From positions 331,771,402-331,835,401 of the forward strand of contig NC_085841.1 in the NCBI RefSeq assembly GCF_035594765.1: a DNA stretch of 64,000 bases, written 5' to 3'. The position numbers and the translations under genes are program-made. Positions 1-64,000 of the stretch are shown piece by piece. Under the pieces are notes generated by a model. That model worked only from the letters and a program-made list of their open reading frames with translations, did not search any database and was not told where the DNA came from. Origin of the DNA: Anolis carolinensis. Lineage: Eukaryota. Positions within the stretch are counted from its first letter, which is position 1, and the number at the start of each line of letters is the position of its first letter.

Positions 1-150
1 TGGGCAATTCCAGACAGGAAACAATTAGGGCCAGCTAACATCTTCCAACAAATGATTCCCCCAAGGAGGAAACAGCCAGGCTTTGAAGTTGTGCAAGACT
101 ATTCAATGCTAATCAAGGTGACTAATTACAACATTCATACTTGCCTCCAT
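1..150 (+). mobile_element. Penelope-like element fragment
   Basis: Similar to the reverse complement of 25800-25945 (caatgctaatcaaggtga.taatt.caacattca.ac.tgcctcca). Confidence 0.55.
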
Positions 151-239
151 AAACCAAAACCCACTTAGGAAGACGTCACAGCAACGCGTGGCCGGGCAGA
201 GCTACTAACCTTTAAAAGACTCCTGTTCATTAAACCTAC

Positions 240-2970
240 CTCAGAAGGTTCATCCAACCCAGGAATAGTATCTTCTGGAAGAACAGGTGACTGACTGGGT
301 TCTGGTGCCTGAAATGGGCGACTGGGAGTGCTGTTGAGCAGCTGAGGAGATATAAATGTGAAAAGACGGGATATAAATGTAACAACAAAATAAGAACATT
401 AACTTTTTCAAATCTGAGTATAGAATTTAAGGTTTAAAATGATCCTATAGAAAGCCAAGAGCCAGTTAGGATCACAGAAATAAGATGCTTGGATAGGAAG
501 TTCTTACCTGTTCATTGACAGTCAAGAGAAGGTTAATGGGACTGCCACTGTCTGCCTGTTTAAGTGAAGCCAGGAGAACATCTGCTCTCCAGTCACCTTC
601 CCACACCAAACATCTGCTCAAGCAAACACAGATTCAAGTCACTATGGGGAGGAGAAAGATCTGGGGTAATTGCTTCGGAAGTTAATAATGCTACAATGAC
701 TGTATTCCTCAACTTCAAAGTCTGCACTGACAGAACTGGACACAGAACACAAAGCCAATCCAAAAACTAAGGAAAATGACATCCAGGAAAGGCTGCATGA
801 CTGGCCATGTAACAACACCAAATGATATATAACTCTGAAGATCTTTGTTTAGATTCAGTCTCTGCTATAAACTTTTGGTAATTGAACTGGACATTTAAAA
901 ATCTTTATAATACAATTGGGAAACATTTAGCATGTCAGCAGCACCATAATATTGGCAGCAAATCCCATTGCACATTTCAGGTTTACCTTGCATCAGGTCT
1001 TAGTTTGCCAATCCTTTGTGGTTTGATGTCTGGATTCACTAATACGTCCACAGTGATGCTTGTCTTCTGAGAGAAATGGTTCCAGTCACCTAAACCAAAG
1101 ATCACTAGCTGTTTTGGCAATGGAAGTGGCAACCGAGTTTGGTAACATTTCCGATGTCGTTTGCTTAGAAAGAATAAAAAGCATAGTAATCTCCACAAGG
1201 AACATCATAGAGGACACACAGCAAAGAAAAGCAAGAAGTTTGTAAATACAAGAAGCAAATGTTTTGTTGACCCTGTCCTTATTTTAAAAAGCTTTAGAGA
1301 AATATTCCAAAAAGTCCTTCTAAGTTAATTGTTTGTCACCATTTTATAAAGAACATTTGGCCCAAGAAAGAAGTGATTTGCACAATTTGAGGTATTCTTT
1401 AGCATAGGGTTTCTCTCTTTTCCCAAATCTGATTTGAAAGTTTGGTACTAGTAATCTTCCCAGGAAGAAACCTAACTGAAAGTATTTTTCTTATGTACAG
1501 GCATTCCCCAAGTTTCGAACAAGATAGATTTTGTAGTTTGCAGGTACATTTTAAAGTGTAACTCCAGCCAAATGTATATATGGTTTAGTTTTTGATAGCA
1601 TAGGGAAGGGTTAACACCCCTGTGATGTTTGCTTTGCTGTCTGTGCCCTGGTTCAGAAGATTTCACCCTGCACTTTCTGTCCCTGTAATAATTGGATTTG
1701 GAAAAAAATTATTTTGTTGTGGAAAGAAGGCTTGGTGAGAAAGCTTCAATGGAGACACCTTTTTTCCATGATAACTCCTTCGGGCGTGAATATCCCCTCC
1801 AAGGGGCTGATTTCTCTCACTTCCTGACGTCTCATCCTTGTTCTTAAATCATTTGTAAGTTGGATGTTTGTAACTCAGGGACTACCTGTACTGTATAACC
1901 TAAATGGAATAGAAACCCTGCCTTGCCCAATACATGTATTCACTTCTAAAATATCTATATCAAAAGTACATAAACACCTTCATACTATAATTGGTATTAC
2001 TATTTTGTCTTTTAGATGACTTTTGATCTTTGCATGCATACATCTGCACTAAAGTGGAATAGTCTATGGCTCTAATCTTGTCCCCATGACTGCCTCTCCC
2101 GAGAGCTAACATTGCTTAATAAGTTTACAACTGATCAATCTTGTAATAAGGATAATTAGATATTCCACTAACTATCGAGAAGGCTAAAAACCACAAAAAA
2201 TGGAATTGCAAGATACAAATATCAAATCAATTTTTAAAGAAGTGGTTAAGGTCAGTTTCCAACACACTGACTCATAAACTTGTGCAAGAAAACTGGTTAA
2301 GGTTGGTTTCTAATGCATTGACTCATAAGCTTGTGCAAGAAAAGCTATTGCAGAATCCAGGAAAAGCATTCAAAAATGTAAAATTATAGTGGGTTGTGCT
2401 GACACTGGAGGAACTGTGCTAAAGCGAGCACCTATACAACCATGTTCAACTGTGAAATAATGGAGGATGTAATATATTATGCACACACAGAGGCTGGGGG
2501 GATAGCAATTTTTTCTGCTCTTGAGTATTTAGCAACAGCTTGACATACAGCAAAAGTTTTTCATAGTATGTTCAAAAACATTACGGAGCAACTGCTATTA
2601 AGCTACAGTGAAAAGTTAAATAGCTGGTATTCCTAACTTGTGCACACACCACAAATAATGTGAGAAAACTGCAATTATGAAAAGACTCCTTAGGAATTAT
2701 CGTTCTACTCCCCTGCCTCTTTTTCTAATTGGTGCCAAGCAAACAGGGCTGCCACTCCAAAGAGGCTCACCTACTGAGTTGACGAGGAGGCTCATTCAGA
2801 GACCAGAGAACGTAGAATTGAAGTTTACTTTCCTTTGGGACAGAATCAGTCCCTTGGCACTGAGGGGTCGCACCAGCTTCCCGATGCCACAAGCCTCCAG
2901 GAGCCCAGCTCCATCTACGGTGGGGAGTTCGCAGTCCACTTGTTGTCAAGAAACTAGAAGCAGAGAGCAT
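240..2970 (-). CDS. Unidentified multi-exon protein-coding gene, 5' part (no stop seen; continues past the left edge)
   Basis: Exons 2771-2970 (ATG at 2970, acceptor ttctctcag|CCATG at 2972/2973, donor gtgag), 987-1163 (ttctttctaag| ... |gtaaac), 508-613 (gcttgagcag| ... |gtaag), 240-341 (tctcctcag| ... |gtagg). Phases 2/2/0 all match. The joined ORF is 195 aa with no stop: MLSASSFLTTSGLRTPHRRWSWAPGG...KLQFYVLWSLNEPPRQLSSKRHRKCYQTRLPLPLPKQLVIFGLGDWNHFSQKTSITVDVLVNPDIKPQRIGKLRPDARCLVWEGDWRADVLLASLKQADSGSPINLLLTVNEQLLNSTPSRPFQAPEPSQSPVLPEDTIPGLDEPSE. I do not recognise the family. Confidence 0.75.
1530..1890. mobile_element. Tc1/mariner (Tigger-like) non-autonomous DNA transposon fragment
   Basis: End ...gttggatgtttgtaactcagggactacctg|ta. 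A second copy of the family lies at ~7070-7362. Confidence 0.55.
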
Positions 2971-4158
2971 GGCTGAGAGAACAGAAGACAGGAACATCTA
3001 GTAGTATAAACAGACTTTTTAAACTATCTCAAAAATCAGTTTTCATGGTTCCAGTCCAAAGAATTGTCTTCAAAACAGAGGAGTGTTGCAGTTAAAGTCC
3101 ATTGACAATTTTACACTTCTCCCCTTAACACTCCTATATGTGATGGCTGGCCTTAGTTGTAAAAAGGGAAAGGTACTTTATATCTGCTCAGAAACACTCT
3201 TTGGAGCCTCACAAGTTCCTCATGTTTGAATCAGCTGCAGGTGTGGCCAACCTGATTGTGATTCATTTACTCCAGATGGGTGGTTCAAGCTAAAGCAAAA
3301 ACTTTCCTTGCTGGAACATGAAGGAAACCTCATCTGCTTTTAAATTTTATTTTGGTCCCCAAATTATACTTACATAACAGCAAGTGTGAAATCTGAAGCA
3401 GGCCAAAGGAATTTCAACATGTTGCTTAAAGGTGACTTATAAATTAATTTCCTAAATATGCCTGTCTACTCAGAAGTCACCATCTGAGTTCAATGGAATA
3501 TACTCTGAAGTGTGCATAGGGCAACAAACTAAATAAAGAAAAAACAACCCTGTCTTAAATGTCCTGAGAGGGAACGGTGTTACTGAATGCTAATGGAAAT
3601 GTTTGTCTTTATAGCACTTACTTTTTGAAATCTTATCTAGACTCGGCATCTATTCTTGGATGTAAAATACAGGTTTGCTTAAGAGAGAAAAAATTATGTA
3701 TGTACTTACTGGAAAGTAAGCCCATTGTTAGACTAAGTGACACATGCTGCTGAAGGGCAAACTAGTTTGGGTTTAAACCTCCACTTGTCTGTTTGAGTAT
3801 GGATATTTCATCCCTGGAGCCCTGATCATAATGAGGAGGGGGGTGCCTTCACCAGCTACAGGAGAGGAGTGACTCCATTATATTAAAAAGTGACAAGAAG
3901 TCCACTTCCAGTTTTAAAACCAGTTTCCCAGTTAAGATTCCAAAATTCAAGTGTTGTAAACAAAGCTTTCAAGAGGATGATCCCAAGTACACGTTTGTTT
4001 GTGTTTATTTAACTTTTCAGACTCATTTTCATCACTGCATTGTGTACACCAAGTAGAAATAATACCAATTAAATCCATTTTAGTTACAGGTTGTAACAAC
4101 CGCCTCCTTCATACCTGTTACTACATGAATAATTCTGATTACAAGAATCAGAACTGTG

Positions 4159-5318
4159 ATCATAGAATCATAGAATAGTAGAGTTGGAAGAGACCTCACG
4201 GGCCATCCAATCCAACCCCCTGCAAGAAGCAGGAAAATCTCATTCAAAGCACCCCCGACAGATGGCCATCCAGCCTCTGCTTAAAAGCCTCCAAAGAAGG
4301 AGCCTCCACCACAGTCCAGGGCAGAGAGTTCCACTGCCAAACAGCCCTCACAGTGAGGAAGTTCTTCCTGATGTTCAGGTGGAATCTCCTTTCCTGTAGT
4401 TTAAAGCCATTGTGCCCTAGTCTGTAGGGCAGCAGAAAATAAGCTTGCTCCCTACTCCCTATGACTTCCCTTCACGTATTTGTACATGACTATCATGTCT
4501 CCTCTCAGCCTTCTCTTCTGCAGGCTAAACATGCCTAGTTCTTTAAACCGCTTCTCATAGGGCTTGTTCTCCAGACCCTTGATCATTTTAGTTGCCCTTC
4601 CCTGGACGCTTTCCCGCTTGTCAACATCTCCCTTCAATTGTGGCGCCCAGAATTGGACACAGTATTCCAGGTGTGGTCCAGGAGGAATAACATGACTTCC
4701 CTGGATCTAGATGCTATATCCCTATTTATACAGGCCAGAATCCCGTTGGCTTTTTTAGCAGTCGCGTCACATTGTAGGCTCATGTTTAACTTGTTGTCCA
4801 GGAGGACTCCAAGATCTTTTTCACACGTACTGCTGTCGAGCCAGGCGTCCCCCATTCTGTATCTTTGCATTTCATTTTTTCTGCCAAAGTGAAGTATCTT
4901 GCATTTGTCCCTGTTGAACTTCATTTTGTTAGTTTCGGCCCATCTCTCTAATCTGTCAAGATCTTTTTGAATTCTGCTCCTGTCTTCTGGAGTGTTAGCT
5001 ATCCCTCCCAGTTTGGTGTCATCTACAAACTTGATGATCGTGCCTTCTAACCCTTTGTCTAAGTCGTTAACAAAGATGTTGAACAGAACCGGGCCCAGGA
5101 TGGAACCCTGTGGCACTCCACTCGTGAGTTCTTTCCGAGATGAAGACGACGCATTGGATTCATTCGCTTAGCCAATTACAGATCCACCTAACTGTAGTTT
5201 TGTCTAGCCCACATTTTACTAGTTTGTTTGCCAGAAGGTCGTGGGGGACTTTGTCGAAGGCCTTACTGAAATCCAGGTACGCTACATCCACAGCGTTCCC
5301 TGTATCGACCCAACTCGT
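4159..5318 (-). mobile_element. CR1 LINE, 5'-truncated and frameshifted
   Basis: RT motifs [14 protein letters not shown] and KFVDDTKL; (ATTCTATG)n 3' tail at ~4159-4176. Closely similar to the copy at 12797-14059 but with small deletions. Confidence 0.93.
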
Positions 5319-6321
5319 TGCTAGGTTGGTAAAGCAAGTTGACCCTCTTTACCATGTTTATCCAAAAATGGATATTTAGCCAAGCACGAAAGGAAATAAA
5401 CAGGGGTTTGTTTTTGTTTTCTATTAAAACAGTTCACAAGTGAGCATAAAAACATTTCGCACTTCTTGTTTGAGCTTAGTCAATAAATCTACTGTGAACT
5501 GCTTGTGTTTCATACTCCAGGACAATTACCCACACAAACAGAAATACAAAATTTCCACAAGAAAATCTGTGCTCTTGAACTTGGTACAGTTGCAGGCTGG
5601 CATACTGATTCAGGAACAACTTTTGTACACAAAGGACTTTTTAACTAAAAGCAAAGAAAAACAAAGTTTCTTAGGTGAATAGTGAAAAGATTTAATGATG
5701 TTTAAAAAATCAAACATACAGTCACAAAACAGATACTTCATACAGTGTAACAGACATTACATTCTGTTTCAACAGCATACACATTAGAAAGACTGTACCA
5801 AGCCAGTACCAAAACATATAAATACCGTTTCAGTTTAAAGAAAAAAGTATGCATGGCAGGATACAAACATATACATATCTGGTGCATAACATTTCAGATT
5901 AGGAGGAATCTTACCCCCCCCCCCCCCAAAAAAAAAAAAAAAACCTCACAAGGTGCCAAAAAAGAGCACCAAACTGGCATTCTGACTCGCAGGCAAACTG
6001 CAGTTAGAGCCTGATCATTTCAGAAGACAAATAGCATATCCATGTGTTTCTGTCAAAACGTTAGACTTCCAATACCAGTTTTCATCTTTTTGCCATCCAA
6101 TCCTATGCATCACCACATTCTACAAAACAGCCTTCCTTGGGCAGGGTTTAGCCATCAGCTTCTAGAACTTGGAAAAGTTTTTTTCTCCAGCCATTTAAGA
6201 GCAGGGATTTTAGAAGTTGTAGCCATAGACGTGATGCCTTGGGTTTCTTGTCCAATTCTATATCCATTAATGGTTAATGACACAGCAACTACAAGAGGAA
6301 ACACCTAGCTGGTGATATGAT

Positions 6322-6669
6322 AGGTAAAGGTTTCTCTTGACATTAAGTCCAGTCATGTCTGACTCTGGGGGTTGGTGCTCATCTCCATTTCTAAGCCGAA
6401 GAGCCGGCGTTGTCCATAGACACCTACAAGGTCATGTGGCCGGCATGACTGCATGGAGTGCCGTTACCTTCCTGCCGGAGCAGGATCTACTGACCTACTG
6501 AGCAGGACCTATTGATCTACTCACATTGGCATGTTTTCGAACTGCTAGGTTGGCAGAAGCTGGAGCTAACAGTGAGCACTCATTCCGCTCCCGGGGTTTG
6601 AACCTGCGACCTTTCGGTCTGCAAGTTCAGCAGCTCAGTGCTTTAACACACTTCGCCACCAGGGCTCCA
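6322..6669 (-). mobile_element. Sauria-type SINE with 10-bp target site duplication (TSD)
   Basis: tRNA-like head and (ACCTTT)n-type tail. TSD gtgatatgat at 6312-6321 and 6670-6679. Paralogous copies at 36377 and 45708. Confidence 0.88.
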
Positions 6670-7069
6670 GTGATATGATGCCAACTACCTATTTAAAACG
6701 CTGGACGTGAGCTCTGAATTATGCAGAAATTCTTTATGTCTTGAATGTCCAAAACATAAATAAAACTATGTAAGAGTATTCTAGTGATGTCCTAGGGAAA
6801 GATTAATCCATCGTTGGTTTATCAGTCAAAAATCTATGTCCATTGCATCTCTATTTCTTGAAAAGAAGTCCCCTACTCTGCATGCCAAGTAACCGTTCTG
6901 TTCAAGACCAGGAGTTCTCAAATGTCTGACTCTTAAGGAAACACAATATTCTGAAATTGCACATACTTAAACAAGAACAAACAAACAAAACTCAACCCAT
7001 ATTTACTTTGTTTCCTAGGATTTACCACAGCCAAATGATTAGTGGCAAACTAACTACAAGCAGTTCTTA

Positions 7070-7362
7070 AGTTGAATATGTTTGTAAATCAGAACAGGTA
7101 CACTTTTCAGTGTAACTCCAGTGCGCGCGCACACACACACACACACATATATATCTTTGGACAGCATAGGGAAGAGCTAACACCCCTGTGATGTGTTTTG
7201 CTGTCTGTTCGGACACCCCAGTAATATTTGTTTTATTGTCTCTGTTCCTGTTCAGAAGATTTCACCTCACTTTCTGTCCCTGTGATAATTGGATTTTGAA
7301 AAAATTGTCTTAACTATGAGTCGTTTGTAAGTTGGATGTTTGTAACCTAAGGGCTGCCTGTA
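7070..7362. mobile_element. Tc1/mariner (Tigger-like) non-autonomous element fragment
   Basis: Homologous to 1530-1890; contains a (CA)n run at ~7129-7148. Confidence 0.55.
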
Positions 7363-10300
7363 TTGCAAAACAAAAGAGCCATTTAAGGCCACAGAATGCT
7401 TTAAGATTAAAGAGAACATTTGTTCAACTGATTTCCCCCAGATAATCATGGCTATAAGACAAACAATACACAGGCTCTTCTGTTGCACAGATATCTATCT
7501 TGGTGTCGTGGTCTGAGCAGTAGAGAATGAACAACTAAAAGCAGACACGATTCACCCAAACAAGGTAGTCAGAAGTTAGGTTATATCACTGCAGTGAACT
7601 GTCTGAAACTTGTCATTCAAGAAAGGGGGAATAAGAACATGCTTTAAAGGCACAAGTCCATGGGGTTCTATAAGTCCAACAATACAATCTTCTACATGTC
7701 TACTTAGAAATAAGCCCCAGTGACCTAAATGGTACTTACTCCTAGGTGCATGTGAACAGGAATATAGACTTTGGTTTATATCATATTGTTGTTATGTGTC
7801 TTTAAATCATTTCTGATTTATGGTGAACCTATCATAGTTGTTTGTTTTTTTTGTTGCAAGATTTGTCCAAATGGGTTCCCTTAAGTTGGAGACAATATGA
7901 CTTGCTGAAAGCTACCCTATGGGTTTCCATGGCTGAGTGGGAATTCAAACTCTGGTCTCCAGAGTCATAATGCAACACTCAAAACACTATAGCCACGCTA
8001 TATCACATAGTTCTTGTTTAATCAGGTTCCTGATACCCTTAATTGTTTTAAGGAGATGATCAAAGCAGTTTTAATTTTCTCCAAGTAACATTAAGGGATC
8101 CTTAGAATAGATTGTCACCTAGATTATCATTTATCTAATAGGCTTCTTTATCATACTAAATACACAGAAACTTGACCAAATGGAATTTGATTACAGCAAT
8201 AAATAGAAGAAATAGAATAAATTAATAACATTAATTCATGAGTTTTTTTGTAAGAGGAAAAACCAAACGAGGCCAAAATTAAGTTATAAAGAACCATAAA
8301 ACATTCAGAGAACCTTTTTTGAAGAGCTACCATGGTTGGATGCTAGACATAATTCCTCCCCATCTTTAATTGCTATATATTTTTCATTCTTTCGTCATGT
8401 TACTTTTGTACATGATGAAAAGGAATAAATTAGCCAAGTTATATCAATCATGCAGAACAAAGCTCAAAGTACATCAAATATAAAGTTAGTCATAAATTTT
8501 AGAAAATGCCTATCCTATATTTTGACCAATCTGAAACTATATCTGATTTCTCTAAAATTGCATTTCTCTTTCATCTACACCAATGAATGTAAACAGGACA
8601 AAAAGTATCTGCATCAATTCAAAACTAGTATGTATATTTGTCCTAGCTGTTTCTCACAAAAGCCTCCAGAGTTTTTCAGTCTGTGATTCTATGATCTCAC
8701 AATTTATTTTGTAAGCAGTTTATGATGGGAAGGTACACCAACCTATGGCATATGATGACATAGATCGGTGCCATCCCTATGCCTGAACAAGTCTTGGTCT
8801 GGCAAGTATATGGATCAGATATTTTGGATAGTATTTGAGTAGGATATGTAATCTGATGCCACTCACAAGTTTGAAAAATTTTGGAGAGGGAAGGATGTGA
8901 CCAGGCAGAGCCCGACACAGCCCTCAGCAGCACAAAGAGAATTACACAATAAAAACAACCACTTCAAATTCTGTCCTTCATCTTAAACATGCACAATCTT
9001 AGCTCAAACATGCATATATACAACCTTTATTTTTATATTCCTTCTTCAGGCAGAACTTTAAATAAAACAACTACTCATTATCTCCAATTTCTAACAAAAC
9101 AGTGTTCAAAATGGACACATAAAAATGGGTTGTGTATAGTGTAGAAAGTAAATAGATTAAGGTCTCAAGGGAAATACTTTGAATAATAACAAATAACCTT
9201 AGTTTAAATGCACATTCAGGGAAGGCAAGTTGTTAAAAAGCTGTCTACAGGTAATTCAAAAAGGAGAAAAAAATGAGGGAAGCTTTTTGAGACCACTTTA
9301 AAGGAGCAGTTCCTACACTGCTCATTTATGAAAAAAGAAATATACGTCCTATCCTTTAAGTCAAAGATTTTTCATTTATGTTAATACTAGAATGTCTGCG
9401 ATTCCCTATCCCAAACCAATTACTGCAGTTTTTTCTCCTTTTCATGTTATTGGTCTACAACAAGTTGTGTATGAGTTCCTCAAATCATAACCTGAAGGAA
9501 AACAAATTGCACTTGAAAAACTTTTTAAAAGTTAGTAAGGATACTTCTTTACCATTTCTCATTTCCATTGCTTGAAGTGGAAAAAGTTGAAGATTCAACT
9601 CCATGAACCTTTTCTCCATTAGAATTGTGTTGATTGCAAAAAATGGTTTTTCCCCGTCCTATTTACTTTTCCAGTTACATTATTAGCTTCACTTAGCAAA
9701 GTACATAATATGGCAAAGAGAATCTGAAGCATTTTTGGAAAGTGAATTCTTTGGCTTTATATCTTCCATCACTAAACTTGTATCAGCAATGGCTTTCCCT
9801 AGAAACGTTTCCAAAAATCCATGTTAAACTATGAATGTTTGCTGCAATCATGCAAAGAACCAAGGAAACACATTAGATAAAATGTCACAGACAGCAGCTG
9901 TTTTGAAAGGCATATTCACATTTGCATCTGAAATCTTTGTATACATTTATACATCCTCTGCTGCAGAGACAACCATAAGATACATACATATATCCTCTAA
10001 GACCTGAGCTGTGAATGACAGATGATGCAATTGCCAAACTCTGATATGGGATAGGAAATTGTGCTACTTATTAAAAACTGGCAATAGCATCTGAACTCTG
10101 TGTGGGATGTGTGGAAAGAGATTCTTACTGGTTACTGATAGTCCTGAGATCTTCAATGATGGATTTTTAAAATAAGGCCTAGACTGACTGGTGGGGTCCA
10201 TACCATAATAAAACATGAACAAACTGCAGAATCCTTATCAGAACTAATAACTCAAAGCCCTTATAAGAGAAGGAAAAGGGCTAATGTGTGGGCCAATGAC

Positions 10301-11473
10301 TGCTTCACTGTCACTTTTTTCCTGTACTAACTTGTTTGTGTTTGGGATGGGTTTGAGTAGGTGCACTTAGGTCTGCGTGTAAGTTTTTTTCTGTTGGAAA
10401 TGTTATACTGCTGGGGAACTGAGGTGAAGCATAGCATACATAAGAAGCACAAAAATCATATAACCACATTCAGACTATGGATACGTAAGAAGTGATAGGC
10501 AGCAGAGAACAGACTGCTTCAATTTGACTATCAAGGTGATGCATTTTTAAAATATTTACCCAAAATATCACATTCAGTGGAAACAAAAACATGTAACTCT
10601 TGGGCTTCCATTTATTAGAGGATTTTATATCCTTCTAGTAAATTCTGGTTTGACAACTATATCTAACGCTGTGCTGAATTTATGCAAAAAGCCAATTATT
10701 AGAGAAGCACATTGTGCCTTAAAATGTGTGAAGGAACAGAAAGTAAATTTTTGTTTATGACAGATTTTCAATTATTTCCCCAAACAAGAGTTTTATGGTT
10801 TATTGTTCCTTCTCCCATAGTTGTTTTACTCCCTTTATTGACAGAAAATTCATGAGGTCTTAACTCTTGGATCAACTCTGGTTGCTGATTCAAGTCAAGC
10901 TGTGCTATCCAAACATGTATGTCAAAAATTGAATCCTGGCTGTGCCTTGCACTGAACATGCCAGTGTTCCTGGAGGCAGAAGAAAGGCACGCTTCCAGTG
11001 GTGCTGAAGGCTTATTTACATTCGATTTCATGAGATTCTCATGGACCAGGCAAATGACAACGCCTCATATCACAGTAACAGCACAGTTCTAGACACAGTT
11101 CTACAGGCTGCTTTGGCAGTTGATCCAAGTGAATTTTTGCAGCCAGAATATAAGAAGAGAATATAATGCACCCAAAAAGTAAAAGGCATATTTCAATCTG
11201 AGTTCATACAAGTGCAACAGAAAGGAAAGGCAAACACTTGAACCCCACGTCCAGTGACTTGCTTTGCTGAGGCTAAAAATCCAGCATGGTGTTTGCATAA
11301 AACAAAGTGGAGCTGCTGCCAGTGACTGCTTGCCCCACCTTCACAGTGAAGCGCAACTGAAAGAAGTCATCTGCACATAAGCACAGAAATGCATATAAGA
11401 TTTGGCTATCAAGAAGTACCTCTAGTCACAGACTTCGCTCTAGTCCTTTATGTCTCACTCATTCCAACCTTGC

Positions 11474-14400
11474 TTAGCTGGTATAATAGACATGGAAGAA
11501 AAGAATCTTGTTGCGTAGAAGAGAGTAAGAGTTATCGAATTTGAGCAAGTAGATGCCTTCGCCTGGATACTCGTGGCTGCCTATTTGCACTTCGTGATGG
11601 CTGTCCCTTCGGTAGACTGGCATGATCTCCCCATAATGGCTTCTCAAATAGCTTTTGGAGCCCCTTTCCACATCACCAACAGGGATAGGTCCTGAGAAGA
11701 AAAACACGCAACACATTTCTCATGTTAAGAAGCCAAGAGAAGAAATACAAAGGCTTGGAATCAGGGTAAGACTGACTGATCAAAACCGTCTTTACGAAGA
11801 AGGCATAAGGCCAAATGCTGGACGTGGCTCTCAAGACAGTTCCTATTAACAATGCCCTTGAATCACTACATCTCTCTAAAAGTATCTTCTTGAAATTCAA
11901 CACCTTAGTCCTTCTTATATGTCAGTAATGTGTTTTAAAAAACCCCAAACCATGCTTACAGAACAGTTAATCACACTGACACCAGTATATTTTTCAGCAT
12001 CCACAGGTTTGTATATTGCATACTATAGTCAGTGATGAAAACTTAAAGATAATGCACAGCAACTTTCTATGACTAGAGAAATAATAATTAAGGAGGTTTT
12101 CATCATTGCTAAATCCAGTGTTTTTGGACCTATGAAACTGAGTACATATAACTGAAGCTAAAATTCAAGCATTGTGTCTGCATAAAGACCCAGCATGTAG
12201 TAGTGATTTGAGCTTTTTATTAAGACTCTGAAGACTAGGGTTCGAATCCTTGCTTGAAACACACTAGATGATCTTAGGCAAATCACACTCTCTCAGCATC
12301 AGAGGAACATAAAGGCAAACCTCTCTCTTAACAAATCTTGCCAAGAACACTCTTTGGTAGGTTTGCCTTAGGACAAAGTTTCTCAAACTGTACTCCTCCA
12401 GATGTTTTGGAATTCAGCTCCTATGATTCCTAACAGCTGGTAAACTGACTGGGATTTTTGGAAGTTGAAGTCCAAAACACCTGGAGGAGCACAGTTTGAG
12501 AAACACTGCCTTGGGGTTTCCATAAATCAGAAACAACTTGAAGACACATAATAAACATACAGCTTAGTTGTTTTATTGCCAGTACAGAAAAAATAAGTGC
12601 AGGATTTGTAATCTGAATCTTAAAACAGTACACTAATTATCATTAACCTTAGACTTGGTCTAAGCAAAGGAACACAGCAAACCATTCCTGCAGTGCTCCC
12701 CAATCTATGGAATTCATTCCCTAATTAAGTGCAAATCCTTGATGGTTTGTAGAAAGAATTGCTAAGTTTTTGATTGTGAGAAGGCTTGTCAAGTTTTCAT
12801 AGAATCATAGAATAGTAGAGTTGGAAGAGACCTCATGGGCCATCCAGTCCAACCCCCCGCTAAGAAGCAGGAAATCGCATTCAAAGCACCCCCGACAGAT
12901 GGCCATCCAGCCTCTGTTTAAAAGCCTCCAAAGAAGGAGCCTCCACCACAGCCCGGGGGAGAGAGTTCCACTGTCGAACAGCTCTCACAGTGAGGAAGTT
13001 CTTCCTGATGTTCAGGTGGAATCTCCTTTCCTGTCGTTTGAAGCCATTGTTCCGTGTCCTAGTCTGCAGGGCAGCAGAAAACAAGCTTGCTCCCTCCTCC
13101 CTATGACTTCCCCTCATGTATTTGTACATGGCTATCATGTCTCCTCTCAGCCTTCTCTTCTGCAGGCTAAACATGCCCAGCTCTTTAAGCCGCTCCTCAT
13201 AGGGCTTGTTCTCCAGACCCTTAATCATTTTAGTCGCCCTCCTCTGGACGCTTTCCAGCTTGTCAACATCTCCCTTCAACTGCGGTGCCCAGAATTGGAC
13301 GCAGTATTCCAGGTGTGGTCTGACCAAGGCAGAATAGAGGGGGAGCATGACTTCCCTGGATCTAGACGCTATTCCCCTATTGATGCAGGCCAGAATCCCG
13401 TTGGCTTTTTTAGCTGCCGCATCACATTGTTGGCTCATATTTAACTTGTTGTCCACGAGGACTCCAAGATCTTTTTCGCACACACTGCTGTCAAGCCAGG
13501 CGTCCCCGATTCTGTATCTTTGATTTCCATTTTTTCTGCCGAAATGAAGTATCTTGCATTTGTCCCTGTTGAACTTCATTTTGTCAGTTTCGGCCCATCT
13601 CTCTAGTCTGTCAAGATCGTTTTGAATTCTGCTCCTGTCTTCTGGAGTATTAGCTATCCCTCCCAGTTTGGTGTCGTCTGCAAACTTGATGATCGTGCCT
13701 TCTAACCCTTCGTCTAAGTCGTTAATAAAGATGTTGAACAGAACCGGGCCCAGGACGGAGCCCTGCGGCACTCCACTTGTCACTTCTTTCCATGATGAAG
13801 ACGACGCATTGGTGAGCACCCTCTGGGTTCATTCGCTTAGCCAATTACAGATCCACCTAACCGTAGTTTTGTCTAGCCCACATTTTACTAGTTTGTTTGC
13901 CAGAAGGTCGTGGGGGACTTTGTCGAAGGCCTTACTGAAATCCAGGTACGCTACATCCACGGCATTCCCTGTATCGACCTAACTTGTAACTCTATCGAAA
14001 AAAGAGATCAGATTAGTCTGGCATGACTTGTTTTTGGTAAATCCGTGTTGACTATTAGCTGGCTACAATATGCATTCTTAATAATGCATTTTTATTCATC
14101 TTACTCTTCCATCAAGCAAAAAGTGGGTGCTAGAAACAATATCATACGAAAGCTGACTGACACAACTTGGGGATCATAACCAGACACAACGAAGACATCT
14201 GCCCTTGCGCTTTGCTACTCTGTTGCTGTGCATGCCCAGTGTGAAACACATCTCACCACATTAAAAGAGTGGATGTAGCTCTCACTGAGACATGCCACAT
14301 TATCACGGGATATCAATGCTCCACACCACTGGAGAAATTACACTATTTAGCCAGTATTGCACCACATGACATCTGCTGGGAAGTAGCAGCCTGAATTGAA

Positions 14401-17400
14401 AGGACCAACACTGAGACATCTCTGGCCCATCCCCTGTTTGGATATCAGCCAGCTTGCCAGAGTCTTAAATCAAGAAATAGTTTTCTAAGACCTACAGAGA
14501 CACTCACAGGAACACCTCAGCAAGCAAGAGTCCAAAAGTGGCAGGCTAAAACCCGGAACCTCAAGTCATGGCTGATACTAAATAAGAGACTCCCTCCTGG
14601 GTACACAGAAGATTGGGTGACTTGGAAGGTGCTGAACAGACTGCGCTCTGGCACCACAAGATGCAGCGCCAGCTTTAAGAAGTGGGGCCACAAAGTGGAG
14701 TCCACGACATGAAAGTGTAGAGAAGAGCAAACCACAGACCACCTATTACAAATCAGTCTGAGCCATGCCACACAAACAATGGAGGACCTTCTTATAGCAA
14801 CGCCAGAGGCATTCCAAGTGGTCAGCTACTGGTCAAAGGACATTTAGTATAAAACCAAGTTTTTAACTTTATTTGTGTTTTTAAATACATTACAACTATA
14901 CCCTCGGTTTGCTTCTGATATGATAAATAAATAAATAAATAAATAAATCTTACTCCTGACTTTGGTCCTGGGAATAATCTGAAAGTGTGTGGTAGATTGG
15001 GTTAAACCATCGTGCTGACTGGACTGTTGACCGAAAGGTTGGTGGTTCAAATCCAGGGAGGGGGGTGAGCTCTCATCTGTCAGCTCTAGCTCCCCATGCA
15101 GGGACATAAGAGAAGCCTCCCACAGGATGGTAAAACATCAAACATCCTGATGTCCCCTGGACAACATCCTTGCAGACCTTGCAATTCTCTCACATCAGAA
15201 GCGACTTGCAGTTTCTCAAGTCGCTCCCGACACATACAAAAAAATTCTAAAGCAGTAGTGAAAGCTTACCACAGGCCTGGGAATCATATGCAAGTCATTC
15301 TGAATTGCTGAGAGAAGAAAAAAATTCAGTTTAAAATTAGCTAGAAATTATCATATGTTTGAATGAAGTGACACTGTAGAACTAATAAAATTTTGAAGCA
15401 TGGCACTTTAACTGCCATGCTTCAATGGACTGGAATCATGGTTGCTATAGTTTTACAAGGTCTTTAGCCTTCTCTGCCAAATAGTGTTGGAACCTCATTA
15501 AACTACAAATCTCAGAAGTCCATAGCATTGTGCCATGGCAGTAAGTGGTGCCAAATTGCATTAATTCTACAGTGTAGATGCACCCATGGCCACTGAGACA
15601 ATCCAGTTGTTCTTTTTAAATCTTTTTGCTAATCTCTAATGCTAATAATTTTACTACCATGCTCATGTTTTAACTCTCTGAACCATTTCAGCCATAATGG
15701 GTTGTTGCTGTTATGTGCCTTCAAGTCAACTCTGACTTAGGGTGGTTCTGCCACAGGATTTCCTTGGCAAGATGTATTCAAGGTTTTGCAATTACCTACA
15801 TCTATGATTGAGAGAGTGTGCCTTGGCCAAGGTCATTCAACAGAATTCCATGAATGAGAGGAGATTCAAACCTTGGTTTCCTAGGTTCCTGATCTACTAC
15901 ATTATTCTGGCTCTCAGTGTGCAATGGATCAAATGGCAAAGCCTGTGCAAGGCAGAGGAAATGCAAAACAGAAGGGAAGGATGATCTGTGTGATCTCATT
16001 TGGGATTCAAAAAGTGTAGAACCATAAAGATAAATAGATATGAGGTACAGTGAAACATTGAAGCACTTCAGTACAGCAACTATTATTCCACTTATCCACT
16101 TGTGCACTGACCTTCAAACTCTTCCTCTTCATCCTCTTCATCACTTGATTCACTGACCTGGACAGTAATGGCAGTGCTAGTAACGGGGGTCCAATCAAAA
16201 TAGACCCCAAAACCAATGTCATAATCTTCTGTGGCAAATTCCCAGCAGACTTGCTTTCCATCTGGGTGAGTTGGCACCCGGACTGTTAACACCTCACCCC
16301 GTTTGACCACCATTCGAGCATTTTTTTCCTTGGCCATCTTTGCTTTGAAATCTCTTATCTTAGAGCTTGTCCAAGTGGTTGGTGGAATCAGGGGAGGTGG
16401 TCGAACTGAAAGAAACAAAGATGGCATTATGGACTTGGAACTCTTCTTTAATAGGACTAGGTAGTCTAATAATTTTGCTATATTTCAGAAAGAATTCCTG
16501 TCTATGTGCGAGAAGACTTTTTTTCCTTCTTTAGATTTCTACACCTTATTCCAACTTTACTTTGAGTTGATTGACACTGTTATTTCAATGTTAACTCAAA
16601 TTATACTATTATTTTCAAGTAACATTCAGCTAGTTCTTTAAATATTAAATTTTACTATAGTTTATTATGCCTTTTAACCTATTGATGCAGTTTCTAAGCT
16701 AACAAATACAGAATTTTCAGAAGAGTCCAGATTACCAAATATTGCTCATGTATTTTAAAAACAATTCTGCAATTAAACAGCTGTGCTAATTAACATATCA
16801 AACTATAGCTTACTATACATATAGCTACTGAAAGTAGCTTGATTGTGATTTAAGAAATTAGCACCATAAGCGTATTGAACTGATTTGCTAAGCAGAACAG
16901 ATTGCATTACATCTCCAGAGAACTATAGCTTTGAGAACCTCATCTCAGAGATTAAACATAAATAAATATGATTTCAACATTTGAGTCTCCCTGATTCCTT
17001 GTAAGTTCCATTTATGTTTCTGTCACATACTATACATGTACCACAAACTGATAATGTAGCTTGAAATGATATGAGAGGAAGAGAATATTCAGGAGGCACC
17101 AAACTGAGAATAAGAAATACATTATACCAGAATTCATATGACCTTCAGGTCTTCTATTCTACTTACTTGTAGATCAGTTTCACTTAGCATACCCTATGGC
17201 AATAGAGCACCAATATTACATATATTTATTGCTCAGAACATTGGCTTCGAGGTCAAACTAAGAGAGAAATAAAATCTTAGCCTCACCTTTTTTCTGCTCT
17301 CCCAGCAGATCTGTTGTTTCGAGCTCTGCTGAGAGGACATCTACAGCGCCAGTATATTCTGACTGTATCATGACTATATCACCTGGCCCTTCTGGAGTAG

Positions 17401-20400
17401 GGCATTTTCTCACCTGCACAACAGCCTCCTATGGAGAAACATGTTTCCTCAGTATTACTGTCTAGTAAGATTCAGCTATTTCATTATTAAGCTTTACCTT
17501 ATTTTATTATGCCCTTTTAACCTGTTGATACAGTTTCTAAGCCAACAAATGCAGCAATTCTCTGAAGATAAGGACCAAATTACCAAGTATTGAACATGTA
17601 TCTTGAAAAACTTAAAAGTTACAAGGACAAGGGTCAAGTAAGTCTTTCCTCTACAGACTTCTACTCTCCAAGACCGCTACACATCCTCTCTTTCACCCTC
17701 ACCTCTTCTTCTGACTGTTGGCAAAGAGAAGATTCACACAGATCAATGCCCATCAGGGAGAAAGTAGGAACGGGATCAGTGGTGAAGCCAGGTAGCCAAG
17801 ATAGATGCATCTTAGTACCCCATTTTTATTTTTACTATATGGTTATGGCTGTAATGTCTGGATGAAGATTTGCAACCCTAGTCCCCCCGGGGAGATAGAG
17901 CGGGTTAAAAATAAACTTTTACTATTTTATTATAATCAAGACTATCAAAATCACTTTGATCAATAGCAGGTTATATACATAGACATTTTTTATCATTGTA
18001 CAATGACAGAGTGAATTAATACCAATAGCTAGGACAATAAATTTGTTTTCAGAAAGCTTACTTTTGATTCCAATTACATATTCTAAGTAAAAGCAAATGT
18101 AAAACCAAATTACTGTAAATTTTGCTTTCACAAGTTCATCCAAGTATTGCTGCTTTCAACGCCATAAGGACAGATTAATCAACTTACAGAACAGTTGCCA
18201 GTGATATTATATATTATTTTTAAAACTGTCGAGGTTCCTTTTTTTAGATAACTTCCAAAAATCTTCAGCCAGTAAGAATGTGAGTTAGTATGTATTTTAA
18301 TTTTAATTTAACATAATTTGCTCTAGTAAATATTGCTAACCACCTGTGTAATTCACACTCCATACCACAAACTGCCCCAAATCTGTTTCCTGTACTCTGT
18401 GATTCTTAAAATATTGTCCAAAGCTTTGCCAAGATACTTTTTAATGATAGTAGCTGTCTGATTTTACAATCTTCTAATCTCTTTTATTGCAACCACTCTT
18501 CCTCTTATCATGGTCTTTAAATAAATAGAAGATTTAATTGCATCCATATTTGTTTTTGAAGTCATGGGAAACCTCTTCAAAACTTTGTCACACTATCAAA
18601 CTTTATTCTTAACTTAATATATTGGGCTATAATCCACATTTTTTATTTTTAAAAATTGCATGCAGCCAAAACGTCAACATTTGTCATGAATAGTTTGCAT
18701 GTAATAATATATGTATTTAATGAAGTTTACAAACCCTAACATATCAAAGAAACAGAAAAATCCAATAATGTAAGCAGAAGTGTACCTGTACTATAAAAGA
18801 ATATTCCAAGCAAATCTTACCGAAGCATATTGTCTTAGTGCAGCAAAGATGAATATTGCATTTGGAAACAAAGGAATACAACATTGATATGGTATGTAAG
18901 ATATTGCCCAAGGGGCAAACCCCACCTCCTTTTGTGGTTGGATTTGATCTGTTAGGATCTCCTTTCCCACTACATCTTGCTCTTCTTGATTTCCATGACC
19001 ACATTCAGAATCCTCTGCAGTATCTTCATTTAGAGATGACCCATTCTGCAACCTCTCAGAGAAAGACAGTATTTCAATTCAGTGTTTTAAGAGCACTCTA
19101 TAATGATGAGGTGAAGCAAACAACAATTTTCAATTCTCTAGTAAGTTGTGGGAAAACGGCTTGCAGGAAGATTTGGGATACTGTAGAAACAGGACAATTC
19201 TACCATCTATATGTATGATACAGCTAAGTGGATTCTGTCACATACAAGTGAAAGTACAGCTAGAATTAATCATTGTTCTGCACTGTAATCCCACAGGTAG
19301 CAGAAAATATTCCAGCTGAGCCCATCCAATCATCTCTTGGGCTGCTTTGTAAACACTGACTTTGACAAAATACCCAACAATCTAACAGAATTAATCTGTC
19401 CACCATCCCATATCACCTAAATATAGTATAGCAATTTGACAGTTTTGTTCTCATGTCTCTGTGTCTATAAATGTAACTTTCACAAGTAACATCTTATAAG
19501 AGAGAAATACAAAATCTCTATATTATTGATGTCACAGCAAAGAAATGGCATAAGAGGCTTGCGTAAGAGCTTGCTGGTCCTGCCAGCTACCTACCCTCCC
19601 AATACTGCCCACTGCATATAGAATTATAAATATCTATAAAGTTATTTTCTCCAAAGTAAGACCATTGATTCACCAAGCTCACAGTTGCCTACTCTAATTT
19701 AATAAAGTTATTTTCCAATTCCTTGCTTTACTATGAGACATGTATTCATTACTGAGCTGAAAGTCTTCTCTTTCACAGTATGACAAAGTAGTTTACAGTG
19801 TTTGATGAGTGTGGATTGACATTATATAAAAAGAAATAAACAGTTAGCTAGAGGCACAACAGTGATAGCTATCTCCTCTATTCTCACTAATCCTGAAGGA
19901 TGTAAAACTGTCCTAGGGATTTGGCTGCTTGCTGGATTTTTGGTTCTGTCACACATTTACATAGATTGGATGAGGCTGTAACAGCATCAGAGGAAATGTT
20001 CATACCCCATATTTGTCATTGCTGGGCTAGTAACCAGATAATGGCAACAGCTTTCTCAGCTGTGTCTTTTCCATATGCAGTGCTCTTTCTCTACACGTTG
20101 AATGCTATCTACATTTTAGCACCACACGAAAGCTTGAATATTTACTCAAGCTTTTAGGACTTATTAACCACAACTTCATGCTGATTTATTGATGCATTTA
20201 TACTGTGCTGTTGATTATTACTGTTCTCCATTTTTATCATGCATTGCTTTTAGTGGTAGTAATAAAAAAAAGTTAGAAATATTTATTTGCTGGTAATAAT
20301 TCAGTTGTGTCCATATAGATAACATTAGGATGCCTAAAGTGTAGCCATCACATGACTCAAGCCATACTTACTCGGAAAAGAAAAACAAGTTCTACCAGCA

Positions 20401-23400
20401 AACATGGGAATCAATGGCTGAATACACATTCAGCCTTCATGATTACCTTAAGATGGCCAAGAAAGTTTATTGTATGTTTTTCCTTCACAACTGTTTAAAC
20501 TTCCGAGCTTAAAAATGACAGGAAAGTGGGTGCGATTTTCTGCAAAGCTAGCCAGTCTTCAGCAATTCTCTGAAAGACTTATGTAGCCTGTAAGTCAGAA
20601 ATATAAGGATCCAATAACACAGAGCACTTTTCAGGCAGCAGGAGCACTTTTTTTCAGCACTGGATGAAAAAGTATTGTGCAAGCACAGTTGAAGAGAGGT
20701 GGATACAAGGGCGACTTAAACCAATATCCTGCGAATTTTAAACTGACAGAGGAAGATTACTTCCATACAATTACCAAAACTATTTGTTGGTGGAAAGAAA
20801 ACAGTTTTAAGTCACCATCAGTTTTAAGTCACCAATAGTAACAAAATGCAAAAGTGATTAATTAGGTTAACACCATGCTCTAAATCAGCAGGATTCCAGG
20901 AGCTCATATACATCAGATGGTTTTTTCAGTGATCCCGTGCTTCCTTACTACCACTATTTCACTTCACAGTTCCTTTATATCAAGACTGTTCCAAAAATAC
21001 TTTTAACAGTCTCATGTTATATCTCTATGTATTCTTACTGTCTGTGGAATCAAGTATCCAACCTTTACAGATCTAAATATGTCATCTAGCAAGATCCACA
21101 CACTAGGTTGAACTAGAAAATTCCAGGAACACTGGTACTAAAATCTCTTGCATTTTCAAAAAACAAATTAGGCTTCTGTGGAACATTTTTTTATTCAAGA
21201 GAGACTGTTATGTCTTATACATAAAATATCCCTCAGAGGTTAAAACACACGATACATCTTGAAGTATTAAACACTAAACTCTATTCACTATCAAAAGGAG
21301 TGGAAAGATGGAAATACTACCAATGCAAAAGCCAATGAGGCCAAAGAAATTAACAGCAAACAAGTCTGACAACCTTCCCTAGGAAGTAAATTAACAATGG
21401 GTTCTACTACTGAGAAAGCTTTGTTCCTAAAAGCCATTCACATAGCCTTCAATAGCCATTGGATTTAGCAAGTGTCTTTTAGTTCAATCTAAATCTTTGA
21501 GAGTTCAAAACAATTATATTTGCTTTCTCTAGAAGCAATACCTTGAGACAGTGTTAAAAAACTGCCTATGACAATGAGGAAATCAAAGACAAAGATGTGA
21601 AGAATCACAACCATTTAAACAGTGAGTAACCATGAGTTCATGCTAACCTAGAGATTCAAAGCAAAAAACTATTTGGCATCAATTGGACTGTTGCACAGCA
21701 TTCCCCGATGGGGATATAATTACAGAGGCCCTGGGGATTTATCTCCTTTATGCTACAGCTTCATATGACAGGATTATCTCAGACTGCTTTTGAAATCTAA
21801 CATTCAGTTCCCACAATAACGGAACAAAGACTCGCCCATTTACTTCTCTTTTTAAAAAGTATGGAGTACTTTAGTTTTTGATCACTGTAAGCACCTACAG
21901 GTCAGTGCCTAAACAATGCATAACCAATTAATTTGTTGTAAGTGCCACCTGCAGATGCAACATATTATATGAACTTTGCCTCCATAATACAGAATTTTAA
22001 AACCAATGTGTCAATCTGTAAGTTTGCTTTTGAATCTAAACAAATCACCATCACTGATTTTATAAGTTTACCAGAATAACAAACAAAACTCCAAAATGAA
22101 GCACATCACAGAAGTTCAATTCTCTATTTTATCTTGATAGGTGAAAGCTGCTTTCCAAATCCCTCCATCATATGAGAAATGAAGCGTATCTTCCCTTTCT
22201 TTTTCCTTAAACACCATGTAACACAGATCTCTATCACAAATACTATACATATTTCTTACCTGCATAGCGAGGCATCATTTCCTAGACTGGCTTCTGTCTG
22301 GAATGTAGGTTCTGGCCGCTGAGTTATATCTTCATTCTCTATATTAAAAAAAGAAAACAGAAATCATCATTGGCTTTACAGTAGTACCTAACTTCCAATA
22401 TTTAAAACAAAATGTCTTTCAGTCTGGTTGTTTTTTCATGTCATACCCTGTCTTAGTAGAATTCAGGAAAAAGTATGAAAAAACCAATATATTGTGAGCA
22501 CACAAATCAAGAAGGCTTCTGTTTCAAAACAGTAAGCCTGCTTTTCAGAAAGAAACCCTAGTCATGACTAAAGCATGGCATTTGAAACTAGAGTAACAAT
22601 ATCCTGGAGAAGTGGTTGGAAGAAAACGCCAACAGTACCCCATAGATAAGGTAGCAAATAGGTTATTGTGGTAGAATCAACCCACCACATAATTTGTGTT
22701 TATAAGATAAGCCTTGGGCTCTGTTAGCAGCATATCTTAAAGCAGACAACTTACTTCCTTAAAAACTGTTTACATTGCAGGCAGAACATTGTAACCTGGG
22801 CTGACAATATGCAAATTCCACAGACTTACAAAATCCAGGACTGTGTATGTGTGCATGCCTGTAAGTTGACTGTTGAATTATAGCAACCCCATATTTTCAT
22901 AGGGTTTTCTTAGACAAGGAATACTCGGAGATGGTTTTTGCAGTGCCTTCCTCTGAAATACAGCCTACAGCACCAGGTATTCATTAGAAGTCTCCCATTC
23001 AAATACTAATTGAAGCTGACCCTTCGTTGCTTCCAAAATCAGATGGGATCTAGTATCTTTAAAATGTGTTCAGACTGCTTAAAGACATGCCTACTTATTA
23101 ATGATGGCAACCTTTCAAACACAGAAAAACTACAGACAGGCTGTAGTTCTAAGTATGTCCTCTCAAATGGAATAGAATTATGAGACTGATATGAAAAAAT
23201 ATTGAAAAATAATGTTGATGACAATGTCTTAGTCTGGGCAATTGTATCTCACCTCTAAAAGATGATATATGAAAGAGCCTTTTGTCTGTGAACACAGTTC
23301 CCCTGTTCCTCCTTTAATGTAAGCCATAGCTAACCTAGAAATTCTTTACTTCACCATAGTTTCCCACAATGTCAGACCCAGGAAACTGTTATGAATTATG

Positions 23401-26400
23401 AAATTTTGCCTCCCAGAAAGAGATACTTCTAGAATTTGTTTGCCTATGAAGCCCAAAGAATTTGATGAGCTTTAGGCTTACTATTCTAAGCTACATGATG
23501 CAACAGTTACACCAAGAAATAGCTGGTGTGCTAGGGAAAATAAGACAAGGCAATATCTAATGGCAATACCTCCAGGGATGTTATTAGTTGCTAGATCCTG
23601 ACAAACAACTTCATCAAAAGAGTGCTACAGCATATGAAAGTTGGTCATTTAAGGATTATTGCTTGAGTGATAAATACAACATCAAGATACATCACAAAAA
23701 TCTTATACAGTACAGCAGACTTACTATTTACAATGCTTCACTTTTTATCACAGAGTATTAAGCTCTTTTTTTTTACTATGTACTTGGTAAGAAATTCTGT
23801 TAAATCTTGCTGTCTCTTAATGTTGATTGTGATATTATAACGGAAACTGCTTTTGCGCTCTTTGATTTTATCTTTGCTTATTTAGATCCATTTTTTAAAA
23901 AAAAATTAATGGGAGACAGACTTTGGGTTTCAGAATAAGCTCCATCATCTACTTCAATACAAAAAAAATCCCTATTCTGGACATAGCAAGGATTTATAAA
24001 GGATTTTATTAATGCTTCGGTTCTACCATGCAAGTGCCTCAGCAAGCACTTCTCACAATCAGCTCCTGGGCTTCATTCAGATTCATGGATTTTCCTACAG
24101 AACAGATTTAACCAATCAACACAGAGGCATGGTGAAAATTAAGTAAATCTTGCAGTAAGCCATTTAAGCTAGTAATGCATACTCCTAGGAAAATGCATAT
24201 CCTACAACTATATTCTTGTATAGAATGACAGCCACAGATGGATAGTTTAGTGAAGCGACTATTTTAATTCATATCTACCTACAGCTTAGTACAATGTGAA
24301 ACAATCTGCTGTAAAGATGAAAGTGTAAAAATATTTTACAAATTGTATAATGATACTTATATTGCTGAAAAAAATTAATCAATATACGCATATACAAAAA
24401 AAAAGCACAGTGTGGGATGGCTGATTATTGTTTTGTAGGTTTTGTAATTTTACCTTACTAAATTAAGACATCCCAAATGGTCACTGGATGCACTGGTTTC
24501 CTATAAATTGTTATAGAAATATACTGACAATATAATAATGGCACTAGTTTTTCCAAACGTGGTACTGCATGCTCCTGCAAGGCAAAAGGTTGTGGTGAAG
24601 GAAGCACTGCTGCTGGAAGGGTCGCCCATATCAGACAAGATTTGGCTGAGGATCCAGGCTGAATGCTGCCCAATTGGGCAGCAGCAATAGTGGAGGGCAA
24701 AGGATCTTTCAGAGATAGCAATGGCACCATAGTTTCATTTTCTGTAGGTTTTTATTAAAGAGAGGCTAAATGGTCATTGTTAAGGGTGCGGTGATTGTAT
24801 GTTTCTGAATGGCAAAGTGAGCTTGGACAGGATGGCTCTTGTGGTCTCTTCCAACTCTATTATTCTATAACTAAAACTTCCTTGGGATTCCATAGAATTG
24901 AACCATGGCAGTTGAAGTGGTGTCAAACTGCACTAATTCTTCAACATAGATGCATCCACTTTTGGACGATTCAGGCCCCTTCTACACTGCCAGATAAAAT
25001 CCCGATTATTTGCTTTGAACTGGATTATATGGCAATGTAGACTAAGATAATCCAGTTCAAAATAGATAATCTGGATTATCTGCTTTGATAATCTGGATCA
25101 CATAGCAGTATATAAGGGGCTTCGGTGTTCATCAGTGCTGTTTCATGTGCAAAATTATTTCAAATTATTGGATTAAAATATCTTCAAGTTATGCGCATAA
25201 TAATAATAGTAATCATAATTTGATTTCTTACCCGCCTCTCTTCATGGCTCAAGGCGGGTTACAAAACAATTAAAATACACGAGCACAGCAAAAACACTAC
25301 AAATACACACATTAAAGCATACCTCCATAAAAGTTACATACCAAAACATATGAAATACATATTAAAACAGATAAAACAAGTTAAACAAAGGACATGCATT
25401 AAAATTCATGTTTATGTTTAAAGACTGTCTGGGTAGGCCTGCCGGAAAAAACAGGTCTTCACTTGTGTCTTAAATTCCGACAGCTGATCTAGCTGTTGGA
25501 GTTCTGCCGGGAGGATGTTTCATAGCCTTGGGGCAACCTATGAAAAGGTCCCCTAGATGGTGGTTGTCAGTCAGGTTCTGGCTGGTTGGAGCAGATGCCC
25601 CCCAGAAGACCGAACTGTATGGGCCGGATGCTGTGAGTTTTCCTGTCTGTATGGCCATGATCCAGAAGCATTCTCTCCTGAAGTTTCGCCCACATCTATA
25701 CTAGGCATCCTCAGAGATTCTGAGATATATTGGAAACTAGTCAAGTGGGGTTTATAGATTTGTGGAAGGTCCAGGGTGGGAGAAAGAACTCTTGTCTGTT
25801 GGAGGCATGTGTGAATGTTGCAATTAATCACCTTGATTAGCATTGAAACGCCTTTCAGGTTCAAGGCCTGGCTGATTCCTGCCTGGGGTGACCATTTGTT
25901 GGGAAGTATTGCCTGGCCCTGATTGTTTCATGTCTGCAATTCCATTTTCTGAGTGTTGTTCTTTATTTAGGATTTACCCAGGCAGAACTCAGCCAGGCTT
26001 TAAAGCTACAAGGCTTTTCAATGCTAGTTCATTCTCCCACCCACAGATATACAAACCCCACTTGTCTAGTTTCCAATTTACCTCACAACTCTGTGGATGC
26101 CTGCCATAAATGTGGGCGAAACCTCAGGAGAGAATGCTTCTGGAACATGGCCATGCAGCCCGGAAAACTCACAGCAACCCAGTTTTTGATTTGTTTTCCT
26201 TGTACAACGCCATGTACATTGATGATAATGACGATGATGATGACAATTGATGACAGGAACCTTGAAAGAGCCCCCGTTCCTCACCTGCGGCGCTGAGGGG
26301 ACCCACAGGACCCAATTGCCCCTCTGATGGACCTGGAGAAGGCGGAAGCGAGAGCCGCTTCTGGTCCCTTTTTGTCCCTTCGAGGCCACTGTCCCCGCTG

Positions 26401-26468
26401 CTGCCGAAGACCCCGGCCGCGGAGGGTTCGAAGCGGGTGCCAGCGGCCGCGGCCAACACATCCGACAT
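11474..26468 (-). CDS. TMED8: Transmembrane p24 trafficking protein family member 8 (GOLD-domain protein), ~347 aa
   Basis: Exons 26285-26468, 22260-22338, 18926-19052, 17287-17428, 16112-16405, 11474-11691. All GT-AG, phases 1/2/0/1/1, total 1044 nt. Recognisable segments: [22 protein letters not shown]; [40 protein letters not shown]; [52 protein letters not shown] (ACBD3/TMED8-type split GOLD domain). Synteny with SAMD15 and NOXRED1. Confidence 0.95.
12374..12508. mobile_element. hAT-type MITE nested in an older SINE-like repeat (~12190-12550)
   Basis: Terminal inverted repeats (TIRs) gtttctcaaactgt.ctcctcca / tggaggagcacagtttgagaaac; imperfect 8-bp flanks ccttagga/ccttgggg. Confidence 0.6.
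12797..14059 (-). mobile_element. CR1 LINE, young, 5'-truncated (TMED8 last intron)
   Basis: Uninterrupted 312-aa ORF 12881-13819 with [29 protein letters not shown] and [16 protein letters not shown]; (ATTCTATG)n tail. Confidence 0.95.
14112..14947 (+). mobile_element. Vingi/Ingi-type LINE 3' fragment
   Basis: Degenerate translation [31 protein letters not shown], typical of the Ingi/Vingi RT C-terminus; ends in (TAAA)n. Confidence 0.65.
14990..15245 (+). mobile_element. tRNA-derived SINE (second family)
   Basis: B-box-like ggttcaaatcc; end ttctcaagtcgctcc.gacac plus A-tail. Homologous to 54749-55020 and (inverted) 28870-28995. Confidence 0.7.
15370..15585. mobile_element. Palindromic MITE (PIF/Harbinger-like)
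   Basis: TIR-like acactgtagaa.taat ... attaattctacagtgtagatgcaccc. Related copies at ~30505-30787 and ~38241-38450. Confidence 0.5.
22850..23060 (-). mobile_element. 5S rRNA-derived SINE, degenerate
   Basis: The reverse complement carries a 5S-like head (gatcccatctgattttggaagc...gggtcagc...tagtatttgaatgggagac). Confidence 0.5.
24974..25120. mobile_element. Palindromic MITE (Harbinger-like)
   Basis: ggccccttctacactgcc ... gcagtatataaggggc, with internal ataatccag/ctggattat inverted repeats. Confidence 0.55.
25200..25615 (-). mobile_element. L2-type LINE 3' fragment
   Basis: 3' end (reverse complement) tgtaacccgccttgag...gaggcgggtaagaaat plus a TTA-type tail; resembles the other L2 ends in the window. 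Confidence 0.5.
25620..26181. mobile_element. Penelope-like element: two fragments in inverted orientation
   Basis: Minus copy ~25620-25970 and plus copy ~25976-26181 share ctg(a/t)ggatgcct...atgtgggcgaaac.tcaggagagaatgcttctgga.catggccat.cag...ggaaaactcacagca.ccc. Confidence 0.7.
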
Positions 26469-26687
26469 CGGGGCCGGGCGGAAAGACCCGAGGAGACCCG
26501 AATAGAACCGAAAATTCCCGGGAAAAGCCGAGGCCGACGACCACCGCCGTCAGGTTGGAATCTTCGCGCGGGCTGCGGCAGTGGGGACGGACAAGATGGA
26601 GACACTTCCCGGAAGTGCCGGTATCTATGGGGCCTTGGGAAGGACGCGTTGCTATGGCTCCGCAGATCCTGACTGCCATCCTTCAAG

Positions 26688-29820
<3,133 letters not shown>

Positions 29821-29914
29821 TGTGAAGGTTTGGAACTTGAAAGTTCACAAAAAGTATCACAACGTGAGGGTTTGGAGTTTGAAAATCTACAACAATATAA
29901 TTCAGTTCCCTTGC

Positions 29915-29920
29915 AATAAA
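29915..29920 (+). terminator. Polyadenylation signal of SAMD15
   Basis: AATAAA ~95 nt after the stop, followed by a T/GT-rich tract (ttgttttttcatgtgt). Confidence 0.6.
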
Positions 29921-30683
29921 AATATATTGTTTTTTCATGTGTCAAAACCTGCACTTCCATTTCCTGTGGTTCCCTCTCACTGAGCATCCAGTTGAACCGG
30001 AGTTGTTATCTAGTGATGTCTTTTAAACAAAGCAAACCTTCTATCACTTTAAAAGTTCATTTTTATCTGCATAATTCAAATTCAGCAGTTGTTATTTTAT
30101 TTATTCCTGATCTTTTCCCCATGGTTGAACTTCAATATGATTTGTTTTTGCAAGAAGTTCTATAAGTCATTAAGGTTTATTAGGTTAAATTGGGCATCTA
30201 GAAACAGGAGCTAATGATGCTATATGTGTGGCTGCAGCCAAAGTCATTGGTTCATTGGCCAAAAAGATATTGAGTACTTTTGGCCAGTGGTCTAACTTTG
30301 CCCTTCCTCACTTTTCCCCTGTGGAAGAGGATCAAAGGTAGCTATATTTGGATGATGATGTTGCTGATTGGTTGCACATCGGGATTTATGCACTTATAAT
30401 TATTGTGATTGGAGATGGCACTTTAATAGGATCTTCACTGATATCTTCAGCAAAATATTGCAATTAATATTCCTCTCCCACCTAGTTTTTAGGAGGTGGT
30501 GTTAAGGATATATCTACACTGCAGTTTTACACCACTTCAACTGCCATGGCTGAATGCTGTAGAATCATAGGAATTGTAGTTTGGTGAGGCACCAGCACTA
30601 CTTGGCAGAGAAGACTAAGAATCTTTTAAAAGTACAGCTCCCATGATTCAACAGCATTGAGCCATGGCAGTTAGAATGTAGAC

Positions 30684-30748
30684 GAGGCATGGGAATTGTG
30701 GGAGTTGAAGTCCAAAACACCTGGAGGGCCAAAGTTTGCCCATGCCTG
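30684..30748. mobile_element. 65-bp internally deleted hAT MITE nested in a Harbinger-like MITE (~30505-30787)
   Basis: Ends aggcatggg / cccatgcct; perfect 8-bp TSD atgtagac at 30676-30683 and 30749-30756. Confidence 0.7.
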
Positions 30749-31273
30749 ATGTAGACAAACTGCATTCATTCTACAGTGGATGCACCGTAAGAGGAATGCA
30801 GTTACAGCCTCTGCAGACCAATGCAGTTGGACTCACTGCATGTGAGGTAGATGTTAATCATACTTTCTTTTTTTGATGGTTATGCAGCTAGTGTAATAAT
30901 ATTTATTTCTCCTAACTTTTTAATATTCTTTTGTGAGCTGACCCACATCTCTGCAATAATATTTGATTACATTTTCCATAATATAAAGATAAATCTAATT
31001 GCCCCCTTTAAAAAAAAACCAATTATGTGGTTCATTTTGTTGGAATTTCTTTCTGCTCAGCATCTGTTGCTCCTGGTATTTTATTGCACAATACACTCCT
31101 CTTGGTTTTGATTGAAAATTGCTGTTGGGTTGCTACTCTGCACATAATAAAATGGGGCTTGCTGATAATTATTCCCAAATAATGATTTGACTGTAATATT
31201 TTTAGAAATAAATATATTTGTAGTACTGAAAAACAAAATGCTTGCTGCTTCTGGAGATTTGGATAAAAAAGAT

Positions 31274-34200
31274 TTAAGTCTCTTCAGAATCAGTACTTGA
31301 TGTCTCTACTACTTTGCTTTTACAAGTTGCAGCAAATCCCCAGGTCAAAGATTTGGTGGGATTTAGCAGGAGAGCTGAAAGAGAAGGCTTTTTGAAGGGA
31401 ACAGCCATGGAATCTTCATTAGTTTTGGAGAATCTGACTGCCAGTATGTTACAATACAATGAAGCAATGTTGTCCTGAAAAAATTTATCTGTTGCAAGAA
31501 GGTGCCCAAAAGGTGATTCTTTTAGCTGAACAGTTGTCAAGTCAAACCAAGGGAAGGAACTATGAGTAAAAAAAAAAGGCTACTGTTACTGGATTTCTTA
31601 AGCTGTACCATACAATTGTTTCTATTATTGTCATTTTCAGTTACAGAAGTATTAAATGTGGAAGTAGCAGTTAACCAGATAATTTCTTTTTCCATTTAAG
31701 TGCCATTCTTAATGGTGAAAGCTATCCCCCAAAAATATAAAATAGGTATATTATCCTCTTGACTTATTTACATTATTTTTTATACAGCAACAAGGGCATT
31801 CAGCATAACCATACTACTAAACACTTATTCCCATGTTGCCTGCTTGCTCTCTTCCCCACAATACCCATTGTTAAATGAAATGATAAGCATATATTAACAT
31901 ATATCGTTTCATGTCTGTTTGGGCCAAAAATTTCTAAACGGGAGAACATAAAGACCTCAGGGCCATTTCAAACATTACTTTTTTTGAAATTTCCAGGAAG
32001 AGTTGATGGAAGGGGTGTAGTGTTTGTAGATTGCTCGTTTAATAAATAGTTCCAATTACATAGGAAATTTCCATATTATTACTGCTAATATTTAGTAACC
32101 AAGACAATGCTAACAACATCTAACCATGTAATCAAGAATATCCATATATGAGATTTCAGAGTTTTATGGAATTGCCTCAATAGCCTATTCACAGTAGTCT
32201 CCACATGAATCCTTCGAGAAACGCAGAGTACAAAAAATATAGAAGGGGAAGGAAATGAAACCCTACAATTTTCAGCTTGACTTAACTTACTCATCAGGTG
32301 CCAGGGAGGAGGCAAAGGTTGGGTTGATAAAGTTTTCACAAAACAGCAGTGTATTATCATCAGGAAAGCACACATCAGTAAATAAAAGCAGGGTCTTTGC
32401 ATAGGTCAAACCCTGCATCGTGTAGCTGTTCAGAGCTGCATAGAATGTCGCTGCCAGCCATTCCCTATTGACAACAACTTCTCCTGTAAAAGAAAATGTA
32501 TACAAGATTTACAAAATGTTTTCAGTTTACCAAACCTTTAAGGCAGAGGTAAACTGCTCAAGATAAGCCATGTTCCAAATGCAAGCTTTTCCTGTTAATG
32601 TGTGAACTTTCATTTGTGAAATGCCAAATACCCATTGCTTGAATCTATTTGCTACACAGGTATGATGGTTGTTCAAGCCCATGGAAAATGGTAATGGCAT
32701 AAGGAGGTTGGCAGTATTTGCCTTCTCCTTCAATTAATATTCATTTACTGTATTTAATCTAAGATATCAATGATTATGAGACACTAATTTCAGTGTCACC
32801 AACAGAAAAAAACTTTATATACTTTTAAAAGCACCTGCGATTCTAAGACACACACATTTTTAAAGATGCTTATATGGGGAGGGAAGCACATCTTAGAATC
32901 AAAGAAATACACAGTATTTGTGTAGTAAAACAAAGCAGAAATGAATTCCAGTTCTGAGTCAGTTGCCACTTCAGGACCACAAACGGGAGAGCTGCCAGTG
33001 CTATTATGCAAGTTCTTTAGTTGTATGGAGAGGTTTTTTTGCAGGAAAGAAGCAGTATTACAAATATGGCTTCTTTCACCATCCCTACCATCTCTTTGTT
33101 TTGTCTATATCCGTCAGGCCCCAGAGGCCTGTATTGTTGGAGGCAGCATTTTTAAAATTGCTGAGATTATGTCTTTCTGGGTTACAAAGGAGGAAATGAC
33201 TAATTAAGACAGGGGTGCAGATGATAAGCTGAGAAAAATAATATTTACAGTGAAGAAAAATGAAAATTAAAAGACAGTGGGATCTGGAGAGACAAAAACA
33301 TAGTCCATGAACAAAAAAAAAAAGATTTAACAGATAATAAAAAAGAAAAATAGATAAAAATTACAGTAGAGTCTCATTTATCCAACATTCGCTTATCCAA
33401 CGTTCTGGATTATCCAATGCATTTTTGTAGCCAATGTTTTAATGCATTATGATATTTTGGTGCTAAATTTGTAAATACAGTAATTACTATGTAGCATTAC
33501 TGCATATTGAACTATTTTTTCTGTCAAATTTGTTGTATAACATGATGTTTTGGTGCTTAATTTGTAAAATCATAACCTAATCTCTCCTTATTATCCAACA
33601 TATTCGCTTATCCAACATTCTGCTGGCCCGTTTATGTTGGATAAGTGAGACTCTACTGTACAATAAAAATGTCCAATTGTGGCAGAAGTTGTAATGTGGG
33701 CTCTAATTAAAATCTACATGAAAGTCTGCATTCTTTAATTGGTGCACCTTAATACAGAGTTTGTGAGCTAACATTTTTCAGTTGCTTCCTGCCAAATAAA
33801 ACAGTAAGATCAATGCCATCATCACTGTAAGCTAATTAGAAAAATCCAGAGAAGTATGCCAGCAAACCATGCTTTATGCTCTTGAAATGACATCAATTAA
33901 CTGTATCAACTATATAACACTGATGGACCACAAATGAAACAAACTGTTGATGAAGAGAAAAGATCCTTCAGTAAATATATTACAGACAGCATGCTAATAG
34001 ATGTCAGGAGAGAGAATGTATAGAACACTGAAGACCCTGAAACCTGGCAAAGAAAAAAAAACACTACCTGGTAAATTTATTAAAAGTATGGAAGTATTTG
34101 GAAATGATTATAGAAAAAAAACCAGAATCAGCATAGTGTAGTGTTTTAAGAGTTTTACTAGGACTCTGGCAGATAGAGAGCTGGCATTATAGAATAGGAC

Positions 34201-35415
34201 ATCGGAAAAAAGAAACAGAAGAACGTATGTTTAGAGCTCAAAAGAAAATAGTATTCAAGATTGGAAAAATAAATTTTATTTATGCACAGAGAAGAATGCT
34301 TATTATTGTTGATGTTATTTGTACATAAGCTGCAAAGTTAAGAACAGAATTCACCTACTTATTGGGTTACAGGGACATGTTGCCTGGATAACAGCTGGAT
34401 CGTTGAGGGCTTCCACAACTGTTCTGCTTGCTAACCAGATGTCAAAAAGATCAGTTTCCACAAATTTGTATTGTGGCCTTAAGATTGAGTTAAAAGAAAG
34501 AAGTTGCTTCAGCCTGAAAGTAAACAAGAGTGAAGTAAATCACATGGCTCATTTCTACCAAGGAAACAGGTAGAAGAGGAAGATGTACATATGTAGAATA
34601 ACACAAAGCCTACTGTATGGGAAATTGTCTCCAAATAGTTCTAGCAATTTCCATATGGACTAAAGAGTTATGTATAAATTAGACCTGCAAAATATGCAGA
34701 TAAACATATTTTACATTGAGTAAAGAACACATGCCATAATAAATATCTAAATGCAACTTGCCCGGTGCTTGGTTCTGCATTACATTTGATAGATCAAGGA
34801 TAGAGTGGATCAAGCAAAAAATGCTATATTGATTGAACTTTTTAAAGTCATCTTGAAGGGACAATTTCCAATCATGGAAGTGTGTGATATGGGACTTTTT
34901 AAGCTCAGTTTGTGGTGCACAACATAAAAACATTATCTCCTTAGTTGTGATTGAATTCTGTTTTGAAGTTTTATGCAAATACGGAACCAGGAGTCAACTA
35001 TATAAACAAACTTACTGTGGGATTGTGCCAACATTATAATTTAATTAAAAATGCTTTTTATTTACAGTTCACAAAGTGTTGTGCTTTTTTGCATTTATGC
35101 AGAAATTAAACAATGGCAGCTGCTAATTTTCATGTCCATGGGATGAAGGATTCACGTTAGATTTTAGTGAGAATAATGAATCCTGCCTCCAAAGTAAGTT
35201 GGGCCCTTTGAATAACCATGTAAATTTTTGACTAAAATCTGAGGTGGAGCCATCAACTCCCTGACATGCAAGGCACCACTGATATTTTTTTGTCACACAT
35301 CTCACTGAAAATATTACCATTTTATACATTGGAGTGCATAACTTACTACTTAATTAATATCTTGCCGTTCTCCCAGTTTGGGTCCCGTTACCCTTGTCTT
35401 TCAGGTTTCTTCCCC

Positions 35416-35451
<36 letters not shown>

Positions 35452-38400
35452 CCATAACAGTGGTGTTTCTCCCCATTCTGCCAAATAGCTTTGTATGTCC
35501 CTTATAGTCAAAAGAGCTAAGTCTAGAGGGGACTGGAGATAAAGACATGGGATTACACTGACAGTCCCTTCATTTCAAGATATGAAAACAATTCTGAAGG
35601 ACCTGGATCACCTGAAAACTTTATAGATTCTCTTACACATAAGCAACATTTTATTTGACTGCCATACAAAACCTGTCCACAAGCCACATTTTAAAATTCA
35701 TTATCATGTTATGTTTTCCTGAAAGAAACGATTTAGGAAGTAGTAGGTATTCCCCCATCCTCCTTGCTCAAATGAAGTTAGCTCTAATGTCAGTGTAAAA
35801 TACCTGGTTAGAGGGATCCCTGTGACGAGACTGTATATAATACATTGGTTTTGGATTGCATCTCGAATTTCTGAGCAAATGTGTTGAAGCTGAGATGGAA
35901 GACAGCAGAGAAATATAACATCTGCCCAGCTTACAAGTTGCCTATTGTTGTAAAAGCACTTAACTCCCACCATATGAAATTCTGCTAGAAAAAATCAAAG
36001 AAAAGGGAAAAAGTAAACCCTGCATTCATCCAGCAGAACCAAATTAATAGTTTGAGGTGATCTTGTGCAGATTTGTCTGGGAAGATAAATTCTGATTTAA
36101 AACTCATTGCTCAAAAGGGTCAAACCTCAGAAACTGGCCAGGATTCAAACAATTTAAAAAAAAACCCTTTTAATCCTCCCTTTTCTCTCAACAGGGATTA
36201 TTAGTAAAAATAATTGTACTAAGCATCCATTTACTGTCCAATCACTCCTACTGAGCGACCTCATTTGGTCCTTATATCCAGCTGTTTTGAATATAATTAT
36301 TACATGGCCATAGGGTAACTAGTCTCTAGCTCCCTCTTCTGATCATTTTTAAAAATAGCTTGGAAGGTGAACCTTTGAGGTAAAGATAAAGGTTTCCCCT
36401 GACGTTAAGTCCAGTCTTGACCGACTCTGGGGGTTGGTGCTCATCTCCATTTCTAAGCCGAAGAGCCGGCGTTGTCCATAGACATCACCAAGGTCATGCG
36501 GCCAGCATGACTGCATGGAGCGCTGTTACCTTCCCGACGGAGCGGTACCTATTGATCTACTCACGTTGGCATGTTTTCGAACTGCTAGGTTGGCAGGAGC
36601 TGGGGCTAACAGCAGGCACTCATTCCGCTCCTGGGATTTGAACCTGGGATCTTTTGGTCCACAAGTTCAGCAGCTCAGCGCTTGAATACACTGTGCCACC
36701 AGGGGCCCCAGGTGAACCTTTTATGTATTTATAATAAACTAAATGGCATCATCTAGACTAGTCAAAAGTTTCTGGATTTGGTACAAATTGAATTGACAGT
36801 TATGTGCCTTTATGCCATTTCTGATTTAACCCTATCATGGGATTTCCCTGGCAATATTTGTTGTTTTCGACAGCCTTCCTCTAACTTACATTCAACATAC
36901 AACTATCCAACCTAAGAATAGCTCCGAGGCATGTTTCTAATAGAGAATTGTTGCATGTTCAGTGAGGAAATAGATCAGTTTGAGATTTTCTGTTCCAGAT
37001 CCAGCATTTGAGCCAAGACATTATTTTAATTAATATGGACAAACTGGTTTGCTTTAGCAATTCAGTGCTGGAAACTTTCTGGGGTAAAAACAAAGAAAGG
37101 GAGAGTAACAAAGAAGGAAATGTAACTATTCTCATGCTGAAAGCCTGGAGATGGAGTGTCATGGAAAGCATTGACAGAAATAAACTTTTACTATAAAGTG
37201 TATAGTACAATAGGAGTGCAATCTGCAGCAGGAGTGCTTTTGAATTGTACATGTGGATATACCAGTGATGATTTAGTGCCTGACTCTTACACAGAGTTTC
37301 TGGCCGCCTTGTAGAGATCTGGATGTTCTTATATGAAATTCCACCCAATTGTAGGAAGGTCTTGGCAAGCTGATTCCCAATATGGCCTGCACCAATAATC
37401 CCAAAATTCAAGCTATGGTTGTCCTCCGATGCTTGAGGGAAAGCAGACACATCCTCCTTTTTCTTCTCTTTCTGCCTTAGGAAAGACACAAGAACTGTTG
37501 TCATACTTATAAAGAAATATATTAAATTGCATAGAGGAAAGGATACTTTACATTTCATAGAGCAGAAATGCTCAACCTGTTCTCTAATTGAGGTTCACAT
37601 CCCTTTGGGAGAGAGTCAAAAGGCACAATACAATGCTATTCTCTTGGAGAGGGCTTTTGAAATTAGTCCGAGGGGTCACATGGAAACCTAGGATTCTTTC
37701 TTCCTTCTTTATAAATAAATAATCTATTTGTTTAAATCCCTACTAGCGATGGAAACAACTGCCTTCCCATAATCTATTTTTGCGATCACCTACTGTACTT
37801 TGGACTGTGAGGTCTCAAAATCTGAAAACAAAGTCATGGGAATGGAGATAGACACCAGCAAACAGTAATCCTACTCTGGATTCTACTTGAGAAATTTCTT
37901 TATTCTGCAGAATGAAATAATATAGGCTATAGTAGATTATAAATAATATATCTGATTTTTCATAAGTTATCCTGCTAATAGGGTCCACTTTTGTGAAAGA
38001 ACTCAAGAAAACTGGTGATAGGTTACCAAAAGGGATACATTAGCCTGTAATAGAATGGATCTGCATTAATAGCCCATTTTATTATTCATTTGACAGCATA
38101 GTTCATTCAGTTTCTTAGGTGCCTTCAACAACTGTAATTTATATAATAGATGCCATTTTACTATGCCATTGTATATAATGAGCATCTATGGATGTTGGTA
38201 TCCACATGGGTGTCATGGAACCAAACCCCAGCAGATACCAAGGGTGCATCTGCACTATAGAATTAATGCAGTTTGACACCACTTTAACTATCATGGCTCT
38301 GTGCTATGGAATTGTAGGAGTTGTAGTTTTATAAGATATGTAGCCTTCTCTGACAGTCAGTGCTAATCCTCACCAAACTACAAATCCCATGATTCCATAG

Positions 38401-39001
38401 CATTGAGCCATTGCAGTTATTAATTTGACATTAATTTTACAGTGTAGATGTAGCAAAAGAATCATTTATTTTATTTAAAAGAAAGCTAATTACACTTTGT
38501 ATGGCACTGCTTACTGTTACAACAAATTGCTTTATATATGTGTGTGTGTATATATATAATTTTTATCCCCACCTATCTCACAATATCAGGACTCAAGGTG
38601 GCTGTAATTAAAAAGTAGGACAATTAGAAGATGAGTTACAGAAAAGGTGAACATATCTGCCACAAGCATCTAAAATATCAGATTGCTTTTGCCCGAGTCT
38701 CTGGGGGAAGACAAGAACTAAAGAAGTAAGAACTAAAACACCAATACTTTCAGAAACAAATACCACAACCTCCAGAAATGTTTGCTTGTCTGGAAACAAT
38801 TGTCCAAAAAAAAAAAAGGTAGTGATATAGGTCTTATCTGAGACACCTGGTGGCTTGGAGCAGTTTGCAGAAGAAGAGTGCATGGGCACAAGCATTGATG
38901 GTCAGGCCTTTGGCACGACATTTCAGACGCAGCGCAAGGTCACTAGTCTCTGCCCCATTATCTGGCTGAAATGCTTTCAGGTTCACCATAATATCTGCCA
39001 T
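31274..39001 (-). CDS. NOXRED1: NADP-dependent oxidoreductase domain-containing protein 1 (pyrroline-5-carboxylate reductase-like), ~384 aa
   Basis: Exons 38847-39001, 37291-37475, 35804-35984, 34359-34513, 32291-32483, 31274-31559; phases 2/1/2/1/2, total 1155 nt. Rossmann motif FGIIGAGHIG, plus ISTRRPETL, WADVIFLCCLPSQL and FPWFDLTTVQLKESPF. Syntenic position. Confidence 0.93.
33364..33658. mobile_element. Tc1/mariner-type MITE with TA TSD (NOXRED1 intron)
   Basis: Same TIRs as 27146-27450, internal sequence in the opposite orientation. Confidence 0.85.
36377..36709 (-). mobile_element. Sauria-type SINE with 12-bp TSD
   Basis: TSD aggtgaaccttt at 36365-36376 and 36710-36721; highly similar to the 6322 and 45708 copies. 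Confidence 0.88.
38241..38450. mobile_element. Palindromic MITE (Harbinger-like)
   Basis: gggtgcatctgcactatagaattaat ... attaattttacagtgtagatg; same family as 15370-15585. Confidence 0.5.
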
Positions 39002-40665
39002 CTTGTCCTTGAACAATTCTTTTTTTCATGCGTCAGTTCTCTGCATAGTTGGTTCCCGCGTTGCATGCGTAAACAGAAATAACAAAATGTAACTAACTTT
39101 AATTAAACTGTACATAGAGTCTCATGAGCATAGTTTAATCGCCTTATTGAATGTTTTTCTGTGGCACAGAATTCTGAGTTAATGTAGTCCACATCTTTCT
39201 AAGAGAGTTTAAAGCACAAAGTTTGCCATTAAAACAGAAGCAGCATCATGTTACTTGCCTATCAAAATCCTATAAAGACTGTCAGGAAGAGATTAAATGG
39301 ATCCCAGAAACCCAAACCAACATACAAAGGAGTATGGTTATCACTTGGCTCCCAAAGTCCCTTGCATCTCATTTCTCTGTACTTGTGCTGTTTTTCTCTA
39401 TCATGAAAAAAAAAACATGGAAAAAGGGTTCCAGTGCTGCTCTGAGAGGCTAGTGTGCAATAGCAGTGTGTTGGACAGACTAAGATTCAAATCTTTGCTT
39501 AGCTGTGGAAATCAATGTATGGTTTTAGGCAATCATACTCTCTCAGCCTCAAAGAAAGGCAATGGCAAACTCCTTTGAACAAGTCTTGCCAAGAAAACCA
39601 AGTGACAGTGGCACCTTAGCGTCTCCATAGGTTGGAAACAATCTGAAAGTGCATCACAATAATGAACATCCGCAGAAACCGTGGAGGCTACAGACAAGGA
39701 AAGTCCTCTGATAATGCCTTTACTGTTTTTCAACTAAGGAAGACAAGGCTGTAGAGCTCTTGTGAGTTCATCAAATGGAAAATCTAGCATTGCTAACCCT
39801 CCAACGCTGTCCAATGACAAATATAGCCAGGTCTTTTCAACCAGGGCCCCGCTAGATGTGTTGGACTGCAGGCCCCATCATCCCCAGTGAGCTAAGGTTG
39901 CACTCTGATATGTCTGAGGATTACAGGTTGGGAAAGGATGGTATAAATCCCTGTGTTTCTCAATTTCCTACAGCCAAAGGCATATAATTCTTTTAAACAG
40001 AGAACTAAAATATACTCATGGTTGAGAGAAGTAAAGGGTCTGTACCAGAAAACACGATGAAGAAAAAGAAATCTCAGGCCGTCCCTACATTTCACATCTG
40101 CAAAAGAACTTCCAGGATTTCTCCAACTGCCATTCTGAATCGCAGACAAGATCGCAGTCCAAACAAAGTGCTGTCGCCATGGCAAATGCCTAGTTACTGG
40201 ATTTCTAGAACTCTTTTTGTACCGGATGACTTCACAGTTGCAGCCTTTGAAAGGACTTACTGAGTGCCAGAAAGTTAATGTTTTGAACTGTCCTAAAGGC
40301 AAAAGAATTAGGCAAATCTATGTATATAATCTATTTACATATTCAGGGATAGCAATGTTGGCCATGCAGCAAACCACAGCAAAATTCCCAAATCACAAAC
40401 AGTACTGTTTTCGTAGAGCGGGAGAGCAAATAAAAAGCACAAGTATATGTTTTATCCTTATGATTAAAACCACATTATCCATTGTTATATACTCATTTTA
40501 ATTTAAATTATGAACCACCTTGGGTCGCATGTTGAGAAAAAAGCAGAATAGTTACAAAATACTTTTTAAATATATGTAATCTAGTAAACCAACATGGTGC
40601 ATTAATATGAATAGGCTACAACTCTGGAACCAGAGTTCAAATCCGTACCCAGCCATGAAAACCCA

Positions 40666-41372
40666 GGGAGCGGTCAACAGGAGCAGGCTATAGGGAGCGG
40701 TCAACACCCCTCTTTAAGCAGCTCCACTGGCTACCAATAAGTTTCCGGGCCCAATTCAAGGTGCAGATTATTACCTATAAAGCCCTAAACGGTTCAGGAC
40801 CTGCTTATCTCCGTGACCGCCTCCTCCCCTATGAACCCACGCGGGCCTTGAGATCTTCTGGGGAGGCCCTCCTCTCACTCCCACCCCCATCTCAGGCATG
40901 GTTGGTGGGGACGAGAGAGAGGGCCTTCTCGGTGGTGGCCCCTCGGCTCTGGAATTCCCTCCCCGGGGAGATTAGGCTGGCATCCTCACTATCCATCTTT
41001 CGAAAGGACCTTAAAACATTATTTTGATGTGCATTCGAATAAATAGTTCCGGTTAGTTATTAGTTGCCACAACTACTGCACTTTATCACACTCCACTCTT
41101 ATTGATTGAACTCTGTAATGAGATCCTTAATTCCCTCTTGTAGAGTCTGCTGAATTTTATCTTACAGTTTGTATATTATGTTCAGACTTTAATGTTCTAA
41201 TGTTGATGTTTTATGCTGGTTTGTATTGTTTATACTTTTACCTGTTTTACATTGTTTTAATTATGCAGTATTTTATTGTATGTTGAAACTGGGCTTGTCC
41301 CCATGTGAGCCGCCCCGAGTCCCCCTGGGGAGAGGGGAGCGGGATATAAAAATAAAGTTATTATTATTATTA
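40666..41372 (+). mobile_element. L2 LINE 3' fragment nested in an older SINE-like repeat
   Basis: Translation LHWLPISFRAQFKVQIITYKALNGSGPAYLRDRL...ERAFSVVAPRLWNSLP (L2 ORF2 C-terminus); (TTA)n tail. The interrupted repeat resumes at ggtgactttgggcaagtca. Confidence 0.85.
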
Positions 41373-42438
41373 TAGGTGACTTTGGGCAAGTCATACTCTC
41401 TCAGCCTCTGAGGAGAGCAAAGAGAAACCTCCCTAGAACAAACCTTGCCCAGTGAGAGGTTCTGCTTATGGTCACCATAAGTTAAAACACAAAACTATTG
41501 AATCCAAGCTAAATTGTCCCCAGCGTGCTTTAGAATATCATCTGCCTTCAGAACATTTATAGCCATTGCCATCTATTTTACGAATAAATGACCTGTCATT
41601 CAGTGTAAACGTATTTCCAGATCTTCTTACAGTAAGAAAATAATTTGTCTTTACTCTTCATCCTTTAGAAGACTGCAGTTACCCTCGAAATAGTTTTACT
41701 AGAGCAGTCATACAAACACATTACGGGTCAAAGTGTAACCCTCAGTCTAGGGCTGCTCCAAAGCTGTTCTCTTCCAATACTGCAAAGCCATCATCCTTAA
41801 CACAATGCTTCCCAGATGCTTTAGATAACAAATTGTATAATTTTTGCCCACTGGTAATGCTAGCTAAGTTTGATGGTAGTTCTAGTTCCTCTGGGAGATA
41901 CCAGGTTTGGTGAAAGCTCCTGCAAATGATACCCTACTGCCACTAAGATAATATTGTTGACAAGGTGAAATTTCTGGTTCATAGAATCCCCTCCTTGAAC
42001 CTCAGTCCAAGTTTATATTTTTTTTATAATTGCTTGATTTAACTTCCGCTCTTTCTTCAGACATGAGATCCAACATGGTTTACAAAAAAGATAAATAATA
42101 ATGTAGTTAACGGGATTGGGGGCAGATTGGGAACTATAGGAGAAAGAGAAAGTTCTTACTATGCCAATGACAGTCTACTTGCACTATTTTGGATTTCACC
42201 CTTCAAGAGCCACTGATTGTAGGATGCCCTGTGAAATATGCTGCAGTTCTCTTGAGGAGCCTCAGAAGACAAAAAGCATTTCATAAAACAAAACAAAATG
42301 ATATTCTTCCTCATCCTTACAAACTTTTCCAAGACTACTGTGGAAAAACACCAGCTGATTTATCTTGAAGGCAATTTTCATAGTCAAAAACAGAGAAGAA
42401 TGAGAAAACAGTGTAGCTACAGACACGGGATGCAAAGC

Positions 42439-42444
42439 TTTATT
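42439..42444 (-). terminator. Probable polyadenylation signal of VIPAS39
   Basis: AATAAA on the minus strand ~810 nt after the stop, with GT/T-rich sequence downstream. Confidence 0.5.
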
Positions 42445-43254
42445 TACAAATATGAAAAATAGAGGGTAAAAAGGGTCCAGTGAGGAACCCCATTAACAGA
42501 AATGAGACTAGAAAAAAGGATCTAGACTCAGAGCATATCTTAGAGCATTAATATCAAGGGACAAATAGTTTTATAAGTTATTTGGGGGGGGGGGATATTA
42601 TTTCAGTCGCCCAATACGCAAAGAAGTCTCTAATTGGATGTGATTTCAAGTTCTTATTGGCTAAAAAGATTATGTTGTTAATGCACATAGATCTAAAGAA
42701 AGAAACATGAATGGGATGTCTTTCAACAGGGAAACATGAGCAGGGTTATCTCCATGGTCCTTCCTGGATTAAATAAGAATCCCAGTAATCTTGTTAAATG
42801 TGTACTAAAGGCAACAACATTGTCCAGATCAGTTTTTTATCCTGAAAAAGCAGCCATTGTCCTCAGCTTTCAACCTGGAGGGACTGGAAACAATTACTGT
42901 ACATGTAAGTTTCTTCCATTAGTAGCTGCCCTTATCTTTGCAGATGAACAGATAAATAATCTTCGCATAGCAGAAAAATTCAATTGTGTGTCATCTGTAC
43001 AAGAATGTACATTCATTATGAAGCCACGCTGTCAAGAAGGAATGTTGACATCAACTTTTTAACTTTGTATCCCATTAATTCAACATGTGGTTTAAAAGTT
43101 TGCTTCTGTCCTAGAATCCAAAGGCAGTGCCAGCTGGCAAGAGACAGACCAAACAACGACTTGAAAGCAATGGCAAGCTGTTCCTAGCAGTTGTCCTCTT
43201 TGGCTTTATTGTACCACAGGAAACCAGGCTGGGCCTGAGTTCAGTAAGCATCTT

Positions 43255-46200
43255 TCAATTCTTCCATCGGATTTGCTGAAAAAGAGAACAAGAATGAGAT
43301 ATAGGTGCTATAAAATATAATTGGACCACTATCTTCTTGTGAGGGAAGAGAGCCAGTGAATCCTGATCATGGAAACAGATAAAGACAGATAAACACAGCT
43401 GCATATACAAGAGAAAAGTTGAATGAAAAAATTATCTGTTCACTAGAACAGAAAAATAGATTTTTCCTTTCAGTGAAAGAAGCGGCAATCCACTGAATGC
43501 TGAAGAGCCGAATCAAAGCCAGAAATCTTGAGTTATTACTGAAATAGACTGATCAAAATGCCACTTTTCTTTCACTCTCACAAGCTGTATGAGTTATAGG
43601 ATAATACTGAACACAGAGAAATAAGCTTGCAAAAACCATTGTTGAAAAATAGGAGATTAGTTTTATTTCCAAAAGTATCACAAGACGCTGATAAGTTTAG
43701 TACTGTATTTACTAGCGTATTGCCTTCTAGATCTCCCAGCACACTGGATGGGGTGATGGAAAATATAGGCCAATATATCTGGAAGGATTGTTTAAACAAT
43801 AAAGCAGGAAACTCGGCCCTGAACTTTATTAACTTCTCTATATGATTTATGTAGTTAACACCATGATTACATTGTGACTTAGAAACCAAATGGAAGACAA
43901 GGGGCAACGTCAGAGTTTCAGAGACAAGGGAGAAGAATTCGAAATCAAGACAAAGCAAAGGAACAATTATCCAATAACTTTATATCACATATTAATTTTT
44001 TCATAAATTCTCTTAAGAGAGTGCCTGTCTTTACTATTACGGTGCATGGCTTTGATAACAACAACACAATATACAAAAGCAGTTGGGATTATGGCACTCA
44101 TCCATGAGAAAATTGTATGACAAAGCCAACAGTAACATCATTGAGCATCTAATAACTGGGAAGATACTGGTCTTTCCAATGTCACGTCTGCTCATCTATA
44201 ATCCCTGAAACTCCATTTTGCAACCATATATCAATGAACAACCATATTGCTAGCTTACACTGATGACTTGGCAGAACTACATGCATAAGTAGCTGTTTCT
44301 TACCAGGTTGTTGAGGATGCTATCAATCTTCTCCTCTGCTGGAGATCCCCGCTCAACTTTACATCTATATGCCATCAACTGGACACGGTCCTTCAGGTCT
44401 CTGTATGTCTAATGGAACAGTAAGAGTAAAAGCCAATTAAAGTACATCAGCAACATTTATCAAGGGCCTCAATTTAGCAGTAAGGCCTTCTTAATGACTG
44501 TACCTAGACTATGTAATTTCCTTCCATGGGAGATCTGCCTTGCAGACTTATCAGTGGTCATCTACCATACATCCTGTTTCTAGAAAGGGGTTTCCTTAAA
44601 AAAAATCAGTGGTTTCAAATGTACTGGAAAACAATTTGCCTGAAAACTACAAAAAAAACCCGACTCTAGTGGATTGTTTGTTTTTCTGCTGTGTCTTTAA
44701 CTTTGTTGTCTCTATTCATAATCATTTTCATAGTCACTCATTTTTATGTAGGACCACATCACTTTGTGGTTGTCTTCAAAGGGCTTTTGAATCTATGGAT
44801 AAAGAATCCATGGATATAGAGGATCAACTGTACTCTTTTTAACATAATGGTTACTGCTCATTAGTTTTTACCCAATTCAGATCCCCAGATGTTATTGAAT
44901 GACAGCTCCCATCACTTTTCATTATCTGCCATGGGAATTGCAACCCAACAGAATGTGTGGCACTGAGGTCGGGGAAAGGTTAAAGCACATATTAAAGTCA
45001 GACATTTCTGCAAGCCTTGTATATAAATTCAAACCCAACTACACTGACTAAACAGGACAAACTGCAGCTTTCCAGATGTTACTGTATCACAACTCCCATC
45101 AGCTATAGTCATGACATCTAATAAGAAGGAATACAGAGATTACAATCCAGCATCTGGAGGGCCACATAAAATGACATGGCAGGCTGAATTTGGCTTGGAG
45201 GCCTTGAATTTGACACATGTGCCTTAGATGCTGCTTGGGAAAAGATGGCTAGAAATGTTTTAAACCAATGTCTTGCACAGGCTGCTTTTAAAAGAGACCC
45301 ATAGTGGAGAGTTGGGGCTTTTGTTTCAACTTTCTTGAGAATGAAGCAATTTTAATATATTCTGTTACCTGCTTAATTTAGTATCATATTTTGCATTCAC
45401 AATTCTCTTTTGTTTTACCAACATTTAACAACCAAAGGTTAGGATTAATTAGCATAAAGTTAATTATCTCTAGTATTTATATTTTAATTTCTGTGCATTC
45501 AGGCCAAGAGCAGCTACAATGGAAGTGGTAACAAGAAGCACATACATAAAAAGAGGCTGTGTTTTAGAAAGCAGAGAGTTTAATCTTGAATCTGCTTCCT
45601 ATGGATAGAAGGTGGTCATGAATCCAGCTGAGAGTCCTGCTGGGGAACTGGATGAAGCAGGGATCTTTGTCAAAGTCATTCTATTTAACATTCAATACCA
45701 CAAGAGATTGAATGGGGCCCCTGGTGGCACAGCGAATTAAAGCGCTGAGCTGCTGAACTTGCGGACCAAAAGGTGCCAGGTTCAAATCCCGGGAGTGGAA
45801 TGAGCGCCCGCTGTTAGCCCCAGCTCCTGCCAACCTAGCAGTTCGAAAACATGCAAATGTGAGTAGATCAATAGGTACCGCTCCGGCGGGAAGGTAACGG
45901 TGCTCCATGCAGTCATGCCGGCCACATGACCTTGGAGGTGTCTACGGACAACGCCGGCTCTTCGGCTTAGAAATTGAGATGAGCACCAACCCCCAGAGTC
46001 GGTCACGACTGGACTTAACGTCAGGGGAAAACCTTTACCTTTTTTTTACCACAAGAGAAATGGAAGGAAAACATCTAGAAGGCTAACCTTTTTTTTTTTT
46101 TTTGCAATGAACACATGTGAACTTGTAGAAGGGGTCATGGCTTTATTCCAGCATGGTTGATGTTACCTGTCCTTCTAGCAATTACATTACATTTTCTAGA

Positions 46201-47973
46201 AACAGCCACCGAGAAGAGGAATCTGATCAAGACTACTATTACTATTATAATTGTAATTATTTTTGACACAACGACATAGTCTGGCACGGCAAAAAAGATA
46301 GATATGCTGGATTTCGTATCACAAAATCACAAGTCGAACACTTCCCAAGCATTAGGACTGTGTGATGTATTTTCGGATGATCCGCGCAGATCCCAGTAGG
46401 GTGGCCTTTTGCAGCTGGCAGATCGTAATTTTGTCAATGTCTATTGTTTCCAGCTGAGATTTTTTGGCACGGCACCCAATGTGCCGATCACCACCAAGAC
46501 CAACTGTACTGGTTTCTGCCAGAGTCTTTGAAGTCCGATCTTGAGGTCCTGACAGTGGCTGAGTTTTTCCTTTTTGTTTTTCATCAATTTGACTGTCACC
46601 TGGTAAGACGACATCAATAATCCAAACCTTTTTCTTTTCCACAACTGTGATGTGTGGTGTGTTGTGTTCCAGAACCTTGTCAGTCTGGATTCGAAAGTCC
46701 CACAGTATCTTTGCGTGTTCATTTTCCATTATCTTTGCAGGTTTGTGATTCCCACCAGTTCTTTACTGCTGGGAGGTGGTACTTGAGGCATAAGTTCCAA
46801 TGAATCATTTGGGCCACATAGTTGTGCCTCTGTTTGTAGTCAGTCTGTGCGATTTTCTTACAGCAGCTGAGGATATGATCAATGGTTTCGTCAGCTTCCT
46901 TGCACAGTCTGCATTTTGGGTCGTCAGCTGATTTTTCGATCTTAGCCTTAATTGCATTTGTTCTGAGGCTTGCTCCTGGGCTGCAAGGATCAGGCCTTCT
47001 GTCTCCTTCTTCAGGGTCCCATTCATGAGCCATAGCTAGGTCTTCTCCTTGTCAGCTTTTCCTTCAATTTTGTCAAGGAACATTCCATGCAATGTTTTGT
47101 TGTGCCAGCTGTCAGCTCTAGTTTGTAGTGTGGTTTTCTTGTACTGATTTTTTGTCTGCTGTGCTTTGAGGAGTTTCTGATTTTTGACTTCAATCAAAGC
47201 GGGTTCTTCACTTTGCTTTACATATTCTGCTAGGGCATGTTCTTCTTTGACTGCTTGTTTTACTTGTAAGAGTCCTCTGCTACCAGATCTTATAGGCAGA
47301 TATAGCCAGTCAACATCGCTGCGAGGGTGCAGTGAATGATGAATGGTCATGCGTTTTCTTGTTTTTCTGTCCAAATTGTCCAGTTCCACCTGTGTCCAGT
47401 TTATGATGCCAGCAGTATATCTTATGACAGGTATGGCCCAGGTGTTTATGGCCTTGATGATGCTGCCTCCATTGAGCTTGCTTTTGAGAATTTTTGTGAC
47501 CCTTTGTGTGCATTCTTTGCTGACCACAGTTTTCACAAGTTCATGCTTGATGTTGTCCAGCTGTAATATGTCCAGATATTTATAGGCCTCTGGCTGGTGA
47601 CACTTTATCATTTGGCCATTAGGCATATTTATGCCCTCACTTTCAATGATTTTTCCCTTCTTCAATGCCACTGTCGAACATTTGTCCAAACCAAACTCCA
47701 TGCTGATATCAGTGCTAAAAATGCAGACAGTGTTGGTCAGAGACTGGATTTCAGTTTCCGTTTTCCCATACAGCTTCAGGTCATCCATGTACATCCGATG
47801 TGAAATTTTGTGAGATTTCTTAGATGTTTGATAGCCAAGATTTGTTTTTTGTAAGATTGTCGACAGAAGGATCATGGCAATAATGAAAAGCAGAGGGGAC
47901 AATGAGTCTCCCTGGAAAATTCCTCTTCTGATGTTGACAAGTCCATAGCTTTCATTTACAACCAACAGTTCAG

Positions 47974-48030
<57 letters not shown>

Positions 48031-48150
48031 TATAATTATAATGACAATGGGCCAGTTAACTCTTTGAGAACTAAATACAGGGGTGTTATGATGTTGAAGA
48101 CTCAGTTCTTCTACCTTGAAGTTATTGGAGGAAAGGCTAAATTAGTTGTT

Positions 48151-48189
<39 letters not shown>

Positions 48190-51100
48190 TATTATTATTA
48201 ACAACAACTAATTTAGCCTTTCCTCCAATAACTTCAAGGTAGAAGAACTGAGTCTTCAACATCATAACACCCCTGTATTTAGTTCTCAAAGAGTTAACTG
48301 GCCCATTGTCATCCACACTGCTCTTAGGAGTAGTATCTGGGACATTAGGATGAGTGGCTGGTGTTTAAGTAGAGGATCTATGCCCTCCACTCTCCTGAAC
48401 ACAACAACAGGTCTACCAATATAAACAGAAAAAACAAGAGCAGCCCCTCCCCAGTATATACAGCAGAGACTCACATCTATAACCACATCATGGCACTTGT
48501 ATTTTACAGCCAGGTTCAGTTTCATCTCTATGTCTTCCACTAGGCGCACATATTCCTGTAGAACCTATATGAGGAGGAAAGGAAGTATCAGCAGAACAGA
48601 ACTACCAAAGGTTAGGATTCCTCTTCCATGCTCCTTAGCTCATATGTAAATCATTCTGCCTAGCCTTGGCAAAATGATTTTATGAAGGTCTCCCTTCATA
48701 AAATCAACAACCAAATAGCCCATTCAAAGGTAAATTCGATCAAACAACTGTCATTGTTTGGAAAGCAAGTGAAACCAAATGAACTCTCTTTTCCTATGCC
48801 CAATGAATGACAACAAACGTATACTTTGTACATTGTAGTGTTGAGTTAAATGACTACTGCCCAATAAACATTTCCAGAGGCAGGCTACTATTACTTTATA
48901 ATGGGGAAGCTTTCCTACTCACCTGCACCGGAGCATTGTTTCGCTGTAAGATCTCCACCACCCGGTGGAAACCAATAGGAGCTCTTTTTTTGGTGTAACC
49001 CAGCCAGTTCTGAAATCAGAGTAAAAAAAATCCTATTAACATTTGACCTTGAAAAAGAGTCATCCTAAATATGTTTGGGGAGGGGAAACATATGTTTAGT
49101 ATGTGGTGGATCCAAAATAAGAAGATAGGCATGGAACAATTTTCCCTAGTTCCCAATGCATTGCACAAAAGTAGGAACCTCAATGAATGAAAGAACCAGA
49201 ACATAAAAGTTTAATAAAAAGCCAAATTATTTATATATGCTCATGAGCCTATGAAAGCCACCACTTGGTCCAAGTTCAGAGAAAGCCACTCCAACTCACC
49301 TTAGTGGTGAACAAAGCATCCACATCATGCCAAGCTCGCAGTTTGGCACGAGCCGCCAGGGCTGTCAACACAAACTGTTTGTCTGGAATCTGCAAGGCAG
49401 AAAAATCAAACTCCTAAACTACAGAACAGTAGAAGCTATATGGTTGTGCCCCACCAACTGATACTGATCAATGTCCAGTGGGCCACCTAGAACATTTTGG
49501 TTGCTAGGAGTCTTTTAAAAACTTTGACTAGGAGAATCCCTTAGTCTGTTCCAGGAGGCTTTTATTACATTGAAAAAACACATAGTCTGAAATATTTGAT
49601 TTACATTATAAAAATTTTAAGAGATCCTGAGTGTAGGACATTCTCAAAAGTATAACAACCCCATGGGAATTTAATGGAAATCAGAATCAACAGTAGAAGT
49701 AGCAAACCATGCAGGACTGTAGCCTAATCCAAAAGATCAGGACACAGACTTCTAACACCCCCCATTCAACAGACATGGCTGTGTTGGACTAGGCAGAGTT
49801 CGCTTGTCTAAGAAGCATGGTCATAATCAGATACCTCTAGAATCAGGCTGAACATGGTCTCAAACTCATTAAATTGGTTCCATCCATTTTGGAATGAAAA
49901 ATGAACATCATGTAACAATTTAAATGTCATAATTTACACGAAACATTGGCTAATATGCACATTTTAGTTCCAATGCTGGTGCATGAAGCCAGATTTCATA
50001 CACCCAAAACTTTCACAATGAACAGGCATCTACCCTATCTAGATCAACCTGCACAATCCAGATCATTAGCAAAGAGAAACATACCATAACAAAATGAATA
50101 GCCCCAAATGATCTAAGTCAGAGAGCCAAGTTACCTACTACGGGACAATGCAACTATGGTCTCCAAACTTAATGAACCCCTTCCCACCACATCTTTTTGA
50201 AGAAAAACTAGGAGAAACTACATCATAGCTACAGCTGCTGCAATTTCAAAGCAAAACAGCATAATATCCCAGCTGAATATCAGGAGGCCCCAAGGATAAT
50301 TTATCATCAAAGACTTTTTGTGGCTTAGGGCAACTTCAAGCAGCAAATGATCTTGAGACTTAAGCTACAAGTAGTCTTCATTAACGAACTTTAATTCCAC
50401 ACCCAGTTTTTCCATTCTGAATGGATGGAATTCAGCTCTCAAGAACTACTCAATTTGGAAATTTGCTTTGGTCAAAACTTAGTCCATATCTCTAGCTTAG
50501 AACTCTGGCTGCCCCACAGGGCTTTTTTGAATACTTGCAGCCAAGCCTCTCAGGACATTAGATCAACGTTCATATCAATGTTCATGGTTTGAGTGCAACA
50601 CCAACCATGATTTGACATTAGAACAACTAGCTTGTGTGAACCTCAGGTCAGAAGTCAACCATTTCCTTCTGCCTGCAGATTTTATGAAGTTGACTTGTTA
50701 CTGACTCACTTCTAATGTGCATATATCTAGCAGCATTACTGTCTCGTAGAACACATCCTTAGCAAACTTCGGATTACTTACCTTAAAGGTTTTCTTCAAG
50801 TTTGCAGGACTACTGAAGGTGCCCTGGGAAAGCAAGACATGGTAAAGTTAATGAAGGAGATCGGCCTGGGGGGGAAGAGGGTGAGCAGAGAATGGAGATG
50901 ATTTTCTAATATGAAGATTTCGGTCTACTTCTAGCTCTGTTTTGTTCCTCATTATCATTATTTTATGTCTTCAAAATCTAGTTTCCTCACAAACTTTCCA
51001 CAACTAAGTTTGTGTCAACTTTTCTTCAGTTACATGCATTATTTACTTAAACAGTTTTAGATATACGTAGACATACAAATAAAACCAAATTAATCTGCAT

Positions 51101-54100
51101 AAACCAATAAAAAATGAGAAGTTGAATTAACTTGTTCCAGGAAGTCACAATATACAAACAGTTATCTAAACCAAGGGCTGTCAACCTTTAAAAAATATTC
51201 TCCAAATCGGATATGGTAGATTAAATTTTACTTTCAAGTTCCAATACACCAGGTTAATCTAATGCATTTTATGTGGCTTTGGTGCAGGACATGCTTCCCT
51301 GTACCAAACCTGCCCCTGAAACAACCATTTTCTTAAAGCAGCCACCAAGAGATATCATTTTCTCCATTTTCAGCTGCATGCCCTGAACTACTGCCTTCAG
51401 AGGTCCAATAAAATAAAAGGTGCACCTAAAAGGAACTGGAAATCATTTCTGTCCTGCCTCCCCACATGGCAGGACTATAACTGGTCCTCAGGTGAAACAT
51501 GGCTTCCCACTCCTGTTACAGTATTTAAAATAATTTCATTTTTCAGCAGCTAAAGGGGAATCCTCATGGATCAGTATCTTATCATAATGCAAATTTCTTG
51601 AACATAACACATCACTCATGAAGGAAAATGTCAGTTTTAAATTCCTTTCCTCCTCATAAATCCTGCTATATTTGAAAAATTACAGTGTCTAACTAGCTAT
51701 TGTTGCCTATTTCAGATGCCCATCAAATGGAAAATGAAGTCTGGCTTCGCTCATTGTTCCACATTATGTTAAATCTTATAGACCAAGGACTCCTTCCCAC
51801 CCATCCCTATTGTTACCCTAACCTCTGCCTCCGTATAATGGTAGAAGCAGGAGTAGAACAGCGTGGTGACCAGCGGCATGTTTAGGATTGAGGCCTTGCG
51901 AGGGTATTTTCGAAATATCTCCGTCTGTCCAGCTGACTCTAAATGCTTATCATTTGCCTGAAAAAAGAAGATGGAAGACTGCATGTAAATTAAATAAAGG
52001 GTAGCTATGAGAAAGTTTGGCATATAAAGACTGAAGCCATCAATAATGATAGGATGATACACTGGTATTATTTTATATGCTGCTTTTCTCCTGGAGTGGG
52101 ACATCAGGTGGTTCACAAATGGCAGCAATGCATGAGATCAGTCTGTTTTGCATTCATTATTCTTCAAAATACTGTTTTTATGGTGTTCCTCAGCATAATT
52201 ACTTAGATCCATGTTTATATCTCAACTCAAATAACAGAGAAGCGAGTATTAAATGCTGCACATGCTGATTCTGAAGTTCCACTGTATTCAGTTACCTAAG
52301 TAAATGTTCACCTAGGGTTGTAACCTTAGTCACCTTCATCTAATAATTTTCCTTCAATCTAACCTACCTTACAATGCTGTTTTGAAGGGGAAAAGGATGA
52401 ATAATCCCTTCTAGACCACCTTGAGCACCCGGAAATTAGGGTTTGAGCGACTATAATAGTCAGTCCTCCATATTCACTGGGGTTAGGTTCATGGGGCTCC
52501 CCATGAACGCATCCAGCAACAGTAACATATCACGGAAAATACAAAACATGTTGTTAAAAAGCAGGTAAATGTATATCCTAGTATATCAAGGCATTCAAGG
52601 TGGAATTTTCTCATACCCTTGACAAGGGAGGGTAGGCTCAGAGAGCAACTGGAACAAAGTCACCCAAAAATGAGACTCAAAGCGGATTACAGTAAAACTG
52701 ATGCAATACAATTTAAAACCCCTAAAATATACAAACATTAAAGTGGCATTAAATATTAATGGTAATAAAAACCAAATTAAAACCCTTAAAACCAATTAAA
52801 AACCTATTCATAGCTGCAACCACAGCATCTTAAAAGACATAGTAGATGCCTTACCTCAATAATGATTTGCCTTTCTAGGAGTGTATAATGATCTTGTACA
52901 TGAGCAGCGTCGTCAGATGAAAATGACAACCTAGATTGCAGAAAAGTCTCCTCATTTATGGGTTCTCATCCTCAGGGAATTGATCCATATTCACTACTAA
53001 GCTATTAGATCTACTTATTTATTAATAAACCAATGTATTAACAATGCAATAAATAATAATAATCATTTATTTATTATATTTCTTGAATATTGGTTATTCC
53101 CTTTTAAGTGTATTTCAACAACTGCACCTCAGTGAATGCTTTAATATTTTATATTGAATAAAAGCAAAAAAGGACAATTCGCACTGCCATCATTATTATA
53201 CCTATAAAGCATATTCCCTTGACTTTCTAACATGGTTTGGGTCCAGCCTATCTTCGTGACCACATCTCCCCCTATGAATCGATGCGGGTTCTAAGATCTA
53301 CCAGGGTGGCCCTCCTCTTGGTCCCGCCTCCGTCTTTAGTGCGGTTGGTGGGGACAAGGGAGCGGGTCTTCTCAGTGGTGGCCCCCCAGCTCTAGAACTC
53401 CATCCCTGGGGAACTTAGATAAGACCTACACTACAACACTTTAGAAAAGAGTTAAAACTTGTTTTTTCCAGCAGGCATTTGATAACGTTTAGACAGTAAC
53501 CAGAACTGATTGCCAATCACGTAGCACTTTATATTTAAATTCTGTACATTCAGCTGAGCTGCTATATTGCTTACATGGATCTTTTAACGGATTCTATTTT
53601 AATAGAGGTTGTTTTATTCCATTTATATACCAGGTTTATGTAATGTTATTGTTTTCATGTTGCTGTATTTTATTATATGTATTATGTATTTTATTTTATG
53701 TATGGCATCTTTGTGTGCTACTTTGTAAGCCGCCCAAGTCCCTATGGGAGATGGTGGCGGGGTATAAATAAAGTTTTATTATTTTTATTAAATGGTGTAA
53801 GGTTGAGAAGAGGAGACCAAGAGATAATAGTATCTTTAACTATCTAAAAGACTGCCATGCAGAAGATGCTGCTCCAAAGAGCTCAATTATAATGGATTAT
53901 GGCTAAACATTAGGAAGAACTTTCTTACTCCAAAAGTTATTTAATATGGAACAAATTGCCTTAGGCATGTGAAACTCACAAGTAGGACATGTGTGAAAAG
54001 AATATCCTCTTGCTATTATTCCTCAACAATAGGTGTGGAGTGTCCTCTTCTAGGTTTTTACAGGCTGGATGGCCATCTTTTGGGAGTGTTTTGATTGCAT

Positions 54101-57100
54101 ATTCCTGCATGGCAGGAGGTTGGACATTGTCTCTTCAAACTCTATGATTCTATTATTCCAGTATTCAGAGGCATGTTGCTTTCAATCTCAGGTCAACATA
54201 CAGCTGTCATAACTGGCAATGCTTGCTGGGATTTCTTCGATAAATTTGTCTAATCTCCTTTCAAGAAAGCTGTCCAAGTTGAGAGACAGCAGTACATTCA
54301 ACAATTTAGTTTTATGCCATGAGAACATGCTTTTTTATTGGTCTCAAACCTCCCATAGTTCACCTTCTTTGGATGGCCCCTGATTCTAGTATTAAAAGAA
54401 AAGGAGAAAAAAACCCCTACTTTATTCAAAACATGCACCATTTTTTATCTTTGTCCCTATTCTCTAAGTAAAAGGTCCTCTCCTCATAGTTACTCATTTT
54501 CTCAGGTTCTAGTGATACTAAAGCTTTCTTAAACCAACATTTGCTTCCTGCCTAAGACTTAAACTCAATTAAAGTTGAAGAAACAAGTATTCACACAACC
54601 TATGCTTACCCAATGCAACCTTTCAGAAAATCTTTTCGTTTCTCTGCATCTGCAATATTCAAGTGTTCACGGTATTGTGTCAGCTGGAAATAGCAGAAAC
54701 AGATGTAAAGAAGAGGCTCAAGAAACAATATTGCAGCTAGCCTTGCTGGAGCTCCCAGTGGAGTAGTGGGTTAAACCCTTGTGATTTGAAGGTTGGGCTG
54801 CTAATCTTCAAGCTGCCAGGTTTGAATCCTACCCGGGGAGAGCACAGATGAGCTCCCTCTATCAGCTCCAGCTCCATGCGGGGACATGAAAGAAGCCTAC
54901 CAACAAGGATGGTAAAACATCAAAACATCCCCTGGGCAACGTCCTTGCAGACGGCCAATTCTCTCACTCCAGAAGCGACTTGCAGTTTCTCAAGTCGCTC
55001 CTGACACAAAAGAAAAAAAAAGCTAGCCTTGCTGCTTAGTAGCATGAGCAAAAAGAAAACAACACATGGCTCACATTGAGTTTGGGAGGACAATATTGCT
55101 TTCCCCACCAAAGATAGAGATGAAGTCTACATAAGAAATACTCACAGCAACTTCCTCAGTCCTGTCCAGGAACCTGCAGAAGAAGAAAAAGGCATAATTC
55201 AAACTTGCTCAGTATAGACACTTCAGAATTTAGCTTCATTGCTCAGGTGGATTCTTACCTTAACAAGTCCAAGAGGAGTTTTTGGTCCCCCGTTTCTTTC
55301 AGAAAATGTATTAAATGGCGCAAAGCCACCTGCCGTAGTTCAAGCTCTCTAAATAAGATCTCTGCATGAAAAGACAAGGAAGGATTAACAAGTCAAGTTC
55401 TGCCTGAATTATCCGCACAGGTATAAGTCACATAAAGAGCATCCTCCACCTCATTCCCCAGAAAATAGTACTGGTATTAACTCAGTGAACTAGATAAAGA
55501 GATTCTGGTTAAGATAGTATAGGTATGGTGAGGAAATAGCTTCACCTCACCACTGTTACAGAGAAACTAGAGCCCCCAACAATCACCTATGTGCAATAGT
55601 AACTGCAATAGATGCATGAATAATACGCTGTTGACATGTGAAAACACATCCCAAGTTAATGCTCAGCAAATGCAACAATAGCTATTCTTTGCCAACAGTG
55701 GTACAGAACTTTTAAGTTGCATATGCTATTGGATATCAACTCTCAAAAACCCCAGTGAACAGGACTAAAGGTTGAGAATTCTTGCATCCAAGAACATGAG
55801 GCCCCAGATTGGAACTGCTGCCTGTCAACTATTTTTTCTCTTCTGAAATGAAACTGTGTCTATCTAATTCATGGGAACAGACAATATTATATTGATGATA
55901 CTAAAGTTTGGATCAGTGCTAAGAAGAAAAGGTGGCAGTTATAGTGGTCTTCAAAAGCTACAAATAAATCCTGATTCTATGAAAGGTACAGTGACTCTGC
56001 ATCAGTTTCACCTAAATGAGAAAAGTGAAGGATAAAATACTTTAAAGAAACAAAACTAAAGGAACTCAAACTATTTCTGGAGTCTCACATACCTTTCTTC
56101 AAAGTCCTCTTCAGAAATACTAGAATCTGCAAGATAATAGATAAGCCTCTTCAACTTACTGAAACAGTACTTACAAAACATTATAACTTTCTTTATACCA
56201 TATAGAATATTTTATAACATTTAGCTACATATTTAAGTAGTGGCCTTGTAAAATCTGAAGGAACTGAATAGAGGTGAGGAATATTTTATTAATGCTTAAA
56301 GGTCTACAGAAAGGTATCAACTAAACAAGAAAGAAGTTGTTTAATACTTCCAAGACTGAGTATTTTGGGGAAATGCTATAAAATTCATGTGAACTTTTTG
56401 TAGGTCAATAGATGATTAGGATAATTCTTTTTAAAACAGCACAAGTTTTCATGTTTATATTTGGTAAAATATAAGCACGCTTGGGACTCATCTACACTGG
56501 GCAGTTTACCCAACTATAAATGTGCCCTAGAGCAGACCTGGATCTGGCCAAATCTAGGGCTACTTCTCCCATGGCCGAAGATTGCAGCCAAACTGCGGGG
56601 CAGCATACATCTTACCTCCTCCATGTTGTCTCCACTGTTGTTAGCTGGAACTCCACGTGAGCCCCCAGCCATCACAGGTACTGCTGACATTAGAACAAGG
56701 TGGCCACATGACCAACATCAAGAACAGGAATGATACCCCCTCCTTCTTCCTGGTTCTGCAGGTGCCCAGTTCTGATATCAGTAGAAGCGCTTCTGTGATC
56801 AGGAAGAAGGAATGGAGGCCGCCCCTCTTCATGCTTGTTGTGAGGGCACCTTATTCTGATGACAACAGAGTTGCCCACAATGGCCAGGAGCTCGCACAGA
56901 AGTGGGTCAAAGCCAGTTGAAACACACTAAAAACATTTGGGATACAAGGTTGCCTATCTTCACAAGTAACCATGTGAAGACAGGCAACTTTCCATTCAAG
57001 GTATGTTGGCTATTTTAAAGTCAGAGCTGTCCATAAGTATCAATAAGGAAAAAAAGATTTTGCTGCAACTGCAATTGGGAACATATCTGCCCACCTAGCA

Positions 57101-60100
57101 GTCCAAAATCGAGTCCAGGCCAATGAGCAGCAGGCACAGAATGCTGTCTGGAATTTACATTTATGTCTAAATGGAAGTTATCTGCCCAGAACTTTGGGCT
57201 GAATGATCTGTTATGGTCGGAAAAGCTAGTGGTCCATGTAGTTAAGGATGCAGCAGCAGCAGCTTTCAAGAAAATATCTTTTCCATTCTACCTTTCCAAA
57301 CTATTTTAACTGGAAGTCAACCATAGTCCTATATGCAAAGAATGTATGCAGTTTTCTAAGGGGAATTTCCACAATACTTAGATCTTGGGATATATCAAGA
57401 ACAATTTAGAAAACACTCAAGGGATTTCACAGGATCCATTTACATGCTGTATCCTTGAAAGCAAGGTTAGCTGAAAAAACATATTTGCTGATCAGAATGC
57501 TTAGTGAATCTGGCATTAAACACTCAGCCTTCCCACACATAAATCGTAAGTTAATTATATCCAAACTTCACAGAAAAGGGAGCACATGACACAAATGGTC
57601 TTGATGTAAATGATCCCGGAATGAGACCTGCCTAAGTGGCAAGCCCCCCTCTGTCCTAGTTTACAATCACAGTAACACTCACGGCTGTAATGACATTCCC
57701 ATCGTGTATTGCAACAGCTTCATCCAGCAGCAGCAACTTGTCTTGCAAAGAGCGAAACCTTTCGAGGGAGCAGACCTAAAATAGGACAGGATTAATAAAA
57801 GAAATACAGTGTCTGAACAAAAGCTCACTTCATCTGCAATGATAAGTTTGTGGCTGCTTGTAATGCATCTTCGAACGGAGCCACATCTGTTAGTCACTTG
57901 CATGACCAGCTCTCCCTACAGCTGTGAAACTATGCTATACTAACTCATGAGGGCTTGATTAAAATTTCGCTGAATCTCAAAACACATGGACAGAAAGTTT
58001 GCTACACAAGTTCGTTCCTTCTTCCTCATTTCTAAGGAAGTTTAGCTTTCATTCTGTATTGCCTCTATAGCCACCAAAAATAAAACAAAACACTTATTTC
58101 CCCCTTTATCTAACAAAGAACATGAAGGGCCTAGAATAAGATGTAGGGATCTGCTGGCAGTGAAAGAATGCATTTCCTATTATTTGAGACGGGTTTCAAT
58201 TGATCAGAATCTGCTACTATCATTCCTGACATCTGTAGAACCTCAATCCAATTTGTCTAAACAGGGAAATGCCAGTTTTCTTTCCAGCAAAGTACTTGAG
58301 AAAGCTATAACCAGCCATATTTTGGTACAGATACATGTGGGCAAAGACAACATGAGCCATTCAAGTATATATATAACAATTATTCTTGTGGCCCTTAAAA
58401 TCTAAGTGCATGATTAAGTTCTATGGTGACCTGAAGGCTTTCTTCAGCCATCTGCAACTCAAGGAATATTTCACCATGGCAATAGCTTGCAAGCCCAGTT
58501 ACCATCATAATTTGACAAAGGCCATTGCACCAACATACAATAAAATATTTCTTAGTGCTATAAACAGAATTCTACAACCCAGAAGATTGGAACATGGAAC
58601 TATATTTCTACATAGAATGCTTCTGCCTTCATGACCAAATGGAGAAAATCAGCAAGAGATAAGATTTACCACACAATCTCAGCCATATGGAACAAGATGC
58701 CACCCACAGTCTCAGAAGCAATTTTAACATTATTATGCAACAGCTATAGCCACCAGGAACAAGTCAGACTACATTTAGGAGGCTGGGAGATAATGATCCA
58801 ACACGACATTTTATTGAATCCCCACTGATGAATATTTGAAGGAACTACACAAATTACTCACAGAATTTTCCACTCATGTTCAGAACAAAATTTGAATGGA
58901 CACACTGCAGGAGACCAAACACATTTTCTATGTATTGTCCAAATTATGTAATTCAGGAAAACCCATTCTCTCATATATTCAAACCTTCACTGTTGGGGTA
59001 AATGAATATATGGATCAAGTTCTCAGGCCATAGGCCACTGACACTCCAAACTATGTGAAGGACAGTCTACCAACAGATTTCTAAAGCTCTTAAATATAGG
59101 AGGGATTGCCTTTTCAGTTATCATGAATGTAGACTCCTTACCTTCCCTCTCTGCAGCCGTCTTACTGTGTCTTTAGGGCTCCAGTCACTGCTGTAATCCT
59201 GAAATTGATATATACAACAACTGTTAAGGTTCCATTAAAGTTTACAGTATTTTGAAATGTCCTTCCTATCCTTGCCATGTGCCTGCCTCCAGTTTAGATA
59301 ATGGGAAAAGTTGAAAAAGAAGAGATGACATGCCAAATAACTCACAGGAAATGCTAGATCTATTATTCGATTTGAAAGCATGCATTGCTGCGTTAATCCA
59401 AAAACGCAGCATAACAATAGCGACCACTTGAAAATGAGGATCTAAGAAAGTTTTGTGAGAATGAGATGTATATTTGAGAGTATGAAACATATCAGGAAGT
59501 AAGGAGTTGCAACTCTAAGAGTGTGGGTGGGGTGGGTATAATCTACCCTAAAGCAAAAGTTAACTATCCCTGATATACTTCTTGGCTAATGTCAACCCAT
59601 ACAATGAGGTTTATTCACATGCATAAATAAGCAGGAATTCCAGAGAACCCTAGTTTATTGTTTGCAATCTGTGTATTCACTTGGAACATTTTATGAGAAG
59701 CCAATTAACAGTCCTTTGACAAGTATCAGTGAAGCAAACATCCACAGTCAGAAGAAGGACTGAATTCAACGCCAAAGTTCTGCACTTCACAATTTTGTTC
59801 TTAAATGAAGTTCTCAAAAAACACACCTACCTTGTAATCTGCTTTTGGCCTGCGCAGTTCTGGGGCATAATTTTTAAATCCCGTGTCTGTAAGAGCTGAA
59901 GTAGAAAGGGCGGATTTTATTTATTTAATATGTTTCTCTCCCTCCTTCCCATATAATTTTGGTACACATTGCTGAAAATCACTTTTGAAACACAGGAAGT
60001 ATCAAAAGGATAACAGCACAATAAAATAAAAGACGAAAAAGTAGGCACATGACTCCAATATTATTGTTTGCTTCTCCTGTATAATATTAAGATCGTTAAG

Positions 60101-60428
60101 AAGCCAGAAGCCAGAGAAACTTTGAAAGCTTACACATTTTTACATTTTATTGCCCCATTTTTGCTTTTTTGTTGACCTTTTGTGAATTTTGTTATATTTT
60201 TCTGCCTGATCAAAATGGGTACACCTGAATATGTCACCCACCAGCACCTGCTGTCTAAGGCAGTGCCTCACTCTGCCTCCTATATGTGTTAATTGTTGAA
60301 TTGTGAATTGCTGGGATTGTTTCAAAACAGCAAACATCCTGTGTCTTTTGTTAGATAAATGGATGTCTGGACAGAGGTGAAAGGCCTGAGGTGGAAAGAG
60401 AAGGCTGGTGTGGATAAAACTGCTAGGG

Positions 60429-60487
<59 letters not shown>

Positions 60488-61766
60488 TTCATTTCTTACC
60501 CACCTCTCCTCATGGCTTAAGGTGGATTATGGGGAGAGAATGATATATATCAGAGTCTATTTATCTAAATATATTAAACTATTTAGTTCCTATCCTCTAT
60601 CTCAATGGTTCTCAACCCCTGGGTCCCCAGATATTTTGGCCTTCAGCTCCCAGAAATCCTAACAGCTGGTAAACTGGCTTGGATTTCTGGGAGTTGTAGG
60701 CCAAAACACCTGGGGAACCAAAGGTTGAGAACCACTGCTCTATCTAAACACCTCAAGGAAGCCAAAAATAAAATCAGCTTTATCAATTTACATTATAAGC
60801 TTGTACATCATATTGAACTGTAGAGGGGTCATCTCTGTAGGGGCATGCATAGGCTTGCAGAAGGTGGGGCCAATTCTCACTAGATGGAACAAGAAATATC
60901 CTTCCATCCATACAAAGAAGGGACAAAAAATCCTGAATTCTTACCATCTGAAAGTGACTGAAAACTTCCATGTTTGTTCCTTCCTGAAACAAAACAACAA
61001 TAAACACTGGAGAACAAACATCTGAGAACGAGTACAGACTCTGTAAGCTACACTGTTCTCACAAGAAATTATTTTTTCTGCAACATAGCTACAATATTAT
61101 TAGAGCATTCCCATCGAAGTTGTCTCCCATCCTGAAAGTAAGATGGGTTATAAATAAATAGTTTTAAGGGGAAATCTGTTTATAAAGATTTTGATAAATA
61201 TCCTCTTACCTTTGAAAAAGCTGCTCAGTGAGTAAGAGGAGGCTTGTTTGGGAACTCCAGAAGAGCCCTTTTGTAGACTTACATCTCTTCCTTCAGAGGT
61301 AATACTGTTGCTAGAGGCAGTCTCTTTGATGGACCAAGAAATGCCTATGGAGCGGCAAAGAAAGAACAATTCTGATAAATTTTCTTACCACGTACAACAT
61401 CATTACTACCCTAGAGCAATGTTTTGGATTATCAGTTAGGTTTAATTAGATGTTAGGTTTTTAACGCTGTATTTATGTATTTATTTATTACAACATTTAT
61501 ATCCCGCCCTTTTCACCCAACAGGGGACTCAGGGCGGCTTACAATAAAACACACAAATAAAACCTGTACAATACACTATAAATCAGTTAAAAATTAACTT
61601 ACATAAAACATCATAAAACGCATTATAAAATACAGATAGGCGTGTATTCATATGTTGGGATTTTATCCCAATATTTATCTATTTTTGAAGGCATTGAATG
61701 TATGTCGTTGTTTGTTGGAATCCGCCCTGAGTCCCTTCAGGGAGATAGGGTGGAACAGAAATTAAG

Positions 61767-61816
<50 letters not shown>

Positions 61817-63630
61817 AATTGTATTTTGAACCTATTTCCTTTGTTCCTGCTTTTCTAAATGACATCACAGAAGACCATCTTAATTTAAATTTGTTATTTA
61901 AAGTAGCTATCATTTCTGGGAGGTAAATTAATATATTTGGAAAACAAAGGACTCAAAATAATAAAACTGTGCAGTCTTCCCCAACCACATGCATGTCAGA
62001 TGCATCAGGTAAAAAATACTGTCATCCACTGCCAGAACTAGCTCTATATAAGAAACTCCTATTAGGTTAAGAAGCTACCAAGGCATTTCCTTACATAATC
62101 TGGTATCAAATGCAGCAGAGACTGAGATCTTGGAAAAGTGGTTGCCAGTTCCTACGAAACAGTAATGCTTATGTAGCTATTTCTATCTGAGCTAGGAAAG
62201 TGCAAGGAGAAAATTGAACTTTTTCTGTCAAACAATTAATGAAAGCCAAATGTGGATGCTGTTTCATGATGCCATTTTTAAAAACGATCAAAGATTTACA
62301 GTGTAATAATAATTCAGTTGTAGGCTGAAGCAAAAGAATCATTATCTTGGGGTTGTGTGTGCTTTCCAGGTTGTATGGCCGAAAATTGCATTCTCTCTGC
62401 AAAGTCTATATGAGGTCCTAATTCACTTACTGCCCACAGGCTCCCCACTCCAGGTGATCTTCTCAAGATCATCATCATCGTCTACAATATCTCGGAGGCT
62501 GTTCACTGCTCGCTTGGATTCCTTCAGCTGTGAACATAAGTAAAGTTAGAATAACAGCAAGGCCTATTTCGTCAAGAAAGACTGAAGGCTCTTTTCTAAA
62601 GGGCTGGTGACCCAGGAATAGATGCATGTGGTTCTTTGTATACAAACCAAAATGGCCCAAGCTGGCATCTTTTCTTTTCCTAGACTACAGCAATCACAAA
62701 CTATTAGCAACTAAAATCCAAAAATATATGTCAGATGAAAGGGATAGGGAAAAAATCCATAGATCAAAAGATTGTATGTTCTGTGCCAGCTATCATGTAG
62801 ATTGTCAATCATTTAATCATGTACAATGAATAGATCTAGGTTCTGCTCATATAAATATTGGAATACTTTCCCAATTTATCTAAAGTAAGTATAGTAAATA
62901 AAATAAAATACCAAGCCTTCGGAAACCTGGTGCAGTAATAGACATGAAAAACACGGAATGACCAATGGAATGGCCCGGACTTTGCTCTTGGATCACATGA
63001 TGTTAATGGTTTTAATTGTGTTTTAATATGTATTTTAAATGACTTTCTTTGTATTTTGTTTTACAGGCATTGAATTACTGCCACGTTCTCAAGCCGCCCT
63101 GAGTCCCCTCCAGTGTGAGAAGGATGGGGTAAAAGTATAGTAAATAAAATAAATAAATAAATAAATAAATGAAAGACAAGATAGGATTGTGCTGGGTGTA
63201 TTTCTCATTTGCCTAGCTATCTTGGCCAAAGTATATGTTTTTAGCCTATCTTAAATTGTTTCATAGTGTTAAACCATTTAAACTCTCTTGATGTTATTTG
63301 TAACGACTCTGGAAACCAGGATTCAAATCCTTGCTTTGCCATGAAATCCACTGAGTGACCTTGGACAAATCACACTCTCTCAGCCTTGAAGGAAGGCGAT
63401 GGCAAAACTCTTCCAAACAAATCTTGTCACAAAAACCACAGGAAAGCGTTGCCATTGATGGGAAACAAACTTGAAGGCATACAACATAATATTTTAATAA
63501 ACAAATAAATCGGCTTGTTTAAGAGTAACAACTGTACCTGAAAGAGCTCATCGTCCTCATCATCAAAAGTGAAAGCCTTACATTTGGAACTGTGCCAATA
63601 TTCTTCCTCATCAACCTTCATTCTGTTCAT
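43255..63630 (-). CDS. VIPAS39: VPS33B-interacting protein, apical-basolateral polarity regulator, spe-39 homolog, ~487 aa
   Basis: 19 coding exons: 63538-63630, 62431-62527, 61210-61344, 60945-60983, 59831-59895, 59142-59198, 57683-57775, 56093-56126, 55259-55361, 55146-55173, 54610-54683, 52855-52930, 51823-51957, 50782-50823, 49300-49389, 48923-49009, 48475-48564, 44304-44408, 43255-43275 (1464 nt, phases consistent). Starts [28 protein letters not shown], contains [45 protein letters not shown], ends QIRWKN*. An acceptor sits directly before the ATG, so a non-coding exon 1 lies upstream, probably beyond the right edge. Confidence 0.97.
45708..46046 (+). mobile_element. Sauria-type SINE with 12-bp TSD
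   Basis: TSD taccacaagaga at 45696-45707 and 46047-46058. Confidence 0.88.
46240..47975 (-). mobile_element. R4-clade (Dong/Rex6-like) non-LTR retrotransposon, 5'-truncated and frameshifted
   Basis: RT motifs [13 protein letters not shown] and YMDDLKLY; CCHC knuckle [18 protein letters not shown]; RHN motif; restriction-like endonuclease region [33 protein letters not shown]. Both ends abut TAA/TTA-type repeats. Confidence 0.88.
47976..48040 (+). repeat. (TAA)n microsatellite
   Basis: Read directly from the sequence. Confidence 0.95.
48041..48312. repeat. Perfect inverted repeat: 125-bp arms with a 22-nt (TAA)n spacer
   Basis: 48041-48165 is the exact reverse complement of 48188-48312 (compared base by base). 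Confidence 0.97.
53200..53790 (+). mobile_element. L2 LINE 3' fragment (older)
   Basis: Diverged homolog of 40760-41372 (acctataaagc..., gcggttggtggggac.aggga..gg.cttctc.gtggtggccccc). Confidence 0.75.
54749..55020 (+). mobile_element. tRNA-derived SINE with 14-bp TSD
   Basis: TSD agctagccttgctg at 54735-54748 and 55021-55034; A-rich tail. Confidence 0.85.
60431..60487 (+). repeat. (TAA)n microsatellite (tail of a short inverted L2-like end)
   Basis: Read directly; followed by ttcatttcttacccacctctcc. Confidence 0.9.
60603..60737. mobile_element. hAT-type MITE with 8-bp TSD
   Basis: TIRs caatggttctcaacc / ggttgagaaccactg; TSD ctctatct at 60595-60602 and 60738-60745. Confidence 0.85.
61440..61813. 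mobile_element. Two L2-like 3'-end fragments in opposite orientations, ending in (TTA)n
   Basis: atcccgccc...ggggactcagggcggcttac (minus) and tccgccctgagtccc...gggagatagggtggaa plus (TTA)n (plus). Confidence 0.55.
62900..63170 (+). mobile_element. L2-like 3' fragment with (TAAA)n tail
   Basis: agccgccctgagtcccc...gagaaggatggggtaaaa followed by (TAAA)n. Confidence 0.5.
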
Positions 63631-64000
63631 CTGAAAAAAGGGAAATATGCTTTAACCGAATACATATTTCCTGTGGCCACTTAAGAAACAATATCTGATT
63701 ATTTCAATGAGCAATACTTAATATCAACTTTTAATTTCAACTATAGCCTCAGAATTGCTACAGCATTTGTTTCCCTGTGGCTATACTTAAACACATAATA
63801 CATTGCAGAGAACTAAAAATCACCGTGTTGACTTCAGGATACATTTGAACCACCTGCAATGTCTTATCAAAAATCTTTTTATTGTATCACTTTATTGTAT
63901 CAGTGAACATTTAGATCAACATAGAACGCCTAAAGGAAATAAAATTTGGAACATTAAATGGCTTGAGGTTAGTATGGATTCAAAATAGACAAGAAACACT

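What the first reader, a model, noticed from the sequence alone, without database searches (positions are those of the whole stretch)
240..2972. Unrecognised spliced gene directly downstream of TMED8, not expected from the human gene order
Seen in sequence: four minus-strand exons (2771-2970, 987-1163, 508-613, 240-341) with canonical splice sites. All three junction phases match and give a stop-free 195-aa ORF, which the ORF track shows only in pieces. The central ~115 aa (KLQFYVLWSLNEPPRQL...LPLPKQLVIFGLGDW...ITVDVLV...RIGKL...CLVWEGDW...INLLLTVN) has alternating hydrophobic strands and several Trp, like a compact beta-rich globular domain, and is followed by a Pro/Ser-rich linker. Established knowledge: in human the neighbour on this side of TMED8 is GSTZ1 on the opposite strand, and this protein is not GSTZ1. 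Inference: an uncharacterised gene, either lost in mammals or lineage-specific, with an unannotated N-terminal domain. This is the best candidate for an undescribed system here.
Basis: partly seen in the sequence, partly recalled or inferred. Interest (0 to 1): 0.85.

Follow-up and report, generated by a model that had tools for sequence, protein, structure and literature searches.

The report
Hikeshi-fold kelch protein missing in mammals
This is a real, spliced but unstudied lizard gene, old in animals and apparently lost in mammals, whose protein joins a domain shaped like the Hsp70 nuclear-import carrier Hikeshi to a kelch binding propeller; we found no earlier description of that pairing.

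Summary
The four exons are real. They are the 5' third of Anolis carolinensis LOC100555045 (RefSeq-predicted, uncharacterised, 616 aa), the orthologue of fish zgc:163014. One RNA contig joins all three introns exactly and runs on past the window. Exon 1 has no acceptor at 2972; it extends to at least 3127. The gene lies between TMED8 and GSTZ1 in lizard, chicken and sea bass. Relatives occur from rays to birds, in marine invertebrate contigs and in the ichthyosporean Chromosphaera. No mammalian hit appeared, so it is old and probably lost in mammals, not lineage-specific. The protein is a 115-aa domain, a disordered linker with conserved CDK/Polo-box and cyclin-docking-like motifs, and a six-bladed kelch propeller (outside the window). 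The 115-aa domain has no Pfam match, but its model (pLDDT 92) matches only the N-terminal FG-binding jelly-roll of Hikeshi (Foldseek E 2e-4; Z 9.7-11.1, next 5.7). It lacks Hikeshi's dimerisation domain and any BC-box, BTB or F-box, so it is neither Hikeshi nor a standard cullin receptor. Best reading: a phospho-regulated, tissue-restricted two-headed adaptor. Function is inferred, not shown.

The parts
2971..3127 (-). 5' UTR part of exon 1 (minimum extent). Holds two short uORFs (ATG 3102, 10 aa; ATG 3046, 5 aa) and an in-frame ATG at 2997 that RefSeq uses but Sceloporus does not share
   Evidence: RNA contig piece 2771-3127; ATG list; alignment with Sceloporus
2836..2970 (-). Exon 1 coding, 5' part: likely start ATG 2970 and a disordered N-terminal extension seen only in sauropsids (turtles and most squamates keep an RRWSW-A motif)
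   Evidence: start shared with other lizards, snakes and turtles; pLDDT < 50
2771..2835 (-). Exon 1 coding, 3' part: first strands of the Hikeshi-like domain; fish and amphibian orthologues start here
987..1163 (-). Exon 2: core strands of the Hikeshi-like jelly-roll (invariant P-x-P, G-x-W and G)
508..613 (-). Exon 3: W-x-G-x-W strand, helix and last strand of the Hikeshi-like domain
240..341 (-). Exon 4: start of the disordered linker, with the conserved S-T-P (CDK / Polo-box-like) motif
1..239 (-). Start of intron 4. The remaining exons (rest of the linker with the RxL-F motif, and the whole kelch propeller) lie about 2.6-10 kb left of position 1
   Evidence: window 1-12997 is identical to L007; exon map
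3128..3423 (-). Putative CpG-poor promoter, conserved with Sceloporus (72% identity over the aligned stretch 2701-3423)

Best explanation
The exons encode the N-terminal third of an old, single-copy holozoan protein (zgc:163014 family) that works as a regulated two-headed adaptor. Shown: gene structure, splicing, orthology and the three-part layout. Strongly supported by modelling: the N-terminal domain is a divergent Hikeshi-type jelly-roll, and the C-terminus is a six-bladed KLHDC-type kelch propeller. Inferred: the propeller binds a peptide motif of a client; the Hikeshi-like domain binds a hydrophobic (Phe/FG-type) motif of a partner or of the nuclear pore; the flexible linker carries basic NLS-like clusters and CDK/Plk1/cyclin-docking-like motifs, so the bridge is probably nuclear and switched by cell-cycle kinases. 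Expression looks tissue-restricted. A gonadal or early-embryo role is a guess.
For: Junction-exact RNA contig. dN/dS 0.27 against Sceloporus over the domain exons, with splice sites kept. Order TMED8 - gene - GSTZ1 in Anolis, chicken and sea bass, and gene - GSTZ1 in sawfish. Domain model pLDDT 92. Hikeshi is the only Foldseek hit below E 0.001; Z 9.7 against next 5.7 in the wide search; Z 11.1, rmsd 3.0, 98 aligned, covering Hikeshi residues -1 to 120; Atlas TM 0.69 to a PF05603 cluster. Propeller matches KLHDC2 at E 4e-24. The linker is disordered and pTM is 0.57, so no fixed packing between domains. S-T-P at the linker start in 86 of 111 non-redundant linkers (1.6 expected); [RK]xL(x)F in 80 of 111 (5.8 expected); basic clusters in 90 of 111 (25 expected). 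The RxL-F motif sits at the linker end in all 38 tetrapods checked but at the linker start in 7 of 12 teleosts.
Against: Sequence identity to Hikeshi is only 12-14%, no Pfam PF05603 match was found for any of 47 members, and feature search pointed weakly to C2 domains instead. No residue-level view of the pocket was available. Motif counts come from related sequences and are not independent; RxL-F is absent in lungfish, coelacanth, gar and rays. No binding, localisation or phenotype data exist. The tissue of run X11 is coded and unknown. The Anolis 3' UTR has no CPE, so there is no support for a maternal mRNA.
Confidence: 0.5

Rival explanations
1. It is a second Hikeshi-type, importin-independent nuclear carrier or Hsp70 co-factor: the N-terminal domain crosses the pore by binding FG repeats, and the kelch propeller replaces Hikeshi's C-terminal domain as the cargo-binding part.
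For: The fold match covers exactly Hikeshi's FG-binding N-terminal domain (role of that domain from PMC10636164).
Against: Hikeshi needs its C-terminal dimerisation domain to recognise Hsp70, and this is absent. A helix flanked by nearly invariant Trp residues sits where Hikeshi's extended loop is expected and may fill the pocket (inference). Classical NLS-like clusters suggest ordinary importin use.
Confidence: 0.18
2. It is a KLHDC-like substrate receptor of a ubiquitin ligase: the propeller reads a degron, and the jelly-roll domain recruits a ligase in place of a BC-box.
For: The closest solved propellers are KLHDC3 by sequence (E 3e-31) and KLHDC2 by fold.
Against: No conserved BC-box; the chain ends 21-46 residues after the last blade's FGGS. 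No BTB, F-box or SOCS-box by Pfam. Identity to KLHDC2 is only 23-24%, close to other kelch proteins (16-23%).
Confidence: 0.17
3. The jelly-roll is only an oligomerisation or structural module (nucleoplasmin-like) that resembles Hikeshi by convergence, and the protein is a kelch scaffold for a kinase or phosphatase.
For: The next fold neighbours include nucleoplasmin-like domains at Z about 5; identity to Hikeshi is low; kelch propellers of this type occur in phosphatase complexes (BSU1, FBXO42-PP2A).
Against: Hikeshi scores about twice as high, and it aligns from the first strand of the model, whereas the next-ranked jelly-rolls align only from residue 11-14.
Confidence: 0.14
4. The ORF is a chance or decaying sequence, or just extra 3' exons of TMED8.
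For: Two automatic gene models fuse TMED8 to these exons (P0163, P0314), and one gull RefSeq kelch-only product is named TMED8 (P0299).
Against: It has its own first exon and conserved upstream region, a near full-length independent contig of 2625 nt, purifying selection, and more than 200 full-length orthologues.
Confidence: 0.01

Closest known systems
zgc:163014 / LOC100555045 (Anolis) / LOC772017 (chicken) orthogroup
   Same: The same gene: 100% identity per exon to the Anolis RefSeq model, same layout and synteny.
   Different: Databases leave it uncharacterised or give borrowed kelch names (RABEPK-like, Tea1-like, ACBD4/5-like, TYW23); the N-terminal domain is unannotated, and no paper in the held library names it.
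Hikeshi (C11orf73 / Opi10; Pfam PF05603 + PF21057; PDB 3WVZ, 3WW0)
   Same: N-terminal jelly-roll of the same fold and extent (TM 0.64-0.66, Z up to 11.1).
   Different: 12-14% identity; a helix where the extended autoinhibitory loop is expected; no C-terminal dimerisation domain; fused through about 120 disordered residues to a kelch propeller.
KLHDC2 / KLHDC3 / KLHDC10 (CRL2 C-degron receptors)
   Same: Six-bladed kelch propeller of the same Pfam class (PF24681); best structural and sequence hits.
   Different: No BC-box or Cul2-box tail; an extra N-terminal domain and linker; about 20-24% identity.
RABEPK (p40), LZTR1, FBXO42
   Same: Related propeller type; RABEPK is a source of borrowed names.
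   Different: No BTB or F-box here; RABEPK is propeller-only and lies at another locus (own knowledge, not tested).

Membership tests
zgc:163014 orthogroup | N-terminal 115-aa domain + linker + kelch propeller, between TMED8 and GSTZ1 | tested here: met
Hikeshi | N-terminal jelly-roll domain fold | tested here: met
   Foldseek E 2e-4, probability 1.0; Z 9.7-11.1 against next 5.7; Atlas TM 0.69
Hikeshi | Sequence match to Pfam PF05603 (Hikeshi-like_N) | tested here: not met
   0 of 47 alignment members match at E up to 10; the A1 profile finds no PDB sequence
Hikeshi | C-terminal dimerisation domain (PF21057) needed for Hsp70 recognition | tested here: not met
   the domain is followed by a disordered linker and the kelch propeller; requirement
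Hikeshi | Extended loop with a Phe-Gly motif that docks in its own pocket | tested here: inconclusive
   the model has a helix (residues 90-102) and no FG between the last two strands; no residue-level superposition was returned
Hikeshi | Binds FG nucleoporins and imports Hsp70 | not testable with these tools
   needs experiment
KLHDC CRL2 substrate receptors | Six-bladed kelch propeller | tested here: met
KLHDC CRL2 substrate receptors | BC-box / Cul2-box after the propeller | tested here: not met
   the chain ends right after the last blade; BC-box pattern in 4 of 111 linkers against 10 expected
KLHDC CRL2 substrate receptors | C-degron-binding pocket residues on the top face | not tested
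KLHL/KBTBD and F-box-kelch receptors | BTB/BACK or F-box domain | tested here: not met
   Pfam scans show kelch families only

The most novel reading that the evidence does not exclude
A reuse of the Hikeshi domain outside Hikeshi itself: a cell-cycle-gated, importin-independent carrier or Hsp70-linked adaptor with a built-in kelch cargo receptor, present since unicellular relatives of animals, kept in the non-mammalian jawed vertebrates sampled and deleted in mammals.
Probability: 0.2. Interest if true: 0.82.

Novelty: new variant of a known kind. Interest (0 to 1): 0.58.

Why it matters
Hikeshi is treated as a stand-alone, structurally unique import carrier, and how its pocket is regulated is unresolved (PMC10636164). 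A second, divergent Hikeshi-type domain in a multidomain protein gives a natural comparison for what that fold does without the Hsp70-binding dimer. It also gives the first structural handle on a gene that is mis-named across hundreds of vertebrate annotations, and it is a clean, syntenically anchored candidate for a gene lost in mammals that can be knocked out in zebrafish or Xenopus.

Tried and rejected
Pfam on each exon and on 47 domain sequences: nothing real; the Herpes_TK_C hit at E 0.04-0.12 is chance. PDB sequence search with the domain profile: no hit. ESM Atlas feature search: nothing for exon 2; C2 and DUF1005 at 0.90 or less for the domain, rejected because fold searches do not rank C2. 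Viral fold library: nothing below E 0.001; best was baculovirus HRF-1 at E 0.027. P0021, a bacterial repeat protein, is a chance match (3.6 bits on the family profile). A search from the Chromosphaera domain found only itself. A metagenome scan with the coral exon confirmed nothing; the alignment was too diverse for pattern scans. The profile comparison with Chromosphaera is circular, because that sequence is in the alignment; I rely instead. Oocyte-gene signals: the E-box and TATA-like matches are only partly conserved and the Anolis 3' UTR has no CPE. TMED8 read-through was rejected as the main form. Papers: none for the gene's identifiers; Hikeshi plus kelch gave three unrelated papers; gene-loss papers had no supplement held or no match. 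The Hikeshi structure paper is not held. As the operators required, the joined 195-aa model was never sent to a search tool.

Full report
Observation. The four minus-strand exons exist as described. Introns are GT-AG, phases are 2, 2, 0, and the frame from ATG 2970 is open for 195 codons, while the other frames hold 9 and 14 stops. The window has no N. Run X11 contains one 2625-nt contig at depth 173 that lies without mismatch on 239-341, 508-613, 987-1163 and 2771-3127 and skips the three introns exactly. So exon 1 is a first exon that extends to at least 3127, and the acceptor-like sequence before the ATG is not used in this contig. The contig continues for 1882 nt beyond exon 4, and its loose end encodes residues 205-214 of the database protein. 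Its length fits a full coding sequence plus a 3' UTR ending near the poly(A) signal 616 nt after the stop. The other three runs laid showed only scattered, mostly intronic pieces, and five further RNA-type runs of the species held almost none of the words. This suggests restricted expression, but run identities are coded and the tissue is unknown.

Identity. Exon 2, searched alone by reference, found 34 representatives; the full-length ones are 470-620 aa and end in kelch repeats. Each exon is 100% identical to Anolis carolinensis XP_003214418.2, LOC100555045, 616 aa, and window 1-12997 is identical to the Anolis locus L007. RefSeq starts at ATG 2997; the start shared with other squamates and turtles is ATG 2970. 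Orthologues are named zgc:163014 in fish and carry borrowed kelch names elsewhere. In line with the operators' notes, searches from the window were made exon by exon by reference and the joined model was left out of all searches; it was translated once in a script only to check the frame. Whole-protein work used database proteins returned by the tools.

Distribution and synteny. Orthologues occur in rays, gar, sturgeons, teleosts, coelacanth, lungfish, amphibians, turtles, squamates and birds. The order TMED8 - gene - GSTZ1 (opposite strand) holds in Anolis, chicken and sea bass, and gene - GSTZ1 in sawfish. Intron-containing eukaryotic contigs from Tara metagenomes (probably coral; my inference from the sample series) and from another metagenome carry the same domain followed by kelch exons. 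The ichthyosporean Chromosphaera has the complete layout (E 7e-4 from exon 2 alone; 41 bits on a vertebrate-only profile). No named mammalian sequence appeared among the 120 listed domain hits or the 120 best full-length hits. These lists are incomplete (453 hits, only 120 shown), so loss in placentals is likely (about 85%) but not proven, and monotremes and marsupials are untested. That GSTZ1 abuts TMED8 in human is own knowledge. The domain exons are under purifying selection against Sceloporus (dS 0.27, dN 0.073), and splice sites are kept in Sceloporus and chicken.

Anatomy. AlphaFold2 of the full-length protein gives a disordered N-terminus (1-54), a folded domain (about 56-170), a disordered linker (172-286) and a six-bladed propeller (about 290-610); pTM 0.57 points to no fixed contact between the two domains. 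The first domain alone models at pLDDT 92 as a beta-sandwich with one helix. It has no Pfam or PDB sequence match. By fold, the only Foldseek hits below E 0.001 among 350,542 chains are the four Hikeshi chains (E 2e-4 to 9e-4, TM 0.64-0.66; next E 0.039). An independent aligner ranks Hikeshi first of 48,161 chains at Z 9.7, next 5.7, and gives Z 11.1, rmsd 3.0 over 98 residues for the F97A structure, covering Hikeshi residues -1 to 120. The Atlas returns the family's own clusters and a Hikeshi-like_N cluster at TM 0.69. Hikeshi aligns from the model's first strand, while the next-ranked jelly-rolls align only from residue 11-14. This favours common descent, although identity is 12-14%. The propeller is closest to KLHDC2/3, but the chain ends just after the last blade, and no BC-box, BTB or F-box is conserved.

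Linker. The linker is poorly conserved overall (mean column conservation 0.37, against 0.64 and 0.71 for the two domains), yet it keeps short motifs. S-T-P occurs within the first 25 residues in 86 of 111 non-redundant linkers (1.6 expected from shuffles), [RK]xL(x)F in 80 (5.8 expected) and basic clusters in 90 (25 expected). The first resembles a CDK site and Polo-box docking motif and is encoded by exon 4 of this window; the second resembles a cyclin-docking motif (consensus from own knowledge). The latter lies at the linker end in all 38 tetrapods checked, at the linker start in 7 of 12 teleosts, and is missing in lungfish, coelacanth, gar and rays. The invertebrate linker exons also hold S/T-P sites next to basic runs. 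These counts are not independent, and no motif has been shown to work.

Mechanism. Hikeshi has an FG-binding N-terminal domain, autoinhibited by its own loop, and a C-terminal dimerisation domain; the asymmetric dimer recognises Hsp70-ATP (PMC10636164; PMC12250047). This protein keeps only the first part. The most likely working model (0.5) is a two-headed adaptor: the propeller holds a client, the Hikeshi-like domain binds a hydrophobic motif of a partner or of the pore, and cell-cycle kinases acting on the linker switch or localise the bridge. A true Hikeshi-like carrier (0.18), a non-standard ubiquitin-ligase receptor (0.17) and a convergent scaffold module (0.14) remain open. Gene, splicing, orthology and layout are shown; the folds are predicted with high confidence; every functional step is inference.

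Novelty. The gene is already predicted in RefSeq, so it is not a new gene. No paper in the held library names it, links Hikeshi to a kelch protein, or reports the fold in another protein; subscription papers and newer domain databases could not be checked. It fails the membership tests for Hikeshi (no dimerisation domain, no Pfam match) and for KLHDC-type CRL2 receptors (no BC-box), so I file it as a new domain combination of known parts. The scan's earlier notes held nothing on this locus. Interest 0.58.

Noticed in passing
window 2836-2970 (-): Sauropsids have replaced the ancestral start with an N-terminal extension. Turtles and most squamates keep an S/T-P-x-R-R-W-S-W-A motif; birds have a shorter Arg-rich one. 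In Anolis the first 30 residues hold no acidic residue, so a targeting peptide or kinase site is possible.
   Followed up: partly
window 2795 and 1090/1089 (-): RefSeq isoform X2 (P0174) uses an internal ATG in another frame and an acceptor inside exon 2, which removes the first strands of the Hikeshi-like domain. It was not seen in the X11 contig.
   Followed up: partly
window 4160-5370 and 12800-14000: Reverse-transcriptase-bearing LINE fragments (CR1-like, by own knowledge); the first lies between TMED8 and this gene's promoter and is a high-copy repeat in the read sets.
   Followed up: no
P0163, P0314, P0299: Gene models in a gadiform fish and in Podarcis lilfordi fuse TMED8 to exon 2 of this gene, and a gull kelch-only product is named TMED8. 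These are probably annotation merges, though occasional read-through is not excluded.
   Followed up: partly
window 11474-26468 (-), 26688-29820 (+), 36959-37558 (-): Neighbours: TMED8 exons; an acidic-start ORF consistent with SAMD15, and an ORF with a GxGxxG motif consistent with NOXRED1 (names from own knowledge and sea bass synteny).
   Followed up: partly
P0033 linker; L006 5700-6100: PCNA-interacting-box-like strings occur in the Chromosphaera linker and, more loosely, in an invertebrate linker, but in none of the vertebrate linkers checked.
   Followed up: partly
L001 7913-8146: The probable coral gene lacks the intron that separates exons 2 and 3 in vertebrates, whereas L005/L006 have it.
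   Followed up: no
window 46352-47965 (-): Broken ORFs of another non-LTR retrotransposon reverse transcriptase.
   Followed up: no
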